From Candidatus Thorarchaeota archaeon (lineage in GTDB: Archaea; Asgardarchaeota; Thorarchaeia; Thorarchaeales; Thorarchaeaceae), in the NCBI GenBank assembly GCA_029855935.1, contig JAGSHN010000012.1:208869-272868 (forward strand): a DNA stretch of 64,000 bases, given 5' to 3'. Below, one piece after another: positions 1 through 64,000 of this stretch. Under the pieces are notes generated by a model. The model searched no databases. It saw only the letters and a list, made by a program, of their open reading frames with translations, and was not told the DNA's origin. Position numbers and translations under genes: made by a program. Each line of letters begins with the position of its first letter. The stretch's first letter is position 1.

Positions 1-255
1 AGGCTCCTACCAGTGCCGCGGCCAGCGCACCACCAAAGTTTCTCATCTCTCTCGACCTGTGATGTTGTCTGTGGCGCGGTCTTCCGCCCCTCTGGTGTGG
101 GCTGTTGTCAGCCATTTAATGTTTCTGAACTGTGAGGTCACAACTCATTCGCCACAACTCGCAGACACGTCACCGCAATCCTTTTCTGATGTGCCTCCTC
201 CCATATTCTCGAAGGCGACACGCCAGCGCCAGGGACCACAAGGTGTGTATCTGAC

Positions 256-1221
256 ATGTCCGGCGACCTTGAAAGAGCGTTATCCAAGCTCAGGTTTGAT
301 GATCAGGTCATTGGCTACTCCCTGATGACCAAGGGTGGCAGGCCGTTTGTCAGCTTTTCCTTTCCAGACGACCTTTTCCCGCGTGTCAAGGAGAGCATCA
401 GCCTGTACAAGACCGACCTGAGACTAATGACCATCGATACGGACAAGGGCCTTGTGGTTCTCGCTCCGGTCGACGACAACTGGATACTCACAGTCCTGTA
501 TGTTCCCGAGCTACAGCTGGGGTTGGCGATTGCCAAGACCAAGAACGTCCTGCGGATGCTTGAGGGGATCGAGCTGCCCCCGCCGCCTGAAGAGTTCGAG
601 GAGGCCGTAGAGTCCAACTTGGAGGTTCTAGAGAGCATTGCGATGCAGGCCGCCTCCACCGCTGCTGAGGCGGCACCGACTGTCGAGGAGCCCGCCCCTG
701 CTCCTGCTCAAGAGGCAGAGGAGCTCTCTCCTGAAGACTTTGTCGTAACATCCGATACTGTCCCCAAGAAGGGCGAGGCATATGCAACAGCTCTCTCTCT
801 CGACTCTGACCTATATGATGAGATGAGAAAGGCCTACCGCAACTTCGGCTTTGACATCCTCATGCTCGTCGACGGGCGGTCCACGGTTGCAGCCATCGCA
901 GACGCAATGTTCCAGCCTGTTGTCAAGGTGGCCGAGGTACTGAAATGGGCTGCCTCGAAGCGGATAGTAGAGCTTCCGAGAGCTGGTGAGGCGGCAGCGG
1001 AGGGGGTCACGAAGAAGCCGTCCCGTTTTGTCAAGTGTCCGCGATTCGAGGGCGACCTCTCAAAGGTGAAGCCCGACCACCTGGCGGTTGTGCGGCTGTG
1101 TGACGGCACACGGACGACGGAACAGATTGCCGAAGCCGCCGGGATACCTGCTCCGCGGGTCATCCACATTGTGGCGCTGTACCGCAAGCACGGTATGAAA
1201 ATGATTGGCAAGACCATCTAA
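256..1221 (+). CDS. Roadblock/LC7 (MglB-like) domain protein with acidic linker and C-terminal HTH-like domain
   Basis: N-terminal ~100 aa has the Roadblock pattern (…DQVIGYSLMTKGGRPFVSFSFPDD…LVVLAPVDDNWILTVLYVPE). It is followed by a Pro/Glu/Ala-rich linker and a C-terminal helical segment (…DHLAVVRLCDGTRTTEQIAEAAGIPAPRVIHIV…). First gene of a same-strand run with two V4R genes. Confidence 0.55.
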   Translation: MSGDLERALSKLRFDDQVIGYSLMTKGGRPFVSFSFPDDLFPRVKESISLYKTDLRLMTIDTDKGLVVLAPVDDNWILTVLYVPELQLGLAIAKTKNVLRMLEGIELPPPPEEFEEAVESNLEVLESIAMQAASTAAEAAPTVEEPAPAPAQEAEELSPEDFVVTSDTVPKKGEAYATALSLDSDLYDEMRKAYRNFGFDILMLVDGRSTVAAIADAMFQPVVKVAEVLKWAASKRIVELPRAGEAAAEGVTKKPSRFVKCPRFEGDLSKVKPDHLAVVRLCDGTRTTEQIAEAAGIPAPRVIHIVALYRKHGMKMIGKTI

Positions 1222-1257
1222 TTCCTCAAACCCGACACACACCAGAGGTTCAAGGCA

Positions 1258-1731
1258 ATGGCGCGAATAGAGAACCCCCTACTTTTGAGCATCTACGGTC
1301 AGCTAGTGGACAAGATTCTTGCTGAAACGCAGAACATCGAAGAGGCCAATGAGCGTCTCCGTGAGCTTGGTCGCACTATGGCCGAGCAAATCTATCTCAC
1401 CACGGACATCGTTGAGAAGACCAAGGACGAGGTCCTCACGAGAGAAGATGTTGCGAAGTTGGTTGAGGTGGTCTTCAGGGTTCTATTTGACCGCAAGCCC
1501 ACAGAGATTGACATGGAAACGGCCCGCGGTTCTGTCCGGGTGAGCGACTCGAACTGCGTCTGGTGTCAGGACGTGAACTTGGAGGGGATGCCCGGTTTTG
1601 GCTACTGCGAAGTCTTCAGCGGCATTCTTGAGGCAATACTGAAGTACAAGGGCGTGGATGCACGTGTCTTCGAGGAGACTTGCAGGGCCACAGGAGGCGT
1701 GACCTGCTCCTGGAATGTACGTCTCGTATGA
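1258..1731 (+). CDS. V4R (4-vinyl reductase/TRAPP-fold) domain protein
   Basis: C-terminal Cys pattern typical of V4R: NCVWCQDV…GFGYCEVFSGILEA…ETCRATGGVTCSWNV. Lies 36 nt after the Roadblock gene. Confidence 0.55.
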   Translation: MARIENPLLLSIYGQLVDKILAETQNIEEANERLRELGRTMAEQIYLTTDIVEKTKDEVLTREDVAKLVEVVFRVLFDRKPTEIDMETARGSVRVSDSNCVWCQDVNLEGMPGFGYCEVFSGILEAILKYKGVDARVFEETCRATGGVTCSWNVRLV

Positions 1732-1815
1732 TGGAGAAGACTCCGTGGCAGCCCATGTCACAGGAAAGCACTTATCCCCGGCTGTGGACGGGGTATCTGC
1801 CCGGAGGTATCTGAA

Positions 1816-2364
1816 ATGTCTAAAGAGCCTGAGGTTATCAAGTGGTGGCGTGGTAGGCTCAAGGAGCGCGACCTGATGCGTGCGTTCTTTGCCAAGACGT
1901 GGACGAAGATTGGAAACAGAATCGCAGTTATGTTCCCGGAGAGAGTACGTGATCTCTACTACAGCGCGGGACGGCTTGCTGGGCTTGAGGCGCAACAGGA
2001 GTACTTCAGGATTGGAAAGCAGAAGCCGCCTGGGGACTTCAAGGGCATCGTAGAATTCATCAAGATGGCCCTCTCCACCATCATTGTCCCCTTTGGAGAT
2101 GTCGAGATCCAGAAGCTCTACAAGCTCTGGCTTGATGAAGAGGCCATAATTGAGATTCGTGACAACCCTTATGCATCGGGTCTTCACAGCGAAGAGCCCT
2201 CGTGCTATTTCCTCAGGGGTTTCATTGAGGCTGTTCTTGAATACCTGACAGACTTCAATAGAATCGAGTACGAGACGCTAACGGTCGTCGAGGAAACTTG
2301 TATAGCCACGGGAGCTCCATCTTGTACATTCCACCTCAAGTTGACATACCCCGCCAAAGGCTGA
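1816..2364 (+). CDS. V4R domain protein (second paralog)
   Basis: Same C-terminal signature: EEPSCYFLRGFIEAVLEY…EETCIATGAPSCTFHL. Tandem with the preceding V4R gene. Confidence 0.5.
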   Translation: MSKEPEVIKWWRGRLKERDLMRAFFAKTWTKIGNRIAVMFPERVRDLYYSAGRLAGLEAQQEYFRIGKQKPPGDFKGIVEFIKMALSTIIVPFGDVEIQKLYKLWLDEEAIIEIRDNPYASGLHSEEPSCYFLRGFIEAVLEYLTDFNRIEYETLTVVEETCIATGAPSCTFHLKLTYPAKG

Positions 2365-2438
2365 CCCCGACTGGTACAAGCGTTGCCCAAACACATACCT
2401 TAACTTCAAACTTTGAGAAGGAGCGTAGAGGTGGTGCT

Positions 2439-3167
2439 ATGCGTCGCTCTGCAGCTTTACTCTGTCTGGCCTTTGCAATGACCGGGATAGTAATTCTACT
2501 CAACTTCCAGCTGCAGACCGGCAGCGACGCTCTCGCTCTCCACGATGCGAGTCCCTCTGTTCCAGCCAGTGGAAGTGGTCTTGCAGTCGCTCCGTTCGGT
2601 CTTGCTCTTGGGACGATGCCCCTCAATACTTGGACATCAGGTTCTCTATTGCTCTCCGGAGGATGCCTGTTTGTCATCGCGACTGTGGAGGTCGGAGTGC
2701 CATCTGGGAGAGCACAGTCGTTGCGAGAACGCGTTGTCGGCGAGATTGCTGCAAATCCGGGGATTCATCTCAGGGAGCTGTTGCGGAGCGTCGGCTGTGC
2801 GATGGGTGCACTACAATACCACGTGAAAAACCTGGAGAGGGAGGGTCTGATAGTGTCTGTGAGGACGGGCAACTTGAAGCACTTCTTCGTTGCTGGCTTC
2901 TCGTCTGATGCGAACGTGCTGCGTCTGGTTGCTCTTCTCAGGAATCCGACAATTGCTGCCATTGTCAGAGAGTGTACCGCCTCCGGGCCGACTACGCAGG
3001 CCAGTCTGAGTAGAACACTGTCGATGGACAAGAGCCTCGTCTCCTACTATGTGGGTCTTCTACTCAAGGCAGGAGTGTTGAAGACGATTCCTGTGTTTGG
3101 AAGGGAACGCCCACTGACTCTGACCGACTGGGCTCGTGATGCCCTGAGTCAGTGGTCGGCACAGTGA
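2439..3167 (+). CDS. membrane-anchored protein with two winged-helix (MarR/ArsR-like) domains
   Basis: Likely start is the internal ATG (MRRSAALLCLAFAMTGIVILL… TM segment). Two wHTH-like blocks (…IHLRELLRSVGCAMGALQYHVKNLEREGLIVSVRTGN… and …IAAIVRECTASGPTTQASLSRTLSMDKSLVSYYVGLLLKAGVL…). The ORF track's start at 2298 overlaps the upstream gene. Confidence 0.45.
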   Translation: MRRSAALLCLAFAMTGIVILLNFQLQTGSDALALHDASPSVPASGSGLAVAPFGLALGTMPLNTWTSGSLLLSGGCLFVIATVEVGVPSGRAQSLRERVVGEIAANPGIHLRELLRSVGCAMGALQYHVKNLEREGLIVSVRTGNLKHFFVAGFSSDANVLRLVALLRNPTIAAIVRECTASGPTTQASLSRTLSMDKSLVSYYVGLLLKAGVLKTIPVFGRERPLTLTDWARDALSQWSAQ

Positions 3168-3214
3168 AGCGACCGATATTCCTATCTTCATCCTTATCTT
3201 GACGACTGTACCCA

Positions 3215-4036
3215 GTGCAACCCACTGTACCGGCAATCCAAGAAACACGTCACAGGAACGTATCCAAGGTGTCCGACGATAGTACATCTGGAGGTCCCTC
3301 CGTGGAGGAGGATGATGAAGAGATCATACTGGTTGCTGAGAGCGAGTCGGCTGGCGTCAAGTATGCCACTCGGCTCGTAGATGTCTCTCGAGTCTACGAG
3401 ATAGGGTCACGTAAGATTGTCGCGTTGCACGATGTCAATCTTGAGGTACGCCCCGGTGAGTTCGTGGTGGTTGAGGGTCCCTCTGGATCCGGCAAGACTA
3501 CTCTTCTCAACATCATTGGGGCGATTGACTATGCCACAGAGGGACGCGTCTTTCTGATGGATGTGCCGATACAGGACTATGACGAGTCGTTTCGTGCCAC
3601 GTTTCGTCTGACGAATACTGGCTTCGTCTTCCAGAGCTATAACCTGATCTCAACGCTGACCGCCCTGGAGAACGTGATGTTTCCGATGCAGCTCACAGAG
3701 CATCCTCGGGCAGCGCTGAAGGAGCGTGCCAAGTCGCTACTGGAGCGAGTGGGTCTGGACGACCGGTGGGATCATCTGCCGTGGCAACTCAGCTCCGGAG
3801 AACAACAACGTATCGCAGTGGCAAGGGCGATGGCCAATGATCCACCGCTAATTCTTGCTGACGAGCCAACAGCGAATCTTGACGAGGAGAGCGCGGACCT
3901 TGTACGTCGCATCCTCCGCGAGCTGAATGAGGCCGGCAAGACGGTCATTGTGATGACACACGACCCCAAGATAATTGGCACAGAGGATGCAAGGCACTTC
4001 AAGATGCAGAGAGGGGAGTTGACAGAGATTGTCTGA
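3215..4036 (+). CDS. ABC transporter ATP-binding protein (MacB/LolD-type)
   Basis: Walker A GPSGSGKTTLLN, signature LSSGEQQRIAVARA, Walker B LILADEPTANLD, H-loop MTHD. The N-terminal ~40 aa acidic extension may not be native, so the start is uncertain. Confidence 0.85.
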   Translation: MQPTVPAIQETRHRNVSKVSDDSTSGGPSVEEDDEEIILVAESESAGVKYATRLVDVSRVYEIGSRKIVALHDVNLEVRPGEFVVVEGPSGSGKTTLLNIIGAIDYATEGRVFLMDVPIQDYDESFRATFRLTNTGFVFQSYNLISTLTALENVMFPMQLTEHPRAALKERAKSLLERVGLDDRWDHLPWQLSSGEQQRIAVARAMANDPPLILADEPTANLDEESADLVRRILRELNEAGKTVIVMTHDPKIIGTEDARHFKMQRGELTEIV

Positions 4037-5882
4037 GGCTCCGGACTACGCTCTGAAGGACCTCAAGAGACGCCCGTTCCAGTCGGGTGTCATGCTACTC
4101 TCTATGACTACTGTCGTGGCATTCACAGTCTTTCTGTTCCTCTTTGCCAACACATTGCTGTATGTCACCGCGTACGTCACATCGGCCGCCTTTATGGGGT
4201 CGCTCTATGTGTTCCTCGAGACTTTCATCTGGGGGACACTTCTCTTTGTTCTTCTACTGGGCCTAGTGGTCTTCTCTGCTGTCATCTCTCTTGAGATGGT
4301 CAGCCGTCGAAAGGACATTGGTCTGATGAAGGCGATAGGAACTCTCACCGACACTGTCTTTGACCACTTCATGGGTCAGGCTGTGATTCTGCTCGTCACC
4401 AGCGCGGTCCTCGGTGCGAGCATCGGTGTTGTGATGTATTTTGCGGGAACACTATGGTTGTCCTCCCTTGTACCTCCCGTCAGATTTGAGATGGCGTTCC
4501 CCTTCTTGCAGATACTAGTCCTAGTAGGGCTCTATCTTCTATCGGGATACTTTGCAGCCCAGAAGCCCATCTATGACGCTGTGCAGGAGTCTCCCATATC
4601 AGTACTGAATCCCCAGCTGGGGACACGTGTACGCCACGTCGGCCTCCTTGACTCCTTCGGGCTCTCCTTTCGTGTGGCGACGAAGGCCATGGGCCGAAGG
4701 CTTCGAGGATCGCGGAGAACGCTCCTCTCTCTGTTCATGAGCATCGCATTGGCCTCTGCGCTCTGGGTTGGCGGCGGCATTGTCAACACTACGATGGACT
4801 CCTACATAGTGCGCTCAATGGGGTCGAATGTTGTGGCAATCGGTCACTCGTCCGTTCTATCAGCGTACTATCAGTCCTACTCGCTTGGCGAGGCCCCTCC
4901 CACTGTCAACACCTCGCTGACAGAGAGCTCCCTGATGGTCCCCACGGACCTCGTAGGGGAGGTGGCCTCTGTGGATGGCGTCAGAGCGGTCGAGCAGAGA
5001 CTGATCGCGTATTCGGACGTCTCAGAGGGGCCAGCCATAGTCTGGAACCCCACTCTTCAGCAATGGGAGGAGATAGGTGACAACCGCAACGGTACTGCAC
5101 TGCTCATTGGTGTGGACTGGGACAGTACCATCTCGGACTGGTACTTCGAGGGCGAGCCCATCAACGCAAGCAACCAAGTGCTAATAGGTGGTGAGATGGC
5201 CGACTCTATGTTCGAGGACCCACTAGTCCAGACGCTACGGGTGCGTGGCGCCTCTTTCGAGATACGTGGCATTGCCTTCGATGTAGCCCACGGCGGGATG
5301 GTGGCGCTGATGCCCGTTTCTGCCATGCAGGACCTGTGGGGAATCTCGGGGGCCAACCTTGTCCTCGTACAACTTGAGGAGTACCGGCAGGATGTGATCT
5401 CTCAGATCACCTCCATTGCTCGGAGTCACGGTCTGGACATCTTTCTCCAGGAGGAGGTCGTACGGCACAATCTGGCAGTGGTTGGCGGTCTGTGGCTGCT
5501 GTTGCAGCCCCTGCCAGTGATGGCACTGATCAGTGCCTTCTTTGCTCTCACAAACTATCTGCTCGTGTCGGTGTTCAGCAGGTTCCGAGACTACATAATT
5601 ATGAGGTCCATTGGTGCCAAGCCTCTCTTCATTGCGAAGACAATAGCAGCAGAGGGGATACTGATGGCGTCAAAAGCGGGAATACCCGCAATTGTGGGGT
5701 CCATCCTCTTCGGCGCCTACCTGCTGGTGCCAGAGGCGACCGTGCCCTCGGTGCTGTACTTGCCGCTCTCATTCATCCTGATGTTTGGTGCTCTACTGAT
5801 GGTGTCCGTGCTGGCAGCCATCCCGGTGTATATGATCTTCAGCAGGCGGATGGAGTTCAGGGTGTCAGAGTTCGGTGTCTGA
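4029..5882 (+). CDS. ABC transporter permease, FtsX/MacB-like with large extracytoplasmic domain
   Basis: 8-nt overlap with the upstream ATPase. N-terminal TM helices, a ~250-aa hydrophilic central domain, and a C-terminal 3-TM FtsX-like block (…LVSVFSRFRDYIIMRSIGAKP…). Confidence 0.7.
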   Translation: MSEAPDYALKDLKRRPFQSGVMLLSMTTVVAFTVFLFLFANTLLYVTAYVTSAAFMGSLYVFLETFIWGTLLFVLLLGLVVFSAVISLEMVSRRKDIGLMKAIGTLTDTVFDHFMGQAVILLVTSAVLGASIGVVMYFAGTLWLSSLVPPVRFEMAFPFLQILVLVGLYLLSGYFAAQKPIYDAVQESPISVLNPQLGTRVRHVGLLDSFGLSFRVATKAMGRRLRGSRRTLLSLFMSIALASALWVGGGIVNTTMDSYIVRSMGSNVVAIGHSSVLSAYYQSYSLGEAPPTVNTSLTESSLMVPTDLVGEVASVDGVRAVEQRLIAYSDVSEGPAIVWNPTLQQWEEIGDNRNGTALLIGVDWDSTISDWYFEGEPINASNQVLIGGEMADSMFEDPLVQTLRVRGASFEIRGIAFDVAHGGMVALMPVSAMQDLWGISGANLVLVQLEEYRQDVISQITSIARSHGLDIFLQEEVVRHNLAVVGGLWLLLQPLPVMALISAFFALTNYLLVSVFSRFRDYIIMRSIGAKPLFIAKTIAAEGILMASKAGIPAIVGSILFGAYLLVPEATVPSVLYLPLSFILMFGALLMVSVLAAIPVYMIFSRRMEFRVSEFGV

Positions 5883-5927
5883 TGGCAACGTTCTTTAGAA
5901 CCGGCTGAGCGACCTCTGTCAGAAGAG

Positions 5928-7613
5928 GTGACAGTGGTGCCTGTGCCCGCCCCGGAGGACGAGTTCTCCATTCATTGGATTGAGGATGTCGTCAGTAAGG
6001 TCCTCAAGCGCAATGTGGGCGACTACCTGATGTCTGCTGGCAAGAGTCCGAGCGGCAGCATTCACATCGGTATCATGCGAGAGCTGATAATCTCTGACGT
6101 GATAAAGCGAAGACTGCGGGACATGGGTCGACGGGCACGGACAATGTTCATAGTCGACGACTACGACCCCGTGAGATCTTTCCCTCCAGGTGTTTCGCTC
6201 TCACTGGAGGAGTGGGTCGGAATACCGTATTCTGACGTGCCAGACGAGTTTGGCTGCTGTGAGAGCTATGGGGCGCACTGGGCGAACGAGCTGATTGAGG
6301 CCTTCCCCGACTTTGGCATCGACCCCGAGATAGTATGGACCTCCAAGCTGTATGAGACCCCCGAGATGCTTGAGGAGGTCCGAACGTGTCTGAGGCATAC
6401 AGAGACCATTCGTGAGATAATGATTGAGTACGTGGCACGGGACTTCAGTCCCCAACAGCGTGTCCAGTACGTCGAGTCGATGAAGACATGGTATCCTGCG
6501 TCTGTGGTCTGCCCCAATTGTGGTCGTCTTCAGGCGGGTGCCAAGGGGTCCATATTGCCGAACCGGGTGCTGGACTACAATGTCGAAACGGACCAGATCA
6601 CATTCAAGTGCCACTATTGCGGGCTCAAGGACACGCGTCGTCTGACTGACATCCGTATCAAGCTGACTTGGCGTGTTGACTGGCCCGCGAAGTGGCATTT
6701 GTTCAGGGTCACCTGTGAGCCTGCAGGCAAGGACCACGCAGTCAAGGGCGGGTCGTACGACACGGGCCTTGAGATATCACGTCGCGTATTCGGCTGGGAG
6801 GGCCCCGTCAAGGTCCCATACGAGTGGGTACAGATTGGGGGCCGCGATATGACCACGTCAGAGGGAATCGTGTTCACGCCTAGGGCATGGCTAGACATAG
6901 CCCCTGCAGAGCTCTACAGGTTTCAAATGCTCAAGACCGACCTCCAACGTACAATCAACATTCAGCCGGAGAGAATTCCCGACTCTGTCGATCAGTACGA
7001 CAAGTTTGAGCGTGTCTACTACGGTCTTGAGGAGGCGGACGAGGCGCGGCGCCAGTTGGCGAGACTGTTGTATCCATTGGCTGAGGCTCATCAGGTGCGT
7101 TCAGAGTACGTCCCGAAGCTTCCCTTCAAGTTCGCTGTCGTGATCTCGCAGCTGGAGGAGCTATTGGGACGGGACACGGTCATTGAGCGTTGTGTCACTG
7201 CAATCAAGAAGCGATTCTCATTGGGCACCATTCCGGATGAGGCATATCGGGTCATAGAGAAGCGTCTGGTCATGGCGCGCAACTGGGTCCGACAGTATGG
7301 TACCGATCGGGACCGTGTTGAGGTGTCTGACCACGTCCCTGAAGAGATTCGGAAGACCATCACCGAACAGGACCGGGCCTTTCTCTCCAGACTGCTCCAC
7401 ACACTGCGGAGCGGCCCACTCACTGATGACGAACTTCAGGGCGCGATCTTCTCTGCAGCGCGTGAAACAGGTCTGAAGGAACGCAGGGCCTTCACGGTGA
7501 TGTATCGAATACTGATATCTCGGAAGTCTGGACCGCGTCTTGGGCCGTTCATCAACCTCCTTGGTGCTGACTGGGTGGCCGACAGGATTGAGAGCGTACT
7601 TGTAGGGCCATAG
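5928..7613 (+). CDS. class I lysyl-tRNA synthetase homolog with degenerate HIGH/KMSKS motifs
   Basis: Collinear with archaeal LysK: SPSGSIHIGIMREL (HIGH region), DDYDP, Zn-knuckles CPNCG…CHYCG, WRVDWPAKW, EPAGKDH, and GRDMTTSEG at the KMSKS position. Confidence 0.7.
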   Translation: MTVVPVPAPEDEFSIHWIEDVVSKVLKRNVGDYLMSAGKSPSGSIHIGIMRELIISDVIKRRLRDMGRRARTMFIVDDYDPVRSFPPGVSLSLEEWVGIPYSDVPDEFGCCESYGAHWANELIEAFPDFGIDPEIVWTSKLYETPEMLEEVRTCLRHTETIREIMIEYVARDFSPQQRVQYVESMKTWYPASVVCPNCGRLQAGAKGSILPNRVLDYNVETDQITFKCHYCGLKDTRRLTDIRIKLTWRVDWPAKWHLFRVTCEPAGKDHAVKGGSYDTGLEISRRVFGWEGPVKVPYEWVQIGGRDMTTSEGIVFTPRAWLDIAPAELYRFQMLKTDLQRTINIQPERIPDSVDQYDKFERVYYGLEEADEARRQLARLLYPLAEAHQVRSEYVPKLPFKFAVVISQLEELLGRDTVIERCVTAIKKRFSLGTIPDEAYRVIEKRLVMARNWVRQYGTDRDRVEVSDHVPEEIRKTITEQDRAFLSRLLHTLRSGPLTDDELQGAIFSAARETGLKERRAFTVMYRILISRKSGPRLGPFINLLGADWVADRIESVLVGP

Positions 7614-7689
7614 CCTGCATGCTCAACACGTTTATTAGAGTGACCTAAGTCCGCCCCGCCGGCCGAAGAGGCCGGGACTGTGCTTAGTC

Positions 7690-8427
7690 ATGCTGGGTCG
7701 TCTACGAGAGAGATACCAGAGGGCCATGAGACCGCTGGGTGAGGTCCTTGCAAGAACGGGCATCACACCGAACATGATAACGGTACTGACCGTGCTTTTG
7801 GCTGGGGTGGCCGCGTATCTGTTCTATGTCGGGAATCTGATGATGGGCCTCGTCTTCATGATTCTCACAGTCGTCCTCGATATGTTCGACGGTGCAGTCG
7901 CACGTGCTGCCGGCCTGTCGTCGCCCTTTGGCGCAACACTTGACCACACACTCGACCGATACACCGAGTTCCTGTTCATGTTCGGACTGATGGCTGGCCC
8001 CGTTGGTCCCACGGGCATCGGCTGGTGGCCCGTCACAGCCGGTGACACGTTCGTCCCCTGGTTCTGGGGATATGTCGCGCTGTTCGGGATGATCATGGCA
8101 AGCTTCACGCGTGCCAAGGCCGAGTCTGTGGGCGGAGTGGAGAGATGTACCGTCGGAGTTGCAGAGAGGCAGGAAAAACTACTGCTGCAGTTCGCTGGAA
8201 TACTCCTCCTCGCTCTGCCTCCAACGAATGTCTGGATGGACGTTCTGAATCTTCTCCCCAACATTGTGCACGACATCTTCGTTGCCCTTCAGGTGACGAA
8301 CATTCTCACTCTGTGTGTTGTGATGGTTGCAGTCCTCTCACACATCACGGTCCTCCAGCGCCTACTGTACACGAGGGAACACGCCCCCGCATCTTTGGGT
8401 CCTGCAGCAGCCACTGAAGAGAAATGA
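7690..8427 (+). CDS. CDP-alcohol phosphatidyltransferase family protein (archaetidyl-inositol-phosphate/serine synthase-like)
   Basis: Motif D-G-x2-A-R-x8-G-x3-D-x3-D is present (DMFDGAVARAAGLSSPFGATLDHTLDR). Polytopic membrane protein. Confidence 0.75.
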   Translation: MLGRLRERYQRAMRPLGEVLARTGITPNMITVLTVLLAGVAAYLFYVGNLMMGLVFMILTVVLDMFDGAVARAAGLSSPFGATLDHTLDRYTEFLFMFGLMAGPVGPTGIGWWPVTAGDTFVPWFWGYVALFGMIMASFTRAKAESVGGVERCTVGVAERQEKLLLQFAGILLLALPPTNVWMDVLNLLPNIVHDIFVALQVTNILTLCVVMVAVLSHITVLQRLLYTREHAPASLGPAAATEEK

Positions 8428-8510
8428 CAGCAGGTGACGTCCCACATTGTACCAAGCGGACAATGAAGATTCATCTCTTCGGCCTCTTGTTGTAGAGGAG
8501 GAGTAATCAG

Positions 8511-9407
8511 GTGTACAGCATTGTAGTGGTCGGCAACTTGGCTCGGCTGATCTCGGCCAGGGGTGCTGCCGATGGGCCATTCGTCGGACCGGCAGTGGTG
8601 GCTGCATCGACTGTCGCACGACTGGGTGTGTATGAGATGGCACTCCTCGGCGGCACCACGCAGGAATGGAAGCCGGATGCTGTGTCGGACTTCGACCAGT
8701 GTAGCATCTCCGAGTTCGTTTCTATCACGCGCCCGGAGCATCTCACAACGGAAATTGTCAATGTCCGCGGGGAAACCCTACGTCTGGGGGTCATCACTGA
8801 CCGGATAAACATCCGTGAGTTTCCAGACGAGTTCCTCGGTTCTCGACTGATTCTTCTCTCTCCCTTTGCCGAGGAGGTTGACGACGAGCTGATAGAGTGG
8901 ATGAGCACCTCCGGTGACGCGACCATCGTCCTCGATCCGAGTCTATATCGTGTGGTGAAGCGACGCGTCATCAGGGTCCCCATGGACCCTATCGATGCAA
9001 AGCATATACTGCGCCACGTTGATATTGTGCTGCTCAACGAGTCTGAGGCGGAGTTCATGGTTGGCGACTCCGACCCGATGGTGGCTGCTGAGCTTCTTGT
9101 CGAATGGGGTGCTGGCACTAGTATTGTGACCAGAGGGGAACAGGGCAGCGTGATGTACGGGGGTGAAGACTTTGTGATGATTCCCTCTTTCAACAGTGGC
9201 GCCCCGCCGCGCTGCTGGACTGGGTCATCATTTGCGGCAGCCTTCTCAACGGCCCTGACAGCAGGTTCTAGAATGGAGGAGGCCATTGCCTACGGCTCTA
9301 GCGTGGCGAGCGTATATGTCGAGGAGAAAGACCACTCATCTCCGATGGACCTGCGTGAGATAGAGCGTCGGTGGGAGCACATTCGTGGAATGATTGAGTA
9401 CTGCTGA
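8511..9407 (+). CDS. PfkB/ribokinase-like carbohydrate kinase domain protein (divergent)
   Basis: N-terminal VVGNLARL… fold. The C-terminal region …GAGTSIVTRGEQGSVMY…TGSSFAAAF…AYGSSVAS resembles the PfkB signature-2 area but lacks a canonical GAGD. Confidence 0.4.
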   Translation: MYSIVVVGNLARLISARGAADGPFVGPAVVAASTVARLGVYEMALLGGTTQEWKPDAVSDFDQCSISEFVSITRPEHLTTEIVNVRGETLRLGVITDRINIREFPDEFLGSRLILLSPFAEEVDDELIEWMSTSGDATIVLDPSLYRVVKRRVIRVPMDPIDAKHILRHVDIVLLNESEAEFMVGDSDPMVAAELLVEWGAGTSIVTRGEQGSVMYGGEDFVMIPSFNSGAPPRCWTGSSFAAAFSTALTAGSRMEEAIAYGSSVASVYVEEKDHSSPMDLREIERRWEHIRGMIEYC

Positions 9408-9417
9408 CTGGCCTGGA

Positions 9418-9708
9418 CTACACCTCTGTCAGGTCGAACACCTTGTTCAGGGTGTCGAGGAGAAAGGCCTTGGCCTCCCGCATGGCCTCACGTCCCCGCT
9501 GGGTGATCTCATAGTACTTCCGTGGCGACTCTGTGTTTCGCTGTTCCTGTATTAGCCCGTCCTTGACGAGACGATATATGATTGCATAGCCGCTCACCGT
9601 GGCAGGAGAGAAACCGAACCTCTTGCTCACAAGGGCCTTCAGCTCATATCCGTAGTGTGGCCGTTCTTGAAGCAGTCTCAGAATGTAGATCCACAGCATC
9701 TCCTTTGT
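9418..9708 (-). CDS. PadR family transcriptional regulator
   Basis: MTKEMLWIYILRLLQERPHYGYELKALVSKRFG…YRLVKDGLIQ… is a typical PadR wHTH. The internal Met is chosen as start (96 aa) to avoid overlap with the upstream gene. Confidence 0.7.
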   Translation of the reverse strand, partial: TKEMLWIYILRLLQERPHYGYELKALVSKRFGFSPATVSGYAIIYRLVKDGLIQEQRNTESPRKYYEITQRGREAMREAKAFLLDTLNKVFDLTEV

Positions 9709-9748
9709 CATCTTGTCGACAAGACGCCCGATGGCCTTTGGCCGGTCC

Positions 9749-10372
9749 CTAGACGACTCCTCTCCTAGCATTGTGCGTCATCCTCTCGAAGTGCGATATC
9801 ACCATTGCGATACAGTGGCTGCTCAAGTAGCTTCTCGGCCCAAGTGATATGGCGGGGATGTGCATCTCCCCTATCACTCTCCGGGCCTGCGAATCAAAGC
9901 CCATGTGGTCTCCCAGCATAAAACTGTTCTCTGCTTTGTGAATACCAGAGTCAATCTCTGTCAGATCTCGACCTCCCTCATCCAGCACCCAGAGATGCCC
10001 GCCATGCCGTCGTATCTGTGCCACAACATCACGGACGCTCGCGTTCTCAACGCTCACGAAGGGGGGAGGTCTTCCATCCAGTGAGTCCTTGATCGCCTTG
10101 GCCCAGGCGACCTCTCCTATGGGAGGACTATCTGGAGGGGCTGTGAAATGTAGGGCCTTGGTGTCGCCGAGGATGGCCACGAGCTCGATACGCTCCCTCG
10201 GCCATATGGTCGGTGCCCAGTCAAAACAGGCGGCTAGGTCTCTGCATAGAATGTCAATTCTGCGACCGCTGCCCGGGAGATCTTTTAGAATGAAGCGGGT
10301 TGCTGGTGGAGTGCGTGGCATGAGCTGGATGAAGCGGAGTATGCCCTGCTTCTTCGTCATCTGGAGTACCAA
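9749..10372 (-). CDS. SPOUT methyltransferase, TrmY-like (tRNA pseudouridine54 N1-methyltransferase family, COG1901)
   Basis: ~200 aa with KDLPGSGRRIDILCRD… near the N-terminus and FMLGDHMGFD near the C-terminus, matching the pattern remembered for COG1901. Confidence 0.5.
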   Translation of the reverse strand: MVLQMTKKQGILRFIQLMPRTPPATRFILKDLPGSGRRIDILCRDLAACFDWAPTIWPRERIELVAILGDTKALHFTAPPDSPPIGEVAWAKAIKDSLDGRPPPFVSVENASVRDVVAQIRRHGGHLWVLDEGGRDLTEIDSGIHKAENSFMLGDHMGFDSQARRVIGEMHIPAISLGPRSYLSSHCIAMVISHFERMTHNARRGVV

Positions 10373-10440
10373 CTGCCCCCTGTGCCCGTGAGGACCTGAT
10401 GCACAGACAGTATGTATGTCATTGTGACGTGATGCGATGT

Positions 10441-10728
10441 CTAGTAGTATCCGCGCCTCGGCTTTCTCTCGGCCGCACTACGAATCTGCAGCTTGCCTGA
10501 GTGAATGGCGCAACTGATACAGTAGTACTCGGTCACGACGCGTGTGTGTATGAACGCGCCCTGTTTTCGCAGCTCACGTGCCAGCTGCGGGTCTACAGCC
10601 GAGACTCTGCGCGTGAACTTCTTGGCCTTGTCCGCAGGAACAATCCTGCCACACTTGGAACACTGTACCGTACCGGTCCTTCCGGAGCCGCCCTTTGCGC
10701 GGCCGCCAGACTTTCTCTTCTTACCCAC
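10441..10728 (-). CDS. rps26e: 30S ribosomal protein eS26
   Basis: GGRAKGG…VQCSKCGRIVPADKAKKF…YYCISCAIHS matches the eS26 zinc-ribbon consensus (YCVSCAIHS). GTG start. Confidence 0.9.
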   Translation of the reverse strand: MGKKRKSGGRAKGGSGRTGTVQCSKCGRIVPADKAKKFTRRVSAVDPQLARELRKQGAFIHTRVVTEYYCISCAIHSGKLQIRSAAERKPRRGYY

Positions 10729-10770
10729 AGTAGTCCACCAGCGGTGTTTTTCACGGCGCCCCCTACTATT

Positions 10771-10785
10771 TGCCTTAAAACCTTG
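10771..10785 (-). promoter_or_regulatory. candidate TATA-like element upstream of eS26
   Basis: On the minus strand, TTTTAAGG lies ~47-55 nt upstream of the GTG start. A GGTGG RBS-like sequence sits 8-12 nt before the start. Confidence 0.25.
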
Positions 10786-10809
10786 TGGCTATCTCCATTT
10801 ATCCCCCTG

Positions 10810-11883
10810 TCATCGGGTCTGTTTCTTGACAATCCTCTCCACCTCGTCGATAATCTTGGCATTGAGTCGCACTATGTCCTCGTCCACAATCCGCTCGACC
10901 TGGTCGTGAAGCCGCGGACAGCGCTCTCCTGCGAGTCCTCTCATTGAGGCCTCCACAGATAGCCCGACGAGGAACGGGTTGTACCCCCCCTCCAGCACCC
11001 AGAATGATCCGGACGCGTCTGTTTCCTCAACCAGTTCTCTGATCAGTCGGCCTATGCGCCAGAAGGTGGAGCTGTCGACGTTCATGTTCCCCACGGGATC
11101 GCCGTAGTGGGCATCGTAGCCCGCGGAGACAGCAATGATGTCAGGGTTGAAACTGACTATTGCAGGTCTAACAACACGCTCTAGGGCCTCCGTGTAGGAC
11201 TCGTCAGGCGAGTTTTCTGCAAGGGGGATATTGATGTTCGTGCCCAGACCGTCCCCGTGGCCTCTCTCAAGGAAGTGACCCGAGCTGGGATTCTCAAAGT
11301 CATATTCATGGATCGAGATGTACTGTACAGTAGAGTCCGCATAGAAGATCTCTGCCGTACCATTCCCGTGATGGTCGTCGAAGTCAAGTATTGAGACTCG
11401 CTTGGCCTCAGACTTCTGCAGCGACCTTGTTGCTATTGCCACGTTGTTGAAGTAGCAGAGCCCCATAGCAGTCGATGTGGATGCGTGATGACCAGGCGGG
11501 CGCATGATGGAGAAGGCATGTCTCGCCTTCCCCTCTTGGACAAGGTGAGCAGCCTCAATGGCTGCGCCCGCTGCAAGTCGGGCAGTCCTGTACAGCGCAG
11601 GACTGGCATAAGCAGCATCCCCCACCTCCCCACCGCCAAGCTTCGACATCAACATCACCAGTTCAATGAGATACCGCGAGTGAACGGTTGCCAGCTCGTC
11701 TTGGGTTGCCAGTCTCGGGGTGATGGTTTCAATAACGTCCCTGAATCCGCACCTGTCAAGATGCTGGAGAATCATCTGGACGCGAAGTGGCCGCTCAAAT
11801 GACTCGAGATGAGGTCTCGGAAATGGCATTACGTGTTCCGTGACGTCCGGATGGGTCACGACGACGATATCGGCGAGGGCCAC
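10810..11883 (-). CDS. histone deacetylase/acetoin-utilization (HDAC/AcuC) family protein
   Basis: …RPPGHHAS…, …DFDDHHGNGT…, …SAGYDAHYGDP…, …LEGGYN… are the canonical HDAC metal-site motifs. Confidence 0.85.
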   Translation of the reverse strand: MALADIVVVTHPDVTEHVMPFPRPHLESFERPLRVQMILQHLDRCGFRDVIETITPRLATQDELATVHSRYLIELVMLMSKLGGGEVGDAAYASPALYRTARLAAGAAIEAAHLVQEGKARHAFSIMRPPGHHASTSTAMGLCYFNNVAIATRSLQKSEAKRVSILDFDDHHGNGTAEIFYADSTVQYISIHEYDFENPSSGHFLERGHGDGLGTNINIPLAENSPDESYTEALERVVRPAIVSFNPDIIAVSAGYDAHYGDPVGNMNVDSSTFWRIGRLIRELVEETDASGSFWVLEGGYNPFLVGLSVEASMRGLAGERCPRLHDQVERIVDEDIVRLNAKIIDEVERIVKKQTR

Positions 11884-11889
11884 GCGAGC

Positions 11890-13383
11890 TCACCACTCAA
11901 GACTCTGCAGCACGTCCTTATACTCTTGCCTCTGCGCCAACGGAAACCAGTCCTCTACCCTCATGACATATCTGTACAGAACATTCTCCGCGCGAGCCAT
12001 TACAGTGTCTCTCCTCCTCCTACGGCTCAGCCCGCTGATGGGATGTCTCTCAAGATAGTACTCTATGAACTCGTCAACGTCTGTCCACCTTCTCGTGACG
12101 TCCACCCAGACGTATCCGTCCTTCTCGTAGGTGCGAGAATGTCGCTTCTTGAAGGCCCTGACGGCGTCTCCAAGGTCGAGCGGAGGTCCTCTCCTCTTGT
12201 ACACAGGCTCAATCTTGGGCCGCTCCACGATGAGGGACGCTGCAAAGGTGTACCCCTCGAAGTACACCTCCCAGAGGACATCTCCAAACCTGACCTCACC
12301 TGTTCCCTCCCGGGCCAAGGCTGCGCTGAGGCCGCGCATGAGCCTGTAGATCTTGTCCCGGTAGAGAGTGTAGTGTTTCTCAGGGTCGCCGATGAACCTG
12401 ATAGTCCTGCAGTGCGGTGCGAGCCAAGTTGGCAGAGGGTCGTCTGGTATCGGCTTCTCAATGACAATGGCGACCGCAGCGTTGTCGCGTCTATGTGCTG
12501 TCAGCTCCTGCAGATGGGCGAGCCTCTGCTGCACCCATCTTATCGCCCTGGGAGAGAAACTTGCTCCCACGTTCCTATTCGGGTCGACAGGGTCTATTAT
12601 GACAGCGAAGTCCTCCTCTATGGACGGTACCTGCTTGACTAGTTCTTGAGGGTTCCTCCGAAACGGATCAACCGGTCGTCTTCCAAGGCCACCAAGCAAC
12701 GAGGCTGCGCCATCCAGTCCATCTCCAAGAATGACCAGCACCTCAATGGCATAACCCGTGAGCCCTATCTGACCCACCGCACAGGAGTCACCGTAGGCGT
12801 GGGAGGCCCTGACGAACGACTTCAGTATCCGGACATCCTCCCGCAGTTCGTCCGTCAGATGACTGACCACATAGCGCGTGTGATGGACAGTTCGGTCCAC
12901 TGCTGTCAGGGGCCCCGTGTGCAACAACGTCTCAGCAGGCAGATCAAAACAGAAAATGATGTCTACGTCTATGCCATCTATCACTGCGCTCAGGTACGGA
13001 TGCTGGGAGTAGGCCTTTACCATCTTTGTGGCCCCAGCGGCACGGGCAGCAGGTGCGAACCACTCGTTGACAAGGCCATCAAACTCTCTGGATATCAGGC
13101 GATCGCGCTCGGGTCGTGGGAGTGATACGATCTCCTCATAGTCTTCTGGTCGAAGCGCAACAAACAGGTCTATGTCGGCTGCACCACGGATCTGGGTCTG
13201 TTTCTCGCCAGTCGATCCCTGCGGCTCAATTGAGCTAAATCTCCTGCCCTGTTTCCGCCCAAGCTCTGCGAGATGCGTGGTGATCTTCTCGATGACCTTC
13301 CTCTGATGGCGTATCTCCTGAGGCGTGGGGGTGATATTGTCAAGTATCATCTTTCTTGCTCGTGACGTAAGGAGGCGCGCCAT
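11890..13383 (-). CDS. cca: archaeal class I CCA-adding enzyme (tRNA nucleotidyltransferase)
   Basis: Pol-beta NTase motif GSTGEKQTQIRGAADIDLFV. Blocks collinear with the Archaeoglobus Cca: QHPYLSAVIDGIDVDIIFCF, AVDRTVHHTRYV, LKSFVRASHAYGDS…TGYAIEVL, IIDPVDPNRNVGAS. Start set at the internal Met (MARLLTSRARKMILDNITP…). Confidence 0.85.
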   Translation of the reverse strand: MARLLTSRARKMILDNITPTPQEIRHQRKVIEKITTHLAELGRKQGRRFSSIEPQGSTGEKQTQIRGAADIDLFVALRPEDYEEIVSLPRPERDRLISREFDGLVNEWFAPAARAAGATKMVKAYSQHPYLSAVIDGIDVDIIFCFDLPAETLLHTGPLTAVDRTVHHTRYVVSHLTDELREDVRILKSFVRASHAYGDSCAVGQIGLTGYAIEVLVILGDGLDGAASLLGGLGRRPVDPFRRNPQELVKQVPSIEEDFAVIIDPVDPNRNVGASFSPRAIRWVQQRLAHLQELTAHRRDNAAVAIVIEKPIPDDPLPTWLAPHCRTIRFIGDPEKHYTLYRDKIYRLMRGLSAALAREGTGEVRFGDVLWEVYFEGYTFAASLIVERPKIEPVYKRRGPPLDLGDAVRAFKKRHSRTYEKDGYVWVDVTRRWTDVDEFIEYYLERHPISGLSRRRRRDTVMARAENVLYRYVMRVEDWFPLAQRQEYKDVLQSLEW

Positions 13384-13474
13384 CGTGCTCACGGATGGCC
13401 CTCGGTCGAGGATAAAGAATCTGCCTCTCACGTAACATTGAACTGATGGCGGTAGCGCCTTTTCTCGGAAGGTA

Positions 13475-13975
13475 GTGGAGATGTCGTCGATACTACCAAT
13501 TGCAATCACTATCTTGCGGTGTGATGGCAGTTTTCTATTCATACGGAGGAGGCAGGCCCCATACGAGGGGCTCTGGAGCCTCGTCGGTGGGAAGATCCGT
13601 CCTGGTGAGCACATTGCGGCTGCGGCGGTTCGTGAGATACTTGAGGAGACGGGAGCAGAGAGTGTGCACGGGTATCGATACCAAGGGGTTGTATCGGAGC
13701 GCCTTGTTGATGCTACTGGTCACCTGTTGCAGCACTTCTTGATCTTTGTAGGTAGCGCTGATATTGACTCGTACTCTCCTCGTCACCGAGAGGGCGATCT
13801 GCGTCTGTTCACGCGAGCCGAAACCCGGGCTCGACGGGCTGAGTTCCTTCCGTCGGACCTCCACATGTTCGAAACAATGAGTGGAAGCGACCACGACTGT
13901 GGCCTTTATGAGGCAGAGCTCGTACAGGTGAATGGCTCCTACTCTCTCAACTACTATCGGAAGTATGACGGTTGA
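13475..13975 (+). CDS. NUDIX hydrolase
   Basis: Nudix box GGKIRPGEHIAAAAVREILEETG. Confidence 0.8.
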   Translation: MEMSSILPIAITILRCDGSFLFIRRRQAPYEGLWSLVGGKIRPGEHIAAAAVREILEETGAESVHGYRYQGVVSERLVDATGHLLQHFLIFVGSADIDSYSPRHREGDLRLFTRAETRARRAEFLPSDLHMFETMSGSDHDCGLYEAELVQVNGSYSLNYYRKYDG

Positions 13976-14943
13976 AGGTCGGCATGATTGACGTGGTTCC
14001 CATTGCTGCTGAGTCACTCGGGGTCAGATCTATGTGCACACGAATTGTGACTCCTGACATCCGTCTGATTCTCGACCCCTCCGCTGCCCTGTCCCGACGC
14101 AACGGTCTCGAACCACATCCTGTTGAATACAGGCGTCTGCGTGAGACGCTCGAGCGCATCTTTGTTGAGGTTCGAGCTGCAGACCTCGTGTCAATATCGC
14201 ACTATCACTTTGACCATGTGCGTCCGGGCTTCACAGATTTTCGGTATACCTTTGGCTCCCGAGAGGAACTGCAGCGACTCTTTGAGGGGAAGCGGATCCT
14301 CGCAAAGGACTACAGAGATCACATCAATGCTTCGCAGAGGCGTCGGGCCTACTATTTCGAGAAGGACCTTCGTGGTGTGGCCGGGGAGATGGTCTGGGCC
14401 GACGCCTCTCGCCTTGAGGTTGGAAACACAACGATCACGTTCTCCTCCCCGCTTCCTCACGGACCCGACAGGACCCCCTTGGGCTTTGTGCTTGCCACAA
14501 CAGTCGAATATGACGGCACGCGTGTATTGTTTGCACCGGACCTCCAAGGCCCGGTCAGTGATAGTTCGTTGAAGTTCATCCTTGACACTGTACCTGATCT
14601 GCTGATCATAGGCGGTCCTCCGACATACCTCCAGCAATTTGCTCCACACCTGAGGACTGCTCGCGGGAACCTCATAGAGATCGTCGCTCGAATACCCCTT
14701 GTCGCCGTGGACCATCACCTGCTTCGGTCGATGACTTGGCGGGAGTGGCTGGCTCCCGTGTCTGAAGAGGCCGAACGGAACGAGACCGACCTGAAAACAC
14801 TCGCGGCCCTTGCCGGCCGCAGCGAGGACTGTCTTGAGGCACGTCGGCGACAGCTCTACGACGCAATGCCGCCCTCCGAGGAGTTTATAGACTGGACAAA
14901 GGCAACACGTGAGTACAAGATGCATCACCCTCCTCCCCTCTGA
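13972..14943 (+). CDS. metallo-beta-lactamase-fold protein (UPF0282-like)
   Basis: SISHYHFDHV (HxHxDH) with downstream His/Asp residues. 4-nt overlap with the NUDIX gene. Confidence 0.5.
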   Translation: MKVGMIDVVPIAAESLGVRSMCTRIVTPDIRLILDPSAALSRRNGLEPHPVEYRRLRETLERIFVEVRAADLVSISHYHFDHVRPGFTDFRYTFGSREELQRLFEGKRILAKDYRDHINASQRRRAYYFEKDLRGVAGEMVWADASRLEVGNTTITFSSPLPHGPDRTPLGFVLATTVEYDGTRVLFAPDLQGPVSDSSLKFILDTVPDLLIIGGPPTYLQQFAPHLRTARGNLIEIVARIPLVAVDHHLLRSMTWREWLAPVSEEAERNETDLKTLAALAGRSEDCLEARRRQLYDAMPPSEEFIDWTKATREYKMHHPPPL

Positions 14944-14994
14944 GGGTTTGTATGACATACCTTTTAGTAAAGAAACAACCCAGCCATCTCGAAG

Positions 14995-15258
14995 ATGAGT
15001 CCATCAGTGTCCTCTACCAATCACTTCGAGACTGAAACAGTGAGGTATCTCGTGGGAAATCTCGGTCTGCAGGTGCTCAACCTGATTGACCAAGGCTGTA
15101 CCACTGACACAGACCTCATGCGGTTCTCAAGCATCAGCAAGACGTGTTTGGACGTCAAGGTTCCCCTTTTAAAGACGCTTGGACTGATAGTTGCGGACGA
15201 GTCCGGATATAGGGTCACGAGTGAAGGCCAGAGAGTATTGCGTGAGATCTACGGGTGA
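14995..15258 (+). CDS. small winged-helix DNA-binding protein (putative regulator)
   Basis: 87 aa; …LKTLGLIVADESGYRVTSEGQRVL… is a wing-helix recognition-like segment. Confidence 0.3.
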   Translation: MSPSVSSTNHFETETVRYLVGNLGLQVLNLIDQGCTTDTDLMRFSSISKTCLDVKVPLLKTLGLIVADESGYRVTSEGQRVLREIYG

Positions 15259-15668
15259 TGATGTTGAAACATCTTACAACGTCAGTAGTGTCACGCCTCC
15301 AAGATGGCAACCTCGATCTGAGAGGCGTGGCCGATGCGGTGGGCATCAAGTCAGGATCGCACGTCCTTCTAGTCGGCAATCGTAGTGGAACAATCCGCAT
15401 CATTCCGCTTGAGAGTGGCTCGGCAATTGAGTTGCGCGTTGAGTTCTCACTTACGGCATTCCCTGAGTCGGCGCGAAAGGTGCTCGCAAAGGTCAAACAG
15501 TTCGGTCTCAGTATACTTCACTCCACGGGATTCTGTCCCGTTGAAGATTGTTGTATCTGGGAGGCCTTCTTTGAGGGTCCTCACGAATCGAGAGTTGACG
15601 AACTTGTGGCGTGGCTGAATGAACAGGACGCGGTTATGAACGTGGAACATAACAGACTGGGGATGTGA
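15255..15668 (+). CDS. hypothetical protein, possible ACT-like ligand-binding domain
   Basis: ATGA overlap with the upstream wHTH gene. The beta-alpha-beta-rich composition (…HVLLVGNRSGTIRIIPLESGSAIELRVEF…) fits an ACT-like fold. Weak call. Confidence 0.25.
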   Translation: MMMLKHLTTSVVSRLQDGNLDLRGVADAVGIKSGSHVLLVGNRSGTIRIIPLESGSAIELRVEFSLTAFPESARKVLAKVKQFGLSILHSTGFCPVEDCCIWEAFFEGPHESRVDELVAWLNEQDAVMNVEHNRLGM

Positions 15669-15672
15669 TAGG

Positions 15673-16245
15673 GTGTTGACTACCGCTCGGGATGATGATG
15701 ATGCAGTCCTCGGCTTGTCTACACGTGACATTGTTCAGAGGTTCAGAGACGCGGTGTCAGAGGCCGACAGACTACTGAGAGGAGAGCAGTATCAGCAGGC
15801 AATGGCATTGTACTTTGATGCGAGTCAGTCGGCCGACGAGCTGTTCGGGCGGTTCGTCAACCTCTTGATGCGTACCGCGCCCAGTGATGCATATCGCGAC
15901 CTGTTGATAGAGATACTGGGTTGGCGACTGAGATACTACACTACCCAGTACGACTATCATCTCTCTGTCGCGCAGACACTGACAGGTCTTCCACGAGATG
16001 AGTGGCTTGCCCGTCTGGAAACAATTCTTGTCCTCTCGCAGACCCTAGTGGAGAAGATGATTCCTCTTGTGGATGAGGCGCGGGATCAGGGCACGCGTGA
16101 GCGCATTCGCACCCTTCTCAGTGACTGGGTGACCGGGGTGAGGGATCTTGTTGATAAGCTGAGGACGTGGGGGATGTCGAGCGCCCAGGCTGCCCAGATT
16201 CTAGAGTGGGCACTTGACAACGGATTGACACCGGAGAAGCAGTAG
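15673..16245 (+). CDS. hypothetical helical protein
   Basis: ORF with good coding periodicity. Predicted all-alpha. No recognisable motif. Confidence 0.3.
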   Translation: MLTTARDDDDAVLGLSTRDIVQRFRDAVSEADRLLRGEQYQQAMALYFDASQSADELFGRFVNLLMRTAPSDAYRDLLIEILGWRLRYYTTQYDYHLSVAQTLTGLPRDEWLARLETILVLSQTLVEKMIPLVDEARDQGTRERIRTLLSDWVTGVRDLVDKLRTWGMSSAQAAQILEWALDNGLTPEKQ

Positions 16246-16272
16246 GTCTACACGGCCACACGGTGGTGGCTT

Positions 16273-16494
16273 CTACGTTTTCACGTCTGCCTCCACAAAT
16301 GCGGCCACAGCCTCTGTGTCGGCGAGTTGCAGATGGCTGTCCAAGTAACAGATGAGATAGTGGTCGTGATGTCTTATGACGATGGCCGCGGGGAATCTCT
16401 TCACGTCCTTGAGGGCTTCTTTTGGTATCTTCCAGTAGAGTGTCTCCTTGCACACCGGACATTGCATCCACTTCAGCCCTTCGGCCATAGTCAA
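16273..16494 (-). CDS. small hypothetical protein with CPxC zinc-ribbon-like motif
   Basis: …WMQCPVCKETLYW… plus HHDH…C. 73 aa. Confidence 0.25.
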   Translation of the reverse strand: MTMAEGLKWMQCPVCKETLYWKIPKEALKDVKRFPAAIVIRHHDHYLICYLDSHLQLADTEAVAAFVEADVKT

Positions 16495-16585
16495 CCACCG
16501 GCTTGTGGGTCTTTGAGAAACATACTAAAAACGTTTTCCGCTATCTTTGCAGCCCGCGAAACGCTCCTACAGGGCATCTGCAAGC

Positions 16586-17434
16586 CTATTCTTCGTCCTC
16601 CATGTCCCAAGCGCCCGGGTCCTCGATATCTCGGCTGAGAATGGGTCTCTTCCGGTGGATTAGTATTGAGACGTCGGTTCGTTCTGGGTCCACGACAATC
16701 TCCTTCGAGTCCTCGTCAAGTACTCCTGGGATGTAGCCTCTCTCTATTCCGCGACGCACCAGTCGCTCGACCTTGTCCTCTGGCAGTCCGGAGCTCTCTG
16801 AGAGGCTCTTTATTGATATTGCCAGCTCTGACTCAAGCGTAGTCCTGACAAAGCCCGTGAAGACGAGCTCGAACAGTTCTAGAATCTCACGTATTCCCTG
16901 TTTGTCAGTCACTCTCGCCACGGCTGCCCTAATGTACATGTCAGCGTCGCCGAACTGATACTCACTCAGCATCAGGGCAAGGTTGATCAACTCTTTGTTA
17001 TGACCACTGGTGGTTTCGGCAGCGGCGTGTATGAGATGGCGCGCTAGATCGATGTCACCGCCCAGTATGGCGCAGAACGCGCCATCGACGAACTGTGTGG
17101 GGTCCTGCTCGTTCTCCGCAACAAGAATGTATGCCTCTGCGGCAATCTGACAGTCAATCTCGAATTTCTCATGTTCCCCCTGTCTGAGCCAGGCCCTGCT
17201 GGCCTTGCGCATCGCCTGAGCCGCCTCTGCGTATCTCTGGGCCAGCATCCCGTGCTCATACGCTCTCTCGTAGCTCGCTGCCGCCTTTCCGAATTCTTCC
17301 CATCCCTCCCAACATCTGGCTGCCTCTAGGAACAGGTCCATTGCTTCAGAGTTGAGGCCATCTGAGGCCATATCTTCAGCAAGCTCTTCCCGCACACGGC
17401 AGTCTGTGCTCTGCATCTGGCATTCCTCTAGCAC
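16586..17434 (-). CDS. hypothetical helical-repeat protein with C-terminal winged-helix (PCI-like architecture)
   Basis: Helical N-terminal two-thirds. C-terminal …LSESSGLPEDKVERLVRRGIERGYIPGVLDEDSKEIVVD… looks like a wH. Acidic tail. Confidence 0.3.
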   Translation of the reverse strand: MLEECQMQSTDCRVREELAEDMASDGLNSEAMDLFLEAARCWEGWEEFGKAAASYERAYEHGMLAQRYAEAAQAMRKASRAWLRQGEHEKFEIDCQIAAEAYILVAENEQDPTQFVDGAFCAILGGDIDLARHLIHAAAETTSGHNKELINLALMLSEYQFGDADMYIRAAVARVTDKQGIREILELFELVFTGFVRTTLESELAISIKSLSESSGLPEDKVERLVRRGIERGYIPGVLDEDSKEIVVDPERTDVSILIHRKRPILSRDIEDPGAWDMEDEE

Positions 17435-17474
17435 GGAAGGGACGGAGGCGCATGCCGCGACGAGAGTTCTTATG

Positions 17475-18152
17475 CTATGTGATGCGTCCGTCCTTCATCC
17501 TGAGTACTCTCTTGGCGTACTTCACGAGGTCCTCATTGTGCGTGACGAGGACCACCGTCATTTTCCTCTCCTTGTTCAATCGTGCAATAATCTTCAGGAT
17601 GTTCTCTCCGGTCTTTGAGTCGAGATTGCCGGTCGGTTCATCGCAGAACAGAATTGGGGGGTTGTTGACCAGCGCACGGGCTATCGCCACTCTCTGCTGC
17701 TCGCCCCCGCTCATCTGCCTTGGGAAGTGGTCCTTGCGTTCAAGCATATCGACATCGCGGAGCACCTCAAGTGCCATGGCCTCCTGTTTCTCCTTCGGAA
17801 TCTCTTTGCTCGGCCATAGTACCGCCTCGACGTTCTCGAACGCTGTGAGATCCTCAATGAGCAGGAAGGCTTGAAAGACGAACCCTATCTTCTGGGCACG
17901 TACCTTCGGCATATCGCGCTCGCTGATCAGGGTGACATCGACTCCATCAATAAGGACTCTGCCGGAGGTCGGTGCCTCTAGCCCCGACAGCACATGAAGC
18001 AGAGTTGACTTTCCGCAACCGCTGGGTCCAACGACTGCGACGAACTCGCCAGGGAATATCTCAAGATTGATGTCCTTTAGCGCAGCCACGGTCTTCTTTC
18101 CGCGCCCGTATTCCTTGTTAACCTCTTGTGCCTGTATTATTGGATTGGCCAT
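17475..18152 (-). CDS. ABC transporter ATP-binding protein (MacB/LolD-type)
   Basis: GPSGCGKSTLLHVLSGL, LSGGEQQRVAIARAL, ILFCDEPTGNLD, VTHN. Confidence 0.85.
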   Translation of the reverse strand: MANPIIQAQEVNKEYGRGKKTVAALKDINLEIFPGEFVAVVGPSGCGKSTLLHVLSGLEAPTSGRVLIDGVDVTLISERDMPKVRAQKIGFVFQAFLLIEDLTAFENVEAVLWPSKEIPKEKQEAMALEVLRDVDMLERKDHFPRQMSGGEQQRVAIARALVNNPPILFCDEPTGNLDSKTGENILKIIARLNKERKMTVVLVTHNEDLVKYAKRVLRMKDGRIT

Positions 18153-18156
18153 CGTA

Positions 18157-18681
18157 TCACTCCTCCCTCAACGCCCTCATTGGTGGGATCCTCATGGCCC
18201 TCCATCTGGCAAGGAGAAGGCCAGGTATCTGCAGAACAACAATGAAGATCAGTGCAAGGGCCATTGGCATGGCGTCCACAACCATCAGCCTCTGGAGGTC
18301 GCTGAGAAACACAAAGTCTGTCTGGAAGTATGCAACGATTCCGAGAATCTCCACGCTGAGCTGGAAGACCACCAGATAGGCCGCCACGGCTACTATGACA
18401 ACCTCTCCCATCAGGAGCAGGAAGATCTCCGGGTTGCTCCACGACACGCACTTCAGGATGGCGATGTCGCGGGCCCTGAACTGGCTGATGAGAATGGCGT
18501 AGACGGTGGACACGATCAGGGCCATACCCAACCACGGTAGATATCCTGATAGCGTGCTGGCCTCTTGCAGACCTTTGCCGACGACCACAAACAGTATCGC
18601 GTATATGACTATGAACGCTGTGACTCTCTTTCTGGCGCGAAAAGCGAGTCGAAAACTTCTGAACAGTATTCTAATGTTCAA
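18157..18681 (-). CDS. small 4-TM membrane protein, minimal FtsX-like permease partner of the ABC ATPase
   Basis: 174 aa with ~4 hydrophobic helices and no extracytoplasmic domain. 4-nt gap to the ATPase gene. Confidence 0.45.
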   Translation of the reverse strand: MNIRILFRSFRLAFRARKRVTAFIVIYAILFVVVGKGLQEASTLSGYLPWLGMALIVSTVYAILISQFRARDIAILKCVSWSNPEIFLLLMGEVVIVAVAAYLVVFQLSVEILGIVAYFQTDFVFLSDLQRLMVVDAMPMALALIFIVVLQIPGLLLARWRAMRIPPMRALREE

Positions 18682-18739
18682 TGATTCTATCCTCCATCGG
18701 ACGTGCGGGTCAATCCTCTATTCAATCGCCTAAAGTGTG

Positions 18740-18994
18740 TTACGGGTGTATATGGCCTCTCACGGCCCCTTGGCTCTCAGGTGACGGCTCTTCCTGTCGC
18801 ATCCGCTGGAGGTCAGTCACAGCGATTCCATTGACCCAGAGCTCTCTCATCAGCAGGTCACGAATTGCGACACGAATGACTTCGCTGCGGCTCGGATACA
18901 TTCCCATCTCGACAAGCTTGTCAATGCCATCTACATAGAGCTCACTCATCTTCACCGTGATCAGCTTCAATGCTGCGTCCTCCCGGTACGGCAT
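18740..18994 (-). CDS. ribbon-helix-helix (CopG-like) DNA-binding protein
   Basis: KLITVKMSELYVDGIDKLVEMGMYPSRSEVIRVAIRDLL matches the beta-strand/helix/helix RHH pattern. Confidence 0.5.
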   Translation of the reverse strand: MPYREDAALKLITVKMSELYVDGIDKLVEMGMYPSRSEVIRVAIRDLLMRELWVNGIAVTDLQRMRQEEPSPESQGAVRGHIHP

Positions 18995-19196
18995 ATCCTG
19001 GTGTTACCAGATATAATCCCTTCGCACATGTGTACCGAATGGCGCTCTCCAACGGGAACTTGTCCACTCCAGCGCACTGCGGTAGTCTGGCCGGAAAAGG
19101 CTTAATACGCATCTTCCACTCAGACCCTCTCCTAGTGGAGGGCGGCCACAGTCGCCCCGGGCCGTCCCTGCGACAAGCAATGCTGGGTGCTGAGGA

Positions 19197-19730
19197 TTGA
19201 CCGATACCTTTGATGTCATGCGGAAGGTCGTTATGATTGGAGCGGGCGGGAGCGGCAAGACAGCTCTTGTCAATAGGTTTCTCACTCAGAAGTTCAGCGA
19301 GCAGTACATTGTCACAATCGGATCTCAGTTCGCGGTCAAGACTGTCAGCGTGAAGGATGGCCGGGGCAATGATGTTGTCGTGAAGCTCCTCGTATGGGAT
19401 CTCGCAGGTCAAGAGCGTTTCGATTTTATTCGCTCCAGCTACTACAAGGGTGCAAAAGGTGCTCTCCTCGTCTATGATGTCACTCGCAAGAGCACTTTCC
19501 TCGAACTGCCCAAATGGATTGAGGAGACAGAGGCGGCTTTGGGCACGAGAATCCCGATAATCCTTCTGGCCAACAAGGTCGACCTTGTCAACGAGCGCGT
19601 CATCACATCCGAGATGGGGATGGCCTTTGCGCGAGAGAACCGTCTCGATGGCTATCTTGAGACGAGCGCTCTGACAGGCCAGAATGTGGAGGAGGCCTTC
19701 CATCGTCTCGCCGAAGCTACGATCAAATGA
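19197..19730 (+). CDS. Rab/Ras-like small GTPase
   Basis: G1 GAGGSGKT, switch-I TIG, G3 WDLAGQERF, G4 ANKVDL, G5 ETSAL. 177 aa. Confidence 0.85.
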   Translation: MTDTFDVMRKVVMIGAGGSGKTALVNRFLTQKFSEQYIVTIGSQFAVKTVSVKDGRGNDVVVKLLVWDLAGQERFDFIRSSYYKGAKGALLVYDVTRKSTFLELPKWIEETEAALGTRIPIILLANKVDLVNERVITSEMGMAFARENRLDGYLETSALTGQNVEEAFHRLAEATIK

Positions 19731-19797
19731 CTGGCCCACTACTTTTATTGGGTGGGGCTGTGAGCGTCACGCCTAGAATTGACCAGGAAGGATAGAA

Positions 19798-20940
19798 ATG
19801 TCTGACTCAGGACTAGACCTTGGGCTCCTAGAGGAGCTATGCAATGCCTTTGGTCCCAGTGGGTTTGAACACGAGGCTCAGCTGATTGCTCGGGACCGGG
19901 GTGCAGGATTTGCCGACAAGGTGCTCTACGATCGGATGGGATCGGTCATCTTCCAGAAGGGTGACAAGGGCCCCAAGATAATGATTGCTGGCCATGTTGA
20001 TGAGATCGGGTTCGTCGTGACCGACATTGACAAGAAGGGTTTCCTTAAGTTTCATCGGCTCGGCGGCTGGTGGGACCAGACTCTTCTGACTCAAGAAGTC
20101 GTCATTCGGCCATCCGAGGGCGACGAGAAGATTGTGGGAATCATTGGTGCTCCTCCACCGCATGTGCTGACCCCTGAGATGAGGAACAAGGTCCTGACTA
20201 TGGACAAGATGTACATTGACATCGGCTGCACATCAGCTGACGAGGTCCGTGAACTGGGAATTCGTGTGGGCGATCCTGCTGTTCCCTACTCCAAATTCCG
20301 GACGATGCGCAGGAAGCGCAAGGAGAAGAAGAACCCGGATGAGGAGGACTCCGAAGAGATTGAGCGGGATGTGACGGTTGCTGTGGCCAAGGCCTTTGAC
20401 GACCGCATTGGTGTCTTCATAGTTCTTGAGGCTCTCCGAAGAATCACAGAGGAGAACATCGACCATCCCAACACGGTCTACTTTGTTTCGACCACCCAAG
20501 AGGAGGTCGGCCTGCGTGGTGCGAGGACCGCAGCTCAAATGCTTCAGCCTGATATTGGCTTTGCCGTTGATGTTGACATCTCAGGAGATGTGCCTGGTGC
20601 CGAGGGTCTTGTCCAGAAGATGGGCAAGGGGGTGTCAATATCTGCTGGCGACGGCTCGATGATACCGAATCCACGCCTGCGGCGTTTCGTCCTGGATCTG
20701 GCGGAGAAGAATGAGATTCGTCATCAACCGGCATTCCTGAAGCGGGGCGGCACGGACGCAGGAGTGATTCACATCACCGGGATGGGCGCTCCATCGCTCT
20801 TCCTCGGTGTTCCCACAAGACACATTCACTCCCATCACGGTATGCTTGACATAAGTGATGTCGAGAGTGCTGTTGACCTTCTGGTGGAGATAATCCGCAA
20901 TCTGGACGAAGACACCGCAAAGAGCTTCACTCAGCTCTGA
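19798..20940 (+). CDS. M42 family aminopeptidase (TET/FrvX-like)
   Basis: GHVDEIGFVV and downstream metal-ligand blocks. Contains a charged insertion (RRKRKEKKNPDEEDSEEIERD). Confidence 0.8.
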   Translation: MSDSGLDLGLLEELCNAFGPSGFEHEAQLIARDRGAGFADKVLYDRMGSVIFQKGDKGPKIMIAGHVDEIGFVVTDIDKKGFLKFHRLGGWWDQTLLTQEVVIRPSEGDEKIVGIIGAPPPHVLTPEMRNKVLTMDKMYIDIGCTSADEVRELGIRVGDPAVPYSKFRTMRRKRKEKKNPDEEDSEEIERDVTVAVAKAFDDRIGVFIVLEALRRITEENIDHPNTVYFVSTTQEEVGLRGARTAAQMLQPDIGFAVDVDISGDVPGAEGLVQKMGKGVSISAGDGSMIPNPRLRRFVLDLAEKNEIRHQPAFLKRGGTDAGVIHITGMGAPSLFLGVPTRHIHSHHGMLDISDVESAVDLLVEIIRNLDEDTAKSFTQL

Positions 20941-20980
20941 GCGGAAGAACGAGAAAGAGTCCAGAGGGGGGTGGGCGCTC

Positions 20981-22069
20981 CTATCGCTCCCTCTTCCCCT
21001 CTATGAACTCGTCGACTCTCCTTCTGGCCTCAAAATCGTCAATCTGATATCGTGGATGCTTGAAGCTGTACGAGCTGATACTTGACAGCTCACCGCCTAT
21101 TCCCCTGTCAAGGGCAATCTTGATGGCCCTCACGACGTCTATGATCACGCCGGCCGAGTTGGGCGAGTCCTGTACTGAGAGCTTGAGGTGAAGGTCCAGT
21201 GGCAGGTCGCCGAAGGCCCTTGCTCTTATCGTGATGTAGCAGACCTTGTTGTCACCAAGGAAAGGCACATAGTCGCTCGGACCAATCTTCGTCGGCAGCT
21301 CGTAGTCGACACAGCTCGTCACAGCCTCGGTCTTGCTGACACGCTTTGTCTTCAGACGGTCCTCGACCTGCATGTTCTCAAAGTCTGTGTTGCCGCCGAT
21401 GTTCAGCTGATACGTGTTCTCAAGGATGAGGCCCCTCTTGTCATACAGCTGCGTGAGCACACGATGAAGGATAGTGGCACCAAGCTGGCTCTTGATGTCA
21501 TCGCCTGCACACGGTATCCCTCGCTTCTCGAACTCCTTGGCGTAGGGACTGCTCGGGTCCGACACGATGAACTCTGGAATCGCGTTGATGAAGGCAACGC
21601 CAGCATCAAGTGCCGCCTGCGCGTAGAGCCTGGAACCCTCGGCGCTTCCCACCGGCAGATAGTTGATGAGAACATCTGCCCTTGCTCGCCTGAGTTCCTC
21701 CGCAACATCCACCGGCTCGATCTCGTTCGGGTCATAGGTGTAGAATGATTCTCTCATATGGGGGGCAACGCCATCTGCTATGGGCCCCGGTAGCACTTTC
21801 GCTCCCGTCTTCGGTACATCTGGTGCAAACTTCCAGCAACAGTTAGGCTCCACCCAGATTGCATCGGCAATGTCCAGTCCTATCTTTCTCCTGTTGACTT
21901 CAAAGGCGGCGACAAACTTGAGGTCTCGCGGAAAGTATCCGCCGAAGTCAACGTGCATGAGGCCGGGAATCTCCTCATCAGGTTTGGCGTCCCTGTAGTA
22001 GTGGACGCCCTGAACGAGGGCGGAGGCACAGTTTCCAAGCCCAGCTATAGCGACACGAATCTCACCCAT
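20981..22069 (-). CDS. myo-inositol-1-phosphate synthase (archaeal type)
   Basis: N-terminal Rossmann IRVAIAGLGNCASALVQG. Conserved blocks …GDDIKSQLGAT…, …NIGGNTDFENM…, …SVQDSPNSAGVIIDVVR…. Confidence 0.85.
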   Translation of the reverse strand: MGEIRVAIAGLGNCASALVQGVHYYRDAKPDEEIPGLMHVDFGGYFPRDLKFVAAFEVNRRKIGLDIADAIWVEPNCCWKFAPDVPKTGAKVLPGPIADGVAPHMRESFYTYDPNEIEPVDVAEELRRARADVLINYLPVGSAEGSRLYAQAALDAGVAFINAIPEFIVSDPSSPYAKEFEKRGIPCAGDDIKSQLGATILHRVLTQLYDKRGLILENTYQLNIGGNTDFENMQVEDRLKTKRVSKTEAVTSCVDYELPTKIGPSDYVPFLGDNKVCYITIRARAFGDLPLDLHLKLSVQDSPNSAGVIIDVVRAIKIALDRGIGGELSSISSYSFKHPRYQIDDFEARRRVDEFIEGKRER

Positions 22070-22132
22070 GAGGCTTCACCATCCAAAGTATTCTCTGGCC
22101 ATAGAATAGTCGTTTCTTTTAAAACTATCGAG

Positions 22133-22990
22133 CTATGATTTGTCCTCAGAATCCCCCTCCGTTGGTGGCCCGCTGTCCTCTCCCCGCGGATAGTCTGAGA
22201 ATAGAATGCGGCGCACCGAGGTCACAGTCTTGGGTCCGATGCCGGGTATCTGTATCCAGTCCTCAGTACGGTTTAGTGCCTCGATGGGAGAGTGGAACCC
22301 GCTGAGTATGCTCCGAGCACGCACAACATTGACGCCCGGGAGTCCAGCAAGAAAGAACTCCTGTTCATCCGCCAGAGTGTCCCTTGTCTTCCGTGTTCGA
22401 ATCACGGGGAGGCGCTCTCCCTTTCTCATATCGGGGCGTACGTCAGGGACGAGGATGGAGAGAAGGAGTCCCGCTGAATGCACTGCGTTGTAGCCCTCTA
22501 TTATCTCAATGCCCCTGTCCCGTATGCTCTGAATCAATGAGTCGAGTGACGATGGATGTATCCTGCTGACAAGTTCCATCGTCACCACATAGGGCTTTCC
22601 CTTTGTAGGACGGGACTTCATAGGGATGTAGATGCAACCCTTGACTGGGTCACGGCGAATGGACAGTATGTTCTCGATGAGCAGATACGGCCTCTTGTAC
22701 TCCAGCAGCCCCTCGAGCTGTCTTGTCAGTCTGGGCACACCAGTGGAGCTTCCCTGCAATGTGTGGACCAGATCGCTCACGGTCTTTCTCTCGATGACAA
22801 TATCATCCGGACCGAGGATGTCGCCGATGGGTATCTGCTCTACCGTGTACGTGACTCTCTCTTGGTCCAGTAGCCGCATCAGATGTTTGACGGCATTTTG
22901 TTTCTTGCCACGGGTCTCGTGAACATCGATTACAATCTCAGGAACATTTCCAAAGAGGTCCGCCTGCATCTCTCCTTCACTCGTCCTCAA
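22133..22990 (-). CDS. short XPF/ERCC4-type structure-specific nuclease with C-terminal (HhH)2
   Basis: IVIDVHE…GDIL…IVIERKTVSDL is the ERCC4 nuclease motif. C-terminal …LAGLPGVNVVRARSIL…IPGIGPKTV… is a tandem HhH. No helicase domain. Confidence 0.75.
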   Translation of the reverse strand: MRTSEGEMQADLFGNVPEIVIDVHETRGKKQNAVKHLMRLLDQERVTYTVEQIPIGDILGPDDIVIERKTVSDLVHTLQGSSTGVPRLTRQLEGLLEYKRPYLLIENILSIRRDPVKGCIYIPMKSRPTKGKPYVVTMELVSRIHPSSLDSLIQSIRDRGIEIIEGYNAVHSAGLLLSILVPDVRPDMRKGERLPVIRTRKTRDTLADEQEFFLAGLPGVNVVRARSILSGFHSPIEALNRTEDWIQIPGIGPKTVTSVRRILFSDYPRGEDSGPPTEGDSEDKS

Positions 22991-23615
22991 ACAGTGTCAT
23001 GACTGCCGCCATGGCCACTTCTCGCGCAAGGTTCGGGTCATCCGATGCTCCGATGATCACAACATCGCCGTCGTTGGGACGCAGGCTCTCAAGTATCAAT
23101 GTCGCCTCTCTCTCGTTAGACAGTAGTACATTGTGGTCATTGGGCGGCATCAACAGCAGCCCGTCGCGCATCACGAGTGTTGTCGCGCCTGCACGGTTTC
23201 GACCACCCTGAATGATGGCCTCATCGCGCTGGCGGACTCCATCAGTCACTAGATGGGCACGACCTCTGACCAGATTCGCATATGTGTGAGGGAAGACTGC
23301 CAGGGCTCCGACATCGAGGTATAGGCCTATGGGGACATCCCTCAGAATATCCTTGAAGACCCTCTGTCCCCTGGCCGTCAGCCTCTGGCCCTGTCTGCCA
23401 TCAGCGACGATCAGGCCCGCGTCTGCTAGACGCTTCAGGAGCGTACGAACGCTGCCCTCTCCTATAGACATATTCTGACGCAGTTCGTAGCGTCCTACCG
23501 GTTGCTGCCGTCCGATCATAATGAGGGCCACAGCCGCGTGGAATGGTCTGAACACGGGCGGGACCCGTCCGTCCGCCGGGCTGGCAAGTTTCTCCAGCGT
23601 CTCTCTCCACGACAC
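22977..23615 (-). CDS. putative regulator: N-terminal winged helix + C-terminal ligand-binding-like domain
   Basis: …GRYELRQNMSIGEGSVRTLLKRLADAGLIVADGRQG… is a wHTH. The C-terminal ~110 aa is conserved-looking but unassigned. Confidence 0.4.
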   Translation of the reverse strand: MSWRETLEKLASPADGRVPPVFRPFHAAVALIMIGRQQPVGRYELRQNMSIGEGSVRTLLKRLADAGLIVADGRQGQRLTARGQRVFKDILRDVPIGLYLDVGALAVFPHTYANLVRGRAHLVTDGVRQRDEAIIQGGRNRAGATTLVMRDGLLLMPPNDHNVLLSNEREATLILESLRPNDGDVVIIGASDDPNLAREVAMAAVMTLFEDE

Positions 23616-23657
23616 GCCAGTAGTCTCCTTCTGTGTGTACGCACTTGCCGTCTCTTT

Positions 23658-24239
23658 TTACTCTTCGCCTGTCAGTTCTTCCGATGAGATGTCCCAGATT
23701 TGCGGTCCAAACTCGCGCTCAATAGTCCGACTCAGGAGTGGTATGACAGTCGCGAAGAGGACGGAATTCGAGATCAGATGGACGACGTGAAAGAGGACTC
23801 CTGCAATGACGGCAACGAAGAAGGGAATGCCGAATGCAAGAGAGTATCCTATGTCGGTGATGAGGTCGAACTCTAGGGTCAGCGCTGCACCGAGGAGAGC
23901 AAGCTCCCCAGAGGTGGCCGCGTGACCTGGGCGCCTTGTCAGATCTGCAATGATGACAATATAGACCCATCCTATCATTTGAGCGAACCAGATCTGAGGG
24001 ATAAATGCGCCCCACGGATTGATCATCGCAAATACCAGCGATGATATCACCGCGCACGGGATGCCGACCTGGCCTCCAAAGACCATGCCCGTGAGGAACA
24101 GGACAGTTGTCCCGAGCTCAACACTCGGCACCGCCACGAGGGCATATTCTCCCACCAGTGTCACGGCTGTCATCAGCGAGGTGATGGCGACCCGCCGACT
24201 GGGGCTGAGGGCCATCGTGTCAGCGGGCTTGTTCATCAT
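23658..24239 (-). CDS. polytopic membrane protein (ECF-transporter S-component-like)
   Basis: ~6 hydrophobic helices. Co-directional with two secreted proteins downstream of the regulator gene. Confidence 0.35.
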   Translation of the reverse strand: MMNKPADTMALSPSRRVAITSLMTAVTLVGEYALVAVPSVELGTTVLFLTGMVFGGQVGIPCAVISSLVFAMINPWGAFIPQIWFAQMIGWVYIVIIADLTRRPGHAATSGELALLGAALTLEFDLITDIGYSLAFGIPFFVAVIAGVLFHVVHLISNSVLFATVIPLLSRTIEREFGPQIWDISSEELTGEE

Positions 24240-24252
24240 ATCAGAACATCTC

Positions 24253-25083
24253 CTATCTGCGCAATACGCGCGTGGCTACCATCACCGCCACGACCACCAC
24301 AGCAACGACACCCACAACCACGAGAGGTAGCACTGGTCCAAGACCTGTTGCGGGCGTCACTATTCTCGCGAGTTCCAGGGTGAGAACATACGGTGTACCA
24401 AAAGAGTAGCTCGAATTCGCCCAGACAAGGACTCCAGATTCCGTGTCGTACGCCAGCGTGGTCCTCTGTGACTCGCCATACGGGGTCGGGTCCTGTTCAT
24501 AGTCAAAGACTATACAACTATAGGTGTGTCCCCGCACGGCGATGTCTTCGTATCTCGACTCCATAGTTCCATTCAGATAGTTTCCCTTCACTCTCGCGGC
24601 TGCTGCGTAGGCGGTCTCGTTCAGTGCATTGATACTCTTGCTGTCTGTCTCGATCACAAGGCCTGGGAAGAACTGAGTCTTGCCCCACACACCAAGGACG
24701 AGCTCTCTAGCGATGGAGGTGTCATTGGCATTCACTGTCAGGTTTCCAATCGTCAGAATGCCCTCAATATCATCAGTCACATTCTCAATTGAGAACACCA
24801 TCTTCTCACCGGGGGTTGTGAGCCACTTCTCGTCGCTCGACCATCCCCACGAGAACGGAACATCCGGGCAGTCTGTGACATTCCACTCGATCACAGTACC
24901 AGCACTGGCGCCAGAGCCTCCCTGAATCACCGGGCTATAACTCATCATCAGTGCCCTGCTGGGGATTGCAGGTGCAACCAGCATCACCACCAGCAGAGCG
25001 ACCAGAACAGAGCTAGTCGTTGTTCTCGACCTCAATTGCGTTTCCTCCTTCCGTACTGAATCAGCAGGATGAAGAGGCCCCAC
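24253..25083 (-). CDS. secreted beta-rich protein with N-terminal signal anchor and C-terminal TM + RVLRR tail
   Basis: N-terminal hydrophobic segment and N-glycosylation-like sequons (NVTD, NLTV, NDTS, NETA, NGTM). C-terminal …LPLVVVGVVAVVVVAVMVATRVLRR. Confidence 0.4.
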   Translation of the reverse strand: MGPLHPADSVRKEETQLRSRTTTSSVLVALLVVMLVAPAIPSRALMMSYSPVIQGGSGASAGTVIEWNVTDCPDVPFSWGWSSDEKWLTTPGEKMVFSIENVTDDIEGILTIGNLTVNANDTSIARELVLGVWGKTQFFPGLVIETDSKSINALNETAYAAAARVKGNYLNGTMESRYEDIAVRGHTYSCIVFDYEQDPTPYGESQRTTLAYDTESGVLVWANSSYSFGTPYVLTLELARIVTPATGLGPVLPLVVVGVVAVVVVAVMVATRVLRR

Positions 25084-25544
25084 CCCGCGACGAGGGCCGA
25101 TCCCAGATATAGCGACGTATCTTCGTACGTCAACGACGTACCGGGTTGCACCGTGCTCGTGTCAATCCCATGACTTGGCAGGCGCCACTCCACAACATCC
25201 CCGTCGCTGAGGATGTACTTGTTCGCCGCCACGGGACCCAGCTCTCCGTTGACCCAATACTGCCACCATAGGTCACGGTCGGGATCATTGGACACCCCCG
25301 CGATTGATGTGACAAAAACAAGATCGCCGTACCACTCGTATTCAACCGGTACTGCCGCCTCTGTGACATTCAGTACAGTCATTCCGGTCAGCCCGTCGAA
25401 GTGGAGGGTTGTGCCATTTCCGAAGTCGATTACGAGCTGGACATCGGTCGCTGAGGTCACATAGGTATGCGTCGGCGCGGCTACGGCCGTGTTGCAGCCA
25501 AGAATCGCCAGCAGGAGAATCGCTGACAGTATCTGTGGCCACAA
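25032..25544 (-). CDS. secreted protein (DUF4430-like) with C-terminal TM anchor and basic tail
   Basis: Signal peptide MWPQILSAILLLAILGCNTAVA. …WWQYWVNGE… block. C-terminal …AGWGLFILLIQYGRRKRN. Confidence 0.4.
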   Translation of the reverse strand: MWPQILSAILLLAILGCNTAVAAPTHTYVTSATDVQLVIDFGNGTTLHFDGLTGMTVLNVTEAAVPVEYEWYGDLVFVTSIAGVSNDPDRDLWWQYWVNGELGPVAANKYILSDGDVVEWRLPSHGIDTSTVQPGTSLTYEDTSLYLGSALVAGWGLFILLIQYGRRKRN

Positions 25545-25703
25545 TAGTCGCAGAGTGATTCCTCCTTGTAGGATATGTTGACCTATGACACAGAGAATCG
25601 GTTTTTAAGGATTCCTCTACGATGGGAGATCAGTTTCCCTGGCGAATGGCAGCAAGGCCCCTAGGGGATTCGCTGCAAGGACATAACAGGACGATGAACT
25701 CCA

Positions 25704-26348
25704 TTGAGGAAAGATATCAGAGAGGGACATCGTGGGCACCTATTCGTTCTTGAGGGGATAGATGGTGCTGGGAAGACATCGGCAGCAAATCTCCTGCGGG
25801 ACAGGCTCGTCCGGGATGGCCTCGATGTGGTGCTGCTGCGTGAGCCGACGACAGAGAGTCCCTGGGGCCAGGAGATACGTCGACGTTCGCCGTCTGGTGA
25901 GCTGACGCCGATGGAGGAGCTAGACCTGTTCTTGCGGGATCGCGAGTGGAACGTCCGCCATAGAGTCCTGCCCGCGCTTGAGAGTGGTCGCGTGGTGATA
26001 ATGGATCGCTACTTCTTTGCCTCCGGTGCCTACCAGAGCACAAGCACTGGAATACACTGGTCAGAGATACTCCGTCGGAACCGCGAGGAGATTGGTGCAC
26101 CCGAGCCTGACATAGTCTTTCTGCTTGACGTGCCCGTCGAGGTCGCTCTGTCCCGTCTGCACGGGCGTCACGAGGACAGGAATCTCCAGTTTGAGCTTCG
26201 CGACCGGCTTGAGGCTGTCCGTGCTGCGTATCTTGAGATGGCCGCTGAAGATAGCGCCAAGTTCGTCGTCGTCGATGCTACGAGACCTCTGGAGGAGGTC
26301 GTCGATACGATAGCCCGTCACATCCTTGATAGGTTGAAGTCCTCCTGA
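25704..26348 (+). CDS. tmk: thymidylate kinase
   Basis: P-loop LFVLEGIDGAGKTS, LREPT, DRYFFASGAYQ. Confidence 0.8.
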   Translation: MRKDIREGHRGHLFVLEGIDGAGKTSAANLLRDRLVRDGLDVVLLREPTTESPWGQEIRRRSPSGELTPMEELDLFLRDREWNVRHRVLPALESGRVVIMDRYFFASGAYQSTSTGIHWSEILRRNREEIGAPEPDIVFLLDVPVEVALSRLHGRHEDRNLQFELRDRLEAVRAAYLEMAAEDSAKFVVVDATRPLEEVVDTIARHILDRLKSS

Positions 26349-26444
26349 GGCCCAGAATGCGAGCATTTGAGTGACAAGCTTTTTTAGGCGTGCCTCAAGA
26401 TGGCTTTCGAAGCTTCCTCTTAACGCAGCATCTCTCAGCGATGC

Positions 26445-27602
26445 TTGGAGACTGTAATGATGCCCGTCGCGCTGCTCCTCATAGACTGGGACTCGAAGAT
26501 TGGTGCCGTATTGAAGGCAAAGGTGCCAGCTGACTTTGCAGACTATTACAGGGAAGATCTCAACACAGAGATCATGAGGATATTCACCTCCCACGCAATG
26601 GGGGATGCGTCTGCAGGGTTCGCCTCACTGAGCGTCAGGATTGGGGGCGAGGAGTACAATGTCGCCTCCTACTACACTGGCATCGTGCGTGAAGAAGAAC
26701 AGTACTGCGTTTCCCTGCTGCTGGCACCGAACGAGGACCCCAAGGCCTATGAGGGTGCCCTGACGTCCGTCGTGTCACACATCACGAATGCAGTCGTGTC
26801 GATGACCGATGCGGAGCTCCAAGAGGAGCTGGAGAACACCTATCGACGTATCATCCGCTTGGCAGGGATGACCGATGAGAGTCGTCTGGCCCGTCTGTTT
26901 GCCGACGAGGTGACACGTGCGGTCTTTCCCAAGCTCTGGAAGGGCGGGGTCTCGAAAGAAGATCTTGAGGAATGGCTCAAGATGGTGACGGGTCTCCCGA
27001 GCATAAGTGTCGACTCTATCATCGCACCGTTCGAGGAGCTCGGCTTGGTGAAGACAGAGTGGGTCGATGAGATTGGTCGAACGTGCGTCTTCCTGATCAA
27101 GGACATCGAGATATTCCGTGCTCCACCTCTTATGGCGATGGAGGCTGCAAGCTCCATGCTCGACCCGGAGCTTGCCGCTGAGTACAAGACAGAGGTCCTA
27201 GAGTTCCTGACAGAATGGCAGAAGACGCCTGAGGACACGGTCGCCATAGCCGAGATACTGGCAGATCCAGACTGCTACGACGTACTCTCAGAGTTGCGCA
27301 GACGCCCTGTCAACCTTGCGGAACTAGAGGCCACACTGAAGATGATTCCCGCAAGGGACCTACGAATAGCAATTCAGAAGATGAAGAAGTATCGTGTCGT
27401 GACGGAGAAGCGACGCAAGGGTCCCTCTGGGGAGTATGACAAGTGGTTGTTCCTGCTCAACGACATCAGAGTGCGGCTGTTCTTCCCCGAGTACTTCCTG
27501 CGTACTCTCGTGTCTGACCTTGAGAAGAATCCGGACGATCCAAAGATGCGCCAGCTTGTGCAGCATCATCTCCGCCTATTGCGAGAGAATTTTCCGCGCT
27601 AG
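26445..27602 (+). CDS. hypothetical protein: N-terminal longin/roadblock-like domain + C-terminal tandem winged-helix-like modules
   Basis: N-terminal MPVALLLIDWDSKIGAVLKAKVP…YCVSLLLAPNEDP has a beta-beta-alpha-beta-beta pattern. C-terminal half has two wH-like segments (…WVDEIGRTCVFLIKD… and …KKYRVVTEKRRKGPSGEYDKWLFLL…). Confidence 0.35.
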   Translation: METVMMPVALLLIDWDSKIGAVLKAKVPADFADYYREDLNTEIMRIFTSHAMGDASAGFASLSVRIGGEEYNVASYYTGIVREEEQYCVSLLLAPNEDPKAYEGALTSVVSHITNAVVSMTDAELQEELENTYRRIIRLAGMTDESRLARLFADEVTRAVFPKLWKGGVSKEDLEEWLKMVTGLPSISVDSIIAPFEELGLVKTEWVDEIGRTCVFLIKDIEIFRAPPLMAMEAASSMLDPELAAEYKTEVLEFLTEWQKTPEDTVAIAEILADPDCYDVLSELRRRPVNLAELEATLKMIPARDLRIAIQKMKKYRVVTEKRRKGPSGEYDKWLFLLNDIRVRLFFPEYFLRTLVSDLEKNPDDPKMRQLVQHHLRLLRENFPR

Positions 27603-28072
27603 GGGCGGTTCCCCCGCAGTGGCCACAGATGTGGCTTACTGCTGGTCTCAACAGTCTGCCGCCGCGTGCTGATTGCTCTTCTGCAACAAACAACCCCTTT
27701 TGAGCCAGAATTCCTCACAAGTAAATTTCATATGTGATTGTGCAGATGATTATGACGCAGTTTCTTAGGAGACTGCAGAGCTCAAACCCAAGATGCGCGA
27801 AGCTCCCCGTCGGAAACTCGCATGTCCGAACTTGGTCCCTACATAGAGTTTCTAGCATTGGTCCCCTTGCAATACTTGCGCATACGTGTTTTGTTTCGCG
27901 TATCTTGGAGTGCGAGCGGGTCCATGTGACCTGTGGATGCGGGTGGTTCGCCTCTCACGGCCTCTGGCCGGCGGCCCCCTCATCCCTATCTCTGGTTGTT
28001 GTCCTGTCGGTCTGCTCTCAATGAGCCATTAGGCATCTGCACGAGAGGTGGTGGCCGGTTTCACCTCTGGCT

Positions 28073-29026
28073 TCACGCGAGACGCTTCTCGAACCAGATT
28101 CTCCAGTATCTGGTGACGTAACCCAGTTTCCTGTAGAGTCGTATGGCGGGCTCGCTCTTGTCATTGACCACCAGTTCGGAGGTCTTGAGTCCCCTCTGGG
28201 CAGCCCTGTGGAGGACCTCCTGAAGTAGCGTCTTGCCATACCCTCTGCCACGGTACTCGGGCAGGACCCCAATACCGTGGATTAGGACACTCTTTCTGTC
28301 CTCCCGTCCTCGCGGCGTGAAAGGCCAGCCAACGCAGTATCCCACGGCACGGTCCTCCACTCTCCCAAATATGCAGAGCTCCCTGACAAAGCCGGGGCGT
28401 TGTGCCCGTCTCAGAAATGTTTCAGCAGTGACCTCCTCGTACTGAAATGCGCCACGGAAGATAGTGTTCTGAAGATTGGCCCATTCCTCTGCGTCCCTGT
28501 CCTCAATCTCACAGATCCTCAGCTCAGGCGGGATGTCGGGCTTCGATACACTGCTGATATCAGGATGCAGCATCTTGAACCAGCGTCCCACCTCTCTGAA
28601 CTGGTGATGTTGTGCAAACCTGACCGCTGGTTCCGAGAAGGATGGGACATTACACTGGAGCAGTGTAGCACCGCGCTCTCTGGCCATATTGTCTATCCGC
28701 TGAAGTATGGCGCTACCGATTCCGTGTCGTCTGTGAGTTGGGTGGACGAAGATGGAGAAATATGCCGTTGGTGGTGTGACAGAACGTACTCGGAGGTGTC
28801 CCATACCTATGACATCGCCCCTGCTGCTGACTGCGATGACAACATCACGCTCGGGGTCGATTCCGAGCCCAGCAAAGCTCTTGCGAAAGTAGTCACCGTC
28901 GATGTCCACGTGGTCGGGATTCTCGTGGCGGCTGACGGCATTGTATAGTGCGGCAATATCATCGTAGATCTCACTGTAGCCCGTTTCAATTGTGACTCCT
29001 GGAATACGCATGACTCCACCACGCAT
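28073..29026 (-). CDS. tandem GNAT N-acetyltransferase (mycothiol-synthase-like two-domain architecture)
   Basis: Two acetyl-CoA-binding motifs: …HRRHGIGSAILQRI… and …YRGRGYGKTLLQEV…. Confidence 0.75.
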   Translation of the reverse strand: MRGGVMRIPGVTIETGYSEIYDDIAALYNAVSRHENPDHVDIDGDYFRKSFAGLGIDPERDVVIAVSSRGDVIGMGHLRVRSVTPPTAYFSIFVHPTHRRHGIGSAILQRIDNMARERGATLLQCNVPSFSEPAVRFAQHHQFREVGRWFKMLHPDISSVSKPDIPPELRICEIEDRDAEEWANLQNTIFRGAFQYEEVTAETFLRRAQRPGFVRELCIFGRVEDRAVGYCVGWPFTPRGREDRKSVLIHGIGVLPEYRGRGYGKTLLQEVLHRAAQRGLKTSELVVNDKSEPAIRLYRKLGYVTRYWRIWFEKRLA

Positions 29027-29132
29027 AACTACTGCATAGATTTCCTTATTACCTCCACTCTGCCTAGCAGACCCATAGAACTGATAATCAACAAGAGATT
29101 GTGAGATTCAATTCAGTCCCTGGTGAATTAGA

Positions 29133-30953
29133 TTGATTCACAATACGTTCCTTGTACGAGAGTCGACGAAGGAGGTCTTGGCTCACACTAGGTACTGGCC
29201 GGTTGAGGTCGATGAGAAGGACCTTGAGGAGTTCATCCAGACACGCGCCGAGCTGATGAGTGCCGACGAGGAGATAGAGGAGATTCCTCTGATTCTTGGC
29301 GACCACAAGTTTCACGGCTGGCCCTGCGGTGATGACCTGCTCTTGGTGTTCGTCACCGACACGCGGGAGGACGAGCACGCAATATTCGAGCGAATGGAGA
29401 AGGCCGCCAAGTCGCTGAAGAACAGCATCAAGAAGCTGGGACTAGAGGAGACAATTGAGAAGTATGAGAAGATCATTGAGCCATCGGTCATCACCCGGCT
29501 GAAGATTGCACTGGTTGGCGAGGGTGGTGTGGGCAAGACGACAACTCTCCATCTGCTGTTGGGCGACACTCCTCCTACGCAGTACGTGCCGACAATTGCG
29601 CTCAATCTTGAGACTGTGGAGAACATCCGCTTTGGCAACTACTCACTCGTGCTCTGGGACTTTGCCGGCCAGGAGCGGTTCAGAAACCTCTGGAGGTTCT
29701 ATTTCCACGGCGCTGACGTGATCTTTCTCGTATGTGACTCTACCCTCAGGAACGTGCTGATAAGCAAGGACATACTGAAGCTCATCAAGCGTGACGCACC
29801 CAAGGTCCCAGTGTTTGCGCTTGCCAACAAACAGGACCTCCCGAACGCGATGAAGCCCGAGGTCATCCAGAAGATACTTGGCATACCGACCTATCCCATG
29901 GTCGCAATTGACAAGGAACGTCGGGATGAGATGCTACGTATTCTGATGAACGCAGCAGCCCAGTACGTCGGTGTGGCTCTTCCGGACCTGCCAACATCGG
30001 AGCTTCTCAAGTTCAGCGAGGAGGCTGCCGAGCAGGCCGCGGCGACGCCAAGCCTACGGGCAAGTTCAAAGGGAGCAGCAGTGGCGGCCGAAACGGGGGC
30101 GATTGACTCCGGAGCAGAAGATGAGGAAGAGGACTTTGGCGACATCGAGGTCGACGACCTTGAGACAATCGAGATAGTGGAAGAGGTACTCGTGGACGAG
30201 GAGGGCCACGTAATCGACGAGCTCTCCGATGAATACGAGGTTGTCGAGGAGGTTGTTGAGGAGGTCGACGAGGGAGTCTCCGTGTCAGAAGGGCAGGAAC
30301 CCGTTTCTATCGCATCAGCCGAGGAGACAAGCATGTCCGAAGAAGAGGGTGGGGTGGCCAGCAGCCGCGAGATTGCAAAGGCCATCATATCCGAGAGGTT
30401 GGACGCGGACGAGATCATAGAGGAGGAGCTAGAGCAGGCTCCGGATGATGCCCTGCAGAGCGCCCTTGAGGCCCTGTCCTCAGACGAGGTCCCTGCTAAC
30501 CACAGTGAGATGCCACCCCCTGTTGTGAGAGAGGAGGAGAAAGAGGAGCTGACGAAGATTCTTGGGCTTCTTGATGACAAGGCCCCAAGCTCTGAGGAAG
30601 AGGACGAACTCGCGCCCACCTCAGTTAGACCCGATGAGATTGAGGACTTCACCCGTGTTCTGGAATCACCCCCTGAGGCTGGCAAGGAGGAATCAGCGCC
30701 CAGTGAGGAGGAGGCCGAGTCTGTCTCTGCTGGTGAGGACAATGTTGGGGGACCGGAGTCCGCCTCTGCTCGTGAAGGTGATGTGGAGCTGGAGGAGTCG
30801 GCCCCTGCCGGTAATGAAGATGTGGACGAGGCCGAGTCTACTCCTTCCGGCCACGTAGATGTCGAACAAGAGGAGACTGCCCCTGCTGGTACCAAGGAGG
30901 CGACAGAGGACGACACAGACGACTACTACGACTATTTCGTTGATGATTGGTAG
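29133..30953 (+). CDS. multidomain small GTPase: N-terminal roadblock/longin-like domain + Ras/Arf-like GTPase + ~300-aa acidic disordered tail
   Basis: GTPase core IALVGEGGVGKTT (G1), PTI (switch I), WDFAGQERF (G3), ANKQDL (G4). ~120-aa N-terminal alpha/beta domain. The C-terminal region is extremely D/E-rich (…EEVVEEVDEG…) and ends DDYYDYFVDDW. Confidence 0.75.
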   Translation: MIHNTFLVRESTKEVLAHTRYWPVEVDEKDLEEFIQTRAELMSADEEIEEIPLILGDHKFHGWPCGDDLLLVFVTDTREDEHAIFERMEKAAKSLKNSIKKLGLEETIEKYEKIIEPSVITRLKIALVGEGGVGKTTTLHLLLGDTPPTQYVPTIALNLETVENIRFGNYSLVLWDFAGQERFRNLWRFYFHGADVIFLVCDSTLRNVLISKDILKLIKRDAPKVPVFALANKQDLPNAMKPEVIQKILGIPTYPMVAIDKERRDEMLRILMNAAAQYVGVALPDLPTSELLKFSEEAAEQAAATPSLRASSKGAAVAAETGAIDSGAEDEEEDFGDIEVDDLETIEIVEEVLVDEEGHVIDELSDEYEVVEEVVEEVDEGVSVSEGQEPVSIASAEETSMSEEEGGVASSREIAKAIISERLDADEIIEEELEQAPDDALQSALEALSSDEVPANHSEMPPPVVREEEKEELTKILGLLDDKAPSSEEEDELAPTSVRPDEIEDFTRVLESPPEAGKEESAPSEEEAESVSAGEDNVGGPESASAREGDVELEESAPAGNEDVDEAESTPSGHVDVEQEETAPAGTKEATEDDTDDYYDYFVDDW

Positions 30954-31420
30954 GAGGTACCTACAGTCACCATCCCTCACCTCTGGGATTCAATACATTT
31001 CGCAACACTGATTTGTCACACGGTCACGTAGTTGTATCGGCGTTGTCGGTGAAGATTGCAGATGTGGAGCCAGGCAAGAATGTGGATGATCTCTTGGTAC
31101 GTGTCATCTCTGTGGCTCCTCCGAGGGTCGTGAGCACGCGCACGGGTAGAAAGACACAACTGACAGAGGTTCTCGTCGGCGATGAGACTGGCACTGCTGT
31201 TCTGGTTCTTTGGGGCTTCGGAGGCGCATCCGCCCTACACGCGGGCAAGGTGATTCGGATAGTCGATGGATGGGCCAAGGAATGGCAGGGCAAGGTGCAG
31301 CTATCTCTTGGTCGTTCTGGCCGCTTTGAGGAGGTTCCCGACGACGGCTCCCTACCGGAGATAACCGAATTGCTCAATAGGCGCAACGCGGGGGAGAATA
31401 CTACCGAATCCCGCGGGTGA
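30947..31420 (+). CDS. OB-fold protein (RPA-like single-stranded nucleic-acid binding)
   Basis: …DLLVRVISVAPPRVVSTRTGRKTQLTEVLVGDETGTAVLVLWGF… has the pattern of an RPA-type OB fold. 7-nt overlap with the upstream gene. Start uncertain. Confidence 0.4.
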   Translation: MVGGTYSHHPSPLGFNTFRNTDLSHGHVVVSALSVKIADVEPGKNVDDLLVRVISVAPPRVVSTRTGRKTQLTEVLVGDETGTAVLVLWGFGGASALHAGKVIRIVDGWAKEWQGKVQLSLGRSGRFEEVPDDGSLPEITELLNRRNAGENTTESRG

Positions 31421-31430
31421 ACCTCTCAAG

Positions 31431-31928
31431 ATGGTACAAGCATATCTATCAGGTCCCATCATCCACGACCATCTTCGCCAAGACGACTTCTATCGAGTAG
31501 TTGTCGACACGCTGGAGAACGCTGGGGTGACAGTCTTTGCCCCCCAGTTTCTTCCGAGAACCACTCCCAGGAAGATCTTCATCCGGGACACAGGCGCCGT
31601 GCGTCAGAGTGACGTTCTCATCGCTGAGGTGAGCCATCCCTCACACGGTGTTGGGATGGAGATCATGCTTGCGGTAGAGATGATGATTCCTGTACTGTTG
31701 TTCCGCATGTCCGATGCACCGCCTCTATCGTACATGGTTCAGGGAGCCAGCTGTACTGCTCTGTTTAACTATGACGGGCTTGAGGAGGTTCGCCGGATAC
31801 TGTCGGATCTGTCGTTCGACTCGCTTCTCGTCCGCGACTGTCCGTATTGTTCGTCTCACGTCGTGGAGGTGTCTGAGAACGGAGCGAGGTGCATCGTCTG
31901 CGGGTCTGACATCACGATTGGGGACTGA
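31431..31928 (+). CDS. nucleoside 2-deoxyribosyltransferase-like Rossmann protein fused to C-terminal zinc ribbon
   Basis: N-terminal YLSGPI…, …DVLIAEVSHPSHGVGMEI… (NDT-like fold). C-terminal CPYCSSH…CIVCGS is a four-Cys ribbon. Confidence 0.45.
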   Translation: MVQAYLSGPIIHDHLRQDDFYRVVVDTLENAGVTVFAPQFLPRTTPRKIFIRDTGAVRQSDVLIAEVSHPSHGVGMEIMLAVEMMIPVLLFRMSDAPPLSYMVQGASCTALFNYDGLEEVRRILSDLSFDSLLVRDCPYCSSHVVEVSENGARCIVCGSDITIGD

Positions 31929-31933
31929 TACGA

Positions 31934-32881
31934 TTGAGCGACTTGAGCGATGGCAATGGGGTGATCACCCCACGGGTGGTACTGCTCCTCATTCTGTCGG
32001 TCTCTATGGTATCCAGTGCCAGTATCCTGATCCGACTCAGTACGTCCCCCCCTCTGGTGATAGTATTCTGGCGCACATTCTTGGGCGCTGTGTTGATGGC
32101 ATCGGTGGGACTGCTGAGGAGCGATCATCTTGGGTACGACAGGGCCGTCCTGAGTAGAAACTGGCGATGGCTTGTTGTGGTCGGAGTCATTCTCTGTCTT
32201 CACTTCTCAACGTGGTTCACATCTCTCTTTCTGACAACAGTTGCTGCCAGCGTGGTACTCGTCAATACATCTCCCATTCTCACCGGGGTCCTCTCGACGA
32301 TGCTGCTCGGAGAGCCCCTTGGTCGCCGTTCTTGGGCAGGCATTGTAGTTGCGGTTCTTGGCTCTGTACTGTTGGCCTGGGGTGACCTTGTTGCCTCGGG
32401 CCTTGGGGCTCTGACTGGTGACATCTTGGCTATGCTGAGTGCGCTGTTCCTGGCTGCCTACTTTATTGGGGGCCGCCGTTTCGCCTCCGACCTCCCTATT
32501 ACCGTATACACTACGATAGTCTATCTCACCGCCGCCTGTGCGACACTTGTCCTCTGCTTGCTCTCGGGGCTAGACGTCATAGTCACTGCACCGACTGAGA
32601 TACTCATCTTCGTCTGTCTCGCCGTGTTCCCGACCGCTCTCGGGCACTCTGTCAACAACTATCTTCTCACACTTGTGCCAGCCTACGTTGTCTCCTCAGC
32701 TGTTCTTGGTGAGCCAGTGGGGGCCAGCCTATTGGCAGTAGTGTTCCTCCAAGAGGTGCCCTCTGCCGTGACAGTGTTGGGGTTCGTCATCATTCTGTGC
32801 GGGGTCGCTATGGTGCTTGTGGACCTTGCGGCCCGCGAACGCGTGTCGGTGCTACCCCTTGATGACCCCAATCGGCCGTAG
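31934..32881 (+). CDS. EamA/DMT-family transporter
   Basis: 10 predicted TM helices in two 5-TM halves. Typical EamA composition. Confidence 0.75.
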   Translation: MSDLSDGNGVITPRVVLLLILSVSMVSSASILIRLSTSPPLVIVFWRTFLGAVLMASVGLLRSDHLGYDRAVLSRNWRWLVVVGVILCLHFSTWFTSLFLTTVAASVVLVNTSPILTGVLSTMLLGEPLGRRSWAGIVVAVLGSVLLAWGDLVASGLGALTGDILAMLSALFLAAYFIGGRRFASDLPITVYTTIVYLTAACATLVLCLLSGLDVIVTAPTEILIFVCLAVFPTALGHSVNNYLLTLVPAYVVSSAVLGEPVGASLLAVVFLQEVPSAVTVLGFVIILCGVAMVLVDLAARERVSVLPLDDPNRP

Positions 32882-34318
32882 GCGAACCACCTTTGTCGCT
32901 ATTCCTACGGTGTCCGAGACTCTGACGACCTCGTCGACATCCTTGTAGGCGCCGGGTGCCTCTTCTGCAATCCCAATTGCTTTTGGCGACTTGACAATTA
33001 TGCCCTCACGAGCAAGCTGTCTCTGGATCTCGCGGCCGTGGAACTTCGACACAGCCTTTCGTCTGGACATGAAGCGCCCCGCACCATGAGCTGTGGAGCC
33101 AAACGAGAGCTCCATACTTCTCTGGTTCCCCACGAGAATGTATGATGCTGTTCCCATCGTACCGGGGATTATCACGGGCTGTCCGATGCTCTTGTACTTG
33201 GGCGGAGTCTCTGGATGACCTGGGGGGAAGGCCCTAGTAGCGCCCTTCCTGTGCACAAGCACCTTTCTTCTCTTGCCATCGATGCCGTGCTCCTCTACCT
33301 TGCCGATGTTGTGGGCCACGTCATAGATCAGGTGCATGTCGAGGTCCTCTGGCGATGCGCCAAACACCCTGCCAAAGACCTCGCGTGTCCAGTGCATCAT
33401 GGCCTGCCTGTTGGCCCACGCAAAGTTGGCTGCAGCACTCATTGCGCCAAGGTAGGCCTGCCCCTCATCAGAGGTGACCGGGGCGCTGCAGAGCTCTCTG
33501 TCCGGGACGTGTACGTTGTACTTGCGCATAGCTTGCGTCATCAGCTTGATGTAGTCGCTACAGACCTGGTGGCCAAGTCCTCTCGAACCACTGTGTATCA
33601 TCACAGTGACCTGCCCGACGTGAGTGATGCCCATCGCCTTGGCCGTCTTCTCATCGTAGATCTCGTCCACCATCTGGACCTCAAGGAAGTGATTTCCGGA
33701 CCCAAGAGTGCCGACCTGACCCTTACCTCGCGCCTTTGCCTGTGACGATACCTTGGAGGCGTCTGCGATAGTGAGGTGACCCCCAGCCTCTGTGTGCTCT
33801 AGGTCCTCCTCCCAGCCGTAGCCGCTATCAACAGCCCATCTGGCACCACCGTTGAGCACCTCATCAACACCGCTTGCCCCGTGCAGCATTATCTTGCCTG
33901 TGCGGCCAACGCCTGTGGGCACATCCTTGAATAGCTGGTCTATCAGTTCTCTTATCCGTGGTCTGACATCCGATTCGTCAAGGTTCGTCCTCAGGACTCT
34001 CACACCGCAGTTGATGTCGTATCCGACACCACCGGGCGATATCACACCAGTCTCGTAATCAGTGGCCGCGACCCCACCAATGGGGAATCCGTAGCCCTGA
34101 TGACCATCTGGAAGGATTATACTTCTCTTGTAGATGCCGGGGAGACAGGCGACGTTGATGCCCTGCTCAAAGGTTGCATCCTGTCGCATCTTATTCATCA
34201 AGGCCTCCGAGGCATAGATGGTCACAGGAACCTTCATACATTGTTTTTCTCCCTTCGGAATCTCGTAGACGTTCTCGGCCACCTTTCTGATGTTCATCTC
34301 TCTGTCACTCCCAGCCAA
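32852..34318 (-). CDS. rtcB: RNA-splicing ligase RtcB
   Basis: …DINCGVR…, …GSGNHF…, …HSGSRGLG…, …HNIGK… blocks throughout. 488 aa with no intein. TTG start. Confidence 0.9.
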   Translation of the reverse strand: MAGSDREMNIRKVAENVYEIPKGEKQCMKVPVTIYASEALMNKMRQDATFEQGINVACLPGIYKRSIILPDGHQGYGFPIGGVAATDYETGVISPGGVGYDINCGVRVLRTNLDESDVRPRIRELIDQLFKDVPTGVGRTGKIMLHGASGVDEVLNGGARWAVDSGYGWEEDLEHTEAGGHLTIADASKVSSQAKARGKGQVGTLGSGNHFLEVQMVDEIYDEKTAKAMGITHVGQVTVMIHSGSRGLGHQVCSDYIKLMTQAMRKYNVHVPDRELCSAPVTSDEGQAYLGAMSAAANFAWANRQAMMHWTREVFGRVFGASPEDLDMHLIYDVAHNIGKVEEHGIDGKRRKVLVHRKGATRAFPPGHPETPPKYKSIGQPVIIPGTMGTASYILVGNQRSMELSFGSTAHGAGRFMSRRKAVSKFHGREIQRQLAREGIIVKSPKAIGIAEEAPGAYKDVDEVVRVSDTVGIATKVVRLRPIGVIKG

Positions 34319-34427
34319 GATTGCGTCTTCTTAATCGGCAATTGCTATAAGGCTTGTGACATCTCCCCTTTTCGTCTTCCGTATGAAGACCTGACCGCCC
34401 GAGAACTTGTAGGAGGTTGATAGCCAA

Positions 34428-35462
34428 GTGCCGAACGTCAGACTGACAGCACTTGTGACATCCCACGGCTGAAGCTGCAAGGTCCGGCAGGATGATCTCA
34501 CACGACTGCTCCAGCAGGCGGGGCTGCTACCAGAGGGCTCTGTGTGTCACGGTGGTATCGGTGACGATGCCGTGGTCAGGATCGTCAGTGACTCTCTCGC
34601 TGTCGTCGAGAATGTGGATGTCTTCACTCCGATTCATGACGATCCCTTTGTGCAGGGGCAGATAGTGGCCTGCAACGCCACCAATGACATCTTTGCGATG
34701 GGCGTCACCGATGTCCTGTCCCTTCAGGCGTTCCTCGCCCTTCCTAAGGACCTCCCTGAGGAGATCTCCGTGGGCGTACTTCGTGGCATGAGTGCCTTCG
34801 TGAGCGATCTTGGCGCGGAGGTGACAGGTGGTCAGACCATAACCAATCCGTGCCCTGTGTTTGGTGGCATCTGTCTTGGCATTGCTCAACCTGAGGAGAT
34901 TGTGTACTCCTCGGGTGCAAGGCCTGGTGACGTAGTCCTGCTGACCAAGCCCCTCGGCATCCAGCCAGCAATGAGGTCATATCGGGACCTGAAGGATCCA
35001 GAGAAGCGTTCTCCCCTTCTCGAGAGATTCTCTGAGAAGGACCTGCTGAGGATGCAAGACATCGCCGTGCGTGTGATGACGGGCAGCAACCTTCAGGTCG
35101 CGAAGGTGATGAGGGCGGTCGGTGTTGACGCGGCCACTGACATCACAGGCTTTGGCCTACTAGGTCACGCCAACAACGTGGCCGTACTCAGTGGTGTCGA
35201 CATAGTCATCGACGCAATGCCAGTGATTGCGGGCACGCTGGAGCTGGCCAGTTTCTATGGTCATCGGCTCGCGAGCGGCCACGGTGCCGAGACCGCAGGT
35301 GGAATGCTTGTCTGCGTCCCCGCGGATCGGGCGGAGCAGTTCACCAAACAGCTTGGTACGGAGGGACTTCCGTGCTGGACCGTGGGCAGGGTCTTGGCCT
35401 CCGACTCGCCCCGTGCGTATCTCGCAGAGGGCGTGCAGTACATCGAAACCGAGTTCCCGTGA
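34428..35462 (+). CDS. selD: selenophosphate synthetase SelD, selenocysteine-containing (in-frame TGA at 34470-34472)
   Basis: Body matches SelD/PurM-like (DDAVVRI…VDVFTPIHDDPFVQGQIVACNATNDIFAMG…). Reading upstream in frame from the tracked GTG (34542) gives VPNVRLTALVTSHG-TGA-SCKVRQDDLTRLL…, which is the SelD N-terminal (Sec/Cys)-x-C-K motif. GTG 34428 is preceded by GGAGG at 34412-34416. Confidence 0.75.
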
Positions 35463-35465
35463 GGG

Positions 35466-35518
35466 CGTCCGAAACCCGCAGGGCTGTGGCGCCTGAGGAG
35501 TTCCGCCGCAAGCGGACG
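35466..35518 (+). promoter_or_regulatory. candidate SECIS-like stem-loop in selD 3'UTR
   Basis: A 6-bp stem CGUCCG(35466-71)/CGGACG(35513-18) encloses an AAA bulge immediately 3' of the 5' arm and a GC-rich ~40-nt interior (…GGCGCC…). The fold was not computed. Confidence 0.2.
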
Positions 35519-35641
35519 GTTTCCTCCCCCTGACTCTGCATCAGTCTCCTCTTGGATGGATAGATTCAACGGCAAATCATTTAACACCCAGAAGTGTACG
35601 GGTTTCCAGAAAGGAACGAGCTCAGATTCAGGTGCAGTCAA

Positions 35642-36343
35642 ATGAAGATTGTAGTCACGGGGCCCCGGGCGTCGGGCAAGAGTCGTCTGATACATAACAT
35701 AACGAATGGTGCTTGCATTAACATTGAGCGTGGTGGGGTCACCATTGCTATGGATCACGGTGTGGCCGATGTTGATGGAATGACGGTCTTTCTCTTCGGT
35801 ACTCCTGGACTCCTTCGTTTCCGGACGATGCGCAAGATTCTGAGCTCAGGTGCTGACGGTATCATCTTTGTTGTGGACTCCAGCGATGCAGAGGCGGATG
35901 CACGTGCCAAGCTCTTCTTCAGGGAGATTGCGTTCTTTCTCCCTGGTGTTCCGTGCGTTGTTGCGGCAAACAAGCAGGATCTTGAGAACGCCCGATCTGT
36001 CGACAAGGTCCGAGAGAGTATGAAATTCCTCGCGGGGGTCCCGGTCATCCCGTGCTCTGCAGAGACGGGGCTCAACGTCGACAGCATGCTGCGCACCCTC
36101 CTGTATCTCACTATGATGCAGTGGAGTTCGGTCTTCGCCAAGTTCGCCGAGTACAGCGGCCGCAGTGATGGAATGAAGCGTCTGATGCAAGACCTCAAGA
36201 TGGAGCGTGAGCAGGTCGTCGGCTATCTTCGCAGGTTCGAGCTCCGCAAGATCCTCGATGTGAGCCTTGGCGACGAGCAGTTCACTGTTCGGGAGCCCGT
36301 GAAACCGATACTTGAGAATCCAGCACTCCTCATTCGTCGCTAG
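35642..36343 (+). CDS. MglA/Arf-like small GTPase with C-terminal extension
   Basis: G1 VTGPRASGKS, G3 variant FGTPG (TxPG as in MglA), G4 ANKQDL, G5 CSAETG. ~80-aa C-terminal helical/wH-like extension. Start chosen at MKIVVTG. Confidence 0.7.
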   Translation: MKIVVTGPRASGKSRLIHNITNGACINIERGGVTIAMDHGVADVDGMTVFLFGTPGLLRFRTMRKILSSGADGIIFVVDSSDAEADARAKLFFREIAFFLPGVPCVVAANKQDLENARSVDKVRESMKFLAGVPVIPCSAETGLNVDSMLRTLLYLTMMQWSSVFAKFAEYSGRSDGMKRLMQDLKMEREQVVGYLRRFELRKILDVSLGDEQFTVREPVKPILENPALLIRR

Positions 36344-36467
36344 GCGTGCTTGGCCTGTAGTTGTAGAAAGAATCAAAAGATGGCGTCGGGGCAACCTTCT
36401 CATAGCACCGGATGTGGCAGCAGTGGAAGAGAGCGAAGATGTAGTAGACCCAGCTGATCTCCTTGAG

Positions 36468-37280
36468 ATGGCAGCAGAGGCCAAGAACAAGGGTGACAGT
36501 CACGCCGCTGCACGCCTGTTCAATACTGCAGGAAACATCTACATGTCCGTTGGCGAATACGAGGACGCTCTGGAGGCCTTCCAGAGGGCCCTGCAGCTTT
36601 TCCGTGAGGTCAACGATGAGGCTAGCGTGGGCGACGCTCTCTACAATCTCGGTGCCGCGCAGATGAATCTTGAGAAATGGGAGGAGGCTGCCAAGTCCTG
36701 CGAAGAGGCGGTCAAGATATTCAAGCGGATATCGAATGACGCAGGATCGGCCGATGCGACATACGTCCTCGCCCTTGTGAAGAAGGGGATGGGTCAGTTT
36801 GAGGAGGCATTGGGCCTCTTCAAGAAGGTCCAGCGGGCTTACAAGGCTTTGGGAAACGACCAGGGCGTGGCTACGGTTCTGATGGACATAGGCAGTGCCT
36901 ACGCAGACAGAGAGGACTGGGTCAATGCTGAGAAGTTCTTCAAGAAGGCACTGAAGATATACCAAGAGCTCGAGGATGCTGCGGGAATTGGTGATGCATA
37001 CTCCCTACTCGGTGACATTGCTGAGGTGAACAACAATCAGAAGAAGGCGGCTGAGATGTTTGTAGAGGCCGCCGAGAGCTATCTCAAGGCCGAGCTGTTT
37101 GACGTGGCCCGTGAGGCTGTGGAGCGTGCAGAGGGCAAGCTCTGGGACATTCCGAAGTCCACCCGTCGGAGACTGAGGCGTCGCATCGATGACATAATTG
37201 ATGCTCTTCCCGAGGAGACCTCGACGGAGGAGGATGACACAGATCTCGACGATGACCTTCTCGACCTTGGTCTTGAGTGA
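36468..37280 (+). CDS. TPR-repeat protein
   Basis: ≥6 TPR-like 34-aa repeats (…AGNIYMSVGEYEDALEAFQRALQLF…, …LGAAQMNLEKWEEAAKSCEEAVKIF…). Acidic C-terminus EEDDTDLDDDLLDLGLE. Start uncertain (the ORF opens at 36312, overlapping the GTPase gene). Confidence 0.6.
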   Translation: MAAEAKNKGDSHAAARLFNTAGNIYMSVGEYEDALEAFQRALQLFREVNDEASVGDALYNLGAAQMNLEKWEEAAKSCEEAVKIFKRISNDAGSADATYVLALVKKGMGQFEEALGLFKKVQRAYKALGNDQGVATVLMDIGSAYADREDWVNAEKFFKKALKIYQELEDAAGIGDAYSLLGDIAEVNNNQKKAAEMFVEAAESYLKAELFDVAREAVERAEGKLWDIPKSTRRRLRRRIDDIIDALPEETSTEEDDTDLDDDLLDLGLE

Positions 37281-37446
37281 CTCGCCAAGAGTCGGTCAGC
37301 TGGTCTTCAGTCACGGGCCTATGGTGAGGTGTACGGCCGAACCCTGAAACATCGGTGTGTGTGGTCGGAGTGGGTCGGGTGCTCAAGAAAACTCTATTTG
37401 AGTTGGCCGACCATTACGTCCTGCTATCGCCAGGAGTGTACGTCAA

Positions 37447-40400
37447 TTGATTCGGCGGCCCCCCTTTCCCGTTCTTGTCATCTTCCTCGTCGTGATTGGT
37501 GGCATTGCGATGCTTCCGACTATGCCTCGCAACACTTCACCTTCGACAGACACCTCCAGTGTTTCGCCTCGTCTGGCCCAGTCGGTATTGGCATCGAACC
37601 GAACCCCTCTCAGATCATTGACGGCCGTCGTCAGCGATCCCACCTCCATCACGGACGAGCTCGCGTACATCGCCGCAGTGCCAACCGGTGTGTTCTATGC
37701 CGCAGGAAAACAATATGTTTCCCCTGTCCTGATGGTCGATGGCTCCCGGTCCGAATCGTGGCTTGTCGATGACTGGGTCGAATATCTTGAGACTGACGGG
37801 GGTACCACACAGTTCACGGTCATTGGGCCCTCCCCTAGTGGTGACATTGACTCCATCTGGGCTCGTCTTGGCGCCCAGCCGTTTCCGTGGATTCAGTCAG
37901 CCTCGCCGTACGATGTGGCTGCACAGCTTGCCGTCGCCAACTGGAGACACTCCGATACGGCCGTTGTGGCAGTTGTTGAGTCAGGCTTCAGTCCTCTGGT
38001 CACCACAAGCGACTCATCATCCTTCACGTTGTCAGACGACCCGATGACGGAGATTCATCCCTCGGTCACAGTCACGTCCTCGGACCCTGTTCAGGTCAAG
38101 TTCACTCCTCCAACTGGGACTGGCTGGATACAGGCATCATTCGATTGGACCGGGTCGGCATATTTCACTCACACACTCACCGACCCCAACGGGGTAATCG
38201 TAGACTACTCGGTCCGCAGCCAGACCTATCAGGAGCGATTCTCCTCCTACGTGGACCACCCAGTGCCGCTCCAGTTCTGGGTGCCGTGTACAGCGGAGGG
38301 CGAGTGGACGCTCACATTGTATCCTGAGGTGGACATCTCCTCTCCTGTTCCGCTCGATAGCACTATAGTCTTTCATCCCGGGCGTTCGGTGACCATCACC
38401 GTGCCAGCCAACGCACGATCTCTTGAGGTGAGTGCATCGTGGGATAATGCCGCGACCGACATCAACCTGGCACTGATCGATCCCACTGGGCATCTGAGTG
38501 CATGGGCCCCAGCTGGCAGTGTGATATCAAATCCTGGGTCAGAGAGCGCCTCTGTGGACTTTCCTATGCCCGGTGAGTGGACTCTCATTGCCGCATGGCT
38601 CAATGCTACAGGAGAGACAAACAATGGTCAGTTCGAGTGGGATATCACAACAATTGATGGAAACCTCGGAACCTACATGGAATCCGCCGCGAACGGTGCG
38701 GTCTTGGCCTCGCTCTTGAACGCACCTCTACTGTACGTCACTCCGTCCGATGTACCGGATGTCACTCTGTGGGCCATCCAGCGTCTGGGTGTTTCCTACC
38801 TCTTCCTTGTCGATCCGTCCTCCATGCAGACCTCCTCGCTGCTCTCGACACTGAGCGCAGAAGCGTTTGTCACCAATCTGAACAACTATCCCCTTGTTTC
38901 TCACTGGATTCGGGTTCTCTCCTCCACCTATGACGTCGTGGTGACAGCACCACTCGGTGCCGGCGACGAGCTCTTCGCAGCAGCCGCCTATTCAGGGGCG
39001 GTCCACGGCGCACCAGTGTTCTCGCTGTGTGGTGACGACAATCTCGTGACTACCCGTGCCGCAGCGACTTGGGTGCCATATCTCATCGGACCTGAGATTG
39101 ACGTCTATGTGACGAGCAGATACACGACGAGGACCGAGAACGGTTGGTACGACGAGCGAATACCCAACCGATACGCGATGGAGCTCTCCGCCACCACCTT
39201 CAAAGACTTTCTCGATGGCCGGAATGCGTACAATGAGAGTGAACCTCAGTCGGTCGTCATTCTCTCGCCTGTTGATGTGATCAAGCCGAGCTTTGATCGC
39301 TCTCTTCAGAGTCACTTCTCGCCTGGTCGAATCCCGGCCACGACCGCAGCACTGGCCACCGTGATGGTGGCGCGTGCGGCACTCCACCGTTTTCTGTTTC
39401 TTATCGCCGACTCTGCTGAAGACGCACTGGTGACTATGTATGCCTACACTCAGGACGCTGGCTTCGTGGATAACAACTTCAACTACTACGTAGTCGACCA
39501 GTACGAGAACTCGACACGTATCATTCAGGAGTCCGGTCTCACCGCTCTGTCGCACATTGGCGTGGATGAGGTGTTCTCAGCAATTGCTTCGCAGGTGTCA
39601 CTGTGGACAATCAGTACGCACGGGACACTGACTAGATATCCTACGGATCCGCCTGAGCGGCCAGGCGGCACGGGCCTCTTCTCTCTGCGTGATGTTGATG
39701 CGCCCTATGGTATGGAGACATCCTCCGAACGTGACGCGAATGGCGACCATCTCGTCAATCCAGTTCTCTTCGATCCCGAGGCCTCGCATCACGTCATCAA
39801 GAACACCGACGACCTTGAGGGTGCTGTGGACAACATCGGTTCTCCCATTGTGATCATCACTGCCTGCCTGCTGGGCGGTTCCCGGCTACCGCTGATGCTC
39901 ATGGAGCACGGTGCAGTCGGCGTTGTCGCCTCTCCGCGTACCGTCTATTTCCAGCCTGCTGCAATGCTGTCCCTCTTCTTGATGGACCGCCTGAGGGAGG
40001 ATGCTCCCATTGGTCAGGCGCTCAGCTATGCCGTACGAATGGTCTCAATCGACTATACGGACCCGTTGCCCTCAGGCGACCCACGCGACTACGCCAATCA
40101 GCATATTCTCTATGGAGACCCTGGGGTCAGGCTGTTCGCCCCTTCGACCGACCCGCACGTGCCCGCTGTCGACGCCAACACTCTGGATATCAGTGGTCAC
40201 AGACCGGGGCGTGGTCTACCACTTGTGGCGGCGGTCGCTGACAATACGACCCTTCCCACGCTGCTGGAGGGTCAGTCCGTGGATCACATCACCTACACCT
40301 CGTCGAACATCTCAGCTCTCTCACCGTGGATGTTCCTCCATCGCGCTGTCATCATCGAGCCTGACTACTCTGCCGCGCTTGCAGGCAGTCTCCAAGCGAT

Positions 40401-41286
40401 GTCCGTGTCGCTGCACGAGTATGTCCGCGGAGGAGGCGCGCTCGTTGTGATGGGAGTCACACCCGAGTCGACGTGGATACCCTGGCCTGTCTCATATGAT
40501 GGTTCCCAGACGGGTGAGATCATATCGATTGACGATCCTGGCCATCCTCTTGTCTCTCTACCGAACAGCATCCCCGAGAGTACTCCGTATGCGGGTGTTC
40601 TCACAGGCCTGTGGGAGAACTTCACAGTCGTGGCATCCACTTCAGACGGCCAGGGCGCAGTGATGGTGGCTGGAGTGATGGGTCACGGCAAGATTGCCCT
40701 GATGACCCTCAGGCCCACTGGGGACGCGCTGGCAGCACTAGCTCAGAATGTTGCAACATGGTATGTCCGGCCGTCAATCTTTCTCTCCTCTCTGTCCCTC
40801 AGCGAATACATCATCTGGGGTGGTGACAGAGTCTCGGTGCTGATTCACCTCCTTGATGGTGAGGGTCGTGGAGTGACGGGCGCCAGTATTCGTGCATCGA
40901 TAAACTCCTCAGATGTCAGTGCCTACGTATCGGAGACTGGCGACGGCTACTATCAGATACTGTTGGACGAGGGGTGGACAACTGCGCACCCAGGTGTCCT
41001 CACAATTCGTATTGAGGCCTCCAAGGAGGGCTATGACACTCTTACAGCCATCATTCCCGGCTTCATGTACATTCGTCCCTCGCCGTGGCTGGCCATAGGG
41101 ATTGTCGGCGCCGTCTTTGCCGGAATCATGGTCCTGTACGTATATCGGAAGCGGAAGAGGGGCGAGAGGGTCCTGCCGTCTCTTCGTCGCGGAAAGAAGT
41201 CGAGGCATAGGCCACCGAGAGAGGGCAAGAAGCGTCCCGAGAAGGCGGAGAAGGAGGAGGACTTGAAAGAGTTCTTTGGGGTGTGA
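37447..41286 (+). CDS. large surface protein (1279 aa) with putative clan-CD (caspase/CHAT/gingipain-like) peptidase domain, C-terminal TM anchor and polybasic cytoplasmic tail
   Basis: N-terminal signal/anchor MIRRPPFPVLVIFLVVIGGIAML. Candidate catalytic dyad after hydrophobic strands: …SLWTISTHGTL… and ~70 aa later …SPIVIITACLLGGS…. C-terminus …WLAIGIVGAVFAGIMVLYVYRKRKRGERVLPSLRRGKKSRHRPPREGKKRPEKAEKEE…. Confidence 0.55.
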   Translation: MIRRPPFPVLVIFLVVIGGIAMLPTMPRNTSPSTDTSSVSPRLAQSVLASNRTPLRSLTAVVSDPTSITDELAYIAAVPTGVFYAAGKQYVSPVLMVDGSRSESWLVDDWVEYLETDGGTTQFTVIGPSPSGDIDSIWARLGAQPFPWIQSASPYDVAAQLAVANWRHSDTAVVAVVESGFSPLVTTSDSSSFTLSDDPMTEIHPSVTVTSSDPVQVKFTPPTGTGWIQASFDWTGSAYFTHTLTDPNGVIVDYSVRSQTYQERFSSYVDHPVPLQFWVPCTAEGEWTLTLYPEVDISSPVPLDSTIVFHPGRSVTITVPANARSLEVSASWDNAATDINLALIDPTGHLSAWAPAGSVISNPGSESASVDFPMPGEWTLIAAWLNATGETNNGQFEWDITTIDGNLGTYMESAANGAVLASLLNAPLLYVTPSDVPDVTLWAIQRLGVSYLFLVDPSSMQTSSLLSTLSAEAFVTNLNNYPLVSHWIRVLSSTYDVVVTAPLGAGDELFAAAAYSGAVHGAPVFSLCGDDNLVTTRAAATWVPYLIGPEIDVYVTSRYTTRTENGWYDERIPNRYAMELSATTFKDFLDGRNAYNESEPQSVVILSPVDVIKPSFDRSLQSHFSPGRIPATTAALATVMVARAALHRFLFLIADSAEDALVTMYAYTQDAGFVDNNFNYYVVDQYENSTRIIQESGLTALSHIGVDEVFSAIASQVSLWTISTHGTLTRYPTDPPERPGGTGLFSLRDVDAPYGMETSSERDANGDHLVNPVLFDPEASHHVIKNTDDLEGAVDNIGSPIVIITACLLGGSRLPLMLMEHGAVGVVASPRTVYFQPAAMLSLFLMDRLREDAPIGQALSYAVRMVSIDYTDPLPSGDPRDYANQHILYGDPGVRLFAPSTDPHVPAVDANTLDISGHRPGRGLPLVAAVADNTTLPTLLEGQSVDHITYTSSNISALSPWMFLHRAVIIEPDYSAALAGSLQAMSVSLHEYVRGGGALVVMGVTPESTWIPWPVSYDGSQTGEIISIDDPGHPLVSLPNSIPESTPYAGVLTGLWENFTVVASTSDGQGAVMVAGVMGHGKIALMTLRPTGDALAALAQNVATWYVRPSIFLSSLSLSEYIIWGGDRVSVLIHLLDGEGRGVTGASIRASINSSDVSAYVSETGDGYYQILLDEGWTTAHPGVLTIRIEASKEGYDTLTAIIPGFMYIRPSPWLAIGIVGAVFAGIMVLYVYRKRKRGERVLPSLRRGKKSRHRPPREGKKRPEKAEKEEDLKEFFGV

Positions 41287-41379
41287 AATGCGCAAAATGA
41301 CCCTGTTCTGAGCATCTGGGGACAAGAAGATTTTATAGCATTGCTCGTGGAGATTCCATCTGCTCCGAGAGGTATTGGT

Positions 41380-41742
41380 ATGACGAGTCGCGTCGAGAAG
41401 ATCAATGCTGCAATCCGGGACTTCGACACTGTCCCAGGCGTGGAGGGCGCCGCCCTTGTCTCGCTCGATGGTCTAATGATTGCCTCAGCACTGCCCGAGA
41501 GTGAACAGGAGCGAGTGGCTGCAATCAGTGCAGCAATTCTCTCCCTTGGCGAGAAGGCGACAAAGGAGCTCTATCGTGGAACCCTTCAGGAGATATACGT
41601 GAAGGGGGACAAGGGCTACACCTTGATGACATCTGTTGGCGATACGGCACTGCTTCTCGTTCTTGCCAAGGCCGACGCTCAAGTGGGACTGATATTCGTC
41701 GATATGAAGCGTCTCGCCTCCAGCTTGGTGGAGATTCTCTGA
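41380..41742 (+). CDS. Roadblock/LC7 (MglB-like) domain protein
   Basis: MTSRVEKINAAIRDFDTVPGVEGAALVSLDGLMIAS…KGYTLMTSVGDTALLLVLAKAD is the canonical Roadblock pattern. GAGAGG RBS-like before ATG 41380. Confidence 0.7.
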   Translation: MTSRVEKINAAIRDFDTVPGVEGAALVSLDGLMIASALPESEQERVAAISAAILSLGEKATKELYRGTLQEIYVKGDKGYTLMTSVGDTALLLVLAKADAQVGLIFVDMKRLASSLVEIL

Positions 41743-41769
41743 GGGCCATCTCACAGGTGTGGGCCCGGA

Positions 41770-43008
41770 CTATGATCTCACTCTGCTGGTAATCTCGTCG
41801 ACTATGCGACGCGCCACCTCTCTCTTGGGCGCAAGCTCGACCTTCTTGATCAGTCCCTCAGGGCCAACGATGACGACCTCGTTTGTGTCCGTGCCGAAGG
41901 CAACGCCTCTTCTTCTCTCATCGTTGGCCACCATCAGGTCACACACGCCCGCGTCGATCTTTTGCTTGGCACGACTCACCAGTTCCTCATCGCTGACACC
42001 GGACTCGACCTTGAATCCCACAATGAACAGGTCCGGATGAGTGGACCGCACCTCATCGATGATCTTCTTTGTCGGTACAAGGACCACCTCGTAGGGCTCG
42101 CCTGAGGGGCGTTTCCTGTCCTCTCGCTCGCGAGGTGTGAAGTCCAAAACGGCAGCTGCAGACACGAAGAGTGAGGCCTCTGTTCTCTCAAGGGCATCCC
42201 TGACGGCGGAGAGCATCTCCTCTGGCGTGTCGACCCTCACGGTCTCCACTGTGGCTGGCGGTTTCTCGCAGGTCGGGCCCAGCACCAACACCACCTCGCC
42301 ACCACGCAGGGAGATCTCACGTGCTATCTCAATCCCCATCTTCCCTGAGGACGGGTTTGTCACGAATCTGACCCTGTCTATCCAGCCACGTGTTGGTCCA
42401 GCAGTGACAACAGCTTTGACGCCCTGCATGTCGTTTGGCCCGAGTATGCGCAACACGTGTTCCAGTATTGTCTCGGTGTCCGGTATCTTTGCCTTGGCCT
42501 CCTCCATCCTTGGCGTCAGGACTGTGACACCGAAACGCCGCAGACGCTGGATGTTCTCGGTCACCGCTGGATGGTCATATAGCGACCTGTGCATAGCTGG
42601 GACGACAATGACAGGGATTCCAGCACCAATTGCTGAGGAGACGGTTGTGGTGACCGGTGTGTCGTCGATACCGTTAGCAATCTTGCCTATGGTGTTAGCA
42701 GTCGACGGCGAGACTATGACGAGGCTGGCTGCGTCATCGTGTTTGCCTGCGAGCGTGACATGTTCTATCTGTCCGGTCAGCTCCGTGACAACAGGATTGC
42801 CCGTCGCCCACTCCATCAGATAGGGGTGGATGATCCTCTGGGCTGTGGGGCTCATCACAACGTGAACATCGGCTCCGTGGCGCATCAACAGCCTTGCAAG
42901 TGAGGGACATTCCACAGCTGCGACGCTGCCTGTCACGCAGAGAACAATCTTCTGACCATCAAGTGAATGGCTCAGTGTTGAGGTGATTAGTTTTGACGTG
43001 TGTTCCAT
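41770..43008 (-). CDS. coaBC: bifunctional phosphopantothenoylcysteine decarboxylase / phosphopantothenate-cysteine ligase
   Basis: N-terminal flavoprotein KIVLCVTGSVAAVECPSLARLL…PAMH. C-terminal ligase VTAGPTRGWIDRVRFVTNPSSGKMG. Start set at MEHTSK…. Confidence 0.85.
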   Translation of the reverse strand: MEHTSKLITSTLSHSLDGQKIVLCVTGSVAAVECPSLARLLMRHGADVHVVMSPTAQRIIHPYLMEWATGNPVVTELTGQIEHVTLAGKHDDAASLVIVSPSTANTIGKIANGIDDTPVTTTVSSAIGAGIPVIVVPAMHRSLYDHPAVTENIQRLRRFGVTVLTPRMEEAKAKIPDTETILEHVLRILGPNDMQGVKAVVTAGPTRGWIDRVRFVTNPSSGKMGIEIAREISLRGGEVVLVLGPTCEKPPATVETVRVDTPEEMLSAVRDALERTEASLFVSAAAVLDFTPREREDRKRPSGEPYEVVLVPTKKIIDEVRSTHPDLFIVGFKVESGVSDEELVSRAKQKIDAGVCDLMVANDERRRGVAFGTDTNEVVIVGPEGLIKKVELAPKREVARRIVDEITSRVRS

Positions 43009-43311
43009 CCCACTCACACCTCTCTCTCTATCACCGACCCTGATAAAGTGAGCCCACCTGTTGAGTTGGCCTGCCTCTCTCCTCTCGGAATCCTTCAACC
43101 ACTATCACGTCATCTCACGTTTCTCTTAGACCTAGCACACGTGTTGGCAGGATCTCACACAATTCTTGGTGTTGGTCAGCTGGCGGTTAGCAAAGAATAT
43201 ATGCAGCTCAGATTCCTTGGCGATATGTTGTTGTGTCGCAATGTGTCCGCCCCAAGGCGTTTGATACCTCTCTATGTGTGCGGGGTGGGATAGTACAGCG
43301 ACTGTCGTCAG

Positions 43312-44160
43312 GTGGGTGCACATACTTTGGCTAATATGCCTGTGGACTGGCATTCGATACTATCTCGGTTTCCGTCCGAGAAGCGTGCCCGTTTCCAGGC
43401 ATATGCGAACACAATGGCCGAGATGGGTACTCCCACCCAGTCGCTCTTCATCCTTGACAGCGACAACGAGTTTGACACGTTCCTTCGTGACTTTGATGAG
43501 TTTCTGACAGTCATCGGCAACATGCCTGAGCGTGGGCGCCCATATCACGTTCTGAAGATTGGCTATGACGGGGACATGCTCGACGACCTGTTTCGCCTTG
43601 TTGTCTCGGAGGAGGCCAGTAGCTTCCATCCTGCAGAGCTCGATGCCAGTCTATTGTATTCGAAGCAGGCAATCTTCCAGCACCTATACCAAGTCGTTTC
43701 AAAGAGGAAATTCCTGATATTTCACATCACAGAGTTTCCGCTCGCCTATTACTTTGAGACGGCTGTGGCGGTGGACGTCGAGGAACTCAGTGATGTGATG
43801 GACCCTGCCACTCACGACCAGACAATCGTACGGTACCTCAATGACCTACGTACGAAGGGGGCCGAGGAACACCGCCGCACGTACAGCTTCTTCTACAGGA
43901 TCAGCACGTCCCTACTTATGGAACTGTCCAATGCCTTTCTTGTCGTTCCGACAGCAGGCATGTATCGCCACTTTGTTGTTTCAAGCTGGCGGACCCAGAC
44001 GCTACTACTGGGCTTCAGTCCCCTCACGTGGAGCTCTGGAAGCTTCAATGTCTACGATCTCAGCGGCAGGGACATCGATGCCCGGTGGGCCTATCCTGCT
44101 CCTCTGACCGATGACCCCCGTGAGAAGGGCTACACAAGCCTCGTTCCCATTGAGCGTTGA
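43312..44160 (+). CDS. hypothetical protein embedded in CoA-biosynthesis cluster
   Basis: 282-aa ORF with no recognisable motif. Lies between divergent coaBC and the pantoate-kinase-like gene. Confidence 0.3.
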   Translation: MGAHTLANMPVDWHSILSRFPSEKRARFQAYANTMAEMGTPTQSLFILDSDNEFDTFLRDFDEFLTVIGNMPERGRPYHVLKIGYDGDMLDDLFRLVVSEEASSFHPAELDASLLYSKQAIFQHLYQVVSKRKFLIFHITEFPLAYYFETAVAVDVEELSDVMDPATHDQTIVRYLNDLRTKGAEEHRRTYSFFYRISTSLLMELSNAFLVVPTAGMYRHFVVSSWRTQTLLLGFSPLTWSSGSFNVYDLSGRDIDARWAYPAPLTDDPREKGYTSLVPIER

Positions 44161-44270
44161 GCTCTGCTGCATTGTTCTGTCTGTGCGAATCAGCCGGCCC
44201 GCCGCTCAGGCGGCTCTAGGTCCTCTCACTACCGATGCGACGATGCGGTCCACACTGTCGCACCAGCTGA

Positions 44271-44320
44271 TGTATATATATTATATATCCAGCGAGTCCT
44301 GTATGTAGAAAATCTATATA
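44271..44320 (+). promoter_or_regulatory. AT-rich promoter-like region (TATA-box candidates) upstream of pantoate kinase gene
   Basis: TGTATATATATTATATAT (44271-44288) and AAAATCTATATA (44309-44320) form a conspicuous AT island in a GC-rich genome, 20-70 nt upstream of ATG 44341. Confidence 0.35.
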
Positions 44321-44340
44321 CCCGCCCTCACTGAGCAAGT

Positions 44341-45276
44341 ATGGAACAAGACTTGACCGGCACTATACTTCAGGCACAGGCGTTCGTCCCCGGTCATATC
44401 ACGGGCATCTTCCGCATATTTGATGACTGCGCGGACCTGCTCCGTTGCGGATCGAGAGGCGGAGGCTTCTCGGTTGCCGTGGGGACGAGGACGACGGTCG
44501 TGCTTGAGCCTGAGGTCCCCAGCAAGATTGTGGTGCGATACAACGGAGAAGATGTTGACGCCCCGGTTACCACGACTGTGGTGAGGGAGATGTTGAAGGC
44601 CTACAATGTGGAGGCAAGGATTCGGGTAGATCATGACTCTGACCTGCCCATAGGAGTCGGCTTTGGTGCCTCCGGCGCTGGGGCCCTCGGTACCGCTCTT
44701 GCTCTTGGTTCGCTTCTCGACAGCGACATTGACATAGTCGCAGCCGGTCAGTACGCCCACAGAGCAGAGGTCGTCAATCACACGGGATTGGGCGATGTAA
44801 TTGCCCAGACTGTCGGAGGGGTTGAGGTCCGGACGGAGCCTGGAGCGCCAGGCGTCGGCAAGGTCACGAGGGTTTCATACCCGGAGGATCTACGCGTCGT
44901 GCTTGCTGGAGCTGAGGGGCTCTACACGAGGGACGTGCTGACCAATCCCGAGAGCCGACAGAGAATCAACGATGTGGGCGACACGCTCCTGAGGTCACTT
45001 CTTCGACAGCCCACCTTTGAAGCACTCATAGATGTGTCCAAGGAGTTCGCCCTGTCCACAGGGCTGATGACAGAACGCGTGAGGTCTGCGCTTGAGGAAC
45101 TCTGGGACATAGGTCTCGACGCATCAAGTATGGTAATGCTCGGCGATTCTGTCTTCTGTGTCTGTGACCCGTCGGAGACGGAAGTGGCAGAGCGTGTCCT
45201 CTCAGAGCACTGGGACAGTTCCCTCATCGCAGTGACATCGATTGCTACGAATGGCGGAGGCCTGATTGGACCGTGA
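44341..45276 (+). CDS. GHMP-family kinase, probable pantoate kinase (archaeal CoA pathway)
   Basis: GHMP motif LPIGVGFGASGAGALGTALAL. ~310 aa. Immediately followed (4-nt overlap) by a phosphopantothenate-synthetase-like gene and panE. Confidence 0.6.
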   Translation: MEQDLTGTILQAQAFVPGHITGIFRIFDDCADLLRCGSRGGGFSVAVGTRTTVVLEPEVPSKIVVRYNGEDVDAPVTTTVVREMLKAYNVEARIRVDHDSDLPIGVGFGASGAGALGTALALGSLLDSDIDIVAAGQYAHRAEVVNHTGLGDVIAQTVGGVEVRTEPGAPGVGKVTRVSYPEDLRVVLAGAEGLYTRDVLTNPESRQRINDVGDTLLRSLLRQPTFEALIDVSKEFALSTGLMTERVRSALEELWDIGLDASSMVMLGDSVFCVCDPSETEVAERVLSEHWDSSLIAVTSIATNGGGLIGP

Positions 45277-46085
45277 GCGACATAGAGATTCCGGAAGACC
45301 ACCCACGACGGGTGTCGCTTGAGATACGTCACAAGATAATCCGCGGCCATGGGTTGAACATCGTCGCAACAGCGGGGCTTCTCGCTCACGGCCGGGGTGA
45401 GGCCTTCGACTACCTATTGGGAGAGCGGACGACGGAGATTGCGAGGCGGGCTGCAGAGGTTGCCGTGGCCACTATACTTCTTGCGGAGCATCCTGTAATC
45501 AGTGTCAATGGAAATGTATGTGCGCTCGTGCCTGAGGAGATGGTCGAGCTCTCGCGTCTGACTGGGGCCCCGCTGGAGATCAATCTCTTCTACTATCGGC
45601 CTGAGCGGGAGAGGGCGATACGTGAGGCACTGCTGAGGGCGGGCGCCAGTGAGATTCTTGGTACTTCTGACCGGCCGTCCACCACGATTCCCGAACTCAG
45701 TAGCAATCGCAGAAAGGTAGATCCTGAGGGGATTGGCAGTGCTGATGTTGTGCTTGTTCCGCTTGAGGACGGTGATCGGACGGAGGCCCTTCGCCGGATC
45801 GGGAAGCAGGTGATCACGATCGACCTCAACCCGATGAGTCGTACCGCGAGATACGCCAACATCTCGATTGTAGACAACATAGTCCGTGCCCTTCCACTGA
45901 TGGTGGAGCTTGCTAGGGATATGCGTTCCCTGAGCCGCCAAGAGCTGGAATCGATAGTGGCTGGGTTCGACAATGGTCGCAACCTGCAGACTGCTGTGCG
46001 GACCATCCTGCAACATCTCAAGGAGCAGGCAGAGGCTGTGAGAAGTCCTCTCGAATTGGAGGTCCTAGAGGAGGTAGTGGATTGA
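45273..46085 (+). CDS. probable 4-phosphopantoate--beta-alanine ligase (archaeal phosphopantothenate synthetase family)
   Basis: ~270-aa protein (…IIRGHGLNIVATAGLLAHGRGEAFDYLLGER…) in the position where archaeal PPS sits next to PoK. Assignment is mainly by context. Confidence 0.5.
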   Translation: MSDIEIPEDHPRRVSLEIRHKIIRGHGLNIVATAGLLAHGRGEAFDYLLGERTTEIARRAAEVAVATILLAEHPVISVNGNVCALVPEEMVELSRLTGAPLEINLFYYRPERERAIREALLRAGASEILGTSDRPSTTIPELSSNRRKVDPEGIGSADVVLVPLEDGDRTEALRRIGKQVITIDLNPMSRTARYANISIVDNIVRALPLMVELARDMRSLSRQELESIVAGFDNGRNLQTAVRTILQHLKEQAEAVRSPLELEVLEEVVD

Positions 46086-47062
46086 AGATTGTGATAATGG
46101 GTGCGGGCGCGATTGGAAGCCTCTATGGCGGTCTTCTCCGTCTTGCGGGTCACGATGTTATATTGATTGGGCGTCCCCCACACGTGAGTGCGATTCACGA
46201 GTCGGGGCTTCACATAGATGGTGTGATGGGACGGCATGTTGTCCCCATACCCGCCTGTGACTGCGCTCGCGAGGTCACCGACGCAGACTTCGTGGTTATC
46301 ACGACCAAGTCTTATGACACGGCCGAAGCAGCCTCTGAGGTGGCGCATATTGTAGATGGCGGTGCTACCGTAGTGGTGCTCCAGAATGGTCTGGGTACGG
46401 AACGTATTGTCGAGAAGGAGCTTGCCACCAAACGAGTCCTGCGAGCCACGACCTGTATGGGGGCAGTTGTTTCCTCTCCGGGTCACGTAGTCGCGACTGG
46501 CAGTGGTCTGACCGAGGTCGGCACCCATCATACTGAGAACGCTGAGGCTCTCTCTGTCTTTGTGAACATTCTTCGGGACGCAGGTTTCAATGTCCGGGCA
46601 TCTGACAATGTCGACGGAGTGGTCTGGACAAAGGCCATTGTCAACTGCGGTATCAATCCTGTCGGCGCTCTCACGGGCCTGACGAACGGCGAGATCTACC
46701 GGAGTCGGCATCTCCGTCATGTTGTAATCGAGCTTGTCAATGAGGCTGTGTCTGTGGCTACGGCATTGGGCGTGTGCCTGACGACCGATGACCCGATTCG
46801 CTATACCCTTGGTACTGCAAAGGCGACAGCCGAGAACTTCAATTCGATGCTTATGGACATCCAGATGGGCAAGAGGACGGAGATTGACTATCTGACGGGA
46901 GCAGTGCTCCAGATTGGCGAACAGCTCGGGCTTGATCTCCCGGTAAGTGCGACGGTCTACGCGCTTGTGAAGGCCATCGAACGACGTGCCGTCGGAACGG
47001 AGGCTGAGGCTGCGGAGTTCTTCGCTCCACCAGAGCTTGTAGGACTCATATCGGGCCTGTGA
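46082..47062 (+). CDS. panE: 2-dehydropantoate 2-reductase (ketopantoate reductase)
   Basis: MKIVIMGAGAIGSLYGG Rossmann start. ApbA/PanE-like length and C-terminal helical domain. Confidence 0.75.
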   Translation: MKIVIMGAGAIGSLYGGLLRLAGHDVILIGRPPHVSAIHESGLHIDGVMGRHVVPIPACDCAREVTDADFVVITTKSYDTAEAASEVAHIVDGGATVVVLQNGLGTERIVEKELATKRVLRATTCMGAVVSSPGHVVATGSGLTEVGTHHTENAEALSVFVNILRDAGFNVRASDNVDGVVWTKAIVNCGINPVGALTGLTNGEIYRSRHLRHVVIELVNEAVSVATALGVCLTTDDPIRYTLGTAKATAENFNSMLMDIQMGKRTEIDYLTGAVLQIGEQLGLDLPVSATVYALVKAIERRAVGTEAEAAEFFAPPELVGLISGL

Positions 47063-47732
47063 ACATCGACGCCGCCATCTTGTACGAGTGCATTGCTGAG
47101 ATTCTTGCGTCCCTTGTTATGGCATTCATGTGTCCCGGCAGGGCGACTTGGAAATCAAGCTCTGAGATTCTTCTCAGCGACTCCACAAGGGCTCTCGGAT
47201 TCCCTGTTGGGAAGTCCACCCGGCCAAAGCTCCCACCAGCGAACATCGTGTCGCCAGTGATGATCACTCCAAGATCTGGCTCAAGTAGGCATATTGAACC
47301 GATTGAGTGACCTGGGGTATGGTATACATGCAGGCTGATGCCACCGACGTCTATCATATCTCCCTCCTCAAGAGCATTGTGGACTCTCATCGGCGGAAGT
47401 CTGGCCCCAAACGTTGATGCGAGCGTGAGTGTCATATCGCCAGCGTTGATACGCTCGGCCTCCTCTCTATGCAGGTGTATCCTCGCATTCCCTCTCGCCG
47501 TGATTGCCGGTACTCCACCAATGTGGTCAATGTGACTATGGGTCAGAATGATGTCGGTGATATCATCGAACGAAGATCCGAGTTTCTCAAGGTCTTCGTT
47601 GAGACGCTCTGGCGTCATCCCTGTTCCGGTGTCCACCAAAACTCGCCTGTCATCACCATCGATATAGATCACATTGCTGTCCATCGACATAGACTCTCTG
47701 AAGTAGATTGGGCCAGCTATGTGTTCGAACAC
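47046..47732 (-). CDS. MBL-fold metallo-hydrolase
   Basis: ILTHSHIDHIGG, …HTPGHS…, and downstream His. Confidence 0.75.
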   Translation of the reverse strand: MFEHIAGPIYFRESMSMDSNVIYIDGDDRRVLVDTGTGMTPERLNEDLEKLGSSFDDITDIILTHSHIDHIGGVPAITARGNARIHLHREEAERINAGDMTLTLASTFGARLPPMRVHNALEEGDMIDVGGISLHVYHTPGHSIGSICLLEPDLGVIITGDTMFAGGSFGRVDFPTGNPRALVESLRRISELDFQVALPGHMNAITRDARISAMHSYKMAASMFTGPI

Positions 47733-47738
47733 AGTGGC

Positions 47739-48863
47739 TCACCTCAGGACCTCAACGAGATGGTCGATGTCCTCCGCCGTGTTGTAGAAGTGGGGCGATA
47801 CACGTAGCCTTCCGTTCCGTACTGAACAATGGATGTTCTTCTTCGTCAGACGGGCAGCCACATCCTCGACATCATCTGGCCTGCACGAGACAATTGGTGA
47901 GTTGTTCCTAGCACCGAAGTCATAGTACTCAACCCCAATATCAGAGAGACGTTCCCTGAGGTAGTCGGCAACCTTCATCGCGGCTCTCTCTCGAGTCCCA
48001 TTGGGAATCTCAAGGAGGGTCTCAAGCGAACTCAGAAGCCCCCCCTGGGAAACAGGTGACAGCGAACCGACATGAAACCTCCGTGCGTCCTCCAGCGGCT
48101 CCCTCTCAAAGTACGAGAAATTCTTCGTGTCCTTGACGCCCCACCATCCGAGGTATCTGGGTCTCACGACTTCAAGGGCCTGTCGACTCACATAGACGAA
48201 GCCTGCGCCTATCGGTCCCACCAACCACTTGGCAGCCTGTGCTGCAGCGAAGTCCACCTTGAGTGCCGGCAGGTCAATGTCAGCCCAACCTGCGGCTTGG
48301 ATGATGTCGGCTACAAGCATCGCGTCTACGTCGTGGGCCGCCCGTGCCAGCTCTCTGATGTCTATCTTATATCCTGATGAGAACTGGACGAGGCTGACCG
48401 CCACAACTCTTGTCCGCTCATCAATTACCTGAGCAAAGTCCTCAGCAGATGCCCTGCCGTTTCTTGACTTGACAACGCGCAGCTCAACATCGTACCACCG
48501 ACAGACATTCTGCCAGGGAACGTAGTTGGCTGGGAACTCCAGGTCGCATATTACTATGTTCGATCCAGGCTCGTACTCTAGGGCGTGCGCTGCTGCATTC
48601 AGCCCATGCGACGTACTCGCTGTCGGGGCATAGTTCTCCTCCCGACCGCCCAGCAGTCTTGCCAGAGTCTGCCTCAGGCCACGGAAGAAGTCGATGGTGT
48701 CATCGAGCGACCTCCCAGGGCGTGTCCTGCTCTCAATCTGCTCTCTCATGACCTCGATTGTCCTTCGCGGTGGGATTCCCGTTGAGGCCGTGTTCAGGTA
48801 CACCATCGATGAGAGCGTTGGAAAGTTCTCCTCAATGAATGACCTGTCAATCAACCCACTCAT
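47739..48863 (-). CDS. class V aminotransferase (cysteine desulfurase / selenocysteine-lyase-like)
   Basis: NTASTG near the N-terminus. PLP-lysine region …FAAAQAAKWLVGPIGAGFVYV…. ~374 aa. Confidence 0.7.
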   Translation of the reverse strand: MSGLIDRSFIEENFPTLSSMVYLNTASTGIPPRRTIEVMREQIESRTRPGRSLDDTIDFFRGLRQTLARLLGGREENYAPTASTSHGLNAAAHALEYEPGSNIVICDLEFPANYVPWQNVCRWYDVELRVVKSRNGRASAEDFAQVIDERTRVVAVSLVQFSSGYKIDIRELARAAHDVDAMLVADIIQAAGWADIDLPALKVDFAAAQAAKWLVGPIGAGFVYVSRQALEVVRPRYLGWWGVKDTKNFSYFEREPLEDARRFHVGSLSPVSQGGLLSSLETLLEIPNGTRERAAMKVADYLRERLSDIGVEYYDFGARNNSPIVSCRPDDVEDVAARLTKKNIHCSVRNGRLRVSPHFYNTAEDIDHLVEVLR

Positions 48864-48961
48864 AGAGCAGACAGTTCACGCCTCACAGATAAAGGTCACT
48901 ACGAAGACATTCTCCCGAAAACTTAAGTCGGCCCGCACTTGCTCTATGACTGGAGAGAGGT

Positions 48962-49873
48962 TTGTCGCGGCTGAGAAAACTCCTTGAGGCACTAAAGAAG
49001 GACAGAGAAAGGGTGATCAGCCGTGAATCTGTGTCCCGTCGTGGAGGAATCGCGCGAGCAACAAAGGCGGCGACAACGGCAACAACCTCGCCCGCTAGGG
49101 ATGAGCGTGCCTCTCAACCCCGGACCGACGTCGCATCACGAGCGGCCTCTGGAGATCGCCCACTGACTGGCTATCACGCCCCTGCCCCGATGGGCACATT
49201 TATTGTATCCGCCTCCAAGGAAGAGGTTCAGGTCGAGGGCACCACACCAGTGCAGACAGCTGCAGCCCGCCTCGTCCCCGAACGCATGGACGAGATAGTG
49301 CCAGGCCGTGCCATTAAGCGCGACGAGCTGGGTCGCATCCACATCAAGATAGTCTTCTATGGACCGTCTCTCTCGGGGAAGACCACCGCCCTCCGATGGC
49401 TGTTCGCGAATGTCAAGGCACTCTCCAAGAACCGTCTTGTCGAGATAGCTGACGAGCTAGGCCGTACGACATTCTTTGACTTTATACCAGTCACTGCGAG
49501 CAACAACATCGTGTTTGACGTGTTCACGGTTGCTGGTCAGAGGCGTCACGCCAAGAACCGCATCACCGTTCTTCGTGGTGCGGATGGTGTGATATTCATG
49601 GCGGACTCTCGTCCAGAGATGATGGCTGAGAACCTGGCGTCTATTCGTGAGTTGGCAATCGCTCTCGGCACTGATATGATGGCAACTCTCCCCATCGTAG
49701 TTGCTCTCAACAAGCGGGACCTGCCCAATGCTCTGCCTGTAGACTATATGGTGAGCACCCTTGAGGTTCAGGCCTATCCTGTCTTTGAGACCATCGCCAC
49801 TCAGGGAAAGAACCTGCTGCGGATGTTTCAACGCATACTCCGTGATGCGCTCATATTCAAGATCGGTGGCTAG
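48962..49873 (+). CDS. MglA-like small GTPase with ~130-aa disordered N-terminal extension
   Basis: G1 YGPSLSGKTT, G3 FTVAGQ (TVxGQ as in MglA), G4 LNKRDL, G5 TIATQG. N-terminus rich in R/K/A/T/S. Confidence 0.7.
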   Translation: MSRLRKLLEALKKDRERVISRESVSRRGGIARATKAATTATTSPARDERASQPRTDVASRAASGDRPLTGYHAPAPMGTFIVSASKEEVQVEGTTPVQTAAARLVPERMDEIVPGRAIKRDELGRIHIKIVFYGPSLSGKTTALRWLFANVKALSKNRLVEIADELGRTTFFDFIPVTASNNIVFDVFTVAGQRRHAKNRITVLRGADGVIFMADSRPEMMAENLASIRELAIALGTDMMATLPIVVALNKRDLPNALPVDYMVSTLEVQAYPVFETIATQGKNLLRMFQRILRDALIFKIGG

Positions 49874-50607
49874 ATCTCGTGGCGAATTGGTAGCTGGCCT
49901 CGCTCGAGCTCGTTGATCAGTGTGACAAGCTCTTCCTCCGCCTGCTCCATTATGGTGTGTCCCTTCTCTGGTGAGGCCGTGCGCGGGTCTCCATAGACCG
50001 CTGAGGGATACAGTTCCTCCCGGTAGGCAGCAGACACGACTGTATATCTGTGCAGTGTTCTGCTGCTGACAGCCTGGCTCATTTCCACAAGGTCTGGCCT
50101 CACGTGCATCATCTCGGACGTTTCATCCTCGGCGGCGTGTCCGTCGTAGGTTTCGATGACGCTCCGTCGGGCCCCCTCCGCAAGGTCCCTCCACCAGTTG
50201 ACGATGATCACTACCCTCTCGCCGTTGTTCGTCGCCTCCTGAGCCGCCAATGTCAACGAACTGTAGTTTCCGCCGTGGCCGTTGATGACGACAATGTAGC
50301 GGAAGCCGTGACGGAACACAGACTCCATGACATCACGGTAGAGGGAGATGAGCGTCTGTGGCTTCACCGACACCGTTCCCTCAAAGGTCTCGAAGGTCCA
50401 GCTGTTGCCAAATGGAATGGGTGGCAGGACGAGGGCGCGCGTTCTCTCTGCAACCCTCGACGCCAGATACTCCGGCAGTATCACGTCAGTTCCCAGAGGC
50501 AGGTGATTACCATGTGCCTCCACTGCGCCTACCACAACCACTGCGACCTCTGTCTCATTGGCAGCAGCCACAAACTTGCTGTGAGTGAGTTCGTGCCAGT
50601 AGGGCAT
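49870..50607 (-). CDS. creatininase-family amidohydrolase (ArfB-like)
   Basis: …VVVVGAVEAHGNHLPLGTD…, …INGHGGN…, …HAAEDETS…. Start set at the internal Met (MPYWHEL…). Confidence 0.7.
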   Translation of the reverse strand: MPYWHELTHSKFVAAANETEVAVVVVGAVEAHGNHLPLGTDVILPEYLASRVAERTRALVLPPIPFGNSWTFETFEGTVSVKPQTLISLYRDVMESVFRHGFRYIVVINGHGGNYSSLTLAAQEATNNGERVVIIVNWWRDLAEGARRSVIETYDGHAAEDETSEMMHVRPDLVEMSQAVSSRTLHRYTVVSAAYREELYPSAVYGDPRTASPEKGHTIMEQAEEELVTLINELERGQLPIRHEI

Positions 50608-50730
50608 CTCTGTTCGGGTGACAGCGCGTACCTCCTGACACTTAACTCTTAGCTCCCTCCACAACTGGCTGGGCGCCGTTCTCTGAGAGCGAAAAGGTAA
50701 AAAGCTGTTCAGTTGTCCGGTGTCTGCGGA

Positions 50731-50806
50731 AGCCCCGTGGTGTAGTGGTCCAGCATCGGGGACTCTGGATCCTCGGACCCAGGTTCGAGTCCTGGCGGGG
50801 CTACCA
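50731..50806 (+). tRNA. tRNA-Gln (anticodon CUG), CCA encoded
   Basis: Acceptor AGCCCCG/CGGGGCU with an A1:U72 pair. D stem GUGU/GCAU. Anticodon stem GGGGA/UCCUC with loop CUCUGGA (anticodon CUG). T arm CCAGG-UUCGAGU-CCUGG. Discriminator A + CCA. Confidence 0.85.
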
Positions 50807-51246
50807 TCTCTCTTTCTGCCTCAGCCTCATGGATTATGCATGACGAGTCCATGGCCTCTCTCATAACTCCTCTCATATCATCTTATTTCATTATTTTACA
50901 GCCTGCAACATCTCGAAACATCGATACGGCCTCCATATCACCTCTTCTCCAAAATTGGGTTCTATGCACGTCAATCGATTTTTCGCACATCCTAACGGTT
51001 TAGTTGAAAAAGCGAGGATTTATAGGCCGATATGCAAAACTATTCAATGGAGAGATGAACCCGTATCAGATGCTCATCTGAAGGAGTTTCCTGTTGCTGA
51101 GTCTGCGTCCCTCCCGGCGGAGATCAACAGGATACGGGTCATCTCCCTCTTCCTATTCTTGCCGCAGGTCACCCGTGGCATCGCTCGATATCCATGACAA
51201 TGTTCTTATCCACCGTGTGGCATCTGTGTCTAGGTGAACCGGAGTC

Positions 51247-52026
51247 ATGGAGATTGTCGAGCGCGGCTGGAATGACTTCTGGGCCGTGGTCTTTCGTGTC
51301 AAACACCGTCGTTCCATTCCCGGGATTCACGAATATGACAGAATGGTCGTCGACTTCTGTGTCGAGGTCCTCGGACTCAAAGAGGGCGATGAGGTACTGG
51401 ACATAGCGTGTGGCGCTGGGGATCACAGCATCCTTCTTGCCAAGCGTGGGATGAAGGTCACAGCCTTCGACATTGCCGAGAGCCTCATCCGGGTGGCACT
51501 GGAAGGAGCTGCCGAGGAGGGCGTGGAGGTCGACTTCTACACAGGCGACATGCGGGAGATCAACTTCGTCCAGCGCTTCAAGGGTGCTGTGATGCTAAGC
51601 CACAGTTTCGGATTCTTTGACCACGAGGAGAACATGCGCGTCCTTGAGGGGGCGTACAACGCGCTGCTTGAGGGAGGGTCACTATTGCTTGATCTGATGA
51701 ACCCCTACAACCTCCCGAGGTTTCAGAAGACGTGGACGAGGCTCGACGGTGGCTATCTGCTCAGTGAGCCTCACGTGATTGACGCCCCTGCAGGAATGCT
51801 GCGTGGACGTCCTGCCACATTCATCGACACTGAGGGCGACCGTATTGTCTTGGCCAACGAGGACGCCCTCTCAAACAACGACATTCGTATGTACACTGCT
51901 CTGGAAATCCGCGCGATGCTGGAGGACGTGGGTTTCAAGAGGGTCGAGTTCTATGGGGCCAACAAGCTCCCGCGAACACCCTACACAGCCAGGTCGGAAA
52001 GGATGGTGGTAGTGGCAACACGTTAG
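51247..52026 (+). CDS. class I SAM-dependent methyltransferase
   Basis: Motif I VLDIACGAGDHS. Acidic residue at the end of beta2 (VTAFDIAE). Confidence 0.7.
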   Translation: MEIVERGWNDFWAVVFRVKHRRSIPGIHEYDRMVVDFCVEVLGLKEGDEVLDIACGAGDHSILLAKRGMKVTAFDIAESLIRVALEGAAEEGVEVDFYTGDMREINFVQRFKGAVMLSHSFGFFDHEENMRVLEGAYNALLEGGSLLLDLMNPYNLPRFQKTWTRLDGGYLLSEPHVIDAPAGMLRGRPATFIDTEGDRIVLANEDALSNNDIRMYTALEIRAMLEDVGFKRVEFYGANKLPRTPYTARSERMVVVATR

Positions 52027-52119
52027 GCGCTCACTCTGCTATCGTGTTGTCAATTCATTAGGTTTTTAACCAGACCGCCTCGTCAACTCGCAGTCCAGTT
52101 CAGTTGGTGGTATGAACAA

Positions 52120-54333
52120 TTGGTCAAGATTAAGGATCCTGACGCAATCCGGCGACTAATCAAATCAGATGACTACGAGCACAAGAGGATCATCTCCATC
52201 TCGGCGCACATCGATCACGGCAAGACGACAACGACAGACTACCTGCTCAGAAGAGCAGGACTGATGAGTGATGCTGCAGCTGGCCAGGCCCTAGCTACCG
52301 ACTCCGACGAGGAGGAGCAGGAGCGTGGCATCACAATCTTCACGTCGGTGGTCCTGCTTAACTTCGAGGTGGATGGCGAAGAGTATCTCGTACAGCTCTC
52401 GGACACCCCCGGTCACCTCTCCTTCACAGGCGAGGTTTCGCGGGCTCTACGTGCCAGCGACGGTGTCGTCATCCTCGTCGATGCTCTCGAAGGAGTCATG
52501 ACACAGACCGAGACTAACATCCGTCTCGCGGTCGGTGGTGAGGCCTGCAAGCCGGTGCTGTTTGTCAACAAGGTGGACAGGCTCATCAATGAGCTGAAGC
52601 TCCCGCCGAAGAAGGTCTATGAGCGGATAGACATCATAATCGCGAAAGTGAACGAGCTCATCATGAAGGTCGCCCCTCCGGGTCTGGGGAAGAAGTGGCG
52701 GGTCAGCTTCGAGCAGGGAAGCGTGGCCATCGGCTCCGCAAAGACTGGCTGGGCCTTCACAATGACCACGCTCAAGAAGAAGGGGATTCGGCCCGATGTT
52801 GTCTTCCAGAAGTATGGGGAGGGCGATGAGAAGTGGCTGCGCGAGAATCTCCCGCTCGACGATGCGTTGCTTGAGATGATAGTGAAGCACCTCCCGAGTC
52901 CTCGAGAGGCCCAGAAGCTCAAGATTCCCCGAATCTGGCCTGGTGACCTTGAGAGCGAGGCTGGAAAGGCCCTTCTGAACTGTGACCCCAACGGTCCCCT
53001 CCTGGGGATGATCACAAAGATATTCATTGACCCGAAGAGCAAGAGGCCGACACTCATAGGCCGCGTCTTCTCGGGCACGCTGAAGGCGGGCCAGGAGATT
53101 CGGCTTGTGAACATGAGGCAGAATGCCCGTGTGCGCCGGCTGGGTGTACAGGAGATCACTGACATTCTCGACATGGACGAGATTCCTGCGGGCAACCTGT
53201 TCTCTGTCTTCGGATTTATGTGTCCGTCGGGAGAGTCCTTTGTCGAGCCCGGCTCTGATATGCCCGGCTTCGAGGCGATAGAGTATGTCAGCGAGCCTGT
53301 GGTGAGCCGCAGTATTCGTCCTGTCGATCCGCAGGACATCGCCAAGCTCGGCGAGGTCGTTTCCAAGTGGATAATGGCTGACCCGACAGCCCGCTTCGTA
53401 CACGACAAGGAGTCCGGTGAGTATCGGCTTGATGGTATCGACCCGCTCCAGATTGAGATTCTGACGAAGCGTATCAATGAGCAGGTCAGAATCAAGGTCT
53501 CAGAGCCAATCATCGTGTACCGCGAGAAGATCACGGAGCGCGGCCAGGAGTTCCACACAAAGTCTCCGAACGGTCACAACCGAATCAGAATATACCTCGA
53601 GCCCCTTGACGAGAAGACTGTTGATCTCATCAAGAGGAAGAAGATCACCACGGATCAGAATGCCCGTGAGCGCGCGCAGATACTGAGGGATGAGGCTGGT
53701 TGGGACGCCAAGGAGGCCCGGAAGATTCTCGACATCTACGAAACTTCTATACTCGTTGACGCGATGACTGGTGTGCAGAGATTCGATCGTATCCTGTCAT
53801 ATGTGGTGACGACGTTCAGGGAGTTCATCGATGCTGGTCCCCTGGCTCACGAGCCCGTGATGGGCGTCAAGGCTGTGATAACTGATGCCACTGTCCACAC
53901 CGATCCCGCTCACACGGGCTATAATGAGGTGGCGACGATGACCAGTGCTGCTCTGAATATGAGCTTCCTCACCGGGAAGCCCGCACTCTTTGAGCCGGTG
54001 CTGAACGTCGACATCAAGACGCCTGCAGATACACAGGGCGCAGTCATCCGGGTGCTGACCGCACACCGTGGTCAGATTCTGACAATCGAGACTGAGGGTG
54101 ACTCGGTCACAGTGAAGGGCACTCTGCCCACAGCTGAGACGATTGGTATTGCCGACGAGTTCCGCAGTGCGACCGCTGGTCGTTCGTTCTTCGGCTACGA
54201 GTTCCGTGGCTTTGAGCCGCTTCCCGCAGCCTTGCAGGAGGAGAAGATCCTTGAGATCCGCAAGCGGAAGGGTATGCCGGAGGAGATGCCAAGCATCAAC
54301 TCGTGGGCACGCTGGATCTACAAACGTCAGTAA
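52120..54333 (+). CDS. translation elongation factor 2 (aEF-2)-like GTPase, divergent
   Basis: AHIDHGKTT, EQERGITI, DTPGH, NKVDRL, and five-domain length (737 aa). The domain-IV loop reads TVHTDPAHTGYNE versus the canonical …H.D.IHRGGGQ. Confidence 0.8.
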   Translation: MVKIKDPDAIRRLIKSDDYEHKRIISISAHIDHGKTTTTDYLLRRAGLMSDAAAGQALATDSDEEEQERGITIFTSVVLLNFEVDGEEYLVQLSDTPGHLSFTGEVSRALRASDGVVILVDALEGVMTQTETNIRLAVGGEACKPVLFVNKVDRLINELKLPPKKVYERIDIIIAKVNELIMKVAPPGLGKKWRVSFEQGSVAIGSAKTGWAFTMTTLKKKGIRPDVVFQKYGEGDEKWLRENLPLDDALLEMIVKHLPSPREAQKLKIPRIWPGDLESEAGKALLNCDPNGPLLGMITKIFIDPKSKRPTLIGRVFSGTLKAGQEIRLVNMRQNARVRRLGVQEITDILDMDEIPAGNLFSVFGFMCPSGESFVEPGSDMPGFEAIEYVSEPVVSRSIRPVDPQDIAKLGEVVSKWIMADPTARFVHDKESGEYRLDGIDPLQIEILTKRINEQVRIKVSEPIIVYREKITERGQEFHTKSPNGHNRIRIYLEPLDEKTVDLIKRKKITTDQNARERAQILRDEAGWDAKEARKILDIYETSILVDAMTGVQRFDRILSYVVTTFREFIDAGPLAHEPVMGVKAVITDATVHTDPAHTGYNEVATMTSAALNMSFLTGKPALFEPVLNVDIKTPADTQGAVIRVLTAHRGQILTIETEGDSVTVKGTLPTAETIGIADEFRSATAGRSFFGYEFRGFEPLPAALQEEKILEIRKRKGMPEEMPSINSWARWIYKRQ

Positions 54334-54448
54334 TCACTGCGCGAGTGACGCCTCAATGGCGTCGCTCCCCCTTCCTCTTTTTCCGGCCCACCCTCCCCTG
54401 ATACCTAGCTTTTTCACGGGGTAGTGTCACTGCAGATGCTGACCTCTG

Positions 54449-55792
54449 ATGCCACTTGATCATCGAGAACTACTTCGTCAACTCATTGCCTTCAACACAG
54501 TGAGTGATCGCGGCCGCGGACTTGCTCCCACTGCTGAGGCACCCGAGTACCTCCAAGGCATACTACAGAATCTGGGGCTAATGGCTGAGATTATGGAGCA
54601 CAATGATGTCTTCACGGTTCTCGCCCGGCACGGAACAGGGCGCCCCGTCGTTCTCTTCCTTGCACACTTTGATACGGTCCCGCCCGGTACTGGCTGGAAG
54701 ACCGATCCCTTCGAGATGAAGGTGGAGGGCGACCGCGCTTATGGCCGTGGCACCTGCGATGACAAGGGCAATGTGGTCGCACTTCTTCTGCTGGCAGAGC
54801 GGCTCTCTCAAGCGGCGCCCGACTGTACAGTCCTGATAGCCGCGACTGGAGACGAGGAGGTCGGTGGCGCGAATGGCGCTGGCCACCTCAGGCGTCTTCT
54901 CTCCGAGCGAGATCTCCTGCCTGACTACGTGATTGTGGCGGATGCCATACGTGAGGTCATCATTCATCGACGGCGCAACATCCTACCGACGGTGGTGAAG
55001 GCACATGCGTCCAAGTCCACACTGCGTGGCCGTCTGAACACCGTTCGCTTCGAGACCGACATCTTTGCGTCCGAGTCCCGTCACTCGGCATACTTGCGTC
55101 CCGGTGTCGATAGGCACTGCCTGCTTGCTGCCTCAAAGTACCTTGACATCCATCCGGAGGTCGTGGTTGCTGATGTCCGTGGAGCATTCGTCAAGTCGAA
55201 CGTGATTCCCGAGTATGTGGAGCTGGACCTGATCACACCTGACGATGCTGGCGAGGAGCTGAAGTATGACGAAACTCTGACACGTATCATACAATCGTTG
55301 CTCCCCCTGAGTCGGGCCTCATTTCCAACCAAGTTCTCGGACAAGGGGACTGTGATCTGTCCAAATCTGTTGTCACTGGATGATGAGACTGGTGTCTGGA
55401 CAGTATATCTCGATGTCCGTGCGATGACGAATGATAGCGATGCCGTCCGAGACGCATTCTCAAAGGTCTTGGGAGTCTCGGACAGTCTTGAGTCACTGAC
55501 CGTCTACAGTGGTGCCGGGTATGTTGACAGCCCTGTAGACTCTCCTCTCATAGGGGCCGCACGCAGCGCGCTGGTCCAAGTTGGGATTCCTGTGCGTCTT
55601 GCCGAGGGGTTTGGTGCCTCCGACTCGCGTCATTTCGCGACCTCGGGCGCTCAGATCTTCGACTTCGGTCCGATGGGCGATAATCTCCACGGCCCCAACG
55701 AGTGGGTCTCTTTGTCATCAATAGTCCGGACGAGTCGGTTCTACTACGAGCTTGTCCGGATGCTGTGCTCCCAATCGGGGTTGAACGATTGA
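54449..55792 (+). CDS. M20-family metallopeptidase (ArgE/DapE-like deacylase)
   Basis: …LAHFDTVP…, …GRGTCDDKGNVVA…, ATGDEEVGG. Confidence 0.75.
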   Translation: MPLDHRELLRQLIAFNTVSDRGRGLAPTAEAPEYLQGILQNLGLMAEIMEHNDVFTVLARHGTGRPVVLFLAHFDTVPPGTGWKTDPFEMKVEGDRAYGRGTCDDKGNVVALLLLAERLSQAAPDCTVLIAATGDEEVGGANGAGHLRRLLSERDLLPDYVIVADAIREVIIHRRRNILPTVVKAHASKSTLRGRLNTVRFETDIFASESRHSAYLRPGVDRHCLLAASKYLDIHPEVVVADVRGAFVKSNVIPEYVELDLITPDDAGEELKYDETLTRIIQSLLPLSRASFPTKFSDKGTVICPNLLSLDDETGVWTVYLDVRAMTNDSDAVRDAFSKVLGVSDSLESLTVYSGAGYVDSPVDSPLIGAARSALVQVGIPVRLAEGFGASDSRHFATSGAQIFDFGPMGDNLHGPNEWVSLSSIVRTSRFYYELVRMLCSQSGLND

Positions 55793-58700
55793 TCAGAGAG
55801 GTGTCATCCCTATCTTGACCTTCAGGTCGTCAATCTCCCACTCCTTCACGTACTTGTAGTCTTTCCACTTCGGCCTTCCCTTCGGTCCAAGCAGCTGGAG
55901 TCTGCTTGCCCTCGTCTCAGACTCGAGGTGACCCCTGAACATCTCTGCCAGCTCGCGTGACTCATCCTCCGAGAACCGTATGACGAGGTCAATGTTCTGT
56001 TCCACGTTGAGGTCCAGCTCCTTGCGCATGACCTGAACCCTTCTCGTCACATCACGAACCAAGCCCTCGGCCTCAAGCTCTCTCGTTCTTGTCACATCGA
56101 CGAAGACGCGCCCAATTCTGCTCTCGGCAGAGCTCAGATGATCTGGCAGGGACTCCTCGAATATCACGTCCTCAGGAAATATCTCCACCTTTGTGCCGTC
56201 GACGTCGATCTCAGCACGGCCCTTCGCTAGCTCTGCTCGCAGCGCAGCAGCATCGATTCTCTCCAGTGCGGCGACCAATGCCTTCATCTTGTCCTTCACT
56301 CTTGGGCCTAGGGTCTTGTAGTTGGGTCGTACACTGAGGCTGACGAACTCATCCGTCACATCGTCTGACAATACCTCGAATTGTCGCGTGTTCAGGTCGT
56401 GAAGCAGGATGTCATGTAGGCTCCGAGCCCTCTCGGCAACGTCCTCGTTGAACGGCACGAAGACGACCTTGGCCACCGGGTGACGGAGTTTGACACCCTT
56501 CTTGTTCCTCGCGTGACTTGTCGCACGGCGCAGCTCCTCCAGAACGTCGAAAGTGGCCTCCATCTCCTCATCGCGCAGCTCCTTCTCGACATCCGGCATA
56601 TCTGTCATGTTTATCGACTCTGGGAGCCCCTTGGCGTACTTCATCAGGAACTCGCGATGGAGCTTCTCACATAGGAACGGCGTGAAGACATTGAGGCACC
56701 GGAGCAGGGTCTGCAGAGTGTAGTACATCACGTCGTACGCCATCAGTTTGCGCGGGTTCTCGCTGTCAAGCCAGACCCTCTTCTTGACCAGTGGGAGATA
56801 GATCCTGCTGAGGTCCTCGCTTATGAACTCAAGCAGTGCCCTGCTTGCGTGATGATACAGATACTCACCCATGGCATTGTGGAACTCCGCAACCACACTC
56901 TGAACTCGTGAGACGAGCCACCGGTCCTCAAGGTCTGCATCAGCGAGATTCCTCCGCATCCTCTTCTCATCGTACTCGAACTTGTCGAGGTCCATGTACG
57001 TGTCAGCAAAGAGGACCACATTCCAGAGGATGTCTAGGTTACGCCTTGTGAGCTCTATCTCCTTGGGACTGTAGTTCGTCCTGGTCCATGGTGCAGAGCG
57101 GCTTAGCATGTATATCCTGAACGGGTCGGCCCCTATCGTTTCAAAGGTGTCAGCTGCCCACACAACGTTGCCCTTGGACTTACTCATCTTCCCGCCGTCC
57201 TCATCGAGAACGTGACCTTGACTGACGCAGGCCTTGAAGGGTGCCCTGTCGTGCAGGACGACGGATGTGTACAGCAGACTATAGAACCATCCGCGAGACT
57301 GGTCCACCGCCTCTGTGATGAAGTCGTAGGGGAAGAGCTCATTGAAGAGCGACGGATCCTTGAGATACTCCACGCTCGCCGTGTGGGCCATCCCCGAGTC
57401 GAGCCAGCAGTCGAGGACGAACGGTTCTCTCCTCATCATGGATCCGCATTTCTCACATCTGAGGACTACGCGGTCAACCCAGGGCCTGTGCATCTCGAAC
57501 GTCGGCGGAAAGTCGAGAGCTTTCTCCCGTAGCTCCTCTCTTGAACCTATGACGACCTCGTAGCCACACTCGTCACAGACCCAGACCGGGAGAGGAGACC
57601 CCCATATCCGCGACCGGGATATGCACCAATCGTCTGCGTTGGCCAGCCAGTCGCCGAACCTTCCGCTTCCGGCCCACTCTGGTGTCCAGTCTATCTCGCG
57701 GTTGCGCTCGACTAGTTTCTCGCGGACGCCCTCCATCTTCAGGAACCACTGGGACCTGTCTGCGAGGTAAATGAGTGGCGTGTCGCAGCGCCAGCAATGC
57801 GGGTACTCGTGGATGATGGTCTCCTCGTGGACCAGTAGACGCTTCTCTCTGAGGATCTTGGGAACTTCTGGATTCGCCTCAAAGACCGATTTGCCCTCGA
57901 ACATTGGCACCTCCCGCGTGAATATGCCGCGATTGGTGACCGGGCAGAATACCGGCACGCCGTACTCACGGCCGACCTCAAAGTCCTCGGGACCGAATCC
58001 GGGGGCTGTGTGTACGAGACCTGTGCCGTCCATTACGGTCACGTGGGTGCCGGTCACGACGGCGTGCATATACTTCTCATTATGCTCTTGGTGCCACGGG
58101 ATGTCCTTGAGGAACGGATGTATGTACTTCCACCCGAGCATGTCGGACCCCTTGACCCGTTTCTCAACCTCGTAGTCCTCTATGCCCGCCTTAGACATCA
58201 CGGTCTCGACGAGGTCCTCAACTATCCACCACTTCTCCTTGCCCACATCCACGAGCACGTACGTATAGTCCGGATGCACAGACACCATCTCGTTGGATAG
58301 TAGGGTGAAAGGCGTTGTTGTCCAAATGACCAAGTACTCGCCCTTCCTGTCTTTGAGCTTGAACTTGACATAGATTGATGGGTCTTCTTTGGTCTTGTAG
58401 CCCTGCGAGACCTCGTGCGCGGAGAGTGCAGTGACACACCGAGGACAGGTTGGTGTAACGCGGTAGCCCCGTCCCAGAAGGCCCTTCTCACTGGCGACTT
58501 TCAGGAAGTACCACACGTGTTCTATGTAGTCGTCTCTTCGCGTCTGATATGCCGAGTCATAGTCAAGCCACAGTCCCAGCCTCACGGAGTCCCGCACCCA
58601 CCGGTCAAGGTAGAAGTCCACAAGTTCCTTACATTTCTTTACGAAGAGATCGAGGCCCAGGGTCTGCTCTATCTGCCCCTTCTCAGCGATGCCCTCTTTT

Positions 58701-58993
58701 CTCTCAACCTCAAGCTCTACGGGGAGGCCCTGCATGTCCCAGCCGCCCCGCCTCCACACATTGTAGCCCCTCATAGTCATATAGCGGATCTGCGCGTCCT
58801 TCATTGCCCTGCCGCGGGCGTGACCGACATGCATGAACCCGTTGGTCGTGGGGGGGCCCTCAAGGAAGTTCCACCTCGGGCCGTTCTCTCTGAGTTTCAC
58901 GGTCTTGGTGTAGATGTCATTCTTCTGCCAGAATTTGAGTATCTCCGTTTCTACGGCGACCGGGTCGTATCTCTTTGCCAGTCGATTCATCAT
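55793..58993 (-). CDS. ileS: isoleucyl-tRNA synthetase
   Basis: HIGH-type motif PPTTNGFMHVGHA and KMSKS (GGKMSKSKGNVV). CP1/editing insert. 1066 aa fits archaeal IleRS rather than ValRS or LeuRS. Confidence 0.7.
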   Translation of the reverse strand: MMNRLAKRYDPVAVETEILKFWQKNDIYTKTVKLRENGPRWNFLEGPPTTNGFMHVGHARGRAMKDAQIRYMTMRGYNVWRRGGWDMQGLPVELEVERKEGIAEKGQIEQTLGLDLFVKKCKELVDFYLDRWVRDSVRLGLWLDYDSAYQTRRDDYIEHVWYFLKVASEKGLLGRGYRVTPTCPRCVTALSAHEVSQGYKTKEDPSIYVKFKLKDRKGEYLVIWTTTPFTLLSNEMVSVHPDYTYVLVDVGKEKWWIVEDLVETVMSKAGIEDYEVEKRVKGSDMLGWKYIHPFLKDIPWHQEHNEKYMHAVVTGTHVTVMDGTGLVHTAPGFGPEDFEVGREYGVPVFCPVTNRGIFTREVPMFEGKSVFEANPEVPKILREKRLLVHEETIIHEYPHCWRCDTPLIYLADRSQWFLKMEGVREKLVERNREIDWTPEWAGSGRFGDWLANADDWCISRSRIWGSPLPVWVCDECGYEVVIGSREELREKALDFPPTFEMHRPWVDRVVLRCEKCGSMMRREPFVLDCWLDSGMAHTASVEYLKDPSLFNELFPYDFITEAVDQSRGWFYSLLYTSVVLHDRAPFKACVSQGHVLDEDGGKMSKSKGNVVWAADTFETIGADPFRIYMLSRSAPWTRTNYSPKEIELTRRNLDILWNVVLFADTYMDLDKFEYDEKRMRRNLADADLEDRWLVSRVQSVVAEFHNAMGEYLYHHASRALLEFISEDLSRIYLPLVKKRVWLDSENPRKLMAYDVMYYTLQTLLRCLNVFTPFLCEKLHREFLMKYAKGLPESINMTDMPDVEKELRDEEMEATFDVLEELRRATSHARNKKGVKLRHPVAKVVFVPFNEDVAERARSLHDILLHDLNTRQFEVLSDDVTDEFVSLSVRPNYKTLGPRVKDKMKALVAALERIDAAALRAELAKGRAEIDVDGTKVEIFPEDVIFEESLPDHLSSAESRIGRVFVDVTRTRELEAEGLVRDVTRRVQVMRKELDLNVEQNIDLVIRFSEDESRELAEMFRGHLESETRASRLQLLGPKGRPKWKDYKYVKEWEIDDLKVKIGMTPL

Positions 58994-59319
58994 AGACTCC
59001 TCGCTCCAGATCTGCTACGGGACCCACAGTGAGTATAGAGATGACACAGAAACAACGTGGGCGAGACTGTGGACTGAGAATGTGCTCGTCCTGAGGATTC
59101 ATCTTCGAGAGTGAATTTGGCAATCCATCCTGTCTCACCTATGGGTCCTGCTCCTCCACGCGACTTTCATCTTAAAAAGGGTTAGGCTAGGTGTGGTTGA
59201 CCAGCACTACTGTGGTGGGTCAGGGCGAGAGCCCAGTCATCTCGAAAAGGTTTTATCGTGTCGGCTTTCTGTTGGTATTTATCCTTCAACGGGAACGCGG
59301 ACGGAGGATTGAAACGAGT

Positions 59320-60342
59320 ATGAATATGAAAGTGGCACTCAAGCGTGCACTAGCGGTTGCACTCATTGCAGCCATGCTATCGCCTCTCATCATCGGTACC
59401 GCACCCGTTGTAGCCCAAGCGAACAAGACTATAGTCTTCGATATGTCTCACGGCCAAGGCAACCCTGCCACCTGGGACATCGATCAGGATCTGGCCAACA
59501 ATCTCACTCAACTGGGCTACACTGTGGTGTGGGCTTACGGAGGAATCAATGACTCGATACTTGCCAATGCTGATGGCCTTGTGATTGGCTCATTGTATGG
59601 CGAGTCGAACACCTTCACCTCCTCTGAGGTGTCCGCAATCGCTGACTGGTTCAACTCAGGCGACAAGTTCCTCTGGGTTGCATATGACTCAGACTACAGT
59701 GGTGCCTACATAAACGACAACATGACACTGATCCTCGAGGCTGTCGGTTCTCACGTCTACGGTGAGCCGACCTCTATTGAGGATCCCGACTCGAATTGCG
59801 GTGCCGGCTACAGACCGGTGGCCAACACGACGAGCGATGATCCGTTTGTCGCTGACATCGTGGAGGGCACCTCCAAGGTCCTGATGCATGGACCGACACT
59901 CCTCTACGGCAGCAACAGCGACAATCCGGGCGAGAACGTCAACCCGGTCGCGCTTGAGACCGAGAGCATCGAGAACGTCTACCCTGTTCTGTACTACGGC
60001 GCGTCGGCCACGATAGTGGACCATGACCTGATTGCACCGTACGCTCACGACGAGGGCGACACCGGCTCATTTGTAGCCATGACCGTTGAGGTCAATGCTG
60101 GCGAGACTGGTGACGGTGTCATTGTGGTCTCCGGTGCATCGCCCTACGGCGACTACAGGCCGATGTCCGCCTGGGAATACAAGAATGTCACTCTTGATGG
60201 CTACAATCTTGTGAAGAACGCGATTCACTTCGGCATGGAGTACCCACCTCCGGCCGGAATCAGTCCGATGCTCCTCTATGGCGGCATTGGCGCTGTAGTC
60301 ATCATTGTGATAGTGGTGGCTCTCGTCGTCAAGAGGCGGTAG
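59320..60342 (+). CDS. secreted protein with C-terminal TM anchor and KRR tail
   Basis: Signal peptide MNMKVALKRALAVALIAAMLSPLIIGTAPVVAQA after a GGAGG RBS. C-terminus …PPPAGISPMLLYGGIGAVVIIVIVVALVVKRR. N-glyco-like sequons. Confidence 0.5.
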   Translation: MNMKVALKRALAVALIAAMLSPLIIGTAPVVAQANKTIVFDMSHGQGNPATWDIDQDLANNLTQLGYTVVWAYGGINDSILANADGLVIGSLYGESNTFTSSEVSAIADWFNSGDKFLWVAYDSDYSGAYINDNMTLILEAVGSHVYGEPTSIEDPDSNCGAGYRPVANTTSDDPFVADIVEGTSKVLMHGPTLLYGSNSDNPGENVNPVALETESIENVYPVLYYGASATIVDHDLIAPYAHDEGDTGSFVAMTVEVNAGETGDGVIVVSGASPYGDYRPMSAWEYKNVTLDGYNLVKNAIHFGMEYPPPAGISPMLLYGGIGAVVIIVIVVALVVKRR

Positions 60343-60349
60343 TAGATTG

Positions 60350-60384
60350 AAGAGGCCTCAAAGGCCTCTCCCCTCTCTTTTTCT
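60350..60384 (+). terminator. intrinsic-terminator-like hairpin + T-tract
   Basis: GAGGCC-UCAAA-GGCCUC hairpin followed by UCCCCUCUCUUUUUCUUG, 8 nt after the stop codon. Confidence 0.5.
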
Positions 60385-60531
60385 TGTCACTGAACTGGCT
60401 GTTTCGTTCATCGGGAGAATCTGTCACTAGCGCTATCCCCTCTGAAACGCGGGAATGAAAGCAGGAGATATTCTTTCCCAAGAGGTCCCTGTGACGTTTC
60501 ACTTAATAGTTAGTGAGCTCCCTAGACCACT

Positions 60532-62454
60532 ATGACACGAGCATCGCTAGTTCTCCTGATACTCGTACTGATCACACCATTTCTAGTAGTATCCCCCACT
60601 GTCACTCCAGCCAGGGCGTGGGGAACTGCAACTCACAACTACATCGACACGGCGGCAATCAACGCACTCTCCAACGATAGCTGGCGCGCGGCCTTTGACT
60701 ACTATTCCCCAGAGGTGATCACCGGAGGAGCTATTCCTGACCAGTGGCAGGACTGGGACAACCACCTGTACTATCCCGAGACTGGCGAGCACAATGCCCC
60801 TGCAGCAGCCGCCCATTGGTTCGAGATGGCGAGAGCAAACTTCACCTTGGGGAACTGGGAGGAAGGATTCTTTGCCGCAGGGGTGATGAGCCACTACGCT
60901 GTAGATCCGTGCATTCCGGTACACACTGACGAATGGTGGGAGGGTCATCCGGCCTATGAGCACGACATCAACAATCACCTACAGGACTTCGTGTTACCAT
61001 CACCTGCCGAGAGAGAGGTGACAAACGTCTCCCAGCTTGTGGTCGACAACGCTACGTACGCTCACCAGTACTACGACATAGTGTACGACGCCTACCCGAC
61101 ATCCGAGTCGACGGCGCTTGACACGAACTCGACAATCTGGGATCTGACGGTGGACTGCCTGTCAATGGCAGTGAACGCCTGCACCAGCCTGTTCTACACC
61201 CTGACTATTGGACTTGACGCACCAGACGTGACATCAATACTCGACAAGGTCGCGGTCATTGACTATGCTCATTCCAACGACTACACCACTGACAAGCTCA
61301 CAGAGATTGAGGACACCCTCAACCGACATGGGTTCGAGGTGCGTCATCAGGATAGTGCATTCACTGCAGCGGATCTTGCAGACGTTGACCTCATCATTGC
61401 CACATGCGGACTGGATGAATACACAACTGCCGAGCTTCAGGCTATCTCGGACTGGGCCGCATCGGACGACAAGGGAATGTTGCTCGCTGGACGCGGCGAC
61501 TACTCGACCTATCAGGATGTTGCCAGGCCCAACCAGATACTCGAAGCAATTGGTTCCAACATTCGTTTCAATGATGACAACGTCTACATGGAAGGAACCT
61601 ACAACCCATGGTATATAGACCTCTACGAGATTCCTGCGCCATCCGAGACCCTCAACCTCACCTTTGGCGTTGAGAGTATGACATTCTTCTCGCCCGCAAG
61701 TCTATACTTTCTTGATGAGCGCCCGGTACTCCCACTGATCTTCTGTGACCCGACTGGGTATCAGACCGATCAGAATCCGCCAGCTCCTGTCCGTGTGTAC
61801 GATGACACCCAAGACGGCGAGAACGGCGTTCAAATACCTGTTGCTGCGGTCGAAGAGATTGGTGGACTGCGACTTCTTGTCACAGGTACCACAATCTTCA
61901 GCAACTATGACTACTCGAAGGACTTCGACAATATCCAGTTCGTGGAGAACTTCCTTGACTGGGTTCGTGACAGCCGCTTTGTGCATAATATCTCTACTGA
62001 TGTTGATGAGATAGGGCCATGGATTCGGAACATGCAGTGGACACCGAGCCCGGCTGCTCATGACTCGCCGATAACCGTCACGGCGACCGTCAGCGATGTG
62101 AGCGGAGTTGGTGGTGTCAACCTGACCTACACTGTCGACGGCACTTCCGCGACCCTTGTGATGTCAAACACTGGAGACAACACGTACTCTGCAGAGATTC
62201 CTGACCAAGAGGCTTTGTCGTCTGTCGTCATCAGCATCACGGCAGTAGACGGCGTCGGTAACGTGGCAATCCGTGCCTCATACACGATTGAGATTGGGGC
62301 GGCTACCACTGGCACGACTGGCACGAACACCACTACAACGGAAACTTCGCCTGGAGGAGGTCCTGCCTTCGGCTCACAGGCCATCCTCATTGGGTCGATT
62401 GGCGCAGTCCTCCTTGTCCTTGCACTGGTCCTCCTGCTCAGAAGGAGAGGATGA
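60532..62454 (+). CDS. secreted protein (640 aa) with Thr-rich stalk, PGF-CTERM-like C-terminal anchor
   Basis: Signal peptide MTRASLVLLILVLITPFLVVSPTVTPARA. C-terminus …GAATTGTTGTNTTTTETSPGGGPAFGSQAILIGSIGAVLLVLALVLLLRRRG (Thr-rich linker, PAFG, TM, basic tail). Confidence 0.5.
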   Translation: MTRASLVLLILVLITPFLVVSPTVTPARAWGTATHNYIDTAAINALSNDSWRAAFDYYSPEVITGGAIPDQWQDWDNHLYYPETGEHNAPAAAAHWFEMARANFTLGNWEEGFFAAGVMSHYAVDPCIPVHTDEWWEGHPAYEHDINNHLQDFVLPSPAEREVTNVSQLVVDNATYAHQYYDIVYDAYPTSESTALDTNSTIWDLTVDCLSMAVNACTSLFYTLTIGLDAPDVTSILDKVAVIDYAHSNDYTTDKLTEIEDTLNRHGFEVRHQDSAFTAADLADVDLIIATCGLDEYTTAELQAISDWAASDDKGMLLAGRGDYSTYQDVARPNQILEAIGSNIRFNDDNVYMEGTYNPWYIDLYEIPAPSETLNLTFGVESMTFFSPASLYFLDERPVLPLIFCDPTGYQTDQNPPAPVRVYDDTQDGENGVQIPVAAVEEIGGLRLLVTGTTIFSNYDYSKDFDNIQFVENFLDWVRDSRFVHNISTDVDEIGPWIRNMQWTPSPAAHDSPITVTATVSDVSGVGGVNLTYTVDGTSATLVMSNTGDNTYSAEIPDQEALSSVVISITAVDGVGNVAIRASYTIEIGAATTGTTGTNTTTTETSPGGGPAFGSQAILIGSIGAVLLVLALVLLLRRRG

Positions 62455-62638
62455 TTGACGGAACGGTTGGGGCAGTCTGTCCCCCGTTCTATCCATTTCT
62501 TTTTCTTGCCAGTCCCGTTGTCGTACGAGCGAAAATCCGACCGTCTATTACATAAATCGAGGGCGAATCGGTTCATCAAGATTCATAAGCATTCTCGCAT
62601 ATGCATTCTATGGAGAAGTAACTGGAGAGTAGCGGAGA

Positions 62639-63241
62639 ATGACCGAGGCCGCAGAGCGAGATGTCCGCGATATGGAGATCTATTCGGACATCCTGCGCGC
62701 ATTTGGGTGGGCCATTGTTGAGTTTGAGGACACACTCTATAGAAAGTACTTGATGATGTCATCACGTCACTCTCTCACACCTCGGGAAGAGTTCAACAGG
62801 CATCTCCTCCGGATGCATGCCAGAGGTTACATCTCGCCGCTGAAACTACACGGCCACAAGGCGTGGAAGAAACTCGTGGTCGAGGACCGTTCAGATGACT
62901 CCCTTGTCGGGAGGAAGATTGAGACAGTCCCTGAAGCACCTGAGAAGAAACCCCCACACCGCAGATATGTAGTGAGCGACTCGATGATACTTGCGGATGA
63001 CATCCTTCGAATGATGAAGACAAAGATGTACCCCGAGAGAGACATCGAACTCGTACGCGACATCCTTCGCCAGCACGCCTCGGAGATGCGTCGTGCACTA
63101 TGCAAGTCGCCAGAGTCCCTACTGAGGTACGTTGATGCCCACGTACCATCGTTGAGGAAGACAATCGAGACAATCCTCCGTTCGAAGGGCGAGGATGTTC
63201 TCATGCTCAGTCTGCGCCTGATTGAAACGCGAGCAGTGTAG
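62639..63241 (+). CDS. hypothetical protein
   Basis: 200-aa ORF with coding periodicity. No assignable motif. Confidence 0.3.
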   Translation: MTEAAERDVRDMEIYSDILRAFGWAIVEFEDTLYRKYLMMSSRHSLTPREEFNRHLLRMHARGYISPLKLHGHKAWKKLVVEDRSDDSLVGRKIETVPEAPEKKPPHRRYVVSDSMILADDILRMMKTKMYPERDIELVRDILRQHASEMRRALCKSPESLLRYVDAHVPSLRKTIETILRSKGEDVLMLSLRLIETRAV

Positions 63242-63291
63242 TCACTTTGACCCGGTCTCAGGTGGCCCATATCTGAGTGGTTGTCAGCCAG

Positions 63292-64000
63292 CTAGTAAGA
63301 CCTGTTCACAAGCATCTCTGACAGGTCCAGCAAGAACTGCTTGTACATCTCATTGAGCGGCGGGTCTGCTCTCTCAAGTGCGTTCTGTCCCCTCTGCAAC
63401 AGGTTTCTCATGATCTCCGCTGTCGCGTCCAGAGCACCGCTCTCTCGGAAGACCTCTCTCACCCTGTCGACTTCCTCCGATGTCATACCACGCTTACCGA
63501 GCAGCGCGTCAAGAGTGGCACAGTGTTGCTTGTTTCCGAGGCGGTATGCCTGGATGACCAGCATTGTCTTCTTGCCCTCCCGGATGTCTCCCTCAGCGGA
63601 CTTTCCAGTGACCTTCTCTTCCCCAAAGCTTCCGAGAATGTCATCCCTAATCTGGAAGGCCTGGCCCACAGTGATGCCGAACTCCGAGAGCGCGGCCTTC
63701 TGCTCTGCGGATGCGCCTCCTATTGTGGCCCCCATCAGGAGAGACCTCTCGAAGAGAACTGCAGTCTTGAGCCTGATCATCTCAAGATATGTTTCCGCTG
63801 TGGCGGACGGATCATTGACCATATTCATCTCAAGGAGGACACCATCGGCGAGCTCCTGGTATGCGGTGTGATATAGTTTCATGCACTCAAACGCCACTTC
63901 TGGAGGAAGTTCCGAGGCGGTGATGACCTGAGGGCCCATATTGAGTAGAGAGTCGCCACCTAGAACTGCCATGGCCATTCCAAAGTCGACAGCCCTCTCG
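63292..64000 (-). CDS. polyprenyl (geranylgeranyl) diphosphate synthase, C-terminal part; continues beyond window edge
   Basis: Second aspartate-rich motif FQIRDDILG and …GMAMAVLGGDSLL… region. The reading frame stays open upstream of the tracked Met to position 64000. Confidence 0.75.
   Translation of the reverse strand, partial: ERAVDFGMAMAVLGGDSLLNMGPQVITASELPPEVAFECMKLYHTAYQELADGVLLEMNMVNDPSATAETYLEMIRLKTAVLFERSLLMGATIGGASAEQKAALSEFGITVGQAFQIRDDILGSFGEEKVTGKSAEGDIREGKKTMLVIQAYRLGNKQHCATLDALLGKRGMTSEEVDRVREVFRESGALDATAEIMRNLLQRGQNALERADPPLNEMYKQFLLDLSEMLVNRSY

What the first reader, a model, noticed from the sequence alone, without database searches (positions are those of the whole stretch)
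5928..7613. Class I LysRS homolog with both catalytic signature motifs degenerate
The protein is collinear with archaeal class I lysyl-tRNA synthetase (GxTPSGxxHIG…, DDYDP, Zn knuckles, WRVDWPxxW, EPxGKDH). The HIGH-region reads HIGI (normally HIGN/HVGN in LysK). The KMSKS-position loop reads DMTTSEG instead of KMS(S/K)SKG, with both lysines replaced by acidic or neutral residues. Loss of the KMSKS lysines normally abolishes amino-acid activation. The protein may therefore be a non-catalytic paralog (tRNA-binding or regulatory). Alternatively, it is an enzyme with an unusual mechanism, or the organism's only LysRS with a compensating change.
Basis: partly seen in the sequence, partly recalled or inferred. 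Interest (0 to 1): 0.55.

Follow-up and report, generated by a model that had tools for sequence, protein, structure and literature searches.

The report
Ordinary Asgard-type class I lysyl-tRNA synthetase
This gene is the organism's only lysyl-tRNA synthetase, and its odd-looking catalytic loop is the normal form in its archaeal lineage rather than a sign of a dead enzyme.

Summary
ORF 5928-7613(+) encodes a 561-aa class I LysRS (TIGR00467 418.7 bits, cut-off 147.55). It reads HIGI at the HIGH position and DMTTSEG where P. horikoshii LysRS-I (1IRX) has KMSGSKG.

The leading interpretation, a non-catalytic paralog, is not supported. This is the only LysRS of either class in a 97.3%-complete Thorarchaeota genome. 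In its family, 0 of 86 genomes carry a class II LysRS, and 23 of 23 high-quality genomes carry one copy of this class I gene.

The loop [RH][DA]MxTSxG is kept in 121 of 121 close homologs, and it is more conserved than the protein average. P0001 keeps 38 of the 39 columns that are at least 85% conserved in other LysK subfamilies. Non-synonymous differences are 0.16-0.27 per site, against saturated synonymous sites.

The premise is also weak. Only 43 of 141 LysK cluster representatives carry both loop lysines, and 39 carry neither. The latter group includes the Methanococcus cluster representative P0135; M. maripaludis and M. vannielii (added rows) read PMSSSSG and PMSSSAG.

Verdict: an ordinary housekeeping enzyme of an Asgard-type LysK subfamily. 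Two clade-specific invariant lysines (K39, K273) are untested candidates for compensation. In a sister genus, the HIGH histidine is lost as well.

The parts
5928..7613 (+). lysK: class I lysyl-tRNA synthetase gene, 561 aa from the first GTG. The likely real start is GTG 5937, giving 558 aa.
   Evidence: ORF. TIGR00467 418.7 bits and PF01921 3e-97. 1IRX E 5e-71. 558-aa database copy P0002.
5925..5931 (+). Shine-Dalgarno-like GAGGTGA, 5 nt upstream of GTG 5937
   Evidence: Read from the sequence. Inference only.
5973..7055 (+). Catalytic Rossmann-fold domain with the Zn-binding insertion (residues 16-376)
   Evidence: PF01921 stretch 16-376. Model pLDDT is mostly above 90.
6039..6083 (+). P-loop and HIGH region, G38-K39-S-P-S-G-S-I-H46-I-G48-I49-M-R-E52. 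K39 (6042-6044) is a clade-specific invariant lysine at the end of strand beta-1. HIGI lies at 6063-6074.
   Evidence: K39 is K in 121/121 close homologs and 33/142 across the family. H46 is H in 138/142 rows across the family. Strand E32-39.
6510..6620 (+). Zn-knuckle cysteines C195, C198, C228 and C231
   Evidence: Invariant in alignment A1. Nearly invariant in A2.
6669..6746 (+). WRVDWPAKW ... EPAGKDH-AV-K273: conserved active-site block. It ends in the clade-specific lysine K273 (6744-6746).
   Evidence: W248, K268 and H270 are 121/121; K273 is 121/121 in close homologs. K273 is K in 7/8 DM-clade representatives and 14% of the others.
6834..6875 (+). KMSKS-equivalent mobile loop I303-GGR306-D307-M-T-T-S311-E312-G313-IVF. 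DMTTSEG lies at 6846-6866.
   Evidence: Aligned to KMSGSKG of 1IRX. In 121 homologs: R306 is R 108 / H 13; D307 is D 117 / A 4; M308, T310, S311 and G313 are invariant.
7341..7598 (+). C-terminal alpha-helical anticodon-binding domain (residues 472-557)
   Evidence: PF19269 E 8.5e-07. Aligned to the 1IRX C-terminus. Helices H472-558.

Best explanation
The gene is the housekeeping, catalytically active class I lysyl-tRNA synthetase (LysK) of a Thorarchaeota (Asgard) archaeon, and it is that organism's only LysRS. It belongs to a well-supported 'Asgard-type' LysK subfamily. In this subfamily the mobile KMSKS-equivalent loop reads [RH][DA]-M-x-T-[SH]-x-G and HIGH position 4 is hydrophobic.

Shown: it is the sole copy; it is orthologous across the family; the whole protein and this loop are under strong constraint; nearly all family-wide conserved residues are retained; and the two loop lysines are not conserved in LysK at large.

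Inferred: the enzyme activates lysine and charges tRNA-Lys(UUU/CUU) in the usual two steps. The conserved M-x-x-S-x-G loop scaffold still closes over ATP. The charge normally supplied by loop lysines is either dispensable or supplied by other basic residues. It may be dispensable because, from recall, class I LysRS needs tRNA for activation, as ArgRS, GluRS and GlnRS do. The candidate substitutes are R306 next to the loop Met and the clade-invariant K39 and K273.
For: Sole LysRS in this genome. The own genome is 97.3% complete. It has one PF01921 hit and no class II LysRS over the cut-off. Its two class II hits are AspRS(ND) and AsnRS. tblastn with 3 Asgard class II LysRS and 6 diverse LysK (plus P0001 itself) finds only AspRS, AsnRS and this gene.

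Sole LysRS in relatives. In the family, class II LysRS is found in 0 of 86 genomes. LysK is found in 74 of 86 genomes and in 23 of 23 high-quality genomes; 73 carry one match and G042 (7% contamination) two, one of them a partial copy at a contig end. In 189 Asgard genomes at least 90% complete, 171 have class I and 8 have class II. Six have class II only, two have both and 12 have neither.

Substrate present. tRNA-Lys UUU and CUU are both in the genome.

Constraint. In 121 homologs of at least 60% identity, the loop's mean top-residue frequency is 0.883 against 0.751 for the whole protein. M308, T310, S311 and G313 are invariant, and D307 is D in 117 of 121. pN is 0.16-0.27 against pS 0.75-0.94, which is saturated. 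P0001 keeps 38 of the 39 columns that are at least 85% conserved in 134 non-clade representatives. E52, W248, K268, H270, E299 and R331 are 121/121.

Labile lysines in the family. K1 is K in 90/142 representatives and the SKG position is K in 55/142. Neither is K in 39/141. There is no Lys within 14 residues of the loop in 12/141, and 7 of those lie outside this clade. On the tree these states change at least 14 and at least 35 times. The M. maripaludis C6 and M. vannielii LysRS read GDKAMPMSSS[SA]G.

Fold. The model has pLDDT 93.9 and 1IRX is the top match with TM 0.80/0.88.
Against: No biochemical data exist for any member of this subfamily, so activity is inferred from necessity.

The loop of this protein has no Lys at all. 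M. maripaludis still has a Lys four residues before the loop Met, so it is not a perfect precedent.

The residue before D307 is not consistently basic across the wider clade: it is R, Q, K, N, Y or V. This weakens R306 as a general substitute.

K39 also occurs in bacterial-type LysK that keep KMSSSKG, so it is not specifically compensatory.

The genome is a MAG, with 2.7% unassembled and 2.8% contamination. Of 189 fairly complete Asgard genomes, 12 show no LysRS at all. This shows that LysRS genes can be missed in such assemblies.

The model returns no coordinates, so distances from K39, K273 and R306 to the ATP site were not measured.
Confidence: 0.88

Rival explanations
1. Non-catalytic pseudo-synthetase: a LysK paralog that has lost activation chemistry and acts as a tRNA-binding or regulatory protein.
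For: D replaces K before the loop Met and E replaces the SKG Lys. HIGH position 4 is Ile. In a sister genus even the HIGH His is lost.
Against: There is no other LysRS of either class in this genome, and no class II LysRS in any of 86 family genomes; the class I gene is single copy apart from one extra partial match in G042. P0001 keeps 38 of 39 family-conserved columns. The loop is more conserved than the rest of the protein. K-less loops are common in sole-copy LysK of other lineages.
Confidence: 0.03
2. A specialised second LysRS: the true housekeeping LysRS lies in unassembled DNA or is of an unrecognised type, and this enzyme serves a side function.
For: Of 189 Asgard genomes at least 90% complete, 12 show neither LysRS class. 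One of them is G032, at 99% completeness.
Against: Those 12 are scattered within genera whose other members have LysK; for example, 80 of 89 f9 genomes have it. This fits assembly gaps. It would require the same gene to be missed in all 86 family genomes, including 1- to 10-contig assemblies such as G003 and G041.
Confidence: 0.04
3. Changed specificity: the enzyme charges a different amino acid or a different tRNA.
For: There are clade-specific substitutions near the active site: I49, K273, D307 and T310.
Against: E52, W248, H270 and Y298 sit, by the offsets of the alignment, at the positions I recall as lysine-binding in 1IRX (E41, W218, H240, Y268; recalled, not checked). All four are retained in P0001; in the 121 homologs, position 298 is F in 71 and Y in 50. 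The anticodon-binding domain is retained. The genome uses Lys codons normally, for example 24 AAG in this gene, and has no other enzyme to charge tRNA-Lys.
Confidence: 0.03

Closest known systems
Pyrococcus horikoshii class I LysRS (PDB 1IRX)
   Same: Collinear over the full length (query 15-554 against chain 2-519, E 5e-71). The predicted fold matches (TM 0.80/0.88). The Zn cysteines, WRVDWP, EPxGKDH, YE[WF] and the C-terminal helical anticodon-binding domain are all shared.
   Different: 1IRX has HVGN and KMSGSKG; this protein has HIGI and DMTTSEG. This protein lacks the 2-residue 'KG' before the Met. It carries K39 where 1IRX has Ile, and K273 where 1IRX has Ala. Identity is about 28%.
Methanococcus maripaludis / M. 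vannielii LysRS (P0308, P0304). From recall, the M. maripaludis enzyme is the first biochemically characterised class I LysRS (Ibba et al., Science 1997; not seen here).
   Same: It passes the same equivalog model (TIGR00467 683.6 bits). It lacks Lys at both aligned loop positions, reading PMSSSSG or PMSSSAG. In the control genome M. jannaschii, class I rings and class II does not (controls).
   Different: It belongs to a different subfamily on the tree. It keeps HIGN and has a 4-residue insertion that carries a Lys (GDKAMP) upstream of the Met. It has no K39 or K273.
Arginyl-tRNA synthetases that lack the KMSKS lysine (recalled: 'MSTR'-type loop, with a compensating Lys just upstream of HIGH; Sekine et al. 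2001; no paper on this found)
   Same: Both are class I enzymes that, from recall, need tRNA for activation. Both have a Lys-less M-S-T-like loop and a conserved Lys near the P-loop or HIGH region. This is a working analogy for K39.
   Different: It is a different family. The ArgRS Lys is recalled to sit about 3 residues before the His, whereas K39 sits 7 before it. Compensation is untested here.
True pseudo-synthetase modules, e.g. the C-terminal pseudo-monomer of trypanosomatid TyrRS with KMSKS replaced by ARAVL (PMC8319005, passage read)
   Same: The KMSKS lysines are lost.
   Different: There the dead module coexists with an active one, and the whole motif is erased. Here no active partner exists, and the M-x-x-S-x-G core of the loop is invariant.

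Membership tests
Class I lysyl-tRNA synthetase (LysK; TIGR00467 / PF01921) | Scores above the curated cut-offs of the family models over the full length | tested here: met
   TIGR00467 418.7 bits against 147.55, positions 1-513 of 515. PF01921 326.1 bits against 27.
Class I lysyl-tRNA synthetase (LysK; TIGR00467 / PF01921) | Fold and domain order of the solved LysRS-I: Rossmann fold with Zn-binding insertion, then a helical anticodon-binding domain | tested here: met
   1IRX E 5e-71 over 540 residues. Model pLDDT 93.9, with 1IRX the top match at TM 0.80/0.88. PF19269 at 472-557. C195, C198, C228 and C231 present.
Class I lysyl-tRNA synthetase (LysK; TIGR00467 / PF01921) | HIGH signature: His at position 1 and Gly at position 3 | tested here: met
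   H46 and G48 are present. H is found in 138/142 representative rows. Position 4 is Ile, but that column is variable family-wide: N 75, S 17, H 14, A 9, R 8, I 7 and others.
Class I lysyl-tRNA synthetase (LysK; TIGR00467 / PF01921) | KMSKS-type loop with its lysines (K-M-S-x-S-K-G) | tested here: not met
   The loop reads D-M-T-T-S-E-G. However, the lysines do not define this family: both are present in only 43/141 representatives and neither in 39/141. The loop core, which is what is conserved (M 121/142, S311 134/142, G313 130/142), is present.
Class I lysyl-tRNA synthetase (LysK; TIGR00467 / PF01921) | Family-wide conserved active-site residues (WRxDWP, ExxGKDH, YEW, E52, R331) | tested here: met
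   P0001 keeps 38 of 39 columns that are at least 85% conserved in 134 non-clade representatives; the only change is P107 to E. That E52, W248, H270 and Y298 are the lysine-binding residues is recalled from the 1IRX paper and was not checked.
Class I lysyl-tRNA synthetase (LysK; TIGR00467 / PF01921) | Forms Lys-tRNA-Lys | not testable with these tools
   Inferred from its being the only LysRS and from the presence of tRNA-Lys genes.
Non-catalytic aaRS paralog (pseudo-synthetase) | Coexists with a canonical synthetase for the same amino acid | tested here: not met
   No second class I LysRS and no class II LysRS in the own genome. No class II LysRS in 86 family genomes; the class I gene is single copy there apart from one extra partial match in G042.
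Non-catalytic aaRS paralog (pseudo-synthetase) | Relaxed constraint on active-site residues | tested here: not met
   Loop conservation is 0.883 against 0.751 for the whole protein. 38/39 conserved columns are kept. pN is far below pS.

The most novel reading that the evidence does not exclude
The Asgard-type LysK subfamily may have rewired transition-state stabilisation. On this reading, the positive charges normally carried by the mobile KMSKS loop and by HIGH position 4 have moved to two fixed, clade-invariant lysines. K39 sits at the end of strand beta-1, before the P-loop. K273 sits just after GKDH. R or H at position 306 may assist. This rewiring would then have allowed one Thorarchaeial genus (g3) to lose even the HIGH histidine and glycine, reading PISF. 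That would make its sole LysRS a class I synthetase that works without either class-defining signature motif.
Probability: 0.3. Interest if true: 0.6.

Novelty: new member of a known kind. Interest (0 to 1): 0.25.

Why it matters
For annotation, the result is reassuring: this is a normal essential translation enzyme, correctly named lysine--tRNA ligase in public records of its relatives. It should not be flagged as a pseudoenzyme.

More generally, the data show that the textbook KMSKS lysines are poor predictors of activity within class I LysRS. Only about a third of LysK cluster representatives have both. Motif-based 'dead enzyme' calls in this family are therefore unsafe.

The modest scientific interest lies in how the lysine-free subfamilies stabilise the transition state. 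This applies most to the genus whose sole LysRS also lacks the HIGH histidine. The question is directly testable with a few mutants.

Tried and rejected
Expression evidence: the look-up of sequencing runs listed no RNA holder.

dN/dS: synonymous sites are saturated even within the genus (pS 0.75-0.94), so no numeric ratio is given, only pN against pS.

Structure-based distances: structure prediction returns no coordinates. Whether K39, K273 or R306 can reach the ATP phosphates could therefore not be measured. Complex prediction was not used, because it scores protein partners, not ligands.

Covariation of K39 with loss of the loop Lys: K39 appears in three places on the tree. These are the bacterial-type clade with canonical KMSSSKG, the Asgard-type clade, and P0207. 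That is too few independent events to test, and the bacterial-type case argues against a simple rule.

G032: this 99%-complete genome has no LysRS of either class. I considered it a hint of an unknown LysRS type and rejected that as the likelier reading, because 80 of 89 genomes of its family have LysK.

Literature: seven searches found no paper in the held library that describes lysine-less KMSKS loops in class I LysRS or the Asgard LysK motif. I read passages only of PMC11580382, PMC5919687, PMC7916415, PMC8319005, PMC8879553 and PMC2933860. PMC15151 (Ibba 1999) is not held. The original LysRS-I papers (Ibba 1997, Terada 2002) and the ArgRS paper (Sekine 2001) were not seen and are cited from recall.

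Earlier scan notes: look-ups by words and by sequence found nothing.

Full report
1. What is there

The ORF at 5928..7613(+) is real and encodes 561 aa from its first GTG. It matches the class I LysRS catalytic domain: PF01921, E 3e-97, residues 16-376. It also matches the GluRS/LysRS-type anticodon-binding domain PF19269 at residues 472-557. It passes NCBI's archaeal LysRS equivalog model at 418.7 bits against a cut-off of 147.55.

It aligns end to end with the only solved class I LysRS, P. horikoshii 1IRX, at E 5e-71. An AlphaFold2 model built on a 71-sequence alignment has mean pLDDT 93.9 and pTM 0.90. Its best PDB match is 1IRX (TM 0.80/0.88), followed at a distance by GluRS structures.

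They are GKSPSGSIHIG, with HIGI at 46-49; DDYDP at 77-81; four Zn cysteines; WRVDWPAKW; EPAGKDH; and DMTTSEG at 307-313. The 1IRX alignment puts KMSGSKG opposite DMTTSEG. No other KMSKS-like peptide exists in the protein.

The start is probably GTG 5937. Three observations point that way. The public copy is 558 aa, GAGGTGA lies at 5925-5931, and residues 1-14 are disordered in the model.

The neighbouring genes are an FtsX/MacB-type permease, a CDP-alcohol phosphatidyltransferase, a PfkB kinase and a PadR regulator. None has an evident functional link to the synthetase.

2. Organism and copy number

The closest public proteins, at 60-77% identity, are named lysine--tRNA ligase of Candidatus Thorarchaeota MAGs. 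The window's genome is 97.3% complete and 2.97 Mb.

It has exactly one PF01921 match, which is this gene. It has no class II LysRS: the best TIGR00499 score is 126 bits against a cut-off of 427.6. The two class II hits are the non-discriminating AspRS and AsnRS. tblastn of the whole genome with three class II LysRS from other Asgard genomes and six diverse LysK (plus P0001 itself) finds only those two genes and this one. Both tRNA-Lys isoacceptors are present, UUU and CUU, the latter with an intron.

The family shows the same pattern. Class II LysRS is found in 0 of 86 genomes. LysK is found in 74 of 86 genomes, and in 23 of 23 genomes that are at least 90% complete and at most 5% contaminated. 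Of the 74, 73 carry one match; G042 (7% contamination) carries two, one of them a partial copy at a contig end. The one same-genus genome without a hit is 74% complete and holds fragments of the gene at contig ends.

Across 189 Asgard genomes at least 90% complete, 171 have class I and 8 have class II. Six have class II only, two have both and 12 have neither. So the two classes mostly replace each other, and Thorarchaeia rely on class I.

3. Is the odd loop a lineage trait under selection?

It is. All 121 homologs of at least 60% identity read [RH][DA]-M-x-T-S-x-G. The detailed counts come:
- R306 is R in 108 and H in 13.
- D307 is D in 117 and A in 4.
- M308, T310, S311 and G313 are invariant.
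- E312 is E in 80, K in 20 and R in 11.
- The loop's mean top-residue frequency is 0.883, against 0.751 for the whole protein.

Within and between genera, non-synonymous differences are 0.16-0.27 per site, while synonymous sites are saturated at 0.75-0.94.

Of the 39 alignment columns that are at least 85% conserved among 134 LysK representatives outside this clade, P0001 keeps 38. The exception is P107 to E. E52, W248, K268, H270, E299 and R331 are invariant in the 121 homologs. By the offsets of the alignment, E52, W248, H270 and Y298 correspond to E41, W218, H240 and Y268 of 1IRX. I recall these as the lysine-binding residues, but this is recalled and not checked. Position 298 is F in 71 and Y in 50 of the 121 homologs.

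4. Are the lysines really a hallmark of LysK?

They are not. I took the 142 full-length sequences among the 150 best cluster representatives (50% identity clusters) and tabulated the loop:
- The residue before the loop Met is K in 90, A in 18, D in 16, P in 6 and E in 6.
- The 'SKG' residue is K in 55.
- Both are K in 43 of 141; neither is K in 39 of 141.
- Twelve of 141 have no Lys anywhere within 14 residues of the loop. Seven of these lie outside this clade and carry Thermoplasmatota, Aciduliprofundum and Berkelbacteria labels.

On a FastTree tree of 148 LysK, the two states change at least 14 and at least 35 times. HIGH position 4 is N in only 75 of 142.

The M. maripaludis C6 cluster representative and the M. 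vannielii LysRS read ...GDKAMPMSSS[SA]G. That is Pro and Ser/Ala at the two positions in question. Methanocaldococcus species read PMSSSKG. In the control genome M. jannaschii, class I rings and class II does not (controls). From recall, the M. maripaludis enzyme is the one in which class I LysRS activity was first shown.

5. Where it sits in the family

The tree gives a 10-row clade with support 100. It holds the Thorarchaeota sequences, Odinarchaeota-labelled P0122 with L014, L036, Hodarchaeota-labelled P0123, Promethearchaeota-labelled P0124, P0126, P0128, and one Bathyarchaeota-labelled sequence P0125 (names).

All of these share K39 (G-K-[ST]-x-S-G) and an x-[DA]-M-x-T-[SH]-x-G loop. Clade-specific fixed residues include I49, K273, D307 and T310. 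K39 and K273 are 121/121 in the close homologs.

A second supported clade reads G-[DE]-M-[GT]-[SA]-S. It includes Vulcanisaeta-labelled sequences and other Asgard families.

6. Mechanism

Shown: this is the only LysRS, it is constrained, and it has a complete LysRS-I architecture. Inferred: it is active.

The most economical view is that the conserved part of the loop, M-x-x-S-x-G, does the conserved job, and that loop lysines are dispensable in this family. That is plausible because class I LysRS needs tRNA to activate lysine (recalled). The same holds for ArgRS, GluRS and GlnRS, whose KMSKS motifs are also degenerate (recalled).

A bolder view is that K39, K273 and R/H306 supply the charge. 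K39 sits at the end of strand beta-1 (E32-39). I recall that residues in the segment just upstream of the HIGH His (Thr40 and His45) contact the gamma-phosphate in TyrRS. I also recall that a Lys near HIGH compensates in ArgRS.

Two observations argue against a simple rule. K39 also occurs in bacterial-type LysK with canonical KMSSSKG. The residue before D307 is not always basic in the wider clade.

7. Noticed on the way

In genus g3 of the same family, 11 of 13 recovered LysK genes read PIS, PIG or GIG where HIG should be, on top of RDMSTSEG. The same holds for 21 of the 121 database homologs. These genomes still have one LysK and no class II enzyme. One such protein scores 398.8 bits on TIGR00467. 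This is more surprising than the finding itself, because His is present in 138 of 142 representative rows.

8. Verdict

The 'dead paralog' reading is rejected. The 'only LysRS of the organism' reading is supported.

It is an ordinary member of a lineage-specific LysK subfamily. I found no paper describing these loop variants in the searches, but the library lacks most subscription papers. The earlier scan note on this window (e1-1519850, SelD) independently calls the genome an Asgard (Thorarchaeia-like) archaeon. That agrees with the names.

Noticed in passing
L040-L050 (genus g3 genomes G086, G083, G093, G087, G085, G089, G006, G021, G092, G079, G088); proteins P0051-P0115 listed: In a sister genus of the same family, the sole LysK reads PISF, PIGF or GIGF in place of HIGH, so the histidine and often the glycine are lost. 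This comes on top of the lysine-less RDMSTSEG loop. It holds for 11 of 13 genes recovered and 21 of 121 database homologs. No class II LysRS is present in these genomes. A similar 'VPISG' occurs independently in a bacterial-type representative, P0257.
   Followed up: partly
window 6042-6044 (K39) and 6744-6746 (K273): Two lysines are invariant in 121/121 close homologs and nearly fixed in the Asgard-type clade. Elsewhere they are uncommon: K273 is K in 14% of other representatives, and K39 occurs in 25 of 134 (mostly bacterial-type, plus P0207). They are candidates for compensating the lost loop lysines.
   Followed up: partly
window 5925-5939: The ORF's first GTG (5928) overlaps an SD-like GAGGTGA. 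The public identical protein starts three codons later, at GTG 5937, giving 558 aa.
   Followed up: partly
G032 and 11 other Asgard genomes (G062, G105, G117, G149, G155, G161, G175, G186, G204, G209, G213): In these genomes, all at least 90% complete, no LysRS of either class was detected (for G032). Assembly gaps are the likely cause, because most genomes of the same families have LysK.
   Followed up: partly
G162 and G207 (family f9): These two Asgard genomes hold both a class I and a class II LysRS. Their contamination is 5% and 8%, so it is unclear whether this is real co-occurrence or a binning artefact.
   Followed up: no
window 6246-6248 (E107): This is the only family-wide conserved column that P0001 does not keep. 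Pro, found in 92% of other LysK in the PDPxGC motif, is Glu here. Within the 121 close homologs it is E in 83 and P in 32.
   Followed up: no
I did not examine it.
   Followed up: no

Follow-up and report, generated by a model that had tools for sequence, protein, structure and literature searches.

A selenophosphate synthetase gene of a Thorarchaeia-like archaeon with an in-frame UGA, very probably a selenocysteine codon, and a eukaryote-like type II SECIS element at its stop codon

We analyzed a 64-kb stretch of archaeal DNA (64,000 nucleotides, hereafter the window) and found that it carries a complete selD reading frame on the plus strand, interrupted by one TGA. An in-frame TAG lies six codons 5' of the GTG at 34428, and this GTG is therefore the sole possible start before the TGA. 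From here, the frame runs through 14 sense codons, VPNVRLTALVTSHG (V-P-N-V-R-L-T-A-L-V-T-S-H-G), meets TGA 34470-34472, resumes with SCKVRQDDL (S-C-K-V-R-Q-D-D-L), passes in phase into the ORF called from GTG 34542, and closes at TGA 35460-35462. The GGAGG that the first-pass annotation had placed before the GTG is indeed present, 11 nt 5' of it, and is conserved together with the GTG in relatives. The conceptual product, Sec15 included, counts 344 amino acid residues instead of the 345 given at first. The 306-aa ORF lacks the entire N-terminal catalytic loop, and this call is an annotation artefact.

With Cys in place of U, the 344-aa product scores 309.5 bits on the NCBIfam SelD equivalog NF010705 (cut-off 291 bits), covering positions 5-344 of the 345 in the profile, and contains the Pfam domains AIRS (PF00586) and AIRS_C (PF02769). 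On TIGR00476 (cut-off 125 bits), the profile that had been proposed as a check, it reaches 219.1 bits. Its best matches in the PDB are human SPS1, Leishmania SelD, E. coli SelD, and A. aeolicus SelD. The identity of the gene is thus directly established. In pairwise HMMER alignments, U15 stands opposite Cys17 of E. coli SelD, residue 13 of A. aeolicus SelD, and Thr29 of human SPS1, while K18 stands opposite the catalytic Lys20 and C17 opposite C19 of E. coli SelD, which bears out the earlier placement of the TGA at the first Cys of the SelD N-terminal motif. Residue 13 of A. aeolicus SelD is Sec, replaced by Cys in the crystal construct. The profile scores, the alignment of the catalytic residues, the TGA and its flanks kept in about 60 species, and the covarying SECIS together support the reading first proposed from the bare sequence, that of a full-length selenophosphate synthetase gene shortened by the ORF call, with TGA codon 15 as its putative Sec codon. 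The coordinates of the gene and of the RNA element at its 3' end are collected in Table 1.

Table 1. Positions of the selD gene and of the parts of its SECIS element in the window
Feature	Position	Strand	Remarks
Shine-Dalgarno-like GGAGG	34412..34416	+	direct reading; kept in relatives
Full-length selD CDS	34428..35462	+	344 codons including Sec15, plus stop codon
GTG start codon	34428..34430	+	only start between upstream TAG and TGA
Putative Sec codon UGA, codon 15	34470..34472	+	aligns with E. coli SelD Cys17
GTG of the gene-caller 306-aa ORF (artefact)	34542..34544	+	database entry P0001
SECIS, Asgard eukaryote-like type II, putative three-way junction	35445..35523	+	covariation, RNAalifold, model R1
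Helix I, GAAACCG / CGGUUUC	35445-35451 / 35517-35523	+	7 pairs, 99.8% paired; 5' strand in Glu-Thr-Glu codons
C-stem of the putative K-turn, UCC / GGA	35455-35457 / 35497-35499	+	98.9% paired; 5' strand in Phe-Pro codons
3-nt bulge C, G, U	35458-35460	+	5' side of GUGA core
Core, putative sheared G.A and A.G	G35461, A35462 facing A35496, G35495	+	pairs proposed from K-turn consensus
Helix II (upper stem), GGGCGUC / GGCGCCU	35463-35469 / 35488-35494	+	all 8 modelled columns with double-sided changes
Apical part	35470..35487	+	AAAC-CC...GG pattern in nearly all relatives
A-rich bulge CGAAA	35470-35474	+	opposite 3' bulge is CUGU
Ministem CCC / GGG, loop GCA	35475-35477 / 35481-35483	+	type II criteria
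SECIS core 3' GA	35495..35496	+	GA in 56/58; AA in L039, UA in L053
Extra hairpin UCCGC-CGCAA-GCGGA	35502..35516 (stem 35502-35506 / 35512-35516)	+	5 pairs, 96.2% paired

When a single genome was scanned for each GTDB species, 66 selD loci were obtained, 58 of which come from Thorarchaeota-labelled or similar MAGs (Thor-type loci). The SelD of the window is 60-74% identical to that of the 58 Thor-type loci, and no identical copy exists among them. The window hence comes from a Thorarchaeia-like Asgard archaeon outside the set of species representatives. Both the position and the conservation of the UGA are directly established: of the 65 related loci, 64 have TGA at the homologous codon and the remaining one, from Archaeoglobi, has TGT, a retention that, judged from these sequences, is far beyond chance. 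The start codon is GTG in about 55 of the 58 Thor-type loci, several of which have a stop codon right before it, and a GGAGG is found 9-12 nt 5' of the GTG in essentially all 57 related loci. Among the 58 Thor-type sequences, the fraction that differs from the most common base is, for codon positions 1/2/3, 0.13/0.05/0.33 in the 14 codons before the TGA and 0.12/0.09/0.36 in the 11 codons after it, compared with a flat 0.51/0.46/0.44 in the 42 nt before the start, which served as a non-coding control. Coding constraint on both sides of the TGA is established by these values, and because the upstream pattern matches the downstream one, the 14-codon peptide is under the same purifying selection as the SelD body. 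TGA is also the most frequent ordinary stop in the window, ending 27 of the 44 Pfam-supported ORFs, so the code has undergone no genome-wide reassignment. Of the best 120 database homologues of SelD, 118 have called lengths of 288-326 aa with inconsistent starts, and the remaining two (P0003 and P0009) are full length with Cys at the Sec position; Cys occupies this position in L065 and L068 as well.

The RNA element at the 3' end of selD starts 15 nt inside the CDS, and the last six codons of the gene form its 5' half. The UGA of the SECIS core is the stop codon of selD itself and is invariant in 58/58 sequences; accordingly, TGA closes every Thor-type selD gene, with A, G, or in one case C before it. 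The non-Thor selD loci mostly end in TAA. Helix I shows compensatory changes at three pairs (GC/AU, AU/GC, and CG/UA). Above it, UCC/GGA, the bulge C-G-U, the putative G.A/A.G pairs, and helix II follow the sequence pattern of a K-turn exactly, and the C-stem contains one compensatory change, C-G to U-A, in L029. Helix II varies in sequence between species, yet remains complementary; in the window it has 7 bp with two G.U pairs and no mismatch. An extra hairpin is located between the C-stem and helix I and directly abuts helix I. All five of its pairs (5/5) have double-sided changes, and its loop has the consensus N-G-C-R-A.

The structure rests on an alignment of the 58 selD 3' ends, made using MAFFT without structural input. 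The pairing holds in 90.3% of the alignment cells, versus 29.5-43.7% when the partners are slid by 1-3 columns. Double-sided changes occur at 17 of the 23 SECIS pairs, none of 500 shuffles (0/500) was as good as the observed alignment, and a blind RNAalifold run gives the same four helices. A conserved, covarying RNA structure is hence directly established. A covariance model built from the alignment (R1) scores 80.7 bits at 35443-35526 and has no second significant match in the window; since the window sequence was itself among the 58 used for training, this score is not independent. R1 has no match at E ≤ 10 in the selD loci of Helarchaeota, Bathyarchaeia, Archaeoglobi, and Halobacteriales, so either other signals or none act there. 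The minimum free energy of the single sequence, 35460-35560, is no more stable than that of shuffles (z = 0.69); since its pairing is also unlike the conserved one, the single-sequence fold is uninformative. The simple long imperfect stem described 3' of selD in the first-pass annotation accordingly gave way to a different fold, the conserved and covarying one.

Searches with published models and definitions place the element among the known SECIS classes. No SECIS family of Rfam matches over 35400-35600 at E ≤ 10, including RF00031 SECIS_1 and the bacterial SECIS families, nor does any match window-wide at the gathering threshold. The sole match, to the whalefall-1 family, is sub-threshold, lies on the minus strand, and was taken as chance. 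A pattern scan for type I/II SECIS on both strands found the selD element as the only one at a gene end, and the few further matches are all within coding regions. The criteria for type II elements, as given in the text of Huang, Xiao and Zhang (2024, PMC11227280), are a 5'-GA_[G/A]A-3' core and an upper stem of 7-15 bp with ≤2 mismatches, and, for the apex, a bulge of 4-12 nt, a ministem of 2-8 bp, and an apical loop of 2-6 nt. The window element agrees with all of them, having the core GUGA...GA, an upper stem of 7 bp, the bulges CGAAA/CUGU, the ministem CCC/GGG, and the loop GCA. The euryarchaeal definition, in which a GC-rich lower stem and an S-S upper stem of 3 bp flank an asymmetric GAA_A bulge, does not describe it; the bulge reads CUGU on its 3' side, and because the single A is missing there, the element is not of the Methanococcales GAA_A type. 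On its sequence features, the selD 3' structure is the eukaryote-like type II SECIS published for Asgard selD. The SECIS proposed earlier was consequently right in its place and its A-rich AAA bulge, but not in its class, which is not GAA_A, or its boundaries, as the element begins at 35445, within the CDS.

Two Cys-containing orthologues with the same synteny, L069 (P0003) and L070 (P0009), provide natural controls. L069 has a TAG stop, no R1 match, and unrelated 3' sequence. L070 keeps the AUGA end and scores 53 bits with R1, but its helix I, C-stem, and ministem contain mismatches. Such a pattern is what one would expect of an element that serves Sec insertion and degenerates once Cys has replaced Sec.

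The genes near selD include those for Arf/Ras/Roc GTPases, Roadblock/LC7, a TRAPP-like domain, V4R, and a PCI domain. ARAGORN and Rfam found one tRNA-Gln and no tRNA-Sec in the 64-kb window. Pfam and NCBIfam searches of its approximately 55 ORFs revealed no EFSec, PSTK, or SepSecS and no member of other known selenoprotein families. The EF-like ORF at 52120-54333 is of the EF-2/EF-G type. The ORF at 47739-48863 on the minus strand is a class V PLP enzyme (Pfam Aminotran_5, 145.8 bits), for which the role of a selenium-delivery partner had been suggested. Its scores are far below the NCBIfam cut-offs for SufS (122.9 vs 475), CsdA (80.7 vs 607), and SclA (40.6 vs 525), and it lies on the strand opposite to selD, about 10 genes and 12 kb away, beyond a CoA-biosynthesis cluster. 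We found no link between this ORF and selD, and we dropped it as a Sec lyase or selenium-delivery partner on account of its sub-threshold profiles and opposite strand.

We consider it very probable that the gene encodes a Sec-SelD of a Thorarchaeia-like archaeon, in which UGA-15 is decoded as Sec under the direction of the 3' kink-turn SECIS at 35445-35523. Translation would start at GTG 34428, and Sec-tRNA(Sec)/EFSec would decode UGA-15 as selenocysteine, thereby placing Sec in the N-terminal glycine-rich catalytic loop SHG-U-SCK, beside the catalytic Lys18. The recoding would be directed from ~990 nt downstream by the SECIS, the kink-turn geometry of which is proposed from its sequence pattern. 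The terminal UGA would still be read as a stop, presumably because it is buried in, or too near, the SECIS, in keeping with the minimal-distance argument made in the text of Mariotti et al. (2016, PMC4989117). To terminate, a ribosome would have to melt helix I and the C-stem, after which the SECIS would need to refold before the next round. Candidates for the SECIS-binding factor are L7Ae or an extension of EFSec. The source organism is a probable selenocysteine user. That it may autoregulate the trait by selenium supply through a Sec-containing SelD, as the first-pass annotation proposed, is a reasonable idea that is in the literature already.

The principal alternative for the reading frame is that the TGA is a genuine stop, such that the working product is the 306-aa protein from GTG 34542 and the upstream 14 codons belong to an unrelated leader or mini-ORF. 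Gene callers output exactly this 306-aa ORF, and the 64-kb window contains no Sec machinery. However, the 14 codons before the TGA and the 23 codons from there to GTG 34542 are under coding-type constraint in 58 species, and these two stretches code for the SelD loop that aligns with Cys17 and Lys20 and is indispensable. Moreover, the downstream "start" drifts between relatives, giving proteins of 288-326 aa, while GGAGG and GTG are conserved upstream, and we regard a genuine stop as highly improbable. A selD pseudogene, or an assembly or sequencing error with TGA for TGC or TGT, is less probable still. The codon is a single base away from TGC and TGT, and Cys-form orthologues exist, but two independent assemblies, ENA ERZ23491057 scaffold_1 (L001, 473 kb) and Logan SRR13622960 (L002), agree at every base of 34380-35560, which makes a sequencing error unlikely, and the same TGA recurs in 64/65 loci of different species. 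Apart from the TGA the ORF is intact, it matches the profile over its full length, and a conserved SECIS accompanies it. The sequencing error, which the first-pass annotation had itself raised, and the pseudogene are effectively refuted by these comparative data.

It is also conceivable that the UGA is read through without Sec, for example by near-cognate insertion of Cys or Trp, and that the 3' structure serves mRNA stability, termination, or L7Ae-mediated regulation. This would accord with the lack of a known archaeal SECIS-binding factor, with the absence of SBP2 from Asgard genomes stated in the text of Huang 2024 (PMC11227280), with the lack of an Rfam SECIS match, and with the recognisable copy of the SECIS that the Cys-form L070 still has. 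Nevertheless, the UGA coincides precisely with the catalytic Sec/Cys residue, and the GA_GA core, A-rich bulge, and ministem are defining features of Asgard and eukaryotic SECIS elements. In the Cys-form L069, the element is gone and so is the UGA stop, the copy in L070 is mismatched in helix I, C-stem, and ministem, and Sec machinery is reported in 77% of Thorarchaeia genomes in the same text (PMC11227280). We accordingly give read-through without Sec very little weight, and hold to the decoding of UGA-15 as selenocysteine.

Much of this biology is known. Sec-SelD, the eukaryote-like SECIS of Asgard archaea, and the stop codon as part of the SECIS core are already published, so the added value is small. 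The text of Mariotti et al. (2016, PMC4989117) describes a Sec-containing SPS with a distinct type-II-like SECIS in Lokiarchaeota, where the SECIS may overlap the CDS and the AUGA core then doubles as the UGA stop. The text of Huang, Xiao and Zhang (2024, PMC11227280), a survey of >400 Asgard genomes, reports SelD as the most widespread Asgard selenoprotein, the Sec trait in 77.4% of Thorarchaeia, and mainly type II eSECIS-like elements for Asgard selD, which in Thorarchaeia often have a GUGA_GA core, a [U/A][A/G]AA bulge, and a GAG_CUC lower stem. As far as the texts of these papers go, the published Asgard SECIS models consist of a core, an upper stem, an apex, and a short lower stem (PMC4989117; PMC11227280). 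Figures and supplements apart, the texts consulted on Asgard selD SECIS elements mention neither the extra 15-nt hairpin and three-way junction nor a near-canonical K-turn made from Phe-Pro-stop codons, and none of the papers searched joins SECIS, Asgard, and three-way junction. The clade-invariant extra hairpin that makes the selD SECIS a three-way junction is possibly an undescribed detail. Tentatively, and with more doubt than confidence, we suggest that the selD SECIS of this clade is a three-way junction, with a near-canonical K-turn (3-bp C-stem, 3-nt bulge) formed by the Phe-Pro-stop codons and an NGCRA-loop 5-bp hairpin stacked on helix I, and not the simple two-helix kink-turn hairpin that has been published.

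If the extra hairpin is both undescribed and required, it could be a docking site for an archaeal SECIS-binding factor; its being required could also explain why the selD SECIS differs from those of other Asgard selenoprotein genes. The gain lies in a model of the Thorarchaeia selD SECIS that is resolved to single bases, tested by covariation, and includes an extra hairpin, accompanied by two natural Sec-to-Cys controls, and in the correction of a systematic mis-annotation, as 118 of the best 120 database homologues are shortened at the same UGA. The model and the Cys controls could guide reporter work on the way in which a kink-turn SECIS is read by archaea that have no SBP2.

In the case of E. 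coli SelD (PDB 3u0o), the fold and the catalytic loop are in common with the window SelD, but Cys17 takes the place of Sec, there is no SECIS, and the bacterial Sec system consists of SelA/SelB. Eukaryotic SEPHS2, with a type II SECIS bound by SBP2, carries Sec at the residue homologous to that of the window, and its SECIS shares with the window element the GA_GA quartet, the A-rich motif, the ministem, the 3' region location, and a range of ~1 kb. Compared with SEPHS2, the window element has an upper stem of just 7 bp and shares sequence with the CDS and the stop codon, no match to Rfam SECIS_1 exists, and SBP2 is not known in Asgard archaea. The Sec-SelD of Methanococcales and Methanopyrus shares with the window the archaeal Sec-SelD type, the equivalog NF010705, and a SECIS 3' of the gene. 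In the window apex, GAAA precedes three C-G pairs, in resemblance to the euryarchaeal GAA / 3xGC feature, but the two types differ in the 3' side of the bulge, which in the window is CUGU without the required single A, and in the kink-turn GA_GA core and C-stem, which are missing from most genes of the euryarchaeal type. The Sec-SelD of Thorarchaeia and Lokiarchaeia, so far as it is described in the published texts, is like the window selD in the catalytic position of its UGA, the type II SECIS with a ministem, the overlap of UGA stop and core, and the shortened database entries. The window element matches the GUGA_GA core, the [U/A][A/G]AA bulge, and the GAG_CUC lower stem described there for Thorarchaeia selD, and nothing essential in those descriptions sets the window selD apart. 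With a SelD only 60-73% identical to its nearest species representatives, the window belongs to a separate lineage.

The selD gene lies in a conserved block, and the order RtcB (minus strand), selD, small GTPase, TPR protein and 1279-aa protein is common to at least 51 of the Thor-type selD loci of related genomes (L003-L059). Across loci, the 233-aa GTPase (72-85% identity) is more conserved than SelD itself (60-73%). The same gene order is also retained at the two loci that carry Cys-containing selD orthologues, L069 and L070. In L069 the SECIS is gone and the stop codon is TAG; in L070 the SECIS is still there but mismatched, scoring 53 bits with the Thor-type SECIS model, and the stop codon is UGA. 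Together, the two loci look like a snapshot of a Sec-to-Cys conversion.

Features of the conserved block, the coenzyme A cluster, unmatched ORFs and Cys-form orthologues (window coordinates unless a locus is named)
Feature	Position	Remark
Whole conserved block	32852-41286	RtcB to 1279-aa protein
RtcB		minus strand; flanks selD
Ras/Arf-like small GTPase, 233-aa	35642-36343	next after selD
TPR protein	36312-37280	after 233-aa GTPase gene
1279-aa protein	37447-41286	last in block
CoaBC-like flavoprotein/DFP	within 41770-47062	minus strand
Pantoate kinase, GHMP family	within 41770-47062	NCBIfam match sub-threshold
Phosphopantothenate synthetase (PPS_PS)	within 41770-47062	
Ketopantoate reductase	within 41770-47062	
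ORFs without Pfam/NCBIfam match	15673-16245, 18942-19739, 24253-25083, 26445-27602, 43312-44160, 59191-60342, 62639-63241	
Cys-containing selD orthologue	L069 3001-4041	same synteny as window selD
Cys-containing selD orthologue	L070 598-1692	same synteny as window selD

Between the SECIS and the 233-aa GTPase gene we found CGGCAAATCATTTAACACCC (35570-35589), a motif that probably serves this gene as its BRE/TATA promoter; a near-verbatim version, ACGGCAAACCATTTAAC, occurs 3' of selD in L031, L042, L045, L048, L050 and L051. On the minus strand at 35521-35563, the Rfam model of whalefall-1 RNA scores 19.6 bits, below its gathering score of 37, and this hit is most likely due to chance.

Elsewhere in the window, eukaryotic-signature-type proteins are clustered at 1258-1731, 1816-2364, 16586-17434, 29133-30953, 41341-41742 and 48962-49873, the set comprising a TRAPP-like domain, V4R, a PCI domain, a 591-aa Arf/Roc GTPase, Roadblock/LC7 and a further Arf-like GTPase, and is consistent with an Asgard origin of the window. 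An archaeal coenzyme A biosynthesis cluster occupies 41770-47062. Seven sizeable ORFs of the window have no Pfam/NCBIfam match at E<=0.001.

The Thor-type SECIS model gave no match at the selD loci of Helarchaeota and Bathyarchaeia (L060-L064, L067). The Sec codon is TGA there too, the stop codon is TAA, and one TGA-bearing Bathyarchaeota selD sits on a complete 3.05-Mb chromosome (OY970340.1). Sec use in Bathyarchaeota was previously reported, as cited in PMC9499178. Two Thor-type loci depart from the GA otherwise seen in the 3' core of the SECIS: L053 has UA, which may be an error or a genuine variant, and L039 has AA, a core variant reported for other Asgard genes.
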